In this document: in pieces, positions 1 through 64,000 of the stretch | Layout: each line of letters opens with the position of its first letter | Position numbering within the stretch: the first letter of the stretch is position 1 | NCBI GenBank assembly: GCA_028826165.1 | Contig: JAPDFW010000063.1 | Coordinates: 62,001-126,000 of the forward strand | Direction of reading: 5' to 3' | Source of the DNA: Anaeramoeba ignava BMAN | Taxonomy: Eukaryota; Protista; Anaeramoebae | DNA: 64,000 nucleotides | Translations under genes and position numbers: made by a program | The notes under the pieces: model-generated | The model's input: the letters and a program-made list of their open reading frames with translations, nothing else | Told to the model about the DNA's origin: nothing | Databases searched by the model: none

Positions 1-2
1 TA

Positions 3-116
3 GATTTAATTGCAAGACAAGTTGCTGTTGGTCATATTAAACAAGAACCAAAAGAAGTTGATGAATTAAAAACTAATCAAGAAGATAATCAAGAAAATGA
101 TGAAAAAGATATCTAA
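3..116 (+). CDS. 3' end of a gene entering from the left edge (DLIARQVAVGHIKQEPKEVDELKTNQEDNQENDEKDI*)
   Basis: Open frame with coding-like composition ending at TAA 114-116, followed by a T-rich spacer; product not identifiable. Confidence 0.55.
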   Translation, partial: DLIARQVAVGHIKQEPKEVDELKTNQEDNQENDEKDI

Positions 117-306
117 AAAAAATACCTTTTTTTTCTTTATTTTTCTTCAATTCATCTTTAATTTTTCATAGAATATTTTCCTCAAAACAAAATGGTTTCT
201 TTCTTTCTTTCCTTCTTTCTGCTTTTTCATTTGATTTTCTTTCAAAAAAAAAACTCACAATAAACTAAAAACAATTTTTTATTTTTCATTTTTTTTCTTT
301 TCAAAA

Positions 307-2146
307 ATGAATGAAATTTATATTTTTTGGTCAAAATCAATTTCCAATTCTTATCAAAAATGAACCTGATAAAATAACAAAACCAATTCAATTTAAATTT
401 GAATTTGAAAATGAAAATGAAAATGAAAATGAAAATGAAAAACAAATTAAACAAATTTCATCAGGAAGATTTTCAACAATTTTTCTTTTTGAAAATGGAA
501 AAGCAATAGAATATTTAACTGAAAAAGATTCAAAACAAAATCCTGAAAAAATCCAAATTGAAAAAAATATTCAAAAAGTAACTGTTGGTGGTGAAAATGA
601 AGCTATTTTAACAAAAGAAGGAAATGTATTTGCAAAAGGAATAGATATTAATCCACAAAATACAAAAGAATTTATCAATATTTCATCATTAATTGAAGAT
701 AAAAATGATAGAATAATTAAAGATATTGTTTCTGGAGCTAGTTCAATTTACTTATTAACTTCAAATCAAAATGCCTATGGAATTGGTTCAAATGGATATG
801 GCCAACTTGGTTTTGATTCTGAAACACTTAAAAAAACAGAAAAACCAATTTTAATAATAAAAAATGTTTCTAAAATATTTTCAGGAAATTCTTCAAAAAA
901 TATTTTTCTTTTAAATTCAAATCAAGAATTATTTGGATGCGGATGGAATCAATTTGGTCAACTTGGATTAGGAGAATCAAAAAGAGAAAAAAGAGAAATT
1001 CAGAAATTAACCCAAATCCAAAATATTCCAAAAAGTAAAATAATTGATATTCAATGTGGATTATTTCATTCAATAATGCTGATCGAAAATGAAAATGAAA
1101 ATCCAAATCCAAAAAGAAAACTTTATTCATGTGGATATTCTCCATATAATGGACTTGGAACAAATACTTATGAATTTACTGAAATCAAATCATCTTTATT
1201 TGAAAATGATGATATTCTTGATTTTTCTGTTGGATTTGGACATACTTTGATTTTAACATCTAATTCAAAATTAATTGGATTTGGAGATAATTCACATGGT
1301 CAATTAGGAACTGGAAATACATCAAGAACTGATTTAATTCCAATTCAAATTGAACTTCCTAAATTAAGATTTAATGAAAATATTTCCAATTATCATATTT
1401 CTTGTGGAAATTATAGATCATTTCTTTATTATTCTCCTTTTTCTCCTTTTTCCAATCTTGAAGAAGATTTGATAAAATTATTTAAAAGAAAAGAATTTTG
1501 TAATATTTCATTTAAAACCAAAAATGGAGAAATAATTGAAGCTCATAAATTAATATTGAAATATAGATTAAATCAAAATCAAAATCAAATTGAAAAACTT
1601 CAAGAAATTATTTCAAAAAAATCAATTAAAGAATCAAATCAAATATTTGAAATGATTTATTCAAACAATTCAAAAATAAATCCAAAATTATATTCTGAAA
1701 TTAAAGAAATTATAAATTCAAATGAAAAAATAGAAGAAACAATGAAAAGAATTTATTTAAATGAAAATGAAAATGAAAAAGATTTTATAATTGAAAGAAA
1801 AGAAAAACAATATAAATTTCCCAAATTAATATTAATAATGAGAAGTGAATTATATCGAGGAATGTTTTTATCTGTAACAAAAGATAAATCAAATAAAGTT
1901 ACAGATTATAGTGAATTAAGTAATAAATCATTTCAAATATTTGAATATTGGATTTATTCAAATCATATTAAAGAAGGAATTCAAATTACACAAGAAATAA
2001 TTGAAGAAATTGAAAGAGGAATTGATTATTTTCAATTAAATCAAACAAATCCAAATTTATTTGATTTATTAATTAAAAATTTAAAAATTAAAATTAAAAT
2101 TAAAATCAAAATTAAAATTAAAATTAAAATTAAAATTAAAAATTAA
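307..2146 (+). CDS. RCC1/BLIP-II beta-propeller + tandem BTB protein, array copy 1
   Basis: RCC1 repeats (GSNGYGQLG, GCGWNQFGQLG, QCGLFHS, VGFGHTLIL, GDNSHGQLG); BTB-like segments (EFCNISF..AHKLIL; KDFII..LIMRSELYRGMFLSV). The ATG homologous to the other copies is at 307, one base out of frame with ORF 311. The C-terminus runs into the (AAAATT)n spacer. Confidence 0.9.
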
Positions 2147-2193
2147 AATTAAAATTCCAAAAATATTTTTTTCATTTTTTTTCATTTTCAAAA

Positions 2194-3969
2194 ATGAATG
2201 ATTGTTTATTTTTTGGTGATAATAAATTTCCAATTCTTATCAAAAATGAACCAGATAGAATAACAAAACCAATTCAATTTAAATTTAAATTTGAATTTGA
2301 AAATGAAAATGAAAAACAAATTAAACAAATTTCATCAGGAAATTATTCAACAATTTTCCTTTTTAAAAATGGAAAAGCAATAGAATATTTAAATAGAAAT
2401 GATTTAAATCAAAAACCTTCAAAAATCCAAATTGAAAATATTCAAAAAGTAACTGTTGGTGGTGAAAATGAAGCTATTTTAACAAAAGAAGGAAATGTAT
2501 TTGCCAAAGGATATGATATTGATTCAAAAAATTCAAAAGAATTTATCAATATTTCATCATTAATTGAAGATAAAAATGATAGAATAATTCGAAGATGTTG
2601 TTTCTGGAGTTCGTTCAATTTATTTATTAACTTCAAATCATAATGCTTATGGAATTGGTTCAAATGAATATAGTCAACTCGGTTTTAATTCTAAAAAACT
2701 TTATAACACAGAAAAACCAATTTTAATGATGAAAAATGTTTCTAAAATATTTTCAGGAATTTGTTCAAAACTTGTTTTTCTTTTAAATTCAAATCAAGAA
2801 TTATTTGGATGCGGCTTAAATGATTATAGTCAAATTGGATTAAGAAAATCAAGAAGAAAAAAAAGAGAAATTCAGAAATTAACCAAAATTAAAAATATTC
2901 CAAAAGGTAAAATAATTGATATTCAATGTGGTGGATTTCATTCAATAATGTCGATTGAAAATGAAAATCAAAATCCAAAAAGAAAACTTTATTCATGTGG
3001 AGATTATATATATAATGGACTTGGCAAAAATGAAGATACCTATAAATTTACTGAAATCAAATCATCTTTATTTGAAAATGATGATAATATTATTGAAATT
3101 TCTGTTGGATATTTCCATACTTTGATTTTAACATCTAAATCAAAATTATTAGTATTTGGAGATAATGCTTATGGTCAATTAGGAACTGGAAATACATCAA
3201 GAACTGATTTAATTCCAATTCAAATTGAACTTCCTAAATTAAGATTTAATGAAGATATTTCCAATTATCATGTTTCTTGTGGAAATTATAGATCATTTCT
3301 TTATTATTCTCCTTTTTCTCCTTTTTCCAATCTTGAAGAAGATTTGATAAAACTATTTAAAAGAAAAGAATTTTGTGATATTTCATTTAAAACCAAAAAT
3401 GGAGAAATAATTGAAGCTCATAAATTAATATTGGAATATAGATTAAAAGATCAAAATGAAATTGAAAAACTTAAAGAAATTATTTCAAAAAAATCAATTA
3501 AAGAATCAAATCAAATATTTGAAATGATTTATTCAAACAGAATAATAAATCCAAAATTATATTCTGAAATTAAAGAAATTATAAATTCCAATGAAAAAAT
3601 TGAAGAAACAATGAAAAGAATTTATTTAAATGAAAATGAAAATGTAAAAAGATTTTATAATTGAAAGAAAAGAAAAACAATATAAATTTCCTAAATTAAT
3701 ATTAATAATGAGAAGTGAATTTATATCGAGGAATGTTTTTATCTGTAACAAAAGATAAATCAAATAAAGTTACAGATTATAGTGAATTAAGTAATAAATC
3801 ATTTCAAATATTTGAATATTGGATTTATTCAAATCAAATTAAAGAAGGAATTGAAATTACACAAGAAATAATTGAAGAAATTGAAAGAGGAATTGATTAT
3901 TTTCAATTAAATCAAACAAATCCAAATTTAATTGATTTATTAATTAACAAATTTAATAATCAAAATTAA
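2194..3969 (+). CDS. RCC1-BTB array copy 2 (apparent frameshifts near 2590, 3650, 3718)
   Basis: Colinear with copy 1 across ORFs 2194-2643, 2726-3664 and 3715-3969. Confidence 0.85.
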
Positions 3970-4063
3970 AATTAAAATTAAAATCAAAATTAAAATTAAA
4001 ATTAAAATTAAAATTAAAATTAAAATTCCAAAAAACGTTTTTTCATTTTTTTTCTTTTTAAAA

Positions 4064-5840
4064 ATGAATGATTGTTTATTTTTTGGTTTAAATCAATTTC
4101 CAATTCTTATCAAAAATGAACCATTTCAATAACAAAGCCAATTAAATTTAAATTTGAAAATGAAAATGAAAATGAAAAACAAATTAAACAAATTTCATCA
4201 GGAAATTATTCAACAATTTTCCTTTTTGAAAATGGAAAAACAATGGAATATTTAAAAGAAAATTATTCAAATCAAAAACCTTCAAAAATCCAAATTGAAG
4301 AAAATATTCAAAAAGTAACTGTTGGTTCTCGAAATGAAGCTATTTTAACAATAGAAGGAAATGTATTTGCCAAAGGAAAAGATATTAATCCAAAAAATCC
4401 AAAAGAATTTATCAATATTTCATCATTAATTGAAGATAAAAATGATAGAATAATTAAAGATATTGTTTCTGGATCTAATTCAATTTACTTATTAACTTCA
4501 AATCAAAATGCTTATGGAATTGGTTCAAATGGATATGGCCAACTTGGTTTTGATTCTGAAACACTTAAAAAAACAGAAAAACCAATTTTAATGATGAAAA
4601 ATGTTTCTAAAATATTTTCAGGAAATTCTTCACTTCGTGTTTTTCTTTTAAATCCAAATCAAGAATTATTTGGATGCGGATGGAATCAATCTGGTCAACT
4701 TGGATTAAGAAAATCAAGAAAAGAAACAAAAATCCATAAATTAACCAAAATCCAAAATATCCCAAAAGGCAAAATAATTGATATTCAATGTGGGCATAGT
4801 CATTCAATAATGCTTATTGAAGAAGATGATGAAAATGAAAATCCAAAAAGAAAACTTTATTCATGTGGAGTTGGTTTTTATAATGGACTTGGCAAAAATA
4901 AAGATACTTATGAATTTACTGAAATCAAATCATCTTTATTTGAAAATGATGATAATATTCTTGATTTTTCTGTTGGATATTCCCATACTTTGATTTTAAC
5001 ATCTAAAGGAAAATTATTAGTATTTGGATATAATTTTTATGGTCAATTAGGAACTGGAAATACAAATGATCAATCAATTCCAATTCAAATTGAACTTCCT
5101 AAATTAAGATTTAATGAAGATATTTCTAATTATCATATTTATTGTGGATATTATAATTCATTTATTTATTATTCTCCTCCTTCCTTTTCCAATCTTGAAG
5201 AGATTTGATAAAACTATTTGAAAGAAAAGAATTTTGTGATATTTCATTTAAAACAGAAAATGGAGAAATAATTGAAGCTCATAAATTAATATTGAAATAT
5301 AGATTAAATCAAAATGAAAATCAAATTGAAAAACTTCAAGAAATTATTTCAAAAAAATCAATTAAAGAATCCAATCAAATATTTGAAATGATTTATTCAA
5401 ACAATTCCAAAATAAATCCAAAATTATATTCTGAAATTAAAGAAATTATAAATTCAAATGAAAAAATTGAAGAAACAATGAAAAGAATTTATTTAAATGA
5501 AAATGAAAATGAAAATGTAAAAGATTTTATAATTGAAAGAAAAGAAAAACAATATAAATTTCCTAAATTAATATTAATAATGAGAAGTGAATTATATCGA
5601 GGAATGTTTTTATCTGTAACAGAAGATAAATCAAATAAAGTTACAGATTATAGTGAATTAAGTAATAAATCATTTCAAATATTTGAATATTGGGTTTATT
5701 CAAATCAAATTAAAGATGAAATTCAAATTACAAAAGAAATAATTAATGAATTAAAAAGAGGAATTGATTATTTTCAATTAAATCAAACAAATCCAAATTT
5801 ATTTGATTTATTAATTAACAAATTTAAAAATCAAAATTAA
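4064..5840 (+). CDS. RCC1-BTB array copy 3 (apparent frameshifts near 4128 and 5200)
   Basis: ATGAATGATTGT start at 4064 as in copies 2, 5 and 6; ORFs 4243-5208 and 5205-5840 are colinear with copy 1. Confidence 0.85.
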
Positions 5841-6270
5841 AATTAAAATTAAAATTAAAATCAAAATCAAAATTAAAATTAAAATTAAAATTAAAATTAA
5901 AATTAAAATTAAAATTAAAATTAAAATTAAAATTAAAATTAAAATTAAAATTAAAATTAAAATCAATAATCAAAATTAAAATTAAAAATTAAAATTAAAA
6001 TTAAAATTAAAATTAAAATTAACATTAAAATTAAAATTAAAATCTTTTTTCATTTTTCAAAATCAAAATTAAAATTAAAATTTTATTTTAAAATTAAAAT
6101 TAATAATCAAAATTAAAATTAAAATCAATAATCAAAATTAAAATTAAAATTAAAAATGAAATTAAAATAAAATAAAAAAATTTTTCCTTTTTAAAAATTA
6201 AATTTGAAATGAAAACTTAAAATGAAAATGAAAATGAAAATGAAAATGAAAATGAAAATGAAAATGAAAA
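5825..6270 (+). repeat. (AAAATT/AAAATC)n hexamer spacer of the RCC1-BTB array; similar tracts at about 2085-2155, 3960-4027, 7900-8154, 9985-10241 and 12080-12153
   Basis: Directly visible hexamer microsatellite between all array copies. Confidence 0.9.
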
Positions 6271-7910
6271 ACAAATTAAACAAATTTCATCAGGAAATTA
6301 TTCAACAATTTTCCTTTTTGAAAATGGGAAAGCAATAGAATATTTAAATAGAAATGATTTAAATCAAAAACCTTCAAAAATCCAAATTGAAAATATTCAA
6401 AAAGTAACTGTTGGTTATTCAAATGAAGCTATTTTAACAAAAGAAGGAAATGTATTTGCCAAAGGAAAAGATATTTATACAAAAAATCCAAAAGAATTTA
6501 TCAATATTTCATCATTAATTAAAGATAAAAATGATAGAATAATTAAAGATATTGTTTCTGGATCTAATTCAATTTACTTATTAACTTCAAATCAAAATGC
6601 TTATGGAATTGGTTCAAATCATAATGGTCAACTTGGTTTTGATTCTGAACCACTTAAAAAAACAGAAAAACCAATTTTAATGATGAAAAATGTTTCTAAA
6701 ATATTTTCAGGAATTTGTTCAATTCATGTTTTTCTTTTAAATTCAAATCAAGAATTATTTGGATGCGGAAATAATGATTATGGTCAACTTGGATTAAGAA
6801 AATCAATAAAAAGAAACAAAAATTGATAAATTAACCAAAATCCAAAATATTCCAAAAGGCAAAATAACTGATATTCAATGTGGAGATTCTTATTCAATAA
6901 TGCTGATTGAAGATGAAAATGAAAATCCAAAAAGAAAACTTTATTCATGTGGATTTACTAAATATAATGGACTTGGCAAAAATAAAGATACTTATAAATT
7001 TACTGAAATCAAATCATCTTTATTTGAAAATAATGATAATATTATTGAAATTTCTGTTGGATATTATCATACTTTGATTTTAACATCTAATTCAAAGATG
7101 ATAGGATTTGGATATAATTACGATGGTGAATTAGGAACTGGAAATACAAAATATCAATTAATTCCTATTCAAATTGAACTTCCTAAATTAAGATTTAATG
7201 AAGATATTTCCAATTATCATATTTATTGTGGATATTACAGATCATTTCTTTATTATTCTCCTTTTTCTTTTTCCAATCTTGAAGAAGATTTGATAAAACT
7301 ATTTAAAAGAAAAGAATTTTGTGATATTTCATTTAAAACAGAAAATGGAGAAATAATTGAAGCTCATAAATTAATATTGGAATATAGATTAAATGAAAAT
7401 CAAATTGAAAAACTTAAAGAAATTATTTCAAAAAAATCAATTAAAGAATCAAATCAAATATTTGAAATGATTTATTCAAACAGAATAATAAATCCAAAAT
7501 TATATTCTGAAATTAAAGAAATTATAAATTCAAATGAAAAAATTGAAGAAACAATGAAAAGAATTTATTTAAATGAAAATGAAAATGTAAAAGATTTTAT
7601 AATTGAAAGAAAAGAAAAACAATATAAATTTCCAAAATTAATATTAATAATGAGAAGTGAATTATATCGAGGAATGTTTTTATCTGTTACAAATGATACT
7701 TCAAATAAAGTTACAGATTATAGTGAATTAAGTAATAAATCATTTCAAATATTTGAATATTGGATTTATTCAAATAAAATTAAAGAAGAAATTCAAATTA
7801 CACAAGAAATAATTAATGAATTAAAAAGAGGAATTGATTATTTCCAATTAAATCAAACAAATCCAAATTTATTTGATTTATTAATTAACAAATTTAATAA
7901 TCAAAATTAA
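6200..7910 (+). CDS. RCC1-BTB array copy 4 (5' start missing or degraded, frameshift near 6810; possibly a pseudogene)
   Basis: Homology resumes at the (GAAAAT)n tract near 6220; the MNDCLFFG..KPI start segment is absent; ORF 6900-7910 covers the last blades and the BTBs. Confidence 0.75.
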
Positions 7911-8189
7911 AATCAAAATCAAAATTAAAATCAAAATTAAAATCAAAATTAAAATCAAAATCAAAATTAAAATTAAAATTAAAATTAAAATCAAAATTTA
8001 AATTAAAATCAAAATCAAAATTTAAATCAAAATCAAAATTAAAATTAAAATTAAAATTAAAATTAAAATTAAAATCAAAATCAAAATTTAAATCAAAATC
8101 AAAATTAAAATTAAAATTAAAATTAAAATTAAAATTAAAATTAAAATTAAAATTCCAAAAATATTTTTTTCATTTTTTTCTTTTTAAAA

Positions 8190-9993
8190 ATGAATGATTG
8201 TTTATTTTTTGGTGATAATAATTATCCAATTCTTATCAAAAATGAACCAGATAAAATAACAAAACCAATTAAATTTAAATTTGAAAATGAAAATGAAAAT
8301 GAAAATGAAAATGAAAAACAAATTAAACAAATTTCAACAAGTTGGATTTCAACAATTTTCCTTTTTGAAAATGGAAAAACAATAGAATATTTAAATAAAA
8401 ATGATTCAAATCAAAATCCTTCAAAAATCCAAATTGAAAATATTCAAAAAGTAACTGTTGGTTATTCAAATGAAGCTATTTTAACAAAAGAAGGAAATGT
8501 ATTTGCCAAAGGAAAAGATATTTATACAAATAATCCAAATGAATTTATCAATATTTCATCATTAATTGAAGATAAAAATGATAGAATAATTAAAGATATT
8601 GTTTCTGGAGCCAATTCAATTTATTTATTAACTTCAAATCAAAATGCTTATGGAATTGGTTCAAATCAATATAGCCAACTTGGTTTTGATTCTGAAACAC
8701 TTCCAAAAACAGAAAAACCAATTTTAATGATGAAAAATGTTTCTAAAATATTTTCAGGAGATACTTCAAGATCTGTTTTTCTTTTAAATTCAAATCAAGA
8801 ATTATTTGGGTGCGGATGGAATCAATCTGGTAAACTTGGATTAGGAAAATCAAGAAGAAAAAAAAGAGAAATTGATAAATTAACCAAAATTAAAAATATT
8901 CCAAAAGGTAAAATAATCGATATTAAATGTGGACATAGTCATTCAATAATGCTGATTGAAGATGAAAATGAAAATCCAAAAAGAAAACTTTATTCATGTG
9001 GAGTTGGGTTTTATAATGGACTTGGCAAAATGCTTGAAAATACTTATGAATTTACTGAAATCAAATCATCTTTATTTGAAAATGATAATATTATTGAAAT
9101 TTCTGTTGGAGAAATTCATACTTTGATTTTAACTTCCAAAGGGAAATTAATTGGATTTGGACATAATTATTATGGTCAATTAGGAACTGGAGATAGAGCA
9201 TTTAAATCAATTCCAATTCAAATTGAACTTCCTAAATTAAGATTTAATGAAGATATTTCTAATTATCATATTTCTTGTGGAAGTAATAGATCATTTCTTT
9301 ATTATTCTCCTCCTTTTTTTTCCAATCTTGAAGAAGATTTGATAAAATTATTTAGAAGAAAAGAATTTTGTAATATTTCATTTAAAACCGAAAATGGAGA
9401 AATAATTGAAGCTCATAAATTAATATTGGAATATAGATTAAATCAAAATGAAATTGAAATTGAAAATCAAAATGAAATTGAAAAACTTAAAGAAATTATT
9501 TCAAAAAAATCAATTAAAGAATCAAATCAAATATTTGAAATGATTTATTCAAACAATTCCAAAATAAATCCAAAATTATATTCTGAAATTAAAGAAATTA
9601 TAAATTCAAATGAAAAAATTGAAGAAACAATGAAAAGAATTTATTTAAATGAAAATGAAAATGAAAATGAAAAAGATTTTATTATTGAAAGAAAAGAAAA
9701 ACAATATAAATTTCCCAAATTAATATTAATAATGAGAAGTGAATTATATCGAGGAATGTTTTTATCTGTAACAAAAGATAAATCAAATAAAGTTACAGAT
9801 TATAGTGAATTAAGTAATAAATCATTTCAAATATTTGAATATTGGATTTATTCAAATCAAATCAAAGATGAAATTCAAATTACACAAGAAATTATTAATG
9901 AATTAAAAAGAGGAATTGATTATTTTCCAATTAAATCAAACAAATCCAAATTTATTTGATTTATTAATTAAAAAATTTAATAATCAAAATTAA
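8190..9993 (+). CDS. RCC1-BTB array copy 5 (one late frameshift near 9927)
   Basis: 589-aa ORF 8190-9959; the homologous stop (NQN*) is at 9991-9993. Confidence 0.9.
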
Positions 9994-10277
9994 AATTAAA
10001 ATCAAAATCAAAATTAAAATCAAAATCAAAATTAAAATCAAAATCAAAATTAAAATTAAAATTAAAATTAAAATTAAAATTAAAATTAAAATTAAAATTA
10101 AAATTTAAAATCAAAAATTAAAATTAAAATCAAAATTAAAATTAAAATTAAAATCAAAATTCAAAATTAAAATTAAAATTAAAATTAAAATTAAAATTAA
10201 AAATTAAAATTAAAATTAAAATTAAAATTAAAATTAAAATTCCAAAAATTATTTTTTTCATTTTTTTCTTTTTAAAA

Positions 10278-12088
10278 ATGAATGATTGTTTATTTTTTGG
10301 TGATAATAATTATCCAATTCTTATCAAAAATGAACCAGATAAAATAACAAAACCAATTAAATTTAAATTTGAAAATGAAAATGAAAATGAAAATGAAAAT
10401 GAAAATGAAAATGAAAATGAAAATGAAAAACAAATTAAACAAATTTCATCAAGTTGGATTTCAACAATTTTCCTTTTTAAAAATGGAAAAACAATAGAAT
10501 ATTTAAGAGATTCAAAACAAAAACCTTCAAAAATCCAAATTGAAAATATTCAAAAAGTAACTGTTGGTTATTCAAACGAAGCTATTTTAACAAAAGAAGG
10601 AAATGTATTTGCCAAAGGAAAAGATATTTATACAAATAATCCAAAAGAATTTATCAATATTTCATCATTAATTGAAGATAAAAATGATAGAATAATTGAA
10701 GATATTGTTTCTGGAGCTTATTCAATTTACTTATTAGCTTCAAATCAAAATGCTTATGGAATTGGTTCAAATTATTCTGGCCAACTTGGTTTTGATTCTG
10801 AAACACTTAAAAAAACAGAAAAACCTATTTTAATAATGAAAAATGTTTCTAAAATATTTTCAGGAAATACTTCAGCTTTTGTTTTTCTTTTAAATTCAAA
10901 TCAAGAATTATTTGGGTGCGGATGGAATCAATCTGGTCAACTTGGATTAAGAAAATCAATAAAAGAAACAGAAATCCATAAATTAACCAAAATCCAAAAT
11001 ATCCCAAAAGGTAAAATAACTGATATTCAATGTGGGCATAGTCATTCAATAATGCTTATTGAAGAAGATGATGAAAATCAAAATCCAAAAAGAAAACTTT
11101 ATTCATGTGGAGTTGGTTTTTATAATGGACTTGGCAAAAATAAAGATACTTATGAATTTACTGAAATTAAATCATCTTTATTTGAAAATGATGATGATAA
11201 TATTCTTGATTTTTCTGTTGGATATTCCCATACTTTGATTTTAACTTCTAATTCAAAACTAATAGTATTTGGATATAATTATTATGGTCAATTAGGAACT
11301 GGAGATACAAATGATCAATCAATTCCAATTCAAATTGAACTTCCTAAATTAAGATTTAATGAAGATATTTCCAATTATCATATTTATTGTGGATATTATA
11401 ATTCATTTATTTATTATTCTCCTCCTTCCTTTTCCAATCTTGAAGAAGATTTGATAAAACTATTTGAAAGAAAAGAATTTTGTGATATTTCATTTAAAAC
11501 CAGAAAATGAAGAAATAATTGAAGCTCATAAATTAATATTGAAATATAGATTAAATCAAAATGAAAATCAAATTGAAAAACTTCAAGAAATTATTTCAAA
11601 AAAATCAATTAAAGAATCAAATCAAATATTTGAAATTATTTATTCAAACAATTCCAAAATAAATCCAAAATTATATTCTGAAATTAAAGAAATTATAAAT
11701 TCAAATGAAAAAATTAGAAGAAACAATGAAAAGAATTTATTTAAATGAAAATGAAAATGAAAATGAAAAAGATTTTATTATTGAAAGAAAAGAAAAACAA
11801 TATAAATTTCCAAAATTAATATTAATAATGAGAAGTGAATTATATCGAGGAATGTTTTTATCTGTAACAAATGATAAATCAAATAAAGTTACAGATTATA
11901 GTGAATTAAGTAATAAATCATTTCAAATATTTGAATATTGGATTTATTCAAATCAAATTAAAAATGAAATTCAAATTACAAAAGAAATAATTGAAGAACT
12001 TAAAATAGGAATTGATTATTTTCAATTAAATCAAACAAATCCAAATTTATTTGATTTATTAATTAAAAAATTTAATAATCAAAATTAA
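10278..12088 (+). CDS. RCC1-BTB array copy 6 (apparent frameshifts near 11500 and 11715)
   Basis: ORFs 10278-11510, 11464-11748 and 11705-12088 are colinear with the other copies. Confidence 0.85.
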
Positions 12089-12153
12089 AATTAAAATCAA
12101 AATTAAAATTAAAAATCAAAATTAAAATCAAAATTAAAATCAAAATTAAAATC

Positions 12154-12219
12154 AAAGAGGAATTGATTATTTTCAATTAAATCAAACATATCCAAATTTA
12201 TTTGATTTATTAATTAAAA
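12154..12219 (+). pseudogene. About 65-nt remnant of an RCC1-BTB 3' end (RGIDYFQLNQTYPNLFDLLIK)
   Basis: Near-identical to the last codons of the array genes; lies after the hexamer spacer. Confidence 0.8.
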
Positions 12220-12250
12220 TCAAAATTCAAAAAAATTTTTTTCCATTTTT

Positions 12251-13429
12251 TCAAAAGCATTTTCTATTAATAAAAATAGGACCAAATTCTTCATATTCTT
12301 CTTTTGAAATCCACATATCTTTGAAATTTAAAATGGAGACTAAAATAGATCCTCCAATCCAAGAAGAATATTTTCTTTCAGGAGAAGAAATAATTTTAAT
12401 ATCAGAATCAGAATGATTTAATTTATAAATTTCCTTTTGGATTCTATATTCAATTCCAGGAATCATTGATGAACCTCCTGATAAAATAATATTTTGATAA
12501 AGATCTGTTTTCATTTCATCACTACATTTCATAATTGAATCATAAATCATTTGATGAATTCCTTTTTCTTCTCTTTCAATCAAATGCGGATTAAATAAAG
12601 CTTCACAACATTTAAATCTTTCATTTCCAATTTGGATAATATCTTGTTCAGGTAATTCATAATCTTTTTGAACTGAAGAAATTGATTGTTTTGAAAATTG
12701 CATTTCTTCATCAAAATCATAAGCAACATAACCAAGTTTTTCTTTTATATCATTAACCATTTCAATTTCTCGACTTGTAAAGAATTGATTTCCTTTTTCA
12801 TTGAGCATATTGACTAAATATTCAGTTAGATCTTTTCCTGCCAAATTTTGTTTTATAATTGCATGATTTAAAGCAAACATTTCATAAACAGGAACAACAC
12901 TTGAAAAACCATCTCCAATGTGAACAACAATTCCACTTTTTCTTCCTGATTGATAAAGTGATAAAACTGATTGATTTGCAAGATAAAGAGCTGGAACATC
13001 AAATGTTTCAAACATAATTTGGATTGTTTTTTCTCTGTTCAATTTTGGATTTAAAGGTGGTTCAGTTAATAAAACAGGATGCTCTTCAGGAGCAACTCTT
13101 AATTCATTATAAAAACTATGAAACCATATTTTTTCAATATTGTCCCAATCTGTTATTATTCCATTTTGAACTGGATATCTCATCATTAATATTCCCCTTT
13201 TCTTTTTTGCTTCTTCTCCAATATAAGAATCTCGAATATTCATTCCAACTAAAATTGAATGAGGAGATCTTATCCTTCCTACTATTGTTTCAAATGCTAT
13301 TTTTGGTTCATCTTCTCCTGCAAATCCTACTTTTGTTAAATAAGATCCATTATCAATAATTACTGTTTGAAATGGTTCTTGATTTGAAAAGTTTTCATCA
13401 TTTAATTTTAAAGGAAAATTTATTTCCAT
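12251..13429 (-). CDS. Divergent actin / actin-related protein, intronless
   Basis: IIDNGS..KVGFAGEDEP, YIGEEAKKKRGIL, WDNIEKIWFHSFYNELRVAPEEHPVLLTEPPLNPK, IGNERFKCCEALF, LSGGSSM, PERKYSSWIGGSIL, RKCF end. Confidence 0.95.
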   Translation of the reverse strand: MEINFPLKLNDENFSNQEPFQTVIIDNGSYLTKVGFAGEDEPKIAFETIVGRIRSPHSILVGMNIRDSYIGEEAKKKRGILMMRYPVQNGIITDWDNIEKIWFHSFYNELRVAPEEHPVLLTEPPLNPKLNREKTIQIMFETFDVPALYLANQSVLSLYQSGRKSGIVVHIGDGFSSVVPVYEMFALNHAIIKQNLAGKDLTEYLVNMLNEKGNQFFTSREIEMVNDIKEKLGYVAYDFDEEMQFSKQSISSVQKDYELPEQDIIQIGNERFKCCEALFNPHLIEREEKGIHQMIYDSIMKCSDEMKTDLYQNIILSGGSSMIPGIEYRIQKEIYKLNHSDSDIKIISSPERKYSSWIGGSILVSILNFKDMWISKEEYEEFGPIFINRKCF

Positions 13430-13540
13430 TTTTTAATTTTAAATGAGAAAAATGAAAAAAATGAAAATGAGAAAAATGAAAAAAATGAAAATGAAAAAAG
13501 TTATTTTTCTTTTTTTTCAAATTAAAAAAAACAACAAATA

Positions 13541-16095
13541 ATGTCTTTTAAATTTAATAAACAAATTCAACCAAATTTTCCAAAATCAGAAAATTATAAA
13601 AGTTTACAAGAAACACTTGAAAAAAAATCAAAATTAATTTATCAAAAATTTGAATATGAAAAATTAACAAAACCAAAATATAAAGAATTAATTTTGCGAA
13701 TTGATTCATTATTTCAACCTGAAAAAGAAAAAGAAAATAATAATAAAAAATCAAACAAGAAAAGTAAACATCTTCAAGTTGCAATTCAAAGGTAAATTAA
13801 ATTAAATTAAATTAAATTAAATTAAATTAAATTAAATTAAATTAAATTAAATTAAATTAAATTAAATTAAATTAAATTAAAAAATGTTTTCAATTTAGAT
13901 TTCTTCATAGAATTACAAATTTTGTTCTTATTCCTTTTATTCAAAATAATTTAATGGAAGAATGGTTTAATATCCAAATTAAAGAAGTTTCTGGTTATTT
14001 TGATGATGAAAGAAAATATTCCCATAAAATCCCAAATTTTCTTAGTTTATTAAATACAAGTTCTTGTTATCCAAAATTATGGAATTCAAATCTTATTGAA
14101 GCAGCTGTAAACTTTTTAGAAGATATTTCAACTGAGATTATCAATTTTGGATCTTTTGATTTTGCTAACAAAAAAAAACTAGAAGAATTTCAATATAAAT
14201 TATCAAAAATTTTAATTGGAAAAAAAGAAGAAAAAGAAAAACAATCAAAAATACCAAGTTTAGAAGAAATATCAAGAAAAATTATTGAAAATACTTCATT
14301 TGTGCTTGAAAATGATTTGACAGAAAGCTTACCTATAAATATTATAGAAGATATTTTCGATGATATGAATTTAAATGGAACAATTACTTCTTCAAACATT
14401 TCAAATTTCAAACAAATAGAGGTTTTAGATTTTAAAGGGAATTTTTGGATAAATAATGATATAATTTCGAAAATTATTCATTTTGACAATGTTTTTGAGC
14501 TGAATTTGACAGGGTGTTTGGGATTAAGTGATGAAAGTTTGAAAATTATTTGCGGAAATGAAATGATTCGGAAGAATTTGGAAGTTTTGATTCTTGGAGT
14601 TTGGAGTGGAAAACCAATTCTAAAGCATGAAAATGATTGCAAAGTATGTCTGAGTAATTATATTTCGACATATATTCAAGAACCATCAATTTACCTCAGA
14701 ATATCAGAAGATGCACTTGTAAATTTGAAATATTTGAGAAATTTGATTTATTTGGATATTAGTGGATGTTTTGGAAAAAATAACCCAAATTCTGAATATT
14801 TCCAAGATCAAAATGCTGGAGAAATTTATCAAGAGGAGGTTTTCCAAGAATTCTTGCCTCAATTAAATCAATTACAAACCCTTATTTTGGGAAATGATGG
14901 AGTAACAACATCAATTGTTGAAATGATTCCTTCTTCAATAATCAATTTGAAAATTCGCATTTCTGGAGCACCAAGAATAATTGACAAAGATCATTCGCAA
15001 AATCTTGTTCCTGTTTACTATGAAAATCGCAAAGAAAGTGGGGTTAAAATGGTTTCAGCTTTTGAAAAACTTGTTAATCTTAAAATACTTTCAATTTCAG
15101 AAATGAAACTCTCAATTTATTCCAGAAGATCATTCGATAAACCAGATGAAAATGGATATCTCTTAGATGATAAATTTGCATTATTACTCAAAAAATGGAA
15201 TCAATTAGCTTATTTGAAAATTGAGCCTTTTGATGATCTTGTCCATTTGGAAATGACACGAGATTGGATTCCAAATTTTTCTGAACGGCTTTTAACACTT
15301 GATTTATCAGGAAATAAGTGGATAGCTGATGATACTTTACTTGAAGTTGAAAAAGAATCGAAAGGATTATCAAGATTAGCACTTCTTCGCTCATTAGATT
15401 TATCATGTACATTTGTATCAGATGAAAGTTTATGCAAAATACTTCCGAATCTATTTCAATTAGATTATCTGAATATTCAATCAACAAGAGCTGGAAATGA
15501 GACTATTAAATTCATCAATCAATATTTGCAAAATCTAGAGGTTTTAAAACTTGGAGGAGGGAATTATTCTAATCAAATCACAAATATTACAAATGAAGGA
15601 ATTTATGAATTATTTTTAAATCAAAATATCCAAAAACTGTTTCTTTTATCATTTCCTAATATCACAACATTAACTGAATGTAATTGTTCGAAATCCTATA
15701 AGGAAAATGAATGTATTTTTTCTCTTCCTCTTTGGAAAAATGTTCAAGAATTACATTTGAATGAAATGAGGATTGGAGGCTTATTCAAACATTTAGAATC
15801 AACTAATGATCAAACATTCCTTCAAAGCCTGATTCATTTTGATTGCCAAGCAACTGTTGAATGTGATATTTATGAAGGAAATCATTTTTTTCTCGATAAA
15901 GTTTATTCTGTTTATCTTGAAAATATTAGTTTAAGAATAGTTGATCCTTCTAGATATCAAGTTTCTGGAATTTGTTTGAAAAAATTAAAGAATTTAAAAT
16001 CTTTTATTGCTTCTGAAAATGGAGGAAATGGAGGATTTTCTCCTTTATCTTTTTGTAGTTGTCCTAATCATATTCCTTCACTAAGAGTTTGGTGA
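13541..16095 (+). CDS. Leucine-rich repeat protein (RNI/AMN1/FBXL-like); exons 13541-13791 and 13899-16095
   Basis: LxxLxLxxC repeats (LNLTGCLGLSDESL, LDISGC, LDLSGNKWIAD, LDLSCTFVSDESL); phase-2 GT..AG intron 13792-13898 of pure (AAATT)n joins the two ORFs in frame. Confidence 0.8.
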
Positions 16096-16211
16096 TAAAA
16101 ACCAAATAAATCAAAAATAAAAATCAAAATCAAAAGCAATAAATTTTATTTCAAATAGAATCCAAAAAAAGAAAAAAAAAAAGAAGTGAATGATGTTATT
16201 GATTATTATCA

Positions 16212-19200
16212 TCATTTTGATTTTGATTTTGATTTTGATTTTGATTTTTCTTTTTCTTTCTTTTCTTTTTCTTCTTTTTCTTTTTCTTCAATAAAAAAAA
16301 TCAAATCACCTTTCCAATCAGAAACAACATTATCCAAATTAGTAAGAATTTGATCTCTTTTCGAAAAAAGAAAAGAAATCACAGCATCACGAAGTTTGAC
16401 TACTTGATAAGAAATAGCAAGATCAAACAATTCAAAAGCATTTTGCTGATTCAAAGAATTGACGAGAATTGAAACACAACGCTGCTGGAGTTTAGCAGCA
16501 CTGAAAAGTTGGTAGTATTCATCTGCATCAATTAAATCAACAGCAACATCTTTTTCTGAAATATGGGCAACGGAGTCTGTATAAAGAAAACGAAGAAGTG
16601 ATTCAATTGATTTGACAGTTCTTCCACTAAAATCAGGAGCAGAATTCGAAGAGTCTTCAACAGATTCAAACATATTGCGATAGAGACCACTTCTAGCCGC
16701 GAGAATAAACTTGTGCACAGGCACAGAAACGTTCCCGACAAGGATGATGAAGTCTTTCGACTCGTTATCAAGATATAAACTTTCGAGATCTTGACTAAAA
16801 GCATCGGTAGTTGCGAGGGTTTCCCCAATCTCACGTGAATGGACAATATGCTTGTATCCATGGACACCGAAGATTCTGAGAAGCTCTGCAAGCTGCTGTT
16901 GATGCTCCTCCGCGCGAAGCTCACAGATACCTGAGTAGATAAACTGGAAAAATGAATCCAAAACGGAGGAGTGAAAATGAGACAATCGATTCCTGATTGC
17001 GTCCTCAATTCCCTTGCTGAGCTGCACCACTTTACGGGCAGTTAGATCGACGCTCTGGTTTTCCTCAATGGCAATGCGCGTGTCGGATTCCTGACGGATA
17101 AGCTCGTAGGGTTTTGTAAGGAAACTGAGATCGGGTGTGATCATGCGGATACTGAAGAGTTTCCATAACACACCAAACTCTTTCTTGTTAAGAGAAGTCA
17201 CTTTGAAATCGTAGAATTTTTCCCCTTGATTCGAGAAGGCAAAGTTTTTCAACTCAAAACAGATGCCAGGCTCAAACTCCATGATGTAAACATCATCGTA
17301 AAAAACCTCATTTGATTTTGTTCCCGCAAAAAGAACCAAAAAAGATTCGAATTGCCCAATGAAGAAATCATCCCTACACGAAGGCGGGTCTTGAGATGGG
17401 ATTTTCCGCCATTGATTGGTGATCAAATCACAGGCGAAGACATCATTACTGTTTGTCCTTGAGTCTCTATTCAGTCCTCCAAAAATGACATGCAAGTTAT
17501 TTTGCATGATTGCGCCGTGGCTTTCTATAGGCTTAGTGAATATCGCCCAACGTATTGATTTCTAGCCACTTGTTTGTCCTCAAATCAAAACACCACAAAT
17601 CATTTAAATCTTTAGCTCTTGTTTGACCGCCAAAAATGAACATTTTATCTTGAGAAATGACAGCTGTATGACTTGTTCTTGCTTGAGGCCATGGACTTGA
17701 ATCCTCGCTTGTTATTTCCTTCCATGTCTGTTTTGCGAAGTCGAATATCCACAGATCGTTAAAATATGTCGATCCAAAAAAACGGTATTTCCATCCGGCA
17801 AAAACTACCATTGCATTTTTATAAACAACTGCAGTGTGATAATCTCTTGGTTGCGGTATTTTTATCTGCTCATCCTCGCTGCTCTTCCGATACTCGACCG
17901 CCTGCCATTCTTCGCTTTCTAGATCATAGAAATACATGTCTTCTCGATCTGCAAGTCGTCCACTTTCTTTATTTAAACCCCCATATATATACATACGCCC
18001 TTGAAATAATACCGTCGTATTCCCCCAGCGCGTATTTGGTTGTACCCCAAGTTGTTTTCTTTTTGTCCATTCAAGTGTTTGTAAATTAAGTGTCCACATA
18101 TCATTCCAAAAATCTGGTGCGGATGAGAAAAATCCCCCAAATACCCATAAATTGTTGTTATAAATTACACAAGATGGTTTTGCTCTTCCTCCTGGTGTTT
18201 TTCCTTTAAATTCGATTTTTTGCCACGAATAAAGTTCATGAGCTTTTTATTTATTTAATTTATTTAGAAATTTATTTAGAAATTTATTTATAAATTTATT
18301 TAGAAATTTATTTATAAATTTATTTATAATTTTATTTATAATTTAATTTATAATTTAATTTATAATTTAATTTATAATTTAATTTATAATTTAATTTATA
18401 ATTTTATTTATAATTTTATTTATAAATTTATTTATAATTTTATTTATAATTTAATTTATATTTTTATTTATAATTTAATTTATTATTTTATTTATAATTT
18501 TATTTATAATTTAATTTATAATTTTATTTATAATTTTATTTATAATTTTATTTATAATTTTATTTATAATTTAATTTATAATTTTATTTATAATTTTATT
18601 TATAATTTTATTTATAATTTTATTTATATTTTATTTATAATTTTATTTATATTTTAATTTTAATTTATAATTTTATTTATAATTTGATTTATAATTTTAT
18701 TTATAATTTTTATTTTTAATTTATTTATAATTTTATTTATAATTTTATTTATAATTTATTTATAATTTTTATTTATAATTTAATTTTATAATTTAATTTA
18801 TTTAATTTATAATTTTATTTATAATTTTATTTATAATTTTATTTATAATTTTTTTATTTATAATTTTATTTATAATTTTTATTTATAATTTTATTTATAA
18901 TTTTATTTATAATTTTGTTTTTATTTATAATTTTATTTATAATTTATTTATAATTTATAATTTTATTTTATTTTATTTTTAATTTATATTTTTTATTTTA
19001 TAATTTTATTTATAATTTTATTTATAATTTTTTTATTTATAATTTTATTTATAATTTTATTTTTAATTTTATTTATAATTTAATTTATAATTTTATTTAT
19101 AATTTTATTTATAATTTTATTTATAATTTTATTTATATTTTTATTTATATTTTATTTATAGTTTTTTTTATTTATAATTTTTATTTATAATTTTATTTAT

Positions 19201-20170
19201 ATTTTTATTTATTTTTTTATTTATAATTTAATTTTATAATTTTAATTTATAATTTTTAATTTATAATTTTATTTATAATTTATTTTTTATTTATTTTTAA
19301 TTTATAATTTAATTTATAATTTTTATTTATATTTTTATTTATAATTTTATTTTATAATTTTATTTATAATTTAATTTATAATTTTATTTATGATTTTATT
19401 TATAATTTAATTTATAATTTTATTTATAATTTTATTTATAATTTAATTTATAATTTGATTTATTTTTTTTTTTAATTTATTTTTTTATTTTTCTTTTTCA
19501 ATTTATTAATTTAATTTTTAATTTATAGATTTTATTTTTATTTTAAACCAGATTTTAGTTTTATAATTTAACAGGAGATTTTATTTAAAATTTTTATTTA
19601 TAATTTTATTCAAAATTTTATTTATAATTTTATTAAACCATAATTTACAAATTTTATTTATAATTTTATTTATAATTTTAATAAAACATAAATAAATTTT
19701 ATTTTAAATTTTATTTAAAAATTTTTTTTAATTAATTTTTAATTTAATTTTATAATTTAATTTATAATTTTAATTTATAATTTTAATTTATAATTTAATT
19801 TATAATTTAATTTTGGGAAGGATTTTTATTTTTAATTTTATTTAAATTTTATAAATAATTTTATTTTAAATTTATTTTAAAATTTATTTATAATTTTATT
19901 TATAATTTTTATTTTTTTAATTTTATAATTTTATTTTATAATTTTATATATAATTTAATTTATAATTTAATTTATAATTTTATTTATAATTTAATTTATA
20001 ATTTTATTTATAATTTAATTTATAATTTTATTTATAATTTAATTTATAATTTAATTTATAATTTTATTTATTATTTAATTTATAATTTTATTTATAATTT
20101 AATTTATAATTGCATTTATTATTTAATTTATATGTGCATTTATAATTTTAAAAGGAAATTGTTTACTCAT
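16212..20170 (-). CDS. Kelch-repeat + tandem BTB/BACK protein (LZTR1-like architecture); exon 1 20170-20167 (ATGA), exon 2 18242-16212; frameshift near 17530
   Basis: Kelch motifs (WVFGG..WNDMW, YIYGG, HTAVVY..VFAG..NDLW, HTAV..IFGG..NDLW); BTB motif KDFII..VHKFILAARSGLYRNMF; ATGA|GTAAAC..AAAAG|CT gives in-frame MTHELYSWQK. Confidence 0.85.
18243..20166 (-). repeat. 1.9-kb intron made of a degenerate 12-bp repeat (+ strand TTTATAATTTTA)
   Basis: Visible tandem repeat bounded by GT (20166) and AG (18243) on the minus strand. Confidence 0.8.
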
Positions 20171-20281
20171 TTAAAAAGAAAAGAAAAAGAAAAGAAAAGA
20201 AGGAAAAAAAATGAAAAAAATTTTTTGTTTTTTTAAATTTTTTTTTTCATTTTTTTCTTCTCAAATTATTCTTTTTAAAAA
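20171..20281. promoter_or_regulatory. 111-nt bidirectional promoter (Kelch-BTB / NDK) with TTTTCATTTT initiator-like motif on each strand
   Basis: Divergent ATGs at 20170 and 20282; AAAATGAAAA near 20210 and TTTTCATTTT near 20248. Confidence 0.6.
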
Positions 20282-21110
20282 ATGACTGAAAGATCTTTTG
20301 TTGCTATTAAACCAGATGGAGTTGAAAGAAAATTAACAGGAGAAATTATTAAAAGAATTGAACAAAAAGGATTCAAAATGGTTGCAATGAAATTTATTAA
20401 ACCATCACAAGAATTAGCAGAAGAACATTATGGAGAACGTAAATAAAACATAAAAAACACAAACAAAATTAAAATTTATAAAAAAAATTTTTTTTCTTTT
20501 AATTAATTTTTTTTTAATTAAAAAAAATAGATAAAGAAAAACCTTTTTATAAAGGATTAGTTGAATTTATTACTTCAGGACCAGTTGTTGCAATGGTTTG
20601 GGAAGGAAAAGATGTTATTGCAACTATTCGTAAAATGGTTGGTGTTACAGATCCTTTAAAAAGTGATCCAGGAACAATTCGTGGTGATTTTGGAATTTCA
20701 ATTGGTTTGATTTCAATTTAATATTTAATATTTAATATTTAATATTTAATATTTATAATTTAATATTTAATATTTATTATTTAATATTTATTATTTATTA
20801 TTTAATATTTATTATTTATTATTAAATATTTATTATTTAATATTTATTATTTATTATTTAATATTTAATATTTAATATTTAATATTTAATATTTATTATT
20901 TACTATTTAATATTTATTATTTATTATTAAATATTTATTATTTAATATTTATTATTTATTATTCAATATTTAATATTTTTTTTAGGTCGTAATATCATTC
21001 ATGCTAGTGATAAATTAGAATCTGCAAAGAAAGAAATTAGTCTTTGGTTTTCTCAAGATGAATTAGTTGAATACACTCCAACTCTTGATAAATGGATTTA
21101 CGAAAATTAA
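20282..21110 (+). CDS. NDK: Nucleoside diphosphate kinase; exons 20282-20438, 20531-20704, 20986-21110
   Basis: Spliced translation [72 protein letters not shown]; absent from the ORF track. Confidence 0.97.
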
Positions 21111-21404
21111 AAAAGAATTAAAAAAGAATTTAAAAGAAATTTAAAAGAAATTAAAAAAGAATTTAAAAAAGAATTTAAAAGAATTTAAAAAAGAAATTAA
21201 AAGAAAATTAAAAAAGAAATTTAAAAAGAAATTTTCATTTCAAATCCAAAAAAAAAATAATAAAAAACTTCTCTCTTTTTCTTTTTCTTTTTCTTTTTCT
21301 TTTATTTTTTAGGAAATTGAAGAAAAAAAGAAAGAAATCAAATTTTGAAAAGAAAGAAAGTAAAAAAAAAGAAAAAAGTAAGAAAGAAAAAAGACAAATT
21401 CTTT

Positions 21405-24400
21405 TTAATATCTTTTTCCAGATTTCAAACGTTGAATCTCAGTTGATAAATTAGAATTTTCACTTAATTGATAATAAGATTCAGCATCAAGTAATTCATT
21501 AATAACGGAATTATCCAAATCATTATCCAATTTATCGAAATATAAATATCTAACTAAAGCATTAACAGTTTTAAATTGTTTTCCACTGTAATCATTAACT
21601 TTATTTGAATCATCATTAACACTTAAAAACATTCCTCGATATAAATCACTTCTTGCCATTAAAATTATCTTGTGAACCTTAATTGGTTTACTTTCTGAAA
21701 TAATTGTAAAATCTTTTGAGTCTTCATTATGATATAAAGCTTCTAAATCATGTTTTAAATTTTCTATTCCATTGATTGAATCAAATTGATTTTGTCCCAT
21801 TTCTCGTATCATTTCTTGTATTGTTCGTAAATGAAATGATACTCCTGTATAAACCCACTCAAAGAAATTGTCCACATCTTCGTGTTTTTTGTAACGGAAA
21901 AATCCATTATATGCTTGAATATCTTTGATTCTTAATCGGAAATTTACAAATTGTGTGTGAATTGGAATTTTCCCTCCTAATGTTGCGATTTCTAAATCAC
22001 AGTTTTCATGTCGAAGATAAAGTTGATCTAGATCTTTTATTAATGATTTTTGTCTAAAAAGGTTCTATTTTTTAATTTATATTTTAATATTAATTTTAAT
22101 ATTAATTTTAATTTTAATTTTAATTTTAATTTTTAATTTTAATTTTTAATTTTAATTTTAATTTTAATTTTAATTTTAATTTTAATTTTAATTTTAATTT
22201 TAATTTTAATTTTAATTTTAATTTCAATTTTTGATTTTTAATTTTAATTTTAATTTTAATTTTAATTTTAATTTTAATTTTAATATTAATTTTAATATTA
22301 ATTTTAATTTTAATATTAATTTTAATTTTAATTTAAATTTTAATATTAATTTTAATTTTAATTTTAATTTTAATTTTGATTTTAATTTTGATTTAAATTT
22401 TAATTTTGATTTTAATTTTAAAATTAATTTTATTTATAATTTAATTTTAATTTTAATTTTGATATAAATTTTAATTTTGATTTTAATTTGTACTGAAATA
22501 TCATATTCAAAAATCTTTTTTGTTGTTGTTCCAAGATATAATCTTTGTTTTGTTGCACCAACTGCCCAAATCTTAACTTCTGCTTCAAATTTATGAAGAC
22601 ATTTTCCAGTCTAATTTTTTTCAAAAATAATAAAAATTAAATATAAAAATTAAATATAAAAATTAAATATAAAAATTAAATATAAAAATTAAATATAAAA
22701 ATTAAATATAAAAATTAAAATGAAATTAAATCAACTTTTAAATCCCAAGCAAATCCAGTTCCACCATCTCCACCAGTAAATAAAATATTATTATAAATAT
22801 GTGAAGAAATAATTGGTTGTTTATGCCCTTCCCATTTTTCTAATTCTTTTCCAGCCTAATAAATTAATATTAATTTTGATTTTAATTTTAATTTTAATTT
22901 TTAATTTTAAATTTAATTTTAAATTTTAATTTTGATTTTGATTTTGATTTTAATTTTAAATTTATTACATTAATATCCCATTTTTTAATTGAACAATCTT
23001 TTGAGCAAGTTATCATTTTTCCTTCATACATTTCAATACACCAAACTCCAAGACTATGACATTTAATTGTTCTATTTAATCTAAGTCCACTCTTTTTAAA
23101 TTTTAAATGAATTTTGAATTTAAATGAATTTTAAATTTAAATCAATTTTAAATTTAAATCAATTTTGAATTTAAATCAATTTTGAATTTAAATCAATTTT
23201 AAATTTTAAATCAATTTTGAATTTAAATCAATTTTAAATTTAAATCAATTTTAAATTTAAATCAATTTTGAATTTAAATCAATTTTGAATTTAAATCAAT
23301 TTTGAATTTAAAATGAATTTTGAATTTAAATCAATTTTGAATTTAAATCAATTTTGAATTTAAATCAATTTTGAATTTAAATCAATTTTAAATTAATACA
23401 TTAAGATTCCATTCTTTCACATTTCCATCAGAAAATCCTGAATAAAGCATATCATTAAAAATTTCTAAAGACCAAACTCTACCTGCATTTTTTTGTTTGC
23501 TAATGTAACTCAATCCATCTTTTTTCTATTTTTTTTTCATAATTTTAATATTGAATTTAATTTTGATTTTGATTTAATTTTGATTTTAATTTTAATTTTG
23601 ATTTTGATTTTGATTTTTTTTAGATTTTGATTTTGATTTTGAGTTTTGATTTTGATTTTGATTTTGATTTTAATTTTAATTTTAAATTGATTTTAAATTT
23701 TCAAAATTAATAACTACAAAATTATATTCTCTAATATAAGTATCCTTTCCTCCAGTATAAAATTTATTATTATGAATAACAAAAGTAAAAATATAACCAT
23801 CCCAATCTCCTTTAAAAGACCAAATCAATTCACCATTCTAAATAAAAAGAAAATCAAAAAAGAAAAAAAATGAATATAATTTTTCCAACTTTTTTTTTAT
23901 GAATTGAATATAATAAAAAAATACTTGTGCATTAAAGCATCTTATATCAGAACCAGAAGAATATAAATCACCAAGATGAGTTTTAAGATAGAAAATATAA
24001 CTAGGGGTTTCTTTTGTCCAAACTTTTATAGAATCCTTTTAATTTATTTAATTTTTATATTAAATTTTATTTAAATTTTATTTGAATTTTATATTTAAAT
24101 TTTATTTAAATTTTATATTTAAATTTTATTTAAATTTTATTTAAATTTTATATTTGAATTTTGATATATTTGAATTTTATATTTAAATTTTATTTAAATT
24201 TTATTTAAATTTTTATTTAAATTTTATTTAAATTTTATTTAAATTTTACATATTTTTTTTAAATTTTAAATTATATTTGAATTTATATTTGAATTTTATT
24301 TTAAATATTTAAATTTTATATTTAAATTTGAATTTTATATTTGAATTATATTTTGAATTATATTTTGAATTTTATTTGAATTTTATATTTAAATTATATT

Positions 24401-25555
24401 TGAATTTTTATATTTGAATTTTATATTTTAAATTTTTATTTAAATTTTTTATATTTATTTTTATTTTTTTATATTTGAATTTTATATTTAATTTTTTTAT
24501 TTGAATTTTGAATTTTTATTTGAATTTTTTTGAATTTTTTAAATTTTATTTGAATTTTATATTTAAATTTTATTTTTTTTTGAATTATATTTGAATTATA
24601 TTTAAATTTTATATTTTAAATTTTAAATATATTTAAATTTTATTTGAATTATATTTAAATTTTATATTTAAATTTTATATTTTAAATTTTATATTTTGAA
24701 TTATATTTAAATTTTTTAAATTTTATATTTGATTTATATTTGATTTATATTTGATTTATATTTGAATTTTATATTTAAATTTTATATTTGAATTTTTATT
24801 TGAATTATATTTGGATTTATATTTAAAATTATATTTTGAATTTTATATTTGAATTTTATATTTTAAATTTTATATTTAAATTTTATTTGAATTTTATATT
24901 TGAATTTTATATTTGAATTATTTATTTGAATTTTTATATTTGAATTTATATTTGAATTTTATATTTAAATTTATATTTGAATTTATATTTTAAATTATAT
25001 TTTAAATTTTATATTTAAATTTTATTTTAATTTTATATTTAAATATTTATATTTTATTTAAATTTTATATTTAAATTTTATATTTAAATTTTATATTTAA
25101 ATTTTATATTTAAATTATATTTAAATTTTATATTTGAATTTTTATATAAAATTTTATATTTAAATTTAAATTTTATATTTTTAAATTATATTTAAATATT
25201 ATATTTAAATTTATATTTAAAAAATTTATATTTTAAATTTTTATATTTAAATTTTATATTTGAATTTTATATTTGAATTATATTTAAATTTTATATTTGA
25301 ATTTTATTTAAATTTTATTTAAATTTTTTATATTTAATTTTTATTTGAATTATATTTGAATTTTACAGAAACTCGATATTTCATAATTTGTTTTCCAAAA
25401 CTTCCTGAATAAATAAATTCATCATCAACAAAAAAACATCGAATTTTTGAATTATGACCATGAATTATTGATGTTGGTGTTCTATCAATTGGAACTTGAT
25501 CCATTTCTGTTTCTTTTTGAATTATTTCACTTGTACTTTTTTCTTCAGTTGCCAT
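21405..25555 (-). CDS. WD40 propeller + tandem BTB protein, 8 exons (25555-25367, 24035-23925, 23837-23718, 23525-23400, 23091-22969, 22855-22736, 22610-22494, 22064-21405)
   Basis: In-frame splicing at GT-AG; WD repeats (GHNSKIRC..IYSGS, LYSGFSDGNVKEWN, CSKDCSIKKWD, GHKQPI..FTGG..AWD); last exon has BTB motif KDFTI..VHKIILMARSDLYRGMFLSV. Confidence 0.85.
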
Positions 25556-25883
25556 TTTTAATAAGAAAAATTTAAAGAAGAAGAAAAAAAAATGAAAAAA
25601 AAAAAACGAAAAAAAAATTTTTTTTAATTTATTTTTTAATTTGTTTTTTAATTTATTTTTGTTTTTAAAAAAAAAGAGAAAAAAAGAAAAAAGAAAAAAG
25701 AAATTAATTCGAATTTTGTTCATAATTCCATTTTTTAAAAAAAAAGCAAAAAAAAAAACTGTCACTTTTCTTTTTATTTTTCTTTTTAATCTTAATTTTT
25801 GTATTTTCTTTTTCAAAAGAAAACATCAAGAAAAAAAATGGAAAAAAGAAAAAACTTCGCAATAAAATTAATCACTAAAAGAA

Positions 25884-28800
25884 TTAAAAGAAAACGCGAA
25901 CAGCAGAGTCAGCACCACCTGAAGCGAGAATTCTTTTAGCCCTGTGGAATTGGATTGAATAAATGGCTTCATCATTTTTTTTCCTTGATCCAGGAAGTTC
26001 TTGAGCACATATTTTTGAGCTCAAATCCCAGAATCTGATTGAGGAATCATGAGAAACAGTAGCAAAATATTTGCCAGTAGGGTCAATATCGATATCTGAA
26101 ACGGAATCCAAATGAGTGATCATATTGAAGATGCATTTTCCACTTTTCCAATCAATCATTCTTACTCTTCTATCCTCATTTGCGGAGAGTATAATTGATG
26201 ATTCTTCATGCACAGCCATTCCGTTTACTTGTGATTTATTGTTGGTTTTCGGTATGTTTTTTGGATTTGATAAATCTATTCGGCAATTTTGTCCTTCTTT
26301 GTCTTCAGGAACATAGAATGTTGTAATCATATTCCCTTTTTCAATATCAAACAATCCTATTGTTGATGATGTAAATCCTGCTACAAATTTTGTTGGATCT
26401 GTTGGTAGGAATTTGATTGATGTTGGGGTTTGATTTTCTGTTTATTTTTTAATTTTAATTTTAATTTTAATTTTAATTTTAATTTTATAAATGAATTTTA
26501 ATTTTAATTTTATAAACAAATTTTAATTTTAATTTTAATTTTAATTTTATAAATTAATTTTAATTTTAATTTTATAAATTAATTTTAATTTTAATTTTAA
26601 TTTTAATTTTAATTTTAATTTTAATTTTAATTTTAATTTTAATTTTAATTTTAATTTTAATTTTAATTTTAATTTTATAAACAAATTTTAATTTTAATTT
26701 TAATTTTAATTTTAATTTTAATTTTAATTTTAATTTTAATTTTAATTTTTAATTTTAATTTTAATTTTATAAACAAATTTTAATTTTATAAATTAATTTT
26801 AATTACCATAATTTGGAATATTAGGAAATACAAATTCTTTTTGTAATGGATTTTGTTTTCCTAAATTCCATAATTTAATTGTTTTATCAGATGAACAAGA
26901 TAAAAGTAAATTTTCTTTTGGATGAATTGAAAGATCCCAAATCGCATCAGAATGCCCAGAATATGTTGTGATATGATGATGAACAGCTTTGCCTTAATAT
27001 TTTCATTTAAATATTTTCATTTAAATATTTTCATTTAAATATTTTCATTTAAAAATTTTCATTTAAATATTTTCATTTAAATATTTTCATTTAAATATTT
27101 TCATTTAAATATTTTCATTTAAATATTTTCATTTAAATATTTTCATTTAAATATTTTCATTTAAATATTTTCATTTAAATATTTTCATTTAAATATTTTC
27201 ATTTAAATATTTTCGTTTAAATATTTTCATTTAAATATGAACGAATTTACCGAAAGTATAATAAATATCATCAGAAACTTTATATTGTGGAATTTCCCAA
27301 ATAAAAATAAGGTTATCTGCACCAGCACTATACATCATATTTCTTTTATCATCAAGAATAACCTTTTAATAATTAATTTAATAATTAATTTAATAATTAA
27401 TTTAATAATTAATTTAATAATTAATTTAATAATTAATTTAATAATTAATTTAATAATTAATTTAATAATTAATTTAATAATTAATTTAATAATTAATTTA
27501 ATAATTAATTTAATAATTAATTTAATAATTAATTTGATAATCAAATTAATAATCAATTTAATAATAAATTTAATAATAAATTTAATAATAAATTTAATAA
27601 TTAATTTTATAATTAATTTAATAATTAATTTAATAATTAATTTAATAATTAATTTGATAATTAATTTAATAATAAATTTGATAATTAATTTGATAATTAA
27701 TTTGATAATTGATGTTAAAATCAAAAAAAAAATAGCATCAGCAAAGTACTTTATAAACAGGAGCTGTATGTCCACGTAAAGTACAAATAGGCATAATATC
27801 ATTATTCATTGATTTATTATGCTTTTTTTTATGTCTTCTTTTTGATTTTTCTTCTTGAACTTTTTTAAAAGACCAAAATTTTAAAGTATAATCTTCTGAT
27901 CCAGTTAATAAAAGATCTTCAGTTGAATGCCAAGAAACTGAACGAACTCCATCAAAATGACTTTTCAACATTGTTTTTGGTTTCCAAATTGAATATGATT
28001 CACTATCTTCATATAAATCATATTCATCTTTTCTTTCTTTTTTCTTTTATTTTTTATTTTAAAATTTTTTTTTTTGAATTGATTTTTTTGGAATTCATTG
28101 ATTTTCAATTTTTTGGATTGTTTTACTTCTACTATTGTTAAATCTGCAAGTTGACCAAGATCTTCTTTATTTTGATTTTTTCTTTTATCTCTTGATTTAT
28201 GGTGTTTACTTTTTTTTTAAATTTTGATTTTGAATTTTGAATTTTAAATTTTAATTTGAATTTTGAATTTTGAATTTTGAATTTTGAATTTTGAATTTTA
28301 ATTTGAATTTTTGAATTTTAATTTGAATTTTGATTTTTGAATTTTGAATTTAATTTTTGATTTTAAATTTTAAATTTTAAATTTTGAATTTTGATTTTAA
28401 ATTTTGAATTTTAAATTTTGAATTTTAAATTTTGATTTTAAATTTTGATTTTTGATTTTAAATTTTGATTTTAAATTTTAATTTTTGAATTTAAATTTTG
28501 ATTTTTGATTTTAAATTTACTGATGCTTTCGATGAGAAGATTTTTCTGGAATTTGGTTTGATTCAAAATTTTTACCCGAAACATCTTTCAAAGCATTCTG
28601 GAAATCAGCAGGACCAATTCTCATTCCTTTTGAAAAATTTGATTTTGATTTTGATTTTGATTTAGATTTAGATTTTGATTTTGATTTTGGAGCTTCAAAT
28701 AAACGAGCCATTTTTTCAAAATTCTTTTTGCCAAATTTTTTTTCAAATTCTTCTCTCATTTTTTCTTCTTCTGTTTTTTCAGGTTCTGTTTGTTGAATTG

Positions 28801-30397
28801 GTTCTTCAATAATTGATTTATTTTGTAATTCAATATTTTCATCTTGATTTTTTTCAATTTTTTGAGTTTCTTCAATTTCTTCATTTCCTTGATTTCCTTC
28901 ATATTTTTCTGATTTATTAACTTGATTTTTTGATTTTTCAATTAAATCGTTAAGTTGAATTTCTTTATTTTCAGATAATTCTTCAATTTCTTCAGTTTCT
29001 TTTTTATTTTCTATATTTTTTGATTGTAATTTTTGATCAAAATCTTCTTGTTTTTTTTCAATTTCTTTGATTTCTTCTTCCTTTTCGTTTGTTTTTGAAT
29101 CTTGAATAAGATTTAAATTTTCAATTGGATTTTCTTTTTCATCAACTTCATCATCAAGTGCAAGATTAATTTCATTATCATTTCCATTATCATTTTCAAT
29201 ATCATTATCAATATCATTATCAATATCAATATCATTTTCAATATCATTTTCAATATCATTATCAATATCATTATCATTATCAATATCAATATCATTATCA
29301 ATATCAATACCAATACCAATACCAATACCAATATTAATATCAACTTCATTTTCAAGATCGATATCAATATCATTTTCATTAGGAATTTCATTTTCAAGAT
29401 CCATTTCATTTTCATTTTCATTTTCATTTTCGATATTTTCTTGTAATAAAGGAGAATAAATATCAGGATAAGAATCATTAACTTTTAATAAATAACTAAA
29501 TATTTAAATATTTAATTTAATATTTAATTTAATATTTAATTTATTATTTAATTTAATATTTAATTTAATATTTAATTTGAAATATTTTAATTTAATATTT
29601 GATTTTAATATTAATAATATAATTTTTTTAATTTAATATTAAATTAAATATATTTTTATAATTTTTTATATAATTATTTAATAATATAATTTAATTTATT
29701 ATTATTTAATTTAATATTTAGTTAATTTTTAATTTAATTTAATATTTAATTTTATTTTAATTTTTAATTTAATATTTAATTTAATATTTAATTTAATATT
29801 TAATTTAATTTATAATTTAATATTTAATTTGATATTTAATTTAATATTTATTTTAATATTTAATTTAATATATAATTTAATATAATATTTCAAATGAAAT
29901 CAAATACCTTTGCAAAATAGAGGGTGTTTTTAATTCTTTGTTTTCTGTTTTATCTTTTTTTTTTTGTTAAAAAAATTTAAAAAAAAATTTATAATTGATT
30001 AAATTTTAAAAAAATTTTTTAAAAGAAAAATCTACATTGAATTAAAACTGTATTATATTTATTTGATAAATCAGAGAAATTTGATTGATTTCTAAAAAGA
30101 ATTTAATAATAAAAAAATTTTTTTAAAATTTAATCAATTAAAATTTTTTTTTTCAAATTAAAAAGAAAAAATAACAAACTTTTGCTTCATAATTGATTGA
30201 AGAATTTGAATTCTTTTTTCAAGATCCTTTTCAATTTTTTCTTCACTTTGATATTTTCCTTGAAGTTCTGAAATTTTTTTTAATAATTGTTTTTTTTCAA
30301 TTTCAAATTTCTCTTTTTCTTTTTGAAATCTTTTAAATTCTGTGTGAATAAAATTAAAAATTGTTTGAATTGAATTTGGATCAAAATCTGTTTCCAT
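25884..30397 (-). CDS. STRN: Striatin family protein (PP2A B''' / STRIPAK scaffold), about 8 exons
   Basis: N-terminal IFNFIHTEFKRFQKEKEKFEIEKKQL..ISELQG..DLEKRIQILQ matches the striatin coiled coil; WKPKTMLKSHFDGVR, GHSDAIWDL, THLDSVSDIDIDP..SHDSSIRFW, RKKNDEAIYSIQFH..ASGGADSAVRVF match the striatin WD40 C-terminus. Confidence 0.88.
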
Positions 30398-30622
30398 TAA
30401 ATTATTATTGTTCTTTTTATTTATAATTTATTATTGATTATTTTTTTTGAAAATGAAAAAAATGAAAAAAATGAAAAATGAAAAAAAAAATTTAAAAAAA
30501 AATTTTGTTTTGTTTTGTTTTAATTTTTTAATTTTAAAATTACGAAAAACTATCAAAAAAAAAAGAACAAGAAAAAGAATTTTTTAAAATTAAAACAAAA
30601 AAAGAAAAAACTTAAATTTGAA

Positions 30623-33012
30623 TTAATTATGAAGTTTTGGATTATTTGATAAGTAAAAACAACTCATTTTCCATTGTTCTCTAACCAATTCTAATTCTTT
30701 CTATAAACATTAAATTAAAATAAATCAAATTAAATCAAATATTTCAAATTAAATCAAATATTTTAAATTAAATATTTCAAATTAAATCAAATATTTTAAA
30801 TCAAATTAAATATTTCAATTTAAATCAAATATTTTAAATTAAATCAAATATTTTAAATCAAATATTTCAAATCAAATTAAATCAAATATTTTAAATTAAA
30901 TTAAATATTTTAAAATAAATTAAATATTTTAAATTAAATTAAATATTTTAAATTAAATCAAATATTTTAAATTAAATTAAATTAAATATTTTAAATTTAA
31001 ATTAAATTAAATTAAATTAAATCAAATATTTTAAATTAAATTTAAATTAAATCAAATTTAAATAAAAATATTTTTCAAATCAAATCAAATTAAATATTTC
31101 AAATTAAATCAAATATTTTTTTAAATCAAAAAATTAAATCAAGTATTTTTCAAATTAAATTAAATATTTTAAATTAAATCAAATATTTTAAATCAAATCA
31201 AGTATTTCAAATTAAATTAAATCAAATATTTTAAATTAAATTAAATATTAAAATTTAAATCAAATATTAAATCAAATTAAATATTTTTAAATTAAATATT
31301 TTAAATTAAATTAAATATTTTTAAATTAAATCAAATATTTTAAATCAAATCAAATATTTTAAATTAAATCAAATATTTTAAATTAAATCAAATTATTTAA
31401 ATCAAATTTTAAATTAAATTAAATTAAATATTTCAAATTAAATCAAATTAAATTAAATCCAAATCAAATATTTCAAATTAAATCAAATATTTTAAATCCA
31501 AATTAAATCAAATATTTTAAATCCAAATTAAATCAAATATTTTAAATCAAATTAAATCAATTATTTTAAATCCAAATTAAATCAAATATTTTAAATTAAA
31601 TTAAATCCAAATCAAATATTTTAAATTAAATCCAAATCAAATATTTCAAATTAAATTAAATATTTTAAATTAAATTAAATATTTCAAATCAAATCAAATA
31701 TTTTCAATCAAATATTTCAATTTAAATCAAATATTTCAAATTAAATTAAATCAAATTAAATTAAAATAAAATAAATTAAATTAAATTAAATCAAATTAAA
31801 TCAAATTAAATCAAATTAAATCAAATATTTTAAATTAAATTAAATCAAATATTTTAAATTAAATTAAATCAAATATTTTAAATCAAATCCAATATTTCAA
31901 ATCCAAATCAAGTATTTCAAATTAAATCAAATTAAATTAAATCCAAATCAAATATTTTAAATTAAAATTTTAAATTAAAAATTTTAAATTAAATCAAATA
32001 TTTTTAAATTAAATCAAACTTCTTCTATTTTAAAATTAAATATTTCAAATTAAATCAAATATTTTAAATTAAATTAAATATTTTAAATTAAATTTTAAAT
32101 CAAATATTTTAAATTAAATCAAATATTTTAAATTAAATCAAATATTTCAAATTAAATCAAATTAAATATTTCAAATCAAATCAAATATTTTAAATTAAAT
32201 TAAATATTTTAAATTAAATCAAATATTTTAAATTAAATCAAATATTTTAAATTAAATTAAATATTTTAAATTAAATTAAATATTTTAAATTAAATTAAAT
32301 ATTTTAAATTAAATCAAATCAAATATTTCAAATTAAATCAAATATTTTAAATAAAATTAAATTACTTGAAGTAAAAAATTCTCGTTTTTTAATAAATTAA
32401 GTTGGTCTTGTAATTTCCCATTCATTTCAGAAACTACTTTTGTTTCATTCTCAAGTTGTTTCAATCTTTCCTTAATCTTTTCTCGACTTTGCTGAGCACT
32501 TTTCCGATTTTTCAACATTCTTCGTGTTTTTTTCTGTTCATCGGTTAATCCTTTAAGTTGATCTCTTGTTAAATCACCTGAAAGATCAATAAAAGCACCT
32601 TCATTATCTTCCTGTTTTTTCCATTTAAAATTAAAATTAAAATTAATTTCATCCAATTTGTCTTCATTCTCTTCTTTCATCTCTTTTTTCCTTTTTTTTG
32701 AATTGGATTGATTTTCTTGTGAAATAATATTTGATTTTTGTAATCCAATTTTTTCATTTTGTTTCATTTCTTTATCATTTTGAATTTGGGGCTCTTTTTG
32801 TTGTTCTTTTATCTCTTTTTGAATTGCCTCAATAACAGCTGGATCCACTTTTGTTTGATCTATATTTTTTTCCCAAATCAATCTATTAATCAAAAAAATA
32901 AGTAAAGTAAAGTAAATAAAGTTTTTTTTTGTTTTTCTTTTAAAAAAATGAAGGGATATTATTTACTTATTAAAAATTCTTTTTGAAAATGTAAAAATTC
33001 TTTGTTTTCCAT
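30623..33012 (-). CDS. bZIP transcription factor; main exon about 32882-32366, last exon 30700-30623; first exon (33012-32967) tentative
   Basis: KKTRRMLKNRKSAQQSREKIKERLKQLE basic region plus leucine zipper, continuing across a 1.66-kb intron into KELELVREQW. The tentative first exon is one base out of phase. Confidence 0.8.
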
Positions 33013-33312
33013 TTTAAAAAGTTTTTATAATTAAAAATAAAAATTTTTTTTAAAAAGTTTTTTAAAAAGAAATTAGGAGAATGAATGGGATTTTTTAATT
33101 TGAAAAATAAAAAGTGAAAAATAAAAAAATAAAAATAAAAATTAAAAATAAAAATAATAAGATGAGTCATTATCAAATATTTTAAACTTAGCAAAAATAA
33201 AAATTAAATTATTTTCCAACTAATCTTTATTTAAAAAGAAAAAAAAACTTGTCAAAAAAAAAAACAAAAAGAAATTTTTTCTTTCTTTTTTTCTTTTCAA
33301 ATTTTTTTAAAT

Positions 33313-35420
33313 CTAAACAAAAATAGAATCCAAAAAAGTAAGAAAACGTTGAGAATAAGAATTAGGATCAACAGAAGACATTTGAGTAGTTAAATAACGA
33401 ACAGCCTTCAATCCATGTTCCAATTTTTTTTCGATATTATAAACCTGAAGAACATCGATCAATCCAAGAAAATAAATACAAATTCTTCCTTTAGAATCCT
33501 CAACAATTCCCAAAATTCCGCCGTCATTTATTTGATAAAAAGGGATTTTGCTTAAACCTCTTTCTCTTGATTCAAAACCTTTTGACATTTCCGAATTAAT
33601 CCGTTGAGGAATTTCTTGCTCGGCAAATTTTGATTTTTCATCTTGATATTGAATATTATCCTCATTTTCTTTGTCCAAATTTGGATCATCTTGTTCTTCA
33701 TTAAGATGCATAAAATGAATGCCAACAAGTAATGAATAATCCATGATATTAAGTGAATTCAAAAACTTGACATCGAAATAAATTTGGTTCAAAATAAGCT
33801 TCTTCAAAATGGGACCAACAAAAATTTTCTCCTGCAAATCATTATCCTTCAAAGTTTGATTTTTCTTTATTTTTTCAGTGTTTTTCCTCCTCTGTTTAGT
33901 TTGGAACCCTTGATGTCATATTTCTCGTGAATTTTTCGATCTGTTCGAAAAACATTTTCCATCACAATGAAATATTCCTCAATTGCAGTTGATGAGTTGA
34001 TTCTGATCTTGTAATGTCCATAAAAACTGGGAAGAAAAGTCTTTGGATTTGCCATCATATAGTTGTAAAATTTTTTAATATTTGAAAGCAGAACAACTGA
34101 ATCTTGTTTTGCAATTCTTTTTAAAATTAAACGATTGTCTGAACTCAAGAAAAAAAATGCTCCACTTCTTCCTCCAGTTGCCATAAATGGAACTAATCCT
34201 CCTGGCGAGCATATTGTTTCTTGATATTGTGCAAGTGGTATGTTTTTGTATGTTCGAAATTTGTGGAATACTAACGGTGAAAATTCCACAAATGATAGAA
34301 ATGATTGTTCGTTATTTTGTGAGTTTTCTGCTAGTACATTTCCTGAGCTATCCAAGTCCATTGTATGTATTTCTTCAAAGTTTTCATCATTTACTAAAAA
34401 GTTACATGGAAGATCTTTTTTTTGCATTTTTTCACACTTTGATATTTTTTTATAAATTTTTTTATATATTTTTTTATATATTTTATTTTTGATATTTTTA
34501 TATAAATTTTTATAAATTTCATTTTTGATAAATTTTCATAAATTTTTATAAATTCCATTTTTAGATTACACTTTCATTAATTCCTGCTACAATTAATTTT
34601 TGTATTAAATCTGAATAATTTGTTTTGAATTGACTTTCTTTTTTTGAATATATCGAAGCTCTTTTTTTCTTCATTGAAGACATAACATGCCCAAAAATTT
34701 GATCCATTGAAATGAATTTATGATCGTTTGAATCTATTTTTTAAAATTTCCAATTCAATTTAAAATTTAAAATTCTAAATTCTAAATTCTAAATTCTAAA
34801 TTCTAAATTCTACCAGTTTCAAAAGGTCGTTCAACTTCATAAAAATCTTCTAAATCTTGTGAATTCGATGATTCAGAATCACGTTTGTTATTTTTTTGGA
34901 GATCATTTTTCTCATTCTGTTTGTTCTCATCCTTTTCTTGCATTTCCTCAATTGTTTCATTAATATAATCCATAAGAAATTTTAATTGTTGGGAAATTTT
35001 ATCGAAAATAAATTGGAAATGTTGAGGATCATTAACAAAATGACTAATTTTTGATTCAGAATAATTTGAAAAAATTTCTGATTCCATTGATTGCAAAATT
35101 TTCCCAAAAAAATCTGATAAAAATTGCTCAGAATTAATTGATGATTTTGTATTTTCGAAAAAAAAATGAAGGCTTTGAATATCTTGATAAAATTTTTGTA
35201 TTTTTTTTTGTATTTTTTCATTTTGAAAACATTCTCTAAATTCAACTTTAAGTAATTGATTTGAGTTTAATTGTGATTTTTGAAGAATTTCATCCAAAAC
35301 TTTTTGATAAAATTTCATAACATTAATTTTATTTTCATTTTCATTTTCTTTTTCTTTTTGATTTTGTTGAAGTGGAAAGTTTTCATTAATATCAATATTT
35401 AAAAGTAATTCAGTTTGCAT
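33313..35420 (-). CDS. Phosphatidylinositol phosphate kinase (PIP5K family); 3 exons (35420-34814, about 34733-34570, about 34436-33313), frameshift near 33870
   Basis: GRSGAFFFLSSDNRLILK, MENVF, YDIKGS, LKDND, MDYSLLVGIH, YFLGLIDVLQ, SSVDPNSYSQRF. Confidence 0.9.
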
Positions 35421-35526
35421 ATTTTTTTTTAAAAAGAAAAAAATGAAAAAAATGAAAAAAATGAAAAAATTTTTTTTGAATAATTTTTTATTTCAAATAA
35501 AAATAAAAATAAAAATAAAAATCTTC

Positions 35527-36774
35527 TTACATGAAATTTTTTTTCTTTTGATTGGTTTTGATTTGTTTAAAATTATTGCCATTGTTTTGATTATTAAGTT
35601 CAAGTTGAAAATCTTCTAAATCTTGATTATTTTTCTGATTTTTTCTTTTTTGTCTTTTTTGATTATTTTTTGATTTAAATTTTGTTAATTTTTGACCTAA
35701 AATTGCTTCTTCAATTTTTTGTGGATTGATTTTTTCTTCTCTTTTAAATTTGTTTTTAATTTGTGTTCTTGATTTTGTTTTCATTAACTTTGAAATTAAA
35801 TCAAAATCTGTTCCGATTTTACTTAAAAAGTGATAAAATAAATCGTTTTCTAAACTTGTCCATTTTTTTGGATTGTTTCTTGTTTTTTTTTGAGTTTGTA
35901 AAATTGCTTTAAAGATTTGCTTTTTGGGGTTTTTAACCTGAATATCAGGAAAAAGCATCTGTTCTAAAGCGTCATCTGAATCCAAAGAAATTAAATCATT
36001 TGAAAAATTATTAGAATTATAATTGTCTTTTTCTTCTTCTTCTTCAAAATTATCAATAATTTTTTCTGTTTGTTTTTGAACTAACGAATCTTTTGTTTTT
36101 TTTTCTTTTAATTTTTGCATTTCTTCTTTTGTTGGAATTCCAAATCCAAATTGAATTAGTAAATTTTGATTTAAATTTTCAAATGAATTTTGATTTACAT
36201 TTTCAAATGAATTTTGATTTACATTTTCAAATGAATTTTGATTTACATTTTCAAATGAATTTTGATTTACATTTTCAAATGAATTTTGATTTAAATTTTC
36301 ATTTACATTTTCATTTACATTTTCAAATGGATTTTCATTTACATTTTCAAATGGATTTTCATTTACATTTTCAAATGGATTTTGATTTAAATTTTGATTT
36401 AAATTTTCAAATGGATTTTCATTTAAATTTTCAAATGGATCTGCAATTAAATCTTCAAATGGATCTGCAATTAAATCTTCAAATGGATCTGCAATTAAAT
36501 TCTCATTTAAATCTTCACTTACATTTTCAATTACATTTTCATTTAAATTTTCACTTACATCTTCATTTATATTTTCACTTACATCTTCATTTATATTTTC
36601 ATTTAAATTTTCAAATGGATCTGCAATTATTTGTTCTTGTGATCTTTTCAATGAATTCTCAAATGAACTTTTAAACGCATCTTCAAATGATTCTTCGTTC
36701 AAAGTTGTGTTATTTCTGTTTTGTTTTGGTTTTATTCGTTTAGTATTAACAACAAAAATAAGTTGATTTTTCAT
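35527..36774 (-). CDS. BDP1: TFIIIB B'' subunit Bdp1-like SANT protein with internal 8-aa repeats
   Basis: KWTSLENDLFYHFLSKIGTDFDLISKLMKTKSRTQIKNKFKREEKINPQKIEEAI matches the Bdp1-type SANT consensus. Confidence 0.8.
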   Translation of the reverse strand: MKNQLIFVVNTKRIKPKQNRNNTTLNEESFEDAFKSSFENSLKRSQEQIIADPFENLNENINEDVSENINEDVSENLNENVIENVSEDLNENLIADPFEDLIADPFEDLIADPFENLNENPFENLNQNLNQNPFENVNENPFENVNENPFENVNENVNENLNQNSFENVNQNSFENVNQNSFENVNQNSFENVNQNSFENLNQNLLIQFGFGIPTKEEMQKLKEKKTKDSLVQKQTEKIIDNFEEEEEKDNYNSNNFSNDLISLDSDDALEQMLFPDIQVKNPKKQIFKAILQTQKKTRNNPKKWTSLENDLFYHFLSKIGTDFDLISKLMKTKSRTQIKNKFKREEKINPQKIEEAILGQKLTKFKSKNNQKRQKRKNQKNNQDLEDFQLELNNQNNGNNFKQIKTNQKKKNFM

Positions 36775-36938
36775 ATTTTTTTTTATAATAAAAAAAAAAA
36801 ATACAAACCGTTTAATTAATTAATTAATTTAAAAATAAAAAAATGATTTAATTTTTAATTTTTTTTATTTTTTTATTTTTTTATTTTTTTAAAAGGAGAA
36901 AAAAAAAAGAAAAAAAGGAGAAAAAGTAAATTTGTTTT

Positions 36939-38166
36939 TTATTTTTTCTTTTTTGAAAGTATTCTTTCAACTTGATCTCTTTGAATTTGAGTTTCTGGTG
37001 ATAAAAAGCCTCTTGGATCTAATCTAAAATCATGATATATTTGTATTCTTGAGAAAACTTCTTCAGGTGAAAGAGAATACATTTTTCCCAAAATCAAAGA
37101 AACAATTGTTCCCTAATTCCACATTTTTAATTTAAGAACAAAAAAATTAAATAATAAATATTAAATTAAATATTAAATAATAAATATTAAATATTAAATA
37201 TTTAATCTAATATTAAATATTAAATTAAATATTAAATATTTGATATTAAATATTAAATATTAAATATTAAATATTAGATTAAATATTAAATATTAAATAT
37301 TAAATATTAGATTAAATATTAAATATTAAAATATTAAATAAATATTAAATAAATAATAAATAATAAATATTAAAATATTAAATATTAGATTAAATATTAA
37401 ATATTAAATATTAAATATTAAATATTAAATATTAAATATTAAATATTAAATATTAAATATTAAATATTAAATATTAAATTAAATATAAAATTAAATATTA
37501 AATATTAAATTAAATATAAAATTAAATATTAAATATAAAATTAAATATTAAATATTAAATTAAATATTAGATTAAATATTAAATATTAAATAATAAATAT
37601 TAAATATTAGATTAAATATTAAATATTAAATATTAAATATTAGATTAAATATTAAATATTAGATTAAATAATAAATTAAATATTAGATATAATATTAAAT
37701 TATATAAGATATAGAAACGAACAGTTCTTCCATGTCCTCCCCAACAATGAACTAACATTTTAACATCAGAATTCAACTTTTCAATTAAATTATCAGTAAA
37801 TTTATCAATATTATCATCATCAGTAATAGAACCATCTTCAATAGGAAAATGAAGAAATTCAAGTTTAAAATCAGCAGATTTTTCTTTATGGATTTTTTCT
37901 AAACCATCACGATAAGATCTAAACCGTTTGAGTTCAAAAGATTCCATCAAATTAACATAAACGGAAATTTCTTTAGAATAAAGAGATGAAAGTATTTCAT
38001 TATGTTTCTCTTCTGTTAAATATCCTGGATAAGCACTGGCTAAAAGTTTATCTGGTATAACCCAATTAGACCATTTTGTTGGTCCTCGAAATGTTTTTAT
38101 CATTTCTTCCTTTAATTTCTTGTTTGTTAGATCAGATAATGAAATTAATTCTGGTTTTTTAAACAT
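36939..38166 (-). CDS. Cys-based (CX5R) dual-specificity/PTP-like phosphatase; exons 38166-37723 and 37112-36939
   Basis: NWVIPDKLLASAYP, HFPIED, spliced catalytic loop VHCWGGHGRT|GT, C-terminal PETQIQRDQV. Confidence 0.9.
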
Positions 38167-39099
38167 TTTCCTTTTGTTTTTTTTTTGTTTTTTTTTATGA
38201 TTAAAAAAAAATGAAAATAAAAAAAAATTTTTTTAAAATAATTAAAAAATAAAAAATAAAAAGAAAAAGAATGATTTTTAATTTGTTTTGATTTTCGATT
38301 TTCTTTTATTTCGAATTTTTTTTTTAAAAAGGAGACTTGTCCCCATTTTAATTATTTTAGAAAAAGAGAAATAAAACCAAAAAATAACATTAATTTAAAT
38401 AATAATTTTTTTAATTTTTTTAATTTTTTTAATTTTAAATTTTTTTAAAAGAAAAGGGGAATATAAGAGATTATTCCCAGTTTTTGGAAAAGAATAAATC
38501 TCTATTAAAAAAATTTCCGTTTAAATTTAGTTTTAAATTAAATCCCTTTCCCAATTTTTCCCTGATGAATTGAAAATTTTTGAAGTAAAATACTTATTTT
38601 TTTTTGTTGTTTTTTTTGTTTGTTTTTGGAATGATTTAAAAAAAAAAACAACAAAAGTAAAAGTGAAACAGAAAAAAACAAAAAATCTTATTTTCTGGTT
38701 TTGAATTAAGTTAAAAAATTCAATTTTCCTGTTTCCATTTCTGCTCAATCTCAATTTTTTCAATTTTTTAAAACAAACTTTTTCTTTTTTGTTTTTGATT
38801 TTTCTTTTGCTTTGTTTATTTTTACGTAGTTTTACTCTCTCTTTCTCAAAAAAAAAACGAAATGAAAGAAAAGCAAAAACAAAAAAAAAAAATTTTTAAA
38901 AAAAAAATTTTAAATTATTGGCAAATCGATTTCTTGAGTTTTTTAAATGGGAAAGAAAAAAAAAAAAAAAGATTTGGTTGAAATTTTTTTTATTAGAAAT
39001 TGGTCGATTTAAATTTCATGTAAAAAGAAAAAAAATGAAAAAGAAAAAAAATGAAAAAAAAAAAAAAAGGAAAAAAATAAATTTGAATTTTTTTTGGTT

Positions 39100-39762
39100 T
39101 TAATCAGAATCATCATCATCTTCATCTTCATCTTCATCATCTTCATCATTATCATCTTTATCATCATCTTCATCATCTTCATCATCTTCATCGTCTTCAT
39201 CTTTATCATCTTTATCATCTTTATCATCTTCATCTTCATCATCATCTTCATCTTCATCTTCATCTTCATCTTCATCTTCATCTTCATCTTCATCTTCATC
39301 TTCATCTTCATCATTATCATCTTCATCTTCATCTTTATCATCTTTATCATCTTTATCATCTTTATCATCTTTATCTTCATCTTCATCATCTTCATCATCT
39401 TCATCATCTTCATCTTTATTTTTATTATTATTTTTATTATTTTTATTATTATTAGATTTAGATTTAAATTTAGATTTAGATTTAGATTTAGATTTAGATT
39501 TAGATTTAGATTTAGATTTAGATTTAGATTTATGTTTAGATTTATGTTTAGATTTATGTTTAGGTTCATCTTCAATTTCATCTTCAGTTTCATCTTCATC
39601 TCCATTTGGTTCAATTTTTTCTTGTGACTCAAAAGTTTCAATGTTGGTTATTAAATCTTGAATTGCTTTTCTTCTTTTTTGTTCTTCTGTATCTTCAAAT
39701 GTCCAAGTTGTTATTTTTTTTGCAAATTCTTCTTTTTGAAAAGGAATTATAAGAAAAGACAT
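39100..39762 (-). CDS. Low-complexity protein: short unique N-terminus, (SK)n basic tract, about 105-aa Asp/Glu tail
   Basis: ATG at 39762 preceded by TTTTCATTTT and AAAA like other genes here; open frame to TAA. Confidence 0.55.
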   Translation of the reverse strand: MSFLIIPFQKEEFAKKITTWTFEDTEEQKRRKAIQDLITNIETFESQEKIEPNGDEDETEDEIEDEPKHKSKHKSKHKSKSKSKSKSKSKSKSKSKSKFKSKSNNNKNNKNNNKNKDEDDEDDEDDEDEDKDDKDDKDDKDDKDEDEDDNDEDEDEDEDEDEDEDEDEDEDEDDDEDEDDKDDKDDKDEDDEDDEDDEDDDKDDNDEDDEDEDEDDDDSD

Positions 39763-39843
39763 TTTAAAAAAAAAAGGAAAAAAAGGAAAAAATGGAAAAG
39801 GAAAAATGAAAAATGAAAAAAGGAAAAAAATGATTTTTGAAAA

Positions 39844-40416
39844 TTCCACTTTTTATATTTTTAAATAATAAAATATTTAGATCTAAAACAATAAATTATT
39901 ATTTTAATAATAAAATTAAATATTAAATTATATTTTTAAATTAATTTATAAATTAAATATTAAATTAAATCTATTTCCATTTTTTATATTTATATGTTAA
40001 ATATTTAAATAATAAAATATTTAAATCTAAAACATTAAATTATTATTTTAATAATAAAATCAAATATTAAATTATATTTTTGAATTAATTTATAAATTAA
40101 ATATTAAATTAAACCTATTCTTATTTTTTATATTTTTATGTTAAATATTTAAATAATAAAATATTTAAATCTAAAACATTAAATTAATATTTTAAACATA
40201 AAATTAAATACTAAATTATATTTTTAAATTAATTTTTAAATTAAATATTAAATTAAATATATTCTCATTTTTTATATTTATATGTTAAATATTTAAATAA
40301 TAAAATATTTAAATCTAAAACATTAAATTATTATTTTAATAATAAAATTAAATATTAAATTATATTTTTAAATTAATTTATAAATTAAATATTAAATTAA
40401 ATCTATTTCCATTTTT
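39844..40416. repeat. 144-bp tandem repeat, about 4 units (left array)
   Basis: ATCTAAAAC recurs at 39881, 40025, 40169, 40313. Confidence 0.92.
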
Positions 40417-40745
40417 TATTGATTTTGATTATTAAATTTGTTAATTAATAAATCAAATAAATTTGGATTTGTTTGATTTAATTGAAAATAATCAATTCCT
40501 CTTTCAATTTCATTAATGATTTCTTGTGTAATTTCAATTCCATCTTTAATTTGATTTGAATAAATCCAATATTCAAATATTTGAAATGATTTATTACTTA
40601 ATTCACTATAGTCTGTAACTTTATTAGAAGTATCATTTGTAACAGATAAAAACATTCCTCGATATAATTCACTTCTCATTATTAATATTAATTTAGGAAA
40701 TTTATATTGTTTTTCTTTTCTTTCAATTATAAAATCTTTTTCATT
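40416..40745 (-). pseudogene. Isolated 3' fragment (second BTB) of an RCC1-BTB array-type gene
   Basis: NEKDFIIERKEKQYKFPKLILIMRSELYRGMFLSVTNDTSNKV..NKFNNQNQ* is near-identical to the array C-terminus; no upstream homology. Confidence 0.9.
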
Positions 40746-40892
40746 AATTTATTTCAAAAATGGAATAAAGAATATTAAATAATTAAATTTAAAATTAATT
40801 CTATTTTTTATATTTTATTAACATTTCTTTATTTAAAATAATATAAAATTATTCCCAATAATTTTAATAAAAATTTTAATTAAAGAAAATTG

Positions 40893-41392
40893 AAATATTT
40901 TAATAAATATAAATATTTAATTTTAATAATATTTAATAATAATTTAATTTAAATTTATTTTATTTTAATTTGATATAATATTTTTATTTATTATATTAAT
41001 ATTTTTAATTATTTATTATTTAATAATTTTTAATTATAATAAAATATATTAAAAAGTGGAATAAATATTTTAATAAAGATATTTATTTAATTTTAATAAT
41101 ATTTAACAATAATTTAATTTAAATTTATTTTATTTTTAATTTTAATATAATATTTTTATTTATTAAATTAATATTTTTAATTATTTATTATTCCAACTTT
41201 AATTATAATAAAATATATTAAAAAGTGGAATAAATATTTTAATAAACATAAATATTTAATTTTAATAATATTTAATAATAATTTAATTTAAATTTGTTTT
41301 AATTTAATTTGATTTAATATTTTTATTTATTAAATTAATATTTTTGATTATTTATTATTTTAATTTTAATTATAATAAAATATATTAAAAAA
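40893..41392. repeat. About 169-170-bp tandem repeat, about 3 units
   Basis: AAATATTTTAATAAA starts at 40893, 41063, 41232; AAAAGTGGAATAAA recurs 169 bp apart (GTGGA at 41056, 41225). Confidence 0.8.
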
Positions 41393-41864
41393 TAAAATTA
41401 AAAAATTAAAAAATTTTAAATAAATTGAATTTAACATGATTGAATAAGATAAACTTTCTAAAAAAATAATTTACTAATTATTCTATTTTTTGATTTTGAT
41501 TATAATTTATTAATATTTAAATATTAATTAATAATAAATTTTATTTGATTTTTTTTATTTTAATATTTTAATTAATGAATTTAAATTTAATTATTATTAA
41601 TTTCTATTTTCAATTTTTATTTTTATTTATTATATTAAAAATATTCAATTTTTTAAAATTTATTATTTTTTTTTTTTGGATTATTTTTTATTAATTAAAT
41701 TTTTAATAAATATTTTAAATTAAAATTAAATTATTTAAAATTAAATTTGTTTCTTATTTATTATTTTAAAGAAATTAATTTGATTAAAAGTAAATTAAAA
41801 TTGAATTAAATTTTGAAAAAAAAATTAAAAAAAAAAGTTTGATTTTCTTATTATTAATTAATTT

Positions 41865-43607
41865 TTAAATGAAATAAGTTTCAAGTTCATCAACAACCCA
41901 TGAAGTATAAGAACCAGCTAAATAACTTTTAGCTTCATTTGTTCCATAAGTAATTCCATTAGGTAGATTATAACTATAACCAAAATTTGAACCACCAGGT
42001 TGTAAATTAGATTCTAAATAAAAATCACCAGTATAACCATTATTATATTCACCAAATAATGGACCATAACTTAAATTAGAACAAATTGCACGACCTTTGC
42101 CATTATATGTAAACTTTGCAGGTATTCTATCTCCTTTATCATTTCTTAATGAAAAAATAAATGCACTTGAGTCTTTAATGTCTCCTTTATCTCCATTAAA
42201 TCCAACTTGAGTAAAACCTCCAAAAATAAAATTTTGTATTGTTTTGATAATAACTAATGTTTTTCCTTTCCCATCAACTGCTTTATGCCAATTTTGAGGA
42301 GAAAATCCATCTCTTTTTGCTGAAAATCCTTTTTTCATTTTAGAAAAAAAATCATTATCATTTATCCATTCTTGTAATTTCTTAACATATTCAATATCTT
42401 GAACAATTTCTGAATCTGAAAATTGAGGAAAATTCTTTTTGATTTCTTCCAATTTCTTTTGGATTTCTTCAAATTCTTTTTCATATTTATCAAAAACAGG
42501 TTTCATTTTCTCGATTTCTTTCTTCCATTTCTCTTCAATTTCAATTTTCATTTGTTGATTTTCTTTCTCTTTGTTTTCAATTTCTTTCTTCCATTTCTCT
42601 TCAATTTCTTTGTTTTTATTTTCAATTTCTTTGTTTTTATCCTCAATTTCTTTGTTTTTATTCTCAATTTCCTTTTGATTCTTTTCAATTTCTTTATCTT
42701 TATCTTCAATTTCAATTTTCATTTGTTGATTTTCTTTTTGATTATCTTGAATAACTTTGTTTTGAATATCAACTAAAAAAGATTTGGGAAAAAAATCAAA
42801 TTGTTTTAATTTATCAAAATCTTGTTTTGAAATTGAATCTTTATCAAATAATGAAAAAAAAGAATGAAATAATCTTTTCTTTTCAATTCCTTTTTCTTTT
42901 TCTTTTTCTTTTTCTTTCTTTCCTTTTAATCTTTGATTTCTTTTTTCAATCCAATTATTTAAAAATTGAAAAAAATCAAATTGAAAAATTTCTTTTTTTT
43001 CTTGTTTAAATTGAATAAATTTGATAATTTCTTCTTTAGTTAAATTGAATAAATTTTCATTATTCTGAATTTGGGAAAAATTTTGATTTATTAATTCAAA
43101 ACATTTTATTTCAATTTCATTTGAATTTAAATTTCGATTTTGGAATAAAAATTGGAAAAAATTTGAATAATTAATTGAATTTGAAATTTTTTTTTGAATA
43201 ATTTCTTTCAATAAATTTAATTTAAAATAAATTGAAATTTCTAATAATTGAATAAGATTTTCTTGATTCTCAAAAGAAATATTTCCATAATAAATATAAC
43301 TCAAAATTGATTCCATTTCTTTTTTATTAAATTGATTTAAAGAAATAGAAAGAGATTCTTGCCTTAATGACTCATTAAAAAAAGGAGATCTTGAAGATAA
43401 AATTGATTTATGAACTTTAATTTCAAAAGGATTTGATTTATTCTCAACAAAAATTGAAAAATCTTTAAATGAATTTCCATTTAAAAGGTTTGAATAATCT
43501 TTAATTAAATTTTTTGTTACTTTTTTTTCTAAATTTTTCATTTCATTTTCATTTTCATTTTGATTTGCATTTTCAATTTGGTTATTATTATTATTATTAT
43601 TATCCAT
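41865..43607 (-). CDS. BTB-BACK / coiled-coil / TLDc protein, intronless
   Basis: FKDFSI..IKVHKSILSSRSPFF (BTB); EIENKNK heptads; AKRDGFSPQNWHKAVDGKGKTLVIIKT..FIFGGFT, AFIFSL, YGPLFG, VDELETY (TLDc). Confidence 0.92.
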   Translation of the reverse strand: MDNNNNNNNQIENANQNENENEMKNLEKKVTKNLIKDYSNLLNGNSFKDFSIFVENKSNPFEIKVHKSILSSRSPFFNESLRQESLSISLNQFNKKEMESILSYIYYGNISFENQENLIQLLEISIYFKLNLLKEIIQKKISNSINYSNFFQFLFQNRNLNSNEIEIKCFELINQNFSQIQNNENLFNLTKEEIIKFIQFKQEKKEIFQFDFFQFLNNWIEKRNQRLKGKKEKEKEKEKGIEKKRLFHSFFSLFDKDSISKQDFDKLKQFDFFPKSFLVDIQNKVIQDNQKENQQMKIEIEDKDKEIEKNQKEIENKNKEIEDKNKEIENKNKEIEEKWKKEIENKEKENQQMKIEIEEKWKKEIEKMKPVFDKYEKEFEEIQKKLEEIKKNFPQFSDSEIVQDIEYVKKLQEWINDNDFFSKMKKGFSAKRDGFSPQNWHKAVDGKGKTLVIIKTIQNFIFGGFTQVGFNGDKGDIKDSSAFIFSLRNDKGDRIPAKFTYNGKGRAICSNLSYGPLFGEYNNGYTGDFYLESNLQPGGSNFGYSYNLPNGITYGTNEAKSYLAGSYTSWVVDELETYFI

Positions 43608-44011
43608 TTTGTTTGTTTGTTTTTGTTTTTGTTTTTTGTGTTTTTGTTTTTTAAAAAAAAAAGGAAAAAAATGAAAAAAAAAATTTAAAAAAAAATGAAT
43701 AAAAAAAGTGGATTTTGAAAATAAATAAAAATATAAAAAATAAGAATAAATTTAAATTAATAATTAATTTAATTTTCTTTTTAATTTATTATTTTAAAAT
43801 AATTTATTAATAAATTATTATTATTTTTTATTAATTTTCTTTATTAAAAAAAAAAGGAAAATTATTTTAATTTAATTTTTAATTTAATTTTTTTTTTGGA
43901 ATTTAAAAATTATTAATAAATTTAAATTTTAAAACAAATTTCCAAATTAATATTAATTCAATTTAATTCAAAAAAAAAGATAAAATTTTAATTTGAAAAA
44001 TCAATTTTCAA

Positions 44012-45149
44012 AATATTTTTAAATAATAAAATATTTAAATCTAAAACATTAAATTATTATTTTAAACATAAAATTAAATATTAAATTATATTTTTAAATT
44101 AATTTATAAATTAAATATTAAATTAAATCTATTCTTATTTTTATATTTATATGTTTAATATTTAAATAATAAAATATTTAAATCTAAAACAATAAATTAT
44201 TATTTTAATAACAGAATTAAATATTAAATTATATTTTTAAATTAATTTATAAATTAAATATTAAATTAAATCTATTCTCATTTCTTATATTTATATGCTA
44301 AATATTTAAATAATAAAATATTTAAATCTAAAACATTAAATTAATATTTTAATAATAAAATTAATGATTAAATTATATTTTTAAATTAATTTATAAATTA
44401 AATATTAAATTAAATCTATTCTTATTTTTATATTTATATGTTTAATATTTAAATAATAAAATATTTAAATCTAAAACATTAAATTATTATTTTTAATAAT
44501 AAAATTAAATATTAAATTATATTTTTAAATTAATTTTATAAATTAAATATTAAATTAAATCTATTCTCATTTTTTATATTTATATGTTAAAGTAATTAAA
44601 TAATAAAATATTTAAATCTAAAACATTAAATTATTATTTTAAACATAAAATTAAATATTAAATTATATTTTTAAATTAATTTATTAATTAAATATTAAAT
44701 TAAATCTATTCTTATTTTTTATATTTATATGTTAAATATTTAAACAATAAAATAATTAAATCTAAAACATTAAATTATTATTTTAATAATAAAATTAAAT
44801 ATTAAATTATATTTTTAAATTAATTTATTAATTAAATATTAAATTAAATTTATTCTCATTTTTTATATTTATATGTTAAATATTTAAATAATAAAATATT
44901 TAAATCTAAAACAATAAATTATTATTTTAATAATAAAATTAAATATTAAATTATATTTTTAAATTAATTTATAAATTAAATATTAAATTAAATCTATTCT
45001 CATTTTTTATATTTATATGTTAAATATTTAAATAATAAAATATTTAAATCTAAAACATTAAATTATTATTTTAATAATAAAATTAAATATTAAATTATAT
45101 TTTTAAATTAATTTATAAATTAAATATTAAATTAAATCTATTTCCATTT
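44012..45149. repeat. 144-bp tandem repeat, about 8 units (right array, same orientation as the left)
   Basis: ATCTAAAAC at 44039, 44182, 44326, 44469, 44616, 44760, 44904, 45048. Confidence 0.92.
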
Positions 45150-45262
45150 CTTTATTATGTTTATTTTGAAAGAAAAAGAAAAAAATTTTTTCTTTTATTT
45201 TTTTCATTTTTTTTTCATTTTTTTTTAATTCTTTTTTGTGATCTTTATTTGCTTTAATTAAA

Positions 45263-46592
<1,330 letters not shown>

Positions 46593-46716
46593 TATTTCAA
46601 TTTTAATTTTCATTTTCATTTTTATTTTAATTTTAATTTTTGAGGAATTTTATTATTTTCATCAAAAATAAAAGAAAAAGTTATTTTTCATTTTTCATTT
46701 TTCATTTTTAATTTTA

Positions 46717-47548
46717 ATGAAAAGAAAAATAAACAAAAAGAACAAAAGAACAAAAATTCCTGAATATCACAACTTGGAATTAAATCTGAATCTTTTTTAT
46801 TCCTGTTATAACTATAACTCAATACTTCTTTTACTTTTTCTTCTTGTAAAAATAAAAAAATAAAATTAAAAAAGAAAAAGTTATTTTTCATTTTTCATTT
46901 TTCATTTTAAAATTTTAATGAAAAGAAAAATAAAACAAAAAGAATTAAAAGAACAAAAATTAAAAATTAAAATTAAAATCAAAAACCATTATCACAACTT
47001 GAAATTAAATCTGAATCTTATTCCATTAATTTAAAATTATAACTTCAATAAAACTTCTTTTACTTTTTTTCTTGTAAAATTAAAATTAAAATTAAAAATT
47101 AAAATTAAAATTGAAATTGATATTGATATTGATATTGAAATTGATATTAAAATTAAAATTTAAATTAAAATCAAAATTAAAATTAAAATTAAAATTAAAA
47201 TTAAAATTAAAATCAAAATTAAAATCAAAATTAAAATTAAAATTGAAATCAAAATTAAAATTAAAATTAAAATCAAAATTAAAATTAAAATTAAAATGAA
47301 AATTAAAATTAAAATCAAAATAAAATTATAATTAAAATTAAAATTCATTTATATAATTAAAATTAAAATTAAAATTAAAATAGGTTTGGAAAACAAAAAC
47401 AATTGTATTATCATTTGTTACACCAGGATCACCACAATTCATTCAAATTTTTGGAATAATTGCATTTCTTGCATTAAGTTTTTTAATTGGATTATATACA
47501 AATCGATTAGTATCTTATGTTGTTCATTCGATTGTTAAAAAGAACTAA
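46717..47548 (+). CDS. Putative small membrane protein (about 97 aa); exons 46717-46845 and 47384-47548
   Basis: Initiator-like motif before the ATG; phase-0 GT/AG join; second exon VWKTKTIVLSFVTPGSPQFIQIFGIIAFLALSFLIGLYTNRLVSYVVHSIVKKN* is hydrophobic and coding-like; family unrecognised. Confidence 0.5.
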
Positions 47549-47643
47549 AAAAAATCCAAAAAAAACATTTTTTTAAAAAAATTTTTTCATTTCAAAATTT
47601 AAAATTCTTGAAGGAAAAAAAATAAAGATTATAAACAACTAAA

Positions 47644-48035
47644 TCATTTAAATTGTTTCAATTTTTGTTCAACTTCTTCTTTTGAAATTCCTTCAAGTAT
47701 TATATGTTTAATTCTTGAACGAGAACCTGATTCTAAAGAAACTGCATTTTTTTTTATTCCAAAAAAATTTGCAATAAAGATTTGCAATTCTATATTTGCT
47801 TTTCCTTCTTTTGGAGGAGCATTAATGGAAATATGAATAGCTTCGTCATCAATAGAATTTATTGTATTGTTTTTTGCGTTTGGGTTATTTGAAGAGTGAG
47901 CATAAGTTCGTTATTTTTTGTTAAATTAATTGGACTTGATTTTTCAGTTAATTTTTCAATTGATTTTTCTTTTAATTTTTCTTTTTTGGATTTTTTATTT
48001 TTTGATTTTAATTTTTTTGATTTTTTTGATTTCAT
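47644..48035 (-). CDS. DUF167 / YggU / UPF0235 family protein (one frameshift near 47885)
   Basis: PNAKNNTI..IHISINAPPKEGKANIELQIFIANFFGIKKNAVSLESGSRSRIKHIIL matches the YggU/C15orf40 pattern; absent from the ORF track. Confidence 0.85.
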
Positions 48036-48081
48036 TTATTTTTTTTAAAAGAGAAAAAAAATGAAAAAAATGAAATTTTAA

Positions 48082-48090
48082 TAACCGTTA
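48082..48090. promoter_or_regulatory. TAACCGTTA, candidate Myb/MSA-type (AACGG) element upstream of kinesin-5
   Basis: Only CG-containing word in the 135-nt divergent DUF167/kinesin-5 spacer. Confidence 0.35.
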
Positions 48091-48170
48091 AAATAAAATA
48101 ATTTAGAAATTAAATTAAAAAAAATTTTTTTCATTCTTCTTTTTTTTTTTATTCTTTTTTAATAACAAAA

Positions 48171-51100
48171 ATGAAAAAAACTAATAAAACAGAAGTTAAT
48201 ATTGAAGTTGTTGCAAGAATTAGACCAGATAATTCCCAAAATTCAAATTCAAATTCAAATTCAAATTCAAATTCAAATTCAAATTCAAATTCAAATTCAA
48301 AATTCAAATTCAAATAATCAAAATTTTGTTGAATCAACTCTTAAAAAAATTTTAATTAAACCTGATCAAAAAAGTCAATCAAAATTTATTTTTGATAGAG
48401 TTTTTGATGAGAATTCTTCACAAATTGAAATTTTTGAAAATATTTTAAGACCAAAAATTATTGATGTTATAAAAGGATTTAATGCAACAATATTTGCATA
48501 TGGACAAACAGGAAGTGTAAAAAATCAAAATCAAAATTAAAATCAAAATCAAAATCAAAATCAAAATCAAAATCAAAATCAAAATCAAAATCAAAATTAA
48601 AATCAAAATCAAAATTCAAATTCAAAATTAAAAATTAAAATCAAAATCAAAATTAAAATCAAAATCAAATTGAAATTGAAAATCAAAATTTAATTCAAAA
48701 TTTAAATCAAAATCAAAATTAAAATCAAAATCAAAATCAAAATTAAAATTAAAATTTAATTCAAAATTAAAATCAAAATCAAAATCAAAATCAAAATCAA
48801 ATTCAAAAGGGAAAAACTTATACTATTATTGGAGGAAATGATCCTAATGAAACACAAACTTTTGGATTAATTCCAAGAGCACTTCATCAAATTTTTCAGG
48901 ATTTACAAAATAGTTATTATGAATTTTCTGTATCAGTTAGTTTTATTGAAATTTACAATGAAGAATTAACGGATTTAATATCAGCAGGAAAAGGAAAAAC
49001 AAAAAAGAAAAAATTGAAAATATTTGAGAATAGTGGAGATTCAAAAGGAATATCAGTAAGTGATTTGGAAAATGTTATTATCAAAACACCTGAAGATGGA
49101 ATGAAAATACTTGAGAAATCTCTTCAAAAAAGAAGAACAGCTGAAACAAAAATGAATAAAGTTTCAAGTCGATCTCATAGTATATTTACTATTTCAACTC
49201 ATACTAAAGAAATAACACAAAATGGTGATGATTTATTCCGTATGGGAAAATTACATCTTGTTGATCTTGCTGGTTCTGAAAATATTAAACGTTCAGGTGC
49301 TGTTGAAATGAGAGCTAGAGAAGCAGGTATTTATTTAATAATATTTATTTAGTATTTAATATTTATTGATTTAATATTTAATATTTAATATTTAATATTT
49401 AATATTGATTTAATATTTAATATTTAATATTTAATATTTAATATTTAATATTGATTTATTATTTAATATTTAATATTGATTTAATATTTAATATTTAATA
49501 TTGATTTATTATTTAATATTTAATATTGATTTAATATTTAATATTTAATATTTAATATTTAATATTTATTTAATATTTATTTAATAATATTTAATATTGA
49601 TTTAATATTTAATATTTAATATTGATTTAATATTTAGTATTGATTTAATATTTATTTAATATTTATATAATATTTAATATTTAATATTGATTTAATATTG
49701 ATTTAATATTTAATATTTAATATTTAATATTTAATATTGATTTAATATTTAATATTGATTTAATATTATTTAATATTTAATATTGATTTAATATTTAATA
49801 TTGATTTAATATTTATTGATTTATTTAATATTTATTTAATATTTAATATTTAATATTTAATATTTAATATTTATTATTTATTTAATATTGATTTAATATT
49901 TAATGTTTTAATATTTATTATTTATTTTATATTTTAATATTTAATATTGATTTAATATTTAATATTGATTTAATATTTAATGTATTTATTATTTAATATT
50001 GATTTAATATTTAATATTGATTTAATATTTATTATTTAATATTTATTATTTAATATTGATTTAATATTTAATATTTATTGATTTAATATTTATTATTTAA
50101 TATTTAATATTGATTTAATATTTAATATTTAATATTTAATATTGATTTAATATTTAATATTTAATATTTAATATTTAATATTGATTTAATATTTAATATT
50201 TATTTAATATTTAATATTTATTTAATATTTAATATTGATTTAATATTTAATATTTATTATTTAATATTGATTTAATATTGATTTAATATTTATTTAATAT
50301 TTAATATTGATTTAATATTTATTTAATATTTATTTAATATTGATTTAATATTTAATATTGATTTAATATTGATTTATTATTATTTAATATTTTTATTATT
50401 GATTTATTTATTTATTTATTATTTAATATTTAATATTGATTTAATATTTAATATTGATTTAATATTTAATATTGATTTAATATTTAATATTTAATATTTA
50501 ATATTGATTTAATATTGATTTAATATTTAATATTTAATATTTAATATTTAATATTCAATATTTAATATTGATTTAATATTGATTTATTATTTAATATTTA
50601 ATATTTATTATTTAATATTTAATATTTAATATTGATTTAATATTTAATATTTATTTAATATTTATTTAATATTGATTTAATATTGATTTAATATTGATTT
50701 AATATTTAATATTTAATATTGATTTAATATTGATTTAATATTTAATATTTAATATTGATTTAATATTTATTTAATATTTATTTAATATTTAATATTTAAT
50801 ATTTAATATTTAATATTGATTTAATATTTAATATTTATTTATTATTTAATAATATTGATTTAGGATTAATCAACAAATCATTACTATCTTTGGGTAGAGT
50901 TATTGATGCCCTAGTCGATAAAAGACCTCATATCCCTTACAGAGAAAGTCATCTAACAAGATTATTACAAGATTCACTAGGAGGAAACTCCAAAACAATT
51001 TTCATTGCAACAATCTCACCATTACACAAAAATTGTGAAGAAACATTAAGCACTTTGAATTACGCATCAAGAGCAAGAAAAATCAAAAACGCTCCTGTTG

Positions 51101-52897
51101 CAAATAAACAAAGAACTAAAAAACAGATCATTGAAACACTCGAGAAAAAAATTTCTAAACTCCAAGAAGAACTAAAAGCAACTCAACTCCAAAAAGGACA
51201 TTTTCTTCCTGAATCAGAATACAACTTAATCAAACAATCAGAAAAAGAAAAAGAAGAACGAATCCTTGATTTGCAATACAAACTCGAATTAAAAGTCAAA
51301 GAGATTCAGGAAAAAATTCTTAGTTTCGAGGATTTCAAAAAAAATTCTGAGCAGAAAATATCTGAAAAGGAAGAAAAAATCAAACAAACAAAACAAAAGG
51401 CAAATGAATTGCAAAAAGAAATGAACGAAAAAGAAGCTGAAGATGAAATTCTCGATCAAAAACTTCATCAATTATATAAAAATCTGAGTTCAAGAACAAA
51501 TGAGCTTCGTTCTGTTTGGAATAAAGTGGATAATGTTCAAAACGTCGTGATTTCTAATATCAATACTATTGATGAATGCAAAATCAATTTCAACGAAAAC
51601 ATTCAAAATATTCGCAATGATTTTTCTCATTTCCAAAACAAACAAAGAGAATTCCAAAATTCGCTTACTCAACAAATACAGAAAATCACAAATTTAAACA
51701 GCGATTTGATCGCCATTTGCCAAAAAGAAGTTCATTCTTCATTTGAATTGATAATTAGCTCAATTGATCAAGTCTTTAATTCTGAAAACCAAAAGGAAAA
51801 TCAATTTTCTCAAGTTTGGAGTAATTTTGATCAAAAATCAAAACAAGTACTTGAATTGATCAAAATCCATCTCCAAAATCAAGAAAATGCCCAGCAAAAA
51901 GCATCTTGATAGTCTGAGCCAAAGAATCTCAACTTTGACTGATCTTTTGGATGAAAAAACTAAAAACATTAACAATTTGATTGATTCAAACACCCATTTA
52001 GTTTCAAATTTTGTTTCAAATCAAAGAAATCAAACTGAAAATATTTTGAACCAATTCACACAATATTCTTCTCTTGTCGAATCTGAGAATGAAAAATTCC
52101 AAAACGGGATTCAAAACATCACAAATCAAATGGATCAAAAAGAACAAGAATTAAAGCAAAAACTTTCCAATTTTTTGGAATCGGAAATGAGTCAATTTAA
52201 TCCTTTAAGGGAATCAATTCGCCAATATGGAATTGATTTTAAAGAAAAAATCAACTCACAGAAATTTGATACTCAGCAAATATTGGGGATTGAACCTCAA
52301 AAAGAAGAGGAAGAATTTATGAGTAAATTCAATTCAACTCAAAAAAATATTCACGAGAATTGTTTAGAATTTGATAAAGTAATTAATGATATCCGAAATG
52401 AAAATTTTAAGAAAGAAAAAAATGGGAACGAAAAAATAATCAATGAAATCCAAAACAAAATTGATTTGAACATTCAGCAAACCCAAGAAGAAATCAAAAG
52501 TTTGAATGAAAAAAAGGATCAAGATCAAAAATTGCAAATCAAAAAGAGTCTTCATAAAAAAAAAGAAGAATTAATCAATAAAATGAAGAAATCTGTGGAA
52601 GAAAAAATGGAACAAATAAAAATGGAACAAATCAATATTGATAAGGAAGAATTACTTTCATCTCAATCAATGAAGATATCTGAGGATTTATTCCAATTTT
52701 CAAAACAAATTGGAAGTAGAATGATTTCTCAAAAAGTGATTCCAACTGGGAAAACACCAATGAGAAAAGAATATTTAAAAAATTCACCAGAAAAACAAAT
52801 AAGAACAAGACAGAAAACGAAAAGAATTTTTGAATTGATTCATGATATTCAATTTGATCAAGAAAATGAAGATCCACAAATAAATTTAAAAAATTAA
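48171..52897 (+). CDS. KIF11: Kinesin-5 (BimC/Eg5 family); exons 48171-48516, 48810-49326, 50864-52897
   Basis: IFAYGQTGS|[48 protein letters not shown]|[31 protein letters not shown]; BimC box PTGKTPMRK; frameshifts in the 5' microsatellite and near 51898. Confidence 0.92.
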
Positions 52898-53116
52898 ATT
52901 TAAAAAGATTTATTTTTTGTTTTTTTATTTTGAAAGAAAGTAAAACAAAAAGTGAAAAAAAAAAGTAAAGAATTTTTTTTTCTTTTTTTTGGAAAAGAAT
53001 TTGAAAGGAAATTAAAACAAACAAAATTCAAAATAGAAGAAAAAAATAGAAGAAAAAAATAAAAAATTTCTTTTTTTTTTTTGGAATTGAGGAAAAAAAA
53101 TTTTTTTTTGTTGAAT

Positions 53117-55987
53117 TTACAAAATTTGGCAACATTTGAATTTTTTAGTTGAATTTGAAGGATTTGCAACAACAATTTTTTTTGCTTTTCGAACTTCTCT
53201 AACAAGTTGAAAAAAAGCTTCATCAACATTTGTATTAGTTTTAGCTGAAGTTTCAAAATATGGACCATGAATAGAATCACCAAAAGCTTTTGCTTCGTCG
53301 TGAGAAACAACTCTTTGATTTTGTAAGTCTGCTTTATTTCCTGCAATAACAATTGGGATATCTTCAGTATCTTTAACACGACATAACTTTTTTTTTTTTC
53401 AAATTAAATCAATTATATTTAATAATTTTATAATTTAATAATTTAATAATTTTAATAATTTAATAATTTAATAATAATTTAATTTAATAATAATTTAATA
53501 ATTTAATAATAATTTAATAATAATTTAATAATATTATTAATAATAAATTTAATAATAATTTAATAATTTAATAATTTAATAATAATTTAATAATTTAATA
53601 ATAATTTAATAATAATTTAATAATAATTTAATAATAATTTAATAATAATTTAATAATAATTTAATAATAATTTAATAATAATTTAATAATAATTTAATAA
53701 TAATTTAATAATAATTTGATAATAATTTAATAATTTAATAATAACTTAATAATAATTTAATAGTTTAATAGTAATTTAATAATTTAATAATTTAATAATT
53801 TAATAATAATTTAATAATAATATAATAATAATATAATAATAACTTAATAATAATTTAATAATAATTTAATAATAATTTAATAATAATTTAATAATAATTT
53901 AATAATAATTTAATAATAATTTAATAATAATTTAATAATAAATTTAATAATTTAATAATTTAATAATAATTTAATAATAATTTAATAATAATTTAATAAT
54001 AATTTAATAATAATTTTATAATAATTTAATAATAATTTAATAATAATTTAATAATAATTTTAATAATAATTTAATAATAATTTAATAATTTAATAATTTA
54101 ATAATAATTTAATAATAATTTAATAATAATTTAATAATTTAATAATTTAATAATAATTTAATAATAATTTAATAATAATTTAATAATAATTTTATAATAA
54201 TTTAATAATAATTTAATAATAATATAATAATAATATAATAATAACTTAATAATAATATAATAATAATTTAATAATAATTTTATAATAATTTAATAATAAT
54301 TTAATAATAATTTAATAATTTAATAATAATTTAATAATAATTTAATAATAATTTAATAATAATTTAATAATAATTTAATAATAAATTTATTTACTGAATG
54401 ATGCAAATCAGAAAGATATTCAAAAGAAAGTCGAGAAATAACAGAAAAAACAAAAAGAAAACCATGTCCATTAGCCATATATTTTTCTCTCATTGAAATA
54501 TATTCTTCTTGTCCTGCTGTATCTAAAATATCAAGAACATAAGAAACATCGTCAATATCCATTTGTTTTCTATAACTTTCTTCAATTGTTGGATCATAAC
54601 TATTAAATCAAATCATTTAAATTTATTTATATTGATTTATTCAAATTTTTATTTAAATTATTTTATTCCAAATTATTTTATTCCAAATTATTTTATTCCA
54701 AATTATTTTATCCAGATTATTTTATTTCGAATTATTTTATTTAGATTATTTTATTCAAATTTAATTTATTCAAATTATTTTAATTCAAATTATTTAAATT
54801 ATTTTATTCAAATTATTTAGATTTATTTTATTCAATTTATTTTATTCAAATTATTTTATTCAGATTTATTTTATTCAAATTATTTTATTCCAAATTATTT
54901 TATTCAAATTATTCCAAATTATTTTATTTCAAATTATTTTATTCAAATTATTTTATTCAAATTTATTTTATTTAAATTTATTTATTCAAATTATTTTATT
55001 CCAAATTATTTTATTCAAATTATTTTATTTCAAATTATTTTTATTTAAATTATTTTATTTATATTTATTTTATTCAAATTATTTTATTTAGATTATTTTA
55101 ATTCAAATTATTTTATTTAAATTATTTTATTTAAATTATTTTATTCAAATTATTTTATTTAGAATTATTTTAATTCAAATTATTTTTATTTAAATTATTT
55201 TATTTTAATTATTTATTTCAAATTATTTTATTCCAAATTATTTAGATTTATTTTATTTCAAATTATTTTATTTCAAATTATTTTATTTAGAATTATTTTA
55301 TTTAGAATTATTTTATTCAAATTTATTTTATTCAAATTATTTTATTTTTAAATAATTTTATTCAGATTATTTTATTTTAATTATTTTATTTCGAATTATT
55401 TTATTTCAAATTATTTTATTCAAATTATTTTATTTCAAATTATTTTATTTCAAATTATTCCAAATTATTTTATTTAGATTTAATTTATTTTAAATTATTT
55501 TATTTAGAATTATTTTATTTAAATTATTTTATTCAAATTATTTTATTTCAAATTATTTTATTTAAATTATTTTATTTAAATTATTTTATTTCAAATTATT
55601 TTATTTAAATTAATTTATTCCAAATTATTTTATTCAAATTATTTAATTTAAATTATTTTATTTAATTTATTTTATTCAAATTATTTTATTTAGATTTAAT
55701 TTATTCAAATTATTTTATTCAAATTATTTCAATTTATTTTATTCAAATTTATTTAAATTTATTTAAATTTATTTTATTTATTTTAATTGAAATTTTAATT
55801 AAAATTTTAAACAGGAATAAATATTAAAAAGATAAGAAAATGATAAAAGAAAAGAAAAGAAAGAAGAAAATAAAACAAAATAAGATCTTTACTGATCCAA
55901 AAATTGTTTTTGCAAAAATTGAGTTGTAAGAGCACTTTTACCAACTCCTCCACTTCCAAGAACAACAAGTTTTACAATGATTGACAT
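53117..55987 (-). CDS. Ras-family GTPase; exons 55987-55893, 54599-54395, 53386-53117
   Basis: [51 protein letters not shown] end CCQIL*. Confidence 0.95.
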
Positions 55988-56445
55988 TTCCTAATTGTAA
56001 TTATTTTTAATTAGAATAATTATTCAAATTATATTTTTAAATCAAAAATAATAAAAAAAAAATTTGAAAAGGAAAAAATGAAAATTAAAAAATGAAAATT
56101 AATTAAAAAAAATAAAAAAAAAAGGAAAAAAAAAAAGTTGTTAAATAAATTGAGTTAAATTTTGTTGATTTTTCTCATTGTTTCCTAATTAAAAAATAAA
56201 TTAAAAAATAAATTAAAAAATAAATTAAAAAAATAAAAGGATTTAAAAAAAGAGAAAATTTTGCTTTTTTTCTCCTTTTTTTTTTTGGAATTTTTTTTTC
56301 TCCTTTTCTATTTAAATCTAAATTAAAAGCAAAATCTAAATTAAAAGCAAAATCTAAATTAAAAGCAAAATCTAAATTGAAATTTTTCATTTTTCTTCTT
56401 TTCTTCTTTTCTTCTTTTCTTCTTTTCTTCTTTCAAAAAAGCAAA

Positions 56446-58766
56446 ATGAAAAAAATAATTAACTTCCCAAATCTAATAACAATTATCATTTTAACACTAA
56501 TTGTTTATCAAAAGGAAATCAAAGCACAAGATTGTATATCAGATTATACAAAAATATTATTCTTTATGAATCCAAATTCAACTGAAATTATATTCTCATC
56601 AACAGGAAAATCAATTCCATTTGATTCAGGGAATTTTTGGATTTGTGAATTAATTCCAGATGTCCATTTTGCAATCGCCAATTTTAGTGTGAATTATACT
56701 GGTTATGAAATACCAGTTGAGTGGGGAATGTGTTTGCCTTCCACTTGCCATAACAATGATTCTGAACCTGCAGTTGAAATGTATGTTTCAATGATTCTTT
56801 CTGGAGCAACTGTTATTTGGGCTGAAAATAACGGTGTTTTTTTTTCAGATGAAAATAAGAATACTGAGTTCGATGGTTGGTCTGCTTTTGCTGTTTTTGT
56901 TATTCTTGTCTTCATCATTTTTGTTTTTGTTGGTACAGTTATCACTGAATTGAAATCTTCTCAAAAAAAAAGTTCTCAATTGGAAAAAAGTTCTCTTTTG
57001 GAAAAAGTTGAGAATGAAAACTCGGATTTGACTGTAAATTTTGATAAGAAAAAACCCAAAAGAACAGGTTGGGAAAAAGTGGAACGTTTCTTTGTTTGTT
57101 TTTCCATTTTTGAAAATTGGAAAAAATTGCAGATAAAACAAGGTTCTTACAGCCTGGCTTCTTTGAATGGAATCCGAACGCTTTCGATGTTTTGGATCAT
57201 TTTCGGTCACACAGCTGAGTTTATTTTGTCATCTATTGGTTACTATAATGTTATTTATGTCGCTGGTGATCAAGGTGTTGCTTGGAAGTGGCCTGCTCAA
57301 ATTATCAATGCTGCTGAGTTTGGAGTTGATACCTTCTTCTTTTTAGGTGGTTTTCTTGTGGCTTATTTAACAAGGAAGTATATGAGAAAGAAGGGCAAAA
57401 TACATTTTTTCAATTATTATTTTCATCGGTAAAAAAAAATTCCCAAAAAAAAAAATTCCCAAAAAATAAATTTTTTTTTCCTGCTTTTAGATTTTGGAGA
57501 ATTATGCCCTCATTAGCTTTTGTTATGCTTTTTTACACTAATCTTTCTTATCTTTTGGGAAACGGTCCATATTTTTTCAAAATACTTCCAACAATTCATA
57601 ATTGCAAAGATTATTGGTATTCATCATTGTTCTTCTTCTGCAATTTCTATCCAAAAGATTTTGATGATATTTGTATGGGTTGGGTTTGGTACCTCGCAAA
57701 CGACATGCAATTTTATATTATAACTCCAATAATTCTTTATGCTTTCCATTGGAAAAAAATATTTGGATGGATTTTAATTGGTTTGTTACTCTTGATTTCT
57801 TTTGCAATCAATTTAGCTCTTGCTATTTATTACAAATTCAACTTCTGCGTTACTGATGATGATTACAATAAATATTTGGATTATATCTATGAAAAACCTT
57901 ATACAAGAATCCCCATTTATTTGGTTGGAATTGCTTTGGCTTTTGCTGTTGAAATTGGAGAGGATTATTTGAATAAAAAAAAGCTTTCTTTTGATCCAAA
58001 TGTCGAACAAAACGAACAATTTGATTATGAAAAACTTCAAGATGAAAAAAAAAATTTAATTGAAGAACAAATTGATAATTTGGATAGTGAAACAACTGAT
58101 GAAGATGAAGATCAAAAGGAGAATGAAAGTGAGAATGAAAATGAAAATGAAAATGAAAATGAAAATGAAAAAAAGATAATTCAAGAGAAGAAGGAATTAG
58201 AATCAAGATTGAAAACAAAAAAAGAAACGGATCAAAAAAACATTCCACAAAAAAATCCCGAAGCAGAAACGAAGGCAGAATTTCTTCAACAACTTAATAT
58301 TCCAGCTTGGATTCGAGTTTTGATTTATTTCATTTCATTGTTTTTGCTTGTTTTCCTAGTTTTTTATCCCTATTCTAACTACAAAGATCAAGGCAAAAAT
58401 TGGGGAGTTACAACAAATGCAATTTACATTACTTTTTCAAGATTTTTATGGGGATTTGCAATGGCAATTGTTCTTTTTATGTGGATTTTGAATGCAAACT
58501 ATGGATTTTATATTCGAAGATTTCTTTCTTGGGAAATTTGGACACCTTTTGCCCGTTTAACTTATAATGCTTATTTGTTTCATCCTATTATTAATAAAAT
58601 TGTTAATGGTAGTAGTCGTAGGTTGTTTTCTTATGATGGTGTTGCAATGACTTGGGGTACTATTACTTTGGCTGCTTCTAGTTATTTTGCTGCTATTATT
58701 TTATATTTAGTTGTTGAACGACCTTTTATGAATTTAGAGAAAATAATATTTCCACAAAGCAATTAA
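56446..58766 (+). CDS. NRF-6-like membrane O-acyltransferase (acyltransferase-3 family); intron 57429-57490
   Basis: Signal peptide, WGMCLPSTC (NRF domain), LNGIRTLSMFWIIFGH, GVDTFFFLGG, HR|FWRIMP, WYLANDMQFY, YEKPYTRI, RLTYNAYLFHP, VERPF. Confidence 0.92.
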
Positions 58767-59570
58767 AATCTGAATCAAAATCTAATTTAAAATTGAAATC
58801 AAAATCTAAATTAAAATCTAAATTAAAATTAAAATTAAAAGCAAAATTAAAATCTAAATTAAAATCTAAATTAAAATCTAAATTAAAATCTAAATCTAAA
58901 TCTAAATTAAAATCTAAATTAAAATTTAAATTAAAAGCAAAATTAAAATCTAAATTAAAATTCATTCCAAAATTCAAATTCATTCCAAAATTAAAATTCA
59001 TTCCAAAATTCAAATTCATTCCAAAATTCAAATTAAAATTAAAATCTAAATCAAAATCTAAATTAAAATTAAAATTAAAATTAAAAGTAAAATCTAAAGC
59101 AAAATCTAAATCTAAATTAAAATTAAAATTAAAATTAAAATCTAAATTAAAATTCATTCCAAAATTCAAATTCATTCCAAAATTCAAATTCATTCCAAAA
59201 TTCAAATTCATTCCAAAATTCAAATTCATTCCAAAATTCAAATTCATTCCAAAATTCAAATTAAAATCTAAATTAAAATTAAAAGCAAAATTAAAAGCAA
59301 AATCTAAATTAAAATCTAAATCTAAATCTAAATTAAAATTAAAAGCAAAATTAAAAGCAAAATTAAAAGCAAAATTGAAATCTAAATCAAAATCTAAATT
59401 GAAATCTAAATTGAAATCTAAATTCAAATTAAAATTCATTCTAAAATTAAAATCTAAATTAAAATCTAAATTAAAATTAAAATTAAAATTAAAATCAAAA
59501 TCTAAATTCAAATTCATTTCAAATTCATTTCAAAATCAAAATCAAAATTCATTTCAAAATCAAAATGAAA
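58767..59570. repeat. Compound hexamer/18-mer satellite (TTAAAA, TCTAAA, GCAAAA, TTCATTCCAAAATTCAAA)
   Basis: Visible; explains spurious ORFs 58726-59517 and 58793-59590. Confidence 0.9.
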
Positions 59571-59677
59571 AATTCTTTTTTTTCTTTTAATTCATTTTTT
59601 CTCACTTTAAATAAAAAAAAATTTTTTGAAATAATTTTTTTCATTTTTTTCTTTTTGATTTTTTTTTAAAAATAATA

Positions 59678-61915
59678 ATGGAATCAGCAAAAATATATGA
59701 AGTTTATTTAAACATTTATGATTTAAGCATGGGATTAGCAAGAACATTATCTCCTATGATAATTGGGAAACAAATTAACGGAATATGGCACACAGGTGTA
59801 GTTGTTTACGGCAGTGAATTTTTTTTTGGGGGAGGAATTTGTCAAGGAACACCCAGTAAAACACCATTTGGAGCACCCGTTAGAACAGTTAAAATTGGGG
59901 AAACAAGCATTTCTCAAGATATTTTTATTGAATTTCTTAGAAGCATTTCGGATCGTTTTTCGTTCCAAAAATACAATTTATTCACAAACAACTGCAGCAA
60001 TTTTTCTGATGAAGTGTGTTTGTTTTTGACAGGAAAATCAATACCAAATGAAATCACAGGATTGCCACAAGAAGTCTTAAATACGCCACTAGGTCAAATG
60101 ATTTCGCCTTTTGTTGATTCTTTAACTCAAATGATGGGAACAAATGAAGATTTCGGCGATTTTCCTGAAGTTCCAATAATCATTCCTCCACAAAATCAGC
60201 CGTTATTAGGCCGACAAAATACATCACCTTTTTCTCAACAAAATCAATTCTCAAATCCTTTTGGTTTTCCTCAACAAAATCAATTATCAAATGCAAGAAA
60301 TTTTATGTCAAATCAAAATAATCAAAATTCTCAAAAAAATCAAAATAATCAAAATTCTCAAAATAATCAAAATAATCAAAATAATCAAAAAAATCAAAAT
60401 TCTCAAAATAATCAAAAAAATCAAGAGCAAAATCCATTCATTTCCAAAACAAATTTAATCCAAAAATTCCCAAATTTAAAACATACTTTTTCTTTTTCTG
60501 AACCACAACTGTTTTTATCACAAAATCACAAGCAAATATTCGAAGATCTTCTTGTTTTACCAACAATTTCTCCAAAAGAAAAAAACACTTTTGAATTCTT
60601 ACAAAAAGCATTTAATTCCAAAGAAAACATCCAATTCAATGTAGTTAAAAATGCTTTAATTTTTGAACAAGAACAATTTTCATTGGATTCCATTTTGCTT
60701 GCAATTAAGTCCACTTTTACTCAATTAGAACAAGCAAATCCGTCTCCAATTTTGGACTTGATTGGATATTTACTTACATTTAAACCGATCAATTTGTTTT
60801 TTCTCAAAAATTTTGATGCAAATTCCTTTTTATTTCGAAATATTATTCGAGGTTTTAATCAAAATATGGATCTCATTTCTCAATCAGAATCCAAGATGAA
60901 ATTAGTCACTTCTGCACAAATATCAACAATAATAAAGATGCTTCGACTTGAATGCAATGTTTTTTCAAATTACGAATCGATTTATTTATTGAAGAAAAAT
61001 ATAAATTTAATTAAAATTTTATCACAAACAGTGAATCCATCTTTATTATTTGGATTTTCCTCACAAACCAGTGAAAGAATCAGTCTTCTTCAAGCAGCAG
61101 GATCTTTAGTATTGAATATTTCAATGATACTTTTCTCACTGAAGCAAGATTCAGAAGATATTGATGAAGAGATTTCTTTTCCATTAATAACAGTCTTGAT
61201 TCATATTTTATCTTCAAATTCCTTTTTAGAAAACTTTGGACCAGATGAAGATATTATTATTTATCATCTAATTCTTTCCCTCAATAAAATCCTTTGGAAT
61301 CAACCAGATTCTATTGATCTTGCTAATGTTCTTGGTTTGGATCTTAATTCTTGGTTAGGTTCAACTAATAATAGGTTCAACTTAATAAAAAGAAATCTAA
61401 AAACAGATTTAAAACATAAATTTAAAAGAATAAATAAATTAAAAAATTTAAATTTAAAAGAATTTGCTTTGGAAAATAATTAATAAATAAAAGAATTTTG
61501 AAATGATTTTTCAAAACATTTAAAAAATTAATAAATTTAAAAGAATAAAACAAGAAATTTAAAAACAAATTTAAAACAATTTAAAAGAATTAATAAATTT
61601 AAAAAAATTAATAAATTTAAAAGAATTAATAAATTTAAAAGAATTAATAAATTTAAAATAATTATTGGAAAAGTGGAACAGAATCTTGAATAAATAAAAC
61701 TAATAAATTTAAAAGAATTAATAAATTTAAAATAAATTTAAAAGAATTAATAAATACAAAAGAATTAATAAATTTAAAAGAATTAATAAATTTAAAAGAA
61801 TTAATAAATTTAAAAGAATTAATAAATTTAAAATAAATTTAAAAGAATTAATAAATTTAAAAGAATTAATAAATACAAAAGAATTATTGGAAAAGTGGAA
61901 CAGAACCTTGAATAA
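59678..61915 (+). CDS. PPPDE/DeSI peptidase (deSUMOylase/deubiquitinase) with Q/N linker and probable PUL domain; likely terminal exon 61882-61915
   Basis: VYLNIYDLS.GLAR.LS, GIWHTGVVVYGSEFFFGGGI (catalytic His), YNLFTNNCSNFS (catalytic Cys), LPQEVLNTPLG; donor AG|GT at 61375 in phase with AG|AATTATTGGA gives ..TNNRIIGKVEQNLE*. Confidence 0.88.
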
Positions 61916-62037
61916 ATAATTATTTTTTTCTCCTTTTAAATCTTTTTTTTTTTTTCTCCTTTTCTTGTTTTTATTTAAATTTTTTTTTAATTTTCATTTT
62001 TTTTTTTTCATTATTTTTGTATATTGAAAACTTAATA

Positions 62038-63498
62038 ATGGAAGTTTTACGTTCAATTTTTGAAAATTTAAATGATGGAATACTAAATGCAGCTTTACAA
62101 ATGGCAGGAGGAAATGTAGAAGTTGCAATTGAATATTTAGTTAATCCAGAAATACTTTTAACTTTACAAGAAGCATTAAACATACAAGAAAATGAATCTG
62201 ATAATGAAATTGACAACCAAAGCGATAATGAAGATCATAATCAAAATCCTAATCAAATTGACATTGACGTTAACCAAATTCAGCAAGCAAACCCTATTAA
62301 TCTTGACATTAATCACCAACAAAACCCAAATGATGGTGACATTAATCAACAACAAAATATTGGCGTTAATCACCAACAAAACCCAAATGATGGTGACATT
62401 GACCATCAAGAAATCCAAGAACATATTCATAATGAAATTCACGAAGACCAAAATAACGGTCAAATAAATAATATCCAAGAACCTGCTATGGAAGTTGAAA
62501 ATCAAAATATTAATGCGGATTTGGATGGAAACGAAGATCAAAATGAAGATGAAAATTTAAATCGAAATTTAAATGAACGTCAAAGATTCATTGGTTTTTT
62601 TGAAAATTTAATCAGAGGATTGCAACAAGATCAACAACAAGCACAAATACAAATTAACCGCAATGAACATCAGCATCAACATCAGCATCAACATCCCAAA
62701 GACACACTTACTCAAACAACGCCTACAGAAGGAGAAAAAGCGTTTATGTCAAAATTTGATGAAGAAATTTTCAGAAAAACAGCTTTGCAATTGGTGAACA
62801 TCAGCCCATCAAAACTCAGATACACCAGCATAGCTATTTATCAAAACATCAACGATCCAGTTCTGGCAAATATTCTGGAAAACAACCCGCAAAGCGGATA
62901 CTGGATCTGCTTTTTCTCATTTACAGAAATTGATTATATTTGGAAAACAATCGTGAATTCTCAACTTGCCAGCAAAGCATTTGGTCAAATTATTCAGTTC
63001 CAAATTGAAAAAAAAAGCAGGAGTTTGACTGCTAGACAGAAAAGAAAATTTTCTGTAAAAGTGTTTGTTTCGGATTCATTAAATATTCCTGAAATTGTTC
63101 GTGTTGGGACTTTATTTTATTCAAAATTATCAATTTCAAAACCAATTTATTTTGTTCCAAATTCATCTTCAAAAAAAGAAAAAACAGACAAAGAAATATC
63201 AATACCAAACCCGCAAAATATGGTTTCAAAAACTGTAAATATGAACGGTTTAAATTATGTTTATTTGGTTCGCGAAGAAAATGAAGAAGTTCACAAAAAA
63301 ACCCAAAATAATCATAATAAATCTTTTAAAAGCAAAATTGAAATTATTGAAAATAGCCAATATAAACTTATTAAAAAAGAAAATAAGAAGGAGAAAAAAA
63401 CCAAAAATTCATCAATTACTGATGAGTTTCAACTTTTATATCGCGATCCAAATTCAAACTCAAAATCTTGGCTTGTAGTTCAAAATTCTTTTATTTAA
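62038..63498 (+). CDS. CUE/UBA-domain protein with C-terminal DUF1917 (C11orf68/Bles03, eIF4E-like fold)-like domain
   Basis: MEVLRSIFENLNDGILNAALQMAGGNVEVAIEYL (CUE-like); SGYWICF..EIDYIWKTI..VKVFVSDSLNIPEIVRVG..PIYFVPN resembles the DUF1917 pattern from recall. Confidence 0.6.
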   Translation: MEVLRSIFENLNDGILNAALQMAGGNVEVAIEYLVNPEILLTLQEALNIQENESDNEIDNQSDNEDHNQNPNQIDIDVNQIQQANPINLDINHQQNPNDGDINQQQNIGVNHQQNPNDGDIDHQEIQEHIHNEIHEDQNNGQINNIQEPAMEVENQNINADLDGNEDQNEDENLNRNLNERQRFIGFFENLIRGLQQDQQQAQIQINRNEHQHQHQHQHPKDTLTQTTPTEGEKAFMSKFDEEIFRKTALQLVNISPSKLRYTSIAIYQNINDPVLANILENNPQSGYWICFFSFTEIDYIWKTIVNSQLASKAFGQIIQFQIEKKSRSLTARQKRKFSVKVFVSDSLNIPEIVRVGTLFYSKLSISKPIYFVPNSSSKKEKTDKEISIPNPQNMVSKTVNMNGLNYVYLVREENEEVHKKTQNNHNKSFKSKIEIIENSQYKLIKKENKKEKKTKNSSITDEFQLLYRDPNSNSKSWLVVQNSFI

Positions 63499-63706
63499 TT
63501 ATAATTATTATCCAAAAAAACAAAAAAACAAAAAAACAAAAGAAAATTCAATTCAATTCAATTCAATCAAATTGAATTTAAAACTATTTTTGAAACTTTT
63601 TCTGATTATTTTTTGATGTTACACAAAAAAAATAAAAAATAAAAAATAAAAAATAAAAAAATCAATTAAAAAGTGGAACAAAAAATATTTTTGCTTTTTT
63701 TTTTTT

Positions 63707-64000
63707 TCAACAACAATTTTTCTTTTTTTGATTATTTGTAAATGAATTAATTTGGAAATGATTATTATCTTGACGATGTTTGATTTCATTTTTTTGACTG
63801 TTTTTTTCAAATAAATCACCAACAGTTTCCCATAATTCTTGAATATTATGTCCAGTTTTAGAAGATATTTCAAAAAAATAACTATTCTTATCATTTGCTT
63901 TTTTTTTTCCTTCTTCAAGTGTTACTTTTCTTAATTTACTTGTTTCTTCTATTAAATCTAATTTGGTTCCAATTAATATAACAAAAGAATCTTCATTTGT
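63707..64000 (-). CDS. 3' part of a Rab GTPase running off the right edge
   Basis: Frame TNEDSFVILIGTKLDL..RKVTLEEGKKKA..FFEISSKTGHNIQELW..KKNCC* (G4, G5, CC prenylation motif). Confidence 0.88.
   Translation of the reverse strand, partial: TNEDSFVILIGTKLDLIEETSKLRKVTLEEGKKKANDKNSYFFEISSKTGHNIQELWETVGDLFEKNSQKNEIKHRQDNNHFQINSFTNNQKKKNCC

Follow-up and report, generated by a model that had tools for sequence, protein, structure and literature searches.

More than 1,000 RCC1-BTB genes with one variable propeller face in Anaeramoeba ignava

What could a tandem array of genes be for, when its copies share a scaffold and differ at fixed places in each propeller blade, and what makes those places differ? 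The array lies at positions 307-12088 of a 64-kb stretch of DNA (the window) from A. ignava, an anaerobic amoeba, and consists of six genes of about 2 kb, arranged head to tail, each encoding an RCC1 propeller followed by tandem BTB domains. The genes of this family are intronless and encode about 590 amino acids each.

The six-gene array and its family

All six copies are on the forward strand and carry one to three frameshifts each in the assembly. Copy 1 (307-2146) has a +1 shift near 320, which is rescued by an in-frame ATG at 311, and a -1 shift near 2079, after which the frame continues into the spacer repeat. Frameshifts lie near 2591, 3645 and 3720 in copy 2 (2194-3969), near 4123 and 5201 in copy 3 (4064-5840), near 6808 in copy 4 (6221-7910), whose first 26 or so codons are missing or garbled in low-complexity DNA, and near 11502 and 11716 in copy 6 (10278-12088). 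Copy 5 (8190-9993), which is annotated in public databases (P0112), is open for 589 amino acids, with a +1 shift near 9927, within the final BTB helix. Several insertions in the array copies place two family alleles side by side and are probably consensus errors in the assembly.

For comparison only, frames were followed across the breaks and the broken codon was masked. With the frames so followed, the nine sets of loop motifs quoted in the original prediction were all correct, and the six copies aligned with a mean column identity of 91%. Its wording "nearly identical" corresponds to about 90-94% outside the loops.

A conserved pyrimidine-rich leader (286-306, forward strand), with a TCA-T element 15-20 nt 5' of the ATG, recurs at 2172, 4043, 8170 and 10258; we take it to resemble the parabasalid initiator. 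The hexamer repeat of the intercopy spacer (2084-2193, strand unassigned) recurs at 3949-4027, 5827-6270, 7890-8154, 9973-10241 and 12068-12156. A 72-bp duplicate of the gene 3' end (12148-12219, forward strand) closes the array and is likely a remnant of unequal crossing-over. On the reverse strand, at 40410-40745, there is a solo family fragment, 94% identical, that holds the second BTB only.

When the A. ignava genome was searched, a BTB 27-mer gave 1,233 matches and a propeller 29-mer 1,004 (reversed control 0 for both). The window array is six of more than 1,000 family copies, and the family makes up about 7-8% of the 15,022 predicted genes. In a tree of copies the six form a local clade (UFBoot 98%), and arrays keep local phylogenetic signal. 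A comparable expansion was rejected for A. flamelloides, which has only about 7 RCC1-BTB clusters among its 120 best matches. No EukProt transcript was present among the core-family matches examined, the main text of the genome paper mentions none of RCC1, BTB, cullin or ubiquitin, and the literature searched yielded no description of a thousand-copy hypervariable RCC1-BTB family. The protein variability given below refers to 117 paralogs and the DNA-level analyses to 59 copies.

Variability and selection on one propeller face

Pfam RCC1 and RCC1_2 were both above cut-off in a family protein. In the AF2 model the RCC1-like propeller (311-1435, forward strand, residues 1-375 of copy 1) has seven four-stranded blades, and its best Foldseek matches were RPGR, RCC1, HERC2 and UVR8 (E ~1e-24). 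Across the 117 paralogs we found 38 hypervariable sites (entropy of at least 2 bits), 34 of which are in A-B turns or C-D loops. These turns and loops comprise 114 positions on one propeller face, the face being defined by DSSP strand order and blade topology on the model rather than by measured distances. None of the 26 positions in B-C turns, the 125 in core strands or the 210 in the tail was hypervariable, a distribution that chance comes nowhere near to explaining. The hypervariable residues of copy 1 are 8, 10, 11, 20, 21, 53, 94, 95, 111, 143, 144, 162, 163, 174, 194, 196, 212, 214, 215, 228, 229, 251, 252, 276-278, 309, 310, 326, 328, 329, 338, 340, 342, 367 and 368, of which 251-252 and 309-310 correspond in alignment to the Trp-Arg of the G-W-R-H turns in UVR8.

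Among the six window copies, amino acid identity fell to 0.30 at 36 hypervariable positions, against 0.90 elsewhere in the propeller and 0.94 for the BTB tail. The changes had been described as multi-nucleotide and non-synonymous, and this was borne out: where codons at hypervariable sites differ, roughly half of them do so at 2-3 bases, and at least 95% are non-synonymous. The loops had also been called rich in Tyr, Ser, Gly, Asn and Phe. This is so for Tyr (18.7% at variable sites versus 3.7%); hardly any enrichment is seen for Ser, Asn and Phe, Gly is depleted, and Trp, Asp and Arg are enriched as well. A+T drift was rejected as the source of the loop residues, since their composition does not match it: Ile (1.8%) and Leu (3.8%) are far below the drift expectation of 16-24% and 13%, and Tyr, Asp, Glu and Trp are in excess.

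Site models on 44 copies support positive selection at the hypervariable sites with multi-nucleotide changes allowed. The likelihood-ratio statistic was 1060, 753, 452 and 229 as the multi-hit rate was raised, and at the strictest multi-hit setting all 25 selected sites were on the variable face; recombination, however, inflates site-model tests of this kind. The non-synonymous rate at variable sites was about 3-7 fold above the synonymous rate of the gene. As a whole class, A-B turns and first C-D residues reached an omega of only 1.0-1.2 under a single-hit model, and the tail had an omega of 0.19. The class-wise rates were computed without the 3' part of copy 4, which the site models included in full. 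With the same caveat about recombination, the predicted binding domain is under positive selection and the BTB tail under purifying selection. The original prediction of a constant scaffold that bears a diversified set of binding surfaces agrees with variable sites that gather on one face instead of scattering over the structure, and with dN/dS above 1 at those sites in the site models.

Selfish or neutral amplification of a single gene, with loops that are merely unconstrained, would suit an expansion that is huge, recent and species-specific, and that has left solo fragments and 10 broken copies among 48 other full-length members. Such genomic drift would not be expected to spare the B-C turns, which are equally exposed on the opposite face and conserved (omega 0.48), nor to raise the non-synonymous rate as described above or to leave residues unlike those of A+T drift. 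Neither a transposase nor terminal repeats nor a poly-A tail was seen at the copies. This explanation is largely refuted and we consider it quite unlikely.

Exchange among copies and the source of loop diversity

Framework markers were in linkage equilibrium beyond about 10 residues, a sign that the copies exchange short tracts with one another. Marker pairs more than 3 residues apart had an r2 of ~0.01, with all four gametes in every pair, and the window clade carries both states of genome-wide multi-base markers. A GENECONV-style longest-run test on the six copies (copy 4 truncated) gave nothing significant after correction.

Both the variation and the mosaicism might be imagined to come from nanopore errors and mis-polishing across paralogs. 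The assembly was made from R9 nanopore data with Racon, Nanopolish and Pilon, and some frameshifts merge two family alleles. However, errors would not stay in frame, change the amino acid and keep to one face in 117 proteins, and they would not leave the local phylogenetic signal retained in the arrays. Artefact accounts for the frameshifts, though not for the loop diversity, and might contribute to the low linkage of the tail; as a general explanation it is most improbable.

A diversity-generating retroelement was considered and rejected. The changes have no adenine-specific pattern, the majority bases at variable columns including T, G and C, and third positions vary (third-position diversity 0.33 at variable columns). 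A search for the signature of such elements found no template repeat; there is no reverse transcriptase within the window, and 17 RVT_1 matches lie elsewhere in the genome. We also weighed a dedicated site-directed process, such as patch mutagenesis or templated editing, that would generate loop variation beyond what selection does. Under the single-hit model the synonymous rate of variable codons looked fourfold higher (8.2 versus 2.0-2.6), but this excess shrank to 2.8 versus 2.0 with multi-hit changes. Third-base diversity was raised in the Gly codon preceding variable sites (rho -0.33 with distance, p 0.03), whereas the near/far test of synonymous diversity was not significant (p 0.28). 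Between sister copies about 47% of the differing variable codons differ at 2-3 bases, and all three in-frame stops found among the 48 other copies sit at variable codons. Hitchhiking with imported patches accounts for the same data, and the base pattern, the varying third positions and the window's lack of a reverse transcriptase count against site-directed change too. We regard such a process as improbable.

The BTB tail and a possible ubiquitin link

The near-constant tail of copy 1 (1436-2080, forward strand) consists of a degenerate BTB-like unit and then a SPOP/KBTBD-like second BTB. Pfam matched BTB in two stretches of the tail; it recovered RCC1 and BTB only, with no BACK, NACHT/NB-ARC or effector domain. 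AF2 models of the tail had pLDDT below 50, and the best matches of the second BTB were KBTBD4 (E 9e-11) and SPOP (E 2e-9). At the Cul3-binding position, between alpha3 and beta4, the BTB loop reads V-T-[E/N/K/D]-D, with the [END] pattern in all but one of the 117 paralogs. In the KBTBD4/KLHL3 register, Thr stands at the hydrophobic residue of the phi-x-E motif and an invariant Asp at its Glu; a shift by one gives V-T-E in about two thirds of copies. About 12 residues past the BTB helix 5 region the protein terminates, with a single short helix and no BACK or 3-box evident. SPOP requires its BACK/3-box for tight binding.

A Cul3-like gene is present on contig C58 (428 bits to CUL3 versus 363 to CUL4B, human CUL3 being the best match; compared by single open frames outside the exons of the N-terminal BTB-binding helices). 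Human RCBTB1, which has the same layout of RLD and two BTB domains, is a CUL3 adaptor (PMC4974088). The family proteins probably feed a ubiquitin ligase. Given a phi-x-E motif that departs from the canonical form, and neither BACK nor 3-box in evidence, we only infer that this is coupled to Cul3.

On balance we lean, with modest confidence, towards a germline repertoire of intracellular substrate receptors, coupled to Cul3, shuffled by conversion and kept under diversifying selection. The A-B turns and C-D loops of the seven-bladed propeller would form one variable, Tyr-rich binding face, and the constant tandem-BTB tail would most likely dock the sole Cul3-like cullin found, leading to ubiquitylation of whatever protein is bound. 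Local tandem duplication would increase copy number, short-tract gene conversion across more than 1,000 copies would keep the scaffold uniform and reshuffle loop variants, and diversifying selection would keep the binding face of each copy distinct. We infer that the repertoire is expressed and docks Cul3, and that its likeliest targets would be foreign, namely bacterial effectors and symbiont, viral or mobile-element proteins.

A selected binder repertoire might also do without Cul3, its tail dimerising or scaffolding and its propellers sequestering targets or regulating small GTPases at symbiosome or phagosome membranes. The non-canonical phi-x-E and absent 3-box would fit, as would a polybasic CaaX ending in 11 of the 117 paralogs, one member fused to a Rho-like GTPase (P0102) and the expansion of Rab and TBC families in the genus Anaeramoeba. 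Yet the BTB is nearest to Cul3 adaptors and strongly conserved, CaaX is missing in about 90% of paralogs, including all six window copies, and a GEF for host GTPases would be expected to be conserved, not hypervariable. This is possible, though rather doubtful. A bolder version of the Cul3-coupled repertoire, in which about 8% of genes form an expressed antibody-like cytosolic library for Cul3-dependent degradation of symbiont or pathogen proteins, with genome-wide micro-conversion of at least 12 loop cassettes and possibly site-directed mutagenesis, is speculative and we doubt it; if true, a single-celled eukaryote would possess an immune repertoire of the anticipatory kind.

As in RCBTB1/RCBTB2 (CLLD7/CHC1L) and IBTK, two BTB domains come after an RCC1-like propeller in this family, which is closest to RCBTB1/2 by architecture. 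RCBTB1 clusters are among the ESM Atlas neighbours of a family protein (0.94), and the resemblance to RCBTB1/2 is one of architecture, at ~20% identity in alignment. Animals have one or two conserved RCBTB genes, for which no hypervariable face is described, versus more than 1,000 in A. ignava, where the helical region C-terminal to the BTB is much shorter. By logic, the closest kind is the F-box and MATH-BTB repertoires of nematodes and plants. These are hundreds to ~1,400 tandem-duplicated cullin adaptors (Thomas 2006 via PMC4334554; PMC8665587) with positive selection in the substrate-binding, not the cullin-binding, domain and a proposed role in degrading foreign proteins (PMC4334554; PMC8665587). 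The suggestion of a new system was too strong, because these selected adaptor repertoires were already known.

A large, tandem, lineage-specific expansion is common to both. The A. ignava family stands apart in its RCC1-propeller binding fold, in a host that is a unicellular metamonad and in a scaffold that is much more uniform (87-94% identity, ~19% at variable sites, linkage equilibrium). It would extend ubiquitin-based foreign-protein recognition, which is proposed for the nematode and plant families but difficult to test in them, to a deep-branching protist that bears symbionts. One scaffold with more than 1,000 naturally selected faces would allow a systematic target search and direct measurement of conversion-driven diversification, and would offer a naturally occurring library of propeller binders, each single-chain and disulfide-free, on a likely degradation module.

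By diversification, the closest kind is the Podospora HNWD family (het-d/het-e), whose WD40 propellers provide a recognition surface with few selected residues per repeat and evolve in concert, with exchange within and between loci (PMC1805685). There are 10 HNWD genes; their internal repeats are almost identical, and they also have a NACHT domain and a cell-death effector. In A. ignava, by contrast, the blades of one gene diverge from each other, the copies that are exchanged are entire genes, and neither a NACHT nor a death domain is present. Like this family, diversity-generating retroelements and antibody/VLR systems set a variable, Tyr-rich surface on a scaffold that stays constant. The family has no template repeat, linked reverse transcriptase or adenine-specific changes, and "antibody-like" is apt for its surface chemistry and not for its mechanism: no somatic or RT-driven process is indicated, and the variants are fixed, each in a germline gene of its own.

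Six-copy array and breaks in its reading frames

The window carries six head-to-tail RCC1-BTB genes at 307-12088 (+), which are separated by hexamer-repeat spacers and share 91% column identity by self-comparison and alignment. RCC1 repeats and two BTB stretches were detected in the array gene with Pfam. The loop motifs listed in the original prediction were all found in the copies. Its picture of near-identical copies varying at loops also held, with identities among the six of 0.30 at the variable positions, 0.90 in the remaining propeller and 0.94 in the tandem-BTB tail; it left unmentioned that all six copies have 1-3 frameshifts each in the assembly and that the start of copy 4 (6221-7910) is missing. 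A conserved leader upstream of the ATG is kept in five of the six. The first 26 or so codons, up to a Glu-Asn repeat, are missing alike in the copy at 6221 and in the genomic copies L007:4701 and L016:42, by either recurrent deletion or recurrent assembly failure. Directly beyond the array, in convergent orientation, is a divergent actin-family gene (12251-13429, -; Pfam Actin, E 2e-123).

At four breaks the inserted dinucleotide corresponds to a pair of alleles segregating within the family, placed side by side: CG (C or G), CA (C or A), TA (T or A) and TC (T or C). The CG break was found again on another contig, a fifth break merges two longer variants, and the remaining breaks are mostly homopolymer slips. 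The assembly is an R9 nanopore one, polished by Racon, Nanopolish and Pilon (PMC11550330). Judged from the sequence, most breaks probably arose as errors of the consensus where copies or haplotypes had been collapsed, and true pseudogenes may be present among the copies. Intact frames were found in 38 of 48 other full-length copies, a sample skewed to good matches.

Position and selection of the variable residues

Across 117 paralogs, 38 positions had an entropy of at least 2 bits, and mean pairwise identity was 20% at these positions compared with 88% elsewhere; the sample is skewed to the closest matches and cluster representatives, so that the finding of 117 different haplotypes partly reflects how the sample was drawn. 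The AlphaFold model is a seven-bladed propeller (pLDDT mostly >85, weaker in first-blade loops) matching RPGR, RCC1, HERC2 and UVR8. When residues were classed by strand order, not by measured coordinates, 13 variable sites fell in A-B turns, 21 in C-D loops and four, all of them positions opening strand D, in D strands and D-A links; on the same classing none of the 38 lay in B-C turns, core strands or the tail. In a four-stranded blade the A-B and C-D connections are on the same face. Rather than being scattered, the variable sites are thus concentrated in the model on one propeller face, with 34 of 38 in A-B turns or C-D loops. Positions 251-252 and 309-310 (copy 1 numbering) align with the Trp-Arg of the G-W-R-H turns of UVR8, which form its interaction face.

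The loops had been described as rich in Tyr, Ser, Gly, Asn and Phe. Tyr is indeed enriched fivefold at the variable sites, with Trp, Asp and Arg likewise up, but Gly is depleted. A+T drift was rejected as the source of this composition, as it predicts 16-24% Ile and 13% Leu, and 1.8% and 3.8% were observed.

Site models were fitted to 44 codon-aligned copies with the multi-nucleotide rate varied from 0 to 0.5. Twice the log-likelihood gain of a mixture with omega>1 over the null was 1060, 753, 452 and 229 as this rate rose, in a kind of test that recombination inflates. The predicted dN/dS above 1 at variable sites is supported even with multi-nucleotide changes allowed. The strictest setting left 25 selected sites, every one of them on the A-B/C-D face, which has 92 of 487 codons. 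Omega was 0.19 in the tail and 0.48 in both core strands and B-C turns, and under a simple model it was near 1 for structurally defined turns as a whole class. A further caution is that the apparent synonymous rate of variable codons was itself elevated, at 8.2 versus about 2, an excess that shrank to 2.8 versus 2.0 with multi-hit modelling.

Family size and source of diversity

The best 120 homologues were all Anaeramoeba ignava proteins, mostly of 81-85% identity and nearly all singletons in 90% clustering; one is window copy 5. In the 42.8-Mb assembly (147 contigs) a BTB 27-mer had 1,233 matches and a propeller 29-mer 1,004, with zero for controls. Set against the 15,022 proteins listed for the species (PMC11550330), the family makes up about 7-8% of genes. 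Divergent A. ignava RCC1-BTB relatives (34-58% identity) also exist; two occur in the EukProt transcriptome, and some have ARM or TLDc fusions. The best 120 matches included no more than about seven RCC1-BTB clusters from A. flamelloides, with identities near 27%, and the expansion therefore looks specific to A. ignava.

Several family members (P0121, P0123, P0125, P0130, P0102) carry N-terminal ARM repeats or a C-terminal Rho-like GTPase, and P0124 has a TLDc fusion. A solo second-BTB fragment of the family lies in the window at 40410-40745 (-), downstream of a BTB-TLDc gene, the two together taking up 40410-43607 (-). A polybasic CaaX C-terminus is present in 11 of 117 paralogs, or about 9% of family members, and in none of the six window copies. 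Examples are P0021, P0023, P0027 and copies at L006, L013, L016 and L017; in the L004 copy starting at 7617, CaaX-coding DNA sits behind a stop codon.

Array neighbours group together in the tree, where a clade with 98% UFBoot support unites the six window copies, so arrays grow locally. Even between sister copies, 52% of the variable codons are different, as against 10% of the other codons, and in such pairs identity is unevenly spread among the loops (0.68 within a loop, 0.52 between loops). The 39 dimorphic framework sites show linkage equilibrium once they are more than about 10 residues apart (r2 0.005-0.011, expectation 0.009), and all four gametes occur. Multi-base markers that are adjacent are fully linked, and such markers occur in mixed combinations within the window clade and other arrays. 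Together these patterns point to short tracts being exchanged often among family members. A contribution of site-directed mutagenesis to loop variation is improbable; extra third-base variation in Gly codons immediately preceding variable sites would fit it, as would three in-frame stops among sampled copies, all at hypervariable codons (L001:7436, L009:8309 and L011:3691; codons about 94 and 174). A diversity-generating retroelement was ruled out by the base pattern and the lack of a linked RT.

Tandem-BTB tail and comparison with known systems

KBTBD4 and SPOP are the best matches of the second BTB. About eight to nine cullin loci are present in the genome; five cullins compared with solved structures best matched CUL3 (one), CUL4 (three) and CUL2 (one). 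Cullins on C64 (the window's contig), C109, C71, C74 and C57 include at least three Cul4-like ones and a near-duplicate (L021/L025), and C57 carries a tandem pair. Cul3 binding is determined by a phi-x-E motif and a 3-box (PMC3616122). The putative Cul3-binding loop reads V-T-[E/N/K/D]-D with the Asp invariant, an ambiguous match to phi-x-E, and no BACK domain was found after the second BTB. Coupling of the tail to Cul3 is suggested by the RCBTB1-like architecture (PMC4974088) and by tail conservation, not by the interface. Another BTB domain in the window, at 21405-21875 (-), has an identical F-L-S-V-x-D-x-S-N loop, and from these sequences the non-canonical loop seems to be a general trait of BTB proteins in Anaeramoeba.

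In mode of working the family resembles the nematode and plant F-box and MATH-BTB repertoires, in mode of diversification it resembles Podospora HNWD propellers, and its architecture is of the RCBTB type. What sets it apart is its fold, its host, its scale and the uniformity of its scaffold. Our literature search found no paper pairing Anaeramoeba with RCC1 or BTB, and neither domain is discussed in the main text of either the genome paper (PMC11550330) or the A. pumila preprint. This is a real, undescribed and very large diversified family, whose members probably function as binders.

Other genes in the window include a leucine-rich-repeat gene (13954-16095, +), a PPPDE deubiquitinase/desumoylase-like gene (Peptidase_C97; 59678-61483, +) and a Kelch-BTB gene in two frames (16212-18099, -). 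The G+C content of the last is 33-41% against a local 10-20%, and this gene may have been acquired recently or may be highly expressed.

What the first reader, a model, noticed from the sequence alone, without database searches (positions are those of the whole stretch)
307..11450. Patchwork sharing of variable loops implies segmental gene conversion or shuffling
Seen: loop alleles are shared in incompatible groupings. Copies 5+6 share the N-terminus (GDNNYP, SWIST, KDIYTNNP). Copies 2+3+4 share SGNYST. Copies 2+4 share EYLNRNDLNQ and GICS. Copies 1+2 share GGENEA and later NTSRTDLIP/CGNYRS/SPFSPFS. Copies 4+5+6 share GYSNEA. Copies 1+3 share SNGYGQ. Copies 3+5+6 share CGHSH and CGVGFY. Only 3+6 share VGYSH/NDQSIP/CGYYNSFIY. 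No single duplication tree explains this. Inference: recombination reassorts a pool of loop alleles combinatorially, analogous to VSG, NLR or avian Ig conversion.
Basis: partly seen in the sequence, partly recalled or inferred. Interest (0 to 1): 0.82.

Follow-up and report, generated by a model that had tools for sequence, protein, structure and literature searches.

The report
Loop swapping in amoeba receptor array
Six neighbouring genes of a roughly 1,100-copy family of putative binding proteins in the anaerobic amoeba Anaeramoeba ignava have swapped short DNA pieces, so their variable binding loops occur in mixed combinations; this looks like ordinary repair-driven recombination plus selection for variety, not a programmed antibody-like switch.

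Summary
Confirmed in the assembly. Window 307-12088 holds six tandem RCC1-propeller/BTB genes of Anaeramoeba ignava, part of a family of about 1,100-1,200 copies. All eight sharing claims are correct. Three loop alleles occur genome-wide only in copies 1+2, 1+3 and 2+4, and a fourth in 3+5+6 plus one copy on another contig; no single tree holds these. Of 45 array-private shared codons (random sextets: 9) only 21 nest; 240 clonal simulations never reached the observed conflict. In 72 sampled copies silent markers are in linkage equilibrium, also in the constant BTB half, so exchange is family-wide, short-tract and not aimed at loops. Variety sits at about 30 codons on one propeller face (piN 0.50 versus silent 0.09). 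Best reading: untargeted ectopic conversion and unequal crossover plus diversifying selection on a probable cullin-adaptor repertoire; the VSG/avian-Ig analogy is not supported. Caveat: no reads could be checked, and five 1-bp insertions that merge two alleles show some mixed-read consensus. The scan noted this family, and similar mosaics, before on other DNA; the papers searched do not.

The parts
307..2146 (+). Copy 1: RCC1-like seven-bladed propeller + BTB region; 1-bp allele-merging insertion in codon 5 (open frame from 311); stop lost, reads into the AAAATT run
2194..3969 (+). Copy 2; three +1 insertions (near 2590, 3645, 3720), two of which merge two family alleles
4064..5840 (+). Copy 3; two 1-bp deletions in short base runs (near 4124, 5200)
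6187..7910 (+). Copy 4; first ~28 codons missing, one homopolymer frameshift near 6810
8190..9993 (+). Copy 5; open for 589 codons, +1 base just before the normal end
10278..12088 (+). Copy 6; 5-like in the first ~340 nt, 3-like afterwards; two allele-merging insertions near 11501 and 11716
788..807 (+). Blade-3 loop allele SNGYGQ; genome-wide only here and at 4525 (copies 1+3), inside an 80-nt identical tract
1320..1341 (+). TSRTDLIP allele; genome-wide only here and at 3195 (copies 1+2), even allowing one mismatch
2389..2410 (+). NRNDLNQ allele; genome-wide only here and at 6344 (copies 2+4)
4865..4886 (+). CGVGFYNG loop allele; also 8998 and 11107 (copies 3+5+6) and one copy on contig C70 that carries copy 5's silent variant
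8418..8530 (+). 113-nt tract identical between copies 4 and 5 (GENECONV-like global p about 0.01)
5827..6270 (+). (AAAATT)n spacer; like runs follow every copy (2084-2156, 3949-4027, 7890-8154, 9973-10241, 12068-12156), followed by a ~40-nt pyrimidine-rich leader before the next ATG

Best explanation
The six genes are a tandem sample of a ~1,100-1,200-copy A. ignava family of intronless RCC1-propeller/BTB proteins. Their near-identical framework (90% DNA identity in the propeller, 96% in the BTB half) lets Rad51-type homologous repair use a paralogue as template. Short conversion tracts (tens to about 100-300 nt) and occasional unequal crossovers, most often between neighbours and less often between contigs, move sequence among copies without regard to loop borders. 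Point mutation plus diversifying selection keeps about 30 codons on one propeller face extremely variable, so exchange shows up as new loop combinations. SHOWN: non-tree sharing, local enrichment, family-wide linkage equilibrium, position of the variable codons, purifying selection on the BTB half. INFERRED: conversion as the molecular route, its mitotic nature (no DMC1 reported, no Spo11 found), and the function as cullin-3 substrate adaptors that recognise varied, possibly foreign (symbiont, prey, virus) proteins; I put that function at about 0.55.
For: Genome-unique alleles in 1+2, 1+3, 2+4 and 3+5+6. 45 private shared codons, 21 nested; clonal simulations at most 18 non-nested versus 23. 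Conflicting silent private alleles: codon 207 in 5+6, codon 255 in 3+6, each 0 of ~65 elsewhere. Significant identical tracts 1/3 and 4/5. Nine silent A/T markers at 11-44% frequency while 93 of 117 like sites are invariant; all 36 pairs show four gametes, r2 0.024; duplication-only simulation gives r2 0.29-0.88, with conversion 0.02-0.03. Similar conflicts in four other arrays. Face codons piN 0.50, rest of propeller 0.09, BTB 0.035 against silent 0.09; they align with UVR8's W233/W285/W337 turns, which lie at its dimer interface (PMC9860181). Tyr 18% of face residues versus 5%. Rad51 present, cullins present.
Against: No read check. PHI and ILD lose significance when whole loops are treated as single units. 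Low family-wide r2 over all sites can be mimicked by a star tree with fitted site-specific rates; only the silent-marker test separates them, and it assumes those markers are not hotspots. Nine of 22 single-base insertions merge two family alleles, so some consensus columns came from mixed reads. The cullin-binding motif is imperfect and the BTB half folds with low confidence. Only 72 of >1,100 copies were analysed.
Confidence: 0.72

Rival explanations
1. The mosaics are largely chimeric consensus: reads from collapsed paralogues or from two haplotypes were mixed during Racon/Nanopolish/Pilon polishing of a 2017-era nanopore assembly.
For: Assembly method (PMC11550330). Five insertions in this window are side-by-side unions of two family alleles; 9 of 22 in the sample. 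Five of six copies carry 1-bp frameshifts. No independent sequence source found.
Against: No two window copies share an exact propeller tract as long as a 150-nt read (maximum 128); each copy keeps 14-52 private bases, which majority voting would erase; shared tracts carry later changes (copy 5's silent variants in GHS and VGFY); the best mosaic of the other 71 copies still leaves 39-79 mismatches per copy; the array is 12 kb with non-family flanks; family-wide unlinking of silent sites 3-15 nt apart cannot come from polishing.
Confidence: 0.13
2. A programmed or somatic conversion system (VSG or chicken-Ig type) copies loops from silent donors into expressed copies within the life of a clone.
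For: Frameshifted and 5'-truncated copies exist; allele-merging insertions could be sites segregating in the culture (copy 2's merged C allele is in no neighbour); meiotic DMC1 is missing (PMC12722695) and Spo11 was not found.
Against: Most copies are open; no single acceptor; exchange is equally complete in the constant half; tracts are aged by mutation; no signal sequence flanks the loops.
Confidence: 0.06
3. Exchange and dispersal are RNA-mediated: transcripts are reverse-transcribed and either insert or convert other copies.
For: Intronless unit with a short leader and a simple-repeat tail, on most contigs; several 5'-truncated copies and 3'-only fragments; 3' motif count about 10% above 5' motif count after correction (1,220 versus 1,090).
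Against: Mostly head-to-tail arrays; private alleles are shared locally, which needs proximity; no poly(A) tail; the 3' excess is small; target-site duplications were not looked for systematically.
Confidence: 0.05
4. One duplication tree plus recurrent mutation and convergent selection at hypervariable codons.
For: Very high rates at face codons; star-like tree with 86% terminal length; fitted clonal models reproduce low overall r2.
Against: 20-22-nt alleles unique among >1,100 copies recur only in neighbours in conflicting pairs; silent private alleles conflict; simulations never reach the observed conflict.
Confidence: 0.04

Closest known systems
RCBTB1/RCBTB2 (and IBTK-like) RCC1-BTB cullin-3 adaptors
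   Same: Seven-bladed RCC1-like domain followed by a BTB region; RCBTB1 has two BTB domains and is a putative CUL3 substrate adaptor (PMC4974088); Atlas neighbours include RCBTB1 clusters.
   Different: One or two conserved genes in animals versus >1,100 copies here with a hypervariable face and family-wide exchange; first BTB here is degenerate; orthology not tested.
Nematode and plant F-box and MATH-BTB adaptor families (Thomas 2006, as summarised in PMC4334554)
   Same: Large ubiquitin-ligase adaptor family, positive selection in the substrate-binding domain, conserved cullin-binding domain, proposed to target foreign proteins.
   Different: RCC1 propeller as the binder; copies are about 91% identical in DNA and behave as one recombining pool rather than old birth-death clades; unicellular anaerobe.
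Podospora hnwd (het-d/het-e) WD40 NLR family (PMC1805685)
   Same: Beta-propeller with a few positively selected residues per blade on the interaction face; constant exchange between family members supplies and reshuffles variants.
   Different: There the repeat units are homogenised within and between 10 genes; here the seven blades are divergent and exchange is between matching positions of whole genes; no NACHT or cell-death domain.
Plant NLR clusters and MHC gene conversion (own knowledge)
   Same: Short-tract exchange among tandem paralogues plus diversifying selection gives patchwork specificity residues.
   Different: Scale and dispersal; apparently without DMC1 or Spo11.
Trypanosome VSG mosaics and chicken Ig gene conversion (own knowledge)
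   Same: Patchwork genes built from paralogous segments.
   Different: Those are directional, silent archive to one expressed site, and somatic; none of that is seen here.

Membership tests
RCBTB-type cullin-3 adaptor | Seven-bladed RCC1-like propeller | tested here: met
   Pfam RCC1/WD40_RLD; AF2 model pLDDT mostly >85 over residues 1-375; Foldseek RPGR, HERC2, RCC1, E about 1e-23
RCBTB-type cullin-3 adaptor | C-terminal BTB domain(s) | tested here: met
   PF00651 E 1e-7 to 5e-10; match to KBTBD4 BTB, E 5e-4. A first, degenerate BTB-like half is suggested by motif only; model confidence <50 there
RCBTB-type cullin-3 adaptor | Cullin-3-binding phi-x-E motif | tested here: inconclusive
   KBTBD4 L-K-E aligns to T-(E/K)-D; V-T-E lies one residue upstream
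RCBTB-type cullin-3 adaptor | Binds cullin 3 and drives ubiquitination | not testable with these tools
   Cullin genes are present; a CUL3 orthologue was not singled out
Rapidly evolving ubiquitin-ligase adaptor families (F-box, MATH-BTB type) | Hundreds of lineage-specific paralogues | tested here: met
   912-1,208 exact motif hits; all listed close protein hits are A. ignava
Rapidly evolving ubiquitin-ligase adaptor families (F-box, MATH-BTB type) | Diversifying selection in the binding domain, purifying selection in the cullin-binding domain | tested here: met
   piN 0.50 at 30 face codons versus silent 0.09; BTB piN/piS 0.41; counting method only, and the codon list was drawn up after seeing the variability
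Rapidly evolving ubiquitin-ligase adaptor families (F-box, MATH-BTB type) | Birth-death with frequent pseudogenes | tested here: inconclusive
   20 of 38 unbiased copies have frameshifts, many probably sequencing errors; a few have real-looking long deletions
Programmed conversion (VSG, avian Ig) | One expressed acceptor, silent donor archive | tested here: not met
   47 of 72 copies unbroken; hundreds of full-length proteins; expression not tested
Programmed conversion (VSG, avian Ig) | Exchange targeted to variable regions | tested here: not met
   Silent markers in the BTB half are fully unlinked
Programmed conversion (VSG, avian Ig) | New mosaics arise somatically within a clone | not testable with these tools
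Fungal hnwd WD40 repertoire | Repeat units homogenised within and between genes | tested here: not met
   The seven blades differ strongly from each other in the family consensus
Fungal hnwd WD40 repertoire | Selected residues on the propeller interaction face, reshuffled between genes | tested here: met

The most novel reading that the evidence does not exclude
A. ignava, which seems to lack DMC1 and Spo11, runs high-rate mitotic conversion across >1,100 dispersed RCC1-BTB genes so that a clonal culture continually makes new binding-face combinations: an intracellular, ubiquitin-linked, anticipatory recognition repertoire used to police its symbiont or invaders. The allele-merging insertions would then be sites still segregating in the sequenced culture.
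Probability: 0.12. Interest if true: 0.88.

Novelty: new variant of a known kind. Interest (0 to 1): 0.58.

Why it matters
About 7-8% of this amoeba's genes appear to be one germline library of binders with a constant ligase-docking tail, and this array shows how the library is refreshed: exchange so frequent that >1,100 dispersed paralogues behave like one recombining population, in an organism reported to lack DMC1. It gives a unicellular test case for the open idea that expanded ubiquitin-ligase adaptors recognise foreign proteins, and a natural RCC1 binder scaffold with about 30 free positions. The evolutionary recipe itself (conversion plus diversifying selection) is known from NLR, MHC and hnwd genes, so the mosaic alone is not surprising.

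Tried and rejected
Protein searches with copy 5 were sent before or together with that call. A fragment search for independent (non-assembly) copies found none. The big protein search was not used. Thomas 2006 is not held and is cited second-hand. Overall low r2 was rejected as proof of recombination because fitted clonal models reproduce it. C-ending silent markers were dropped because AT-biased mutation could make them recur. Thinned PHI, silent-only PHI on six copies, and loop-level ILD were mostly not significant. A DGR-like adenine-specific mutator was considered and dropped: all three codon positions and all bases vary. Paper searches for Anaeramoeba with RCC1 found nothing.
Full report
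IDENTITY. The window is contig C64:62001-126000 of a 42,843,398-base, 147-contig genome, the size given for Anaeramoeba ignava BMAN, 14,837 genes (PMC11550330); close protein hits are all named A. ignava. Positions 307-12088 hold six head-to-tail intronless units of about 1.8 kb, each a ~40-nt pyrimidine leader, a coding region and an (AAAATT)n tail. Each encodes an RCC1-like propeller (residues 1-376) and a BTB region. Conserved 17-mers occur 912, 958, 1,062 and 1,208 times in the genome, about 1,100-1,200 copies after allowing for motif conservation: roughly 5% of the DNA.

THE OBSERVATION. I compared the six copies with 66 from elsewhere. Neighbours are only a little closer (propeller 90.3% versus 87.9%; BTB 96.4% versus 95.6%), and the six are not one clade in the ML tree, which is star-like (86% terminal length). 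Among the six, 45% of informative-site pairs conflict; PHI p=0.001, 0.018 at one site per codon, not significant when thinned further. The stronger test uses alleles rare outside the array: 45 codons are shared by 2-5 local copies and by at most 5% of outside copies, against 9 in random sextets (maximum 28 of 500), and only 21 fit one nested hierarchy. Clonal simulations on the ML tree with fitted site rates, with or without site-specific base frequencies, gave at most 18 non-nested codons in 240 runs against 23 observed. Whole-genome pattern counts make the point directly: the TSRTDLIP allele exists only in copies 1 and 2, SNGYGQ only in 1 and 3, NRNDLNQ only in 2 and 4, CGVGFYNG in 3, 5, 6 and one copy on contig C70 whose protein is only 82% identical to copy 5, i.e. 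a probable short transfer between contigs. Silent private alleles also conflict (codon 207 in 5+6, codon 255 in 3+6), which convergent selection cannot explain. Identical tracts 1/3 (80 nt) and 4/5 (113 nt) are significant. Copy 6 is 5-like for about 340 nt and 3-like after that, the pattern of an old unequal crossover later overlaid by loop changes. Four other arrays show conflicting private alleles too, and one does not.

FAMILY-WIDE EXCHANGE. Over 72 copies r2 falls from 0.11 to 0.025 within 10 nt and 90% of site pairs show four gametes. That alone is not proof, since fitted star-tree models give similar means. Silent sites are more telling: of 117 A/T-major silent sites 93 are invariant, yet nine clean A/T markers sit at 11-44%, far from Poisson (mean 2.2, variance 40), so they are most likely inherited variants; all 36 pairs show four gametes, r2 0.024, including pairs 3-15 nt apart in the BTB half. 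Forward simulation with duplication and loss alone gives r2 0.29-0.88 and at most 16% four-gamete pairs; adding conversion tracts of 40-300 nt gives r2 about 0.02 and 93-96% (observed 0.022 and 95%). So the family behaves as one recombining pool and the exchange is not restricted to loops.

WHERE THE VARIETY SITS. About 30 codons are close to randomised: the two residues after the Gly of the turn in each of the seven blades and the x positions of the G-x-N-x-x-G loops. They align with UVR8's GWRHT tryptophans and neighbouring loops, which form its dimer interface (PMC9860181); one-face placement is inferred from this alignment, not measured on coordinates. piN is 0.50 there, 0.09 in the rest of the propeller and 0.035 in the BTB half, against silent diversity of 0.09. 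In 120 proteins, 119 face signatures are distinct, mean identity 16%, with Tyr at 18%. Each loop has 38-60 haplotypes in about 70 copies, so mutation under selection makes the alleles and exchange recombines them.

MECHANISM. Shown: conflict, local enrichment, unlinking, selection pattern. Inferred: homologous repair from a paralogous template, with neighbours preferred. Rad51-family genes are present; DMC1 was reported absent (PMC12722695); no Spo11 was found here or in the genome paper's family table, although an intron-split, divergent gene could be missed. Mitotic repair is therefore the likelier route. Function is inferred from architecture: RCBTB1 is a putative CUL3 adaptor (PMC4974088), cullins are present, and the selection pattern matches F-box and MATH-BTB families proposed to target foreign proteins (PMC4334554). 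No target is known.

ARTEFACT RISK. The assembly is ABruijn on R9 nanopore reads with Racon, Nanopolish and Pilon. Nine of 22 isolated 1-bp insertions are two family alleles written side by side; five such are in this window (near 319, 2590, 3645, 11501, 11716; the one at 319 seen by eye). They show mixed reads at single columns, from heterozygosity, segregating conversion or mis-mapping, and suggest many frameshifts are errors. Against wholesale chimerism: no exact propeller tract between window copies reaches 150 nt, each copy keeps 14-52 private bases, shared tracts carry later mutations, and the best mosaic of all other copies leaves 39-79 mismatches. Reads could not be examined, so I leave 0.13 on this rival.

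COMPARISON AND VERDICT. It works like NLR clusters and the Podospora hnwd family (exchange plus selection on a propeller face; PMC1805685) built on an RCBTB-like adaptor; it fails two defining tests of programmed VSG or avian-Ig conversion. The papers searched do not discuss the family; earlier notes of this scan describe the family many times and similar mosaics on other contigs, unchecked and not counted as support. New variant of a known kind; interest 0.58.

Noticed in passing
window 319, 2590, 3645, 11501, 11716 and other loci: Single-base insertions that are two common family alleles side by side; either polishing errors from mixed reads or heterozygous/segregating converted sites. Many annotated frameshifts in this family may be false.
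   Followed up: partly
whole genome: No Spo11/TOP6A match in A. ignava, none in the genome paper's family table, and DMC1 reported absent; Rad51 present.
   Followed up: partly
G000:C70:7573-9309: Distant copy (82% protein identity to copy 5) carries copy 5's otherwise array-private CGVGFYNG allele including its silent variant: candidate inter-contig conversion tract. Not fetched.
   Followed up: no
window 16212-18099 (-), 21405-21875 (-), 41865-43607 (-): Other BTB genes with different partner domains in the same window: kelch-BTB (Pfam), a BTB C-terminal exon, and a BTB with a probable TLDc end; a general BTB-adaptor expansion.
   Followed up: no
window 12251-13429 (-): Divergent actin-family gene (Pfam Actin, E 2e-123) directly after the array.
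   Followed up: no
L036 (C1:668500-673800): Three copies with 16-59-nt internal deletions and up to nine frameshifts: probably true decayed copies.
   Followed up: no
L042-L043 (C1:1224450-1247350): Copies 15 kb apart share a 434-nt exact propeller tract: the most recent exchange or duplication in the sample.
   Followed up: no
P0113: A family member annotated with an added Rho-type GTPase domain; real fusion or merged gene model.
   Followed up: no
PMC11550330 Supplementary Data 5C: PANTHER labels used for this family (BTK-binding, RCC1, claret) head the list of lateral-transfer candidates in A. flamelloides (16-35 genes each); relation to this family not tested.
   Followed up: no
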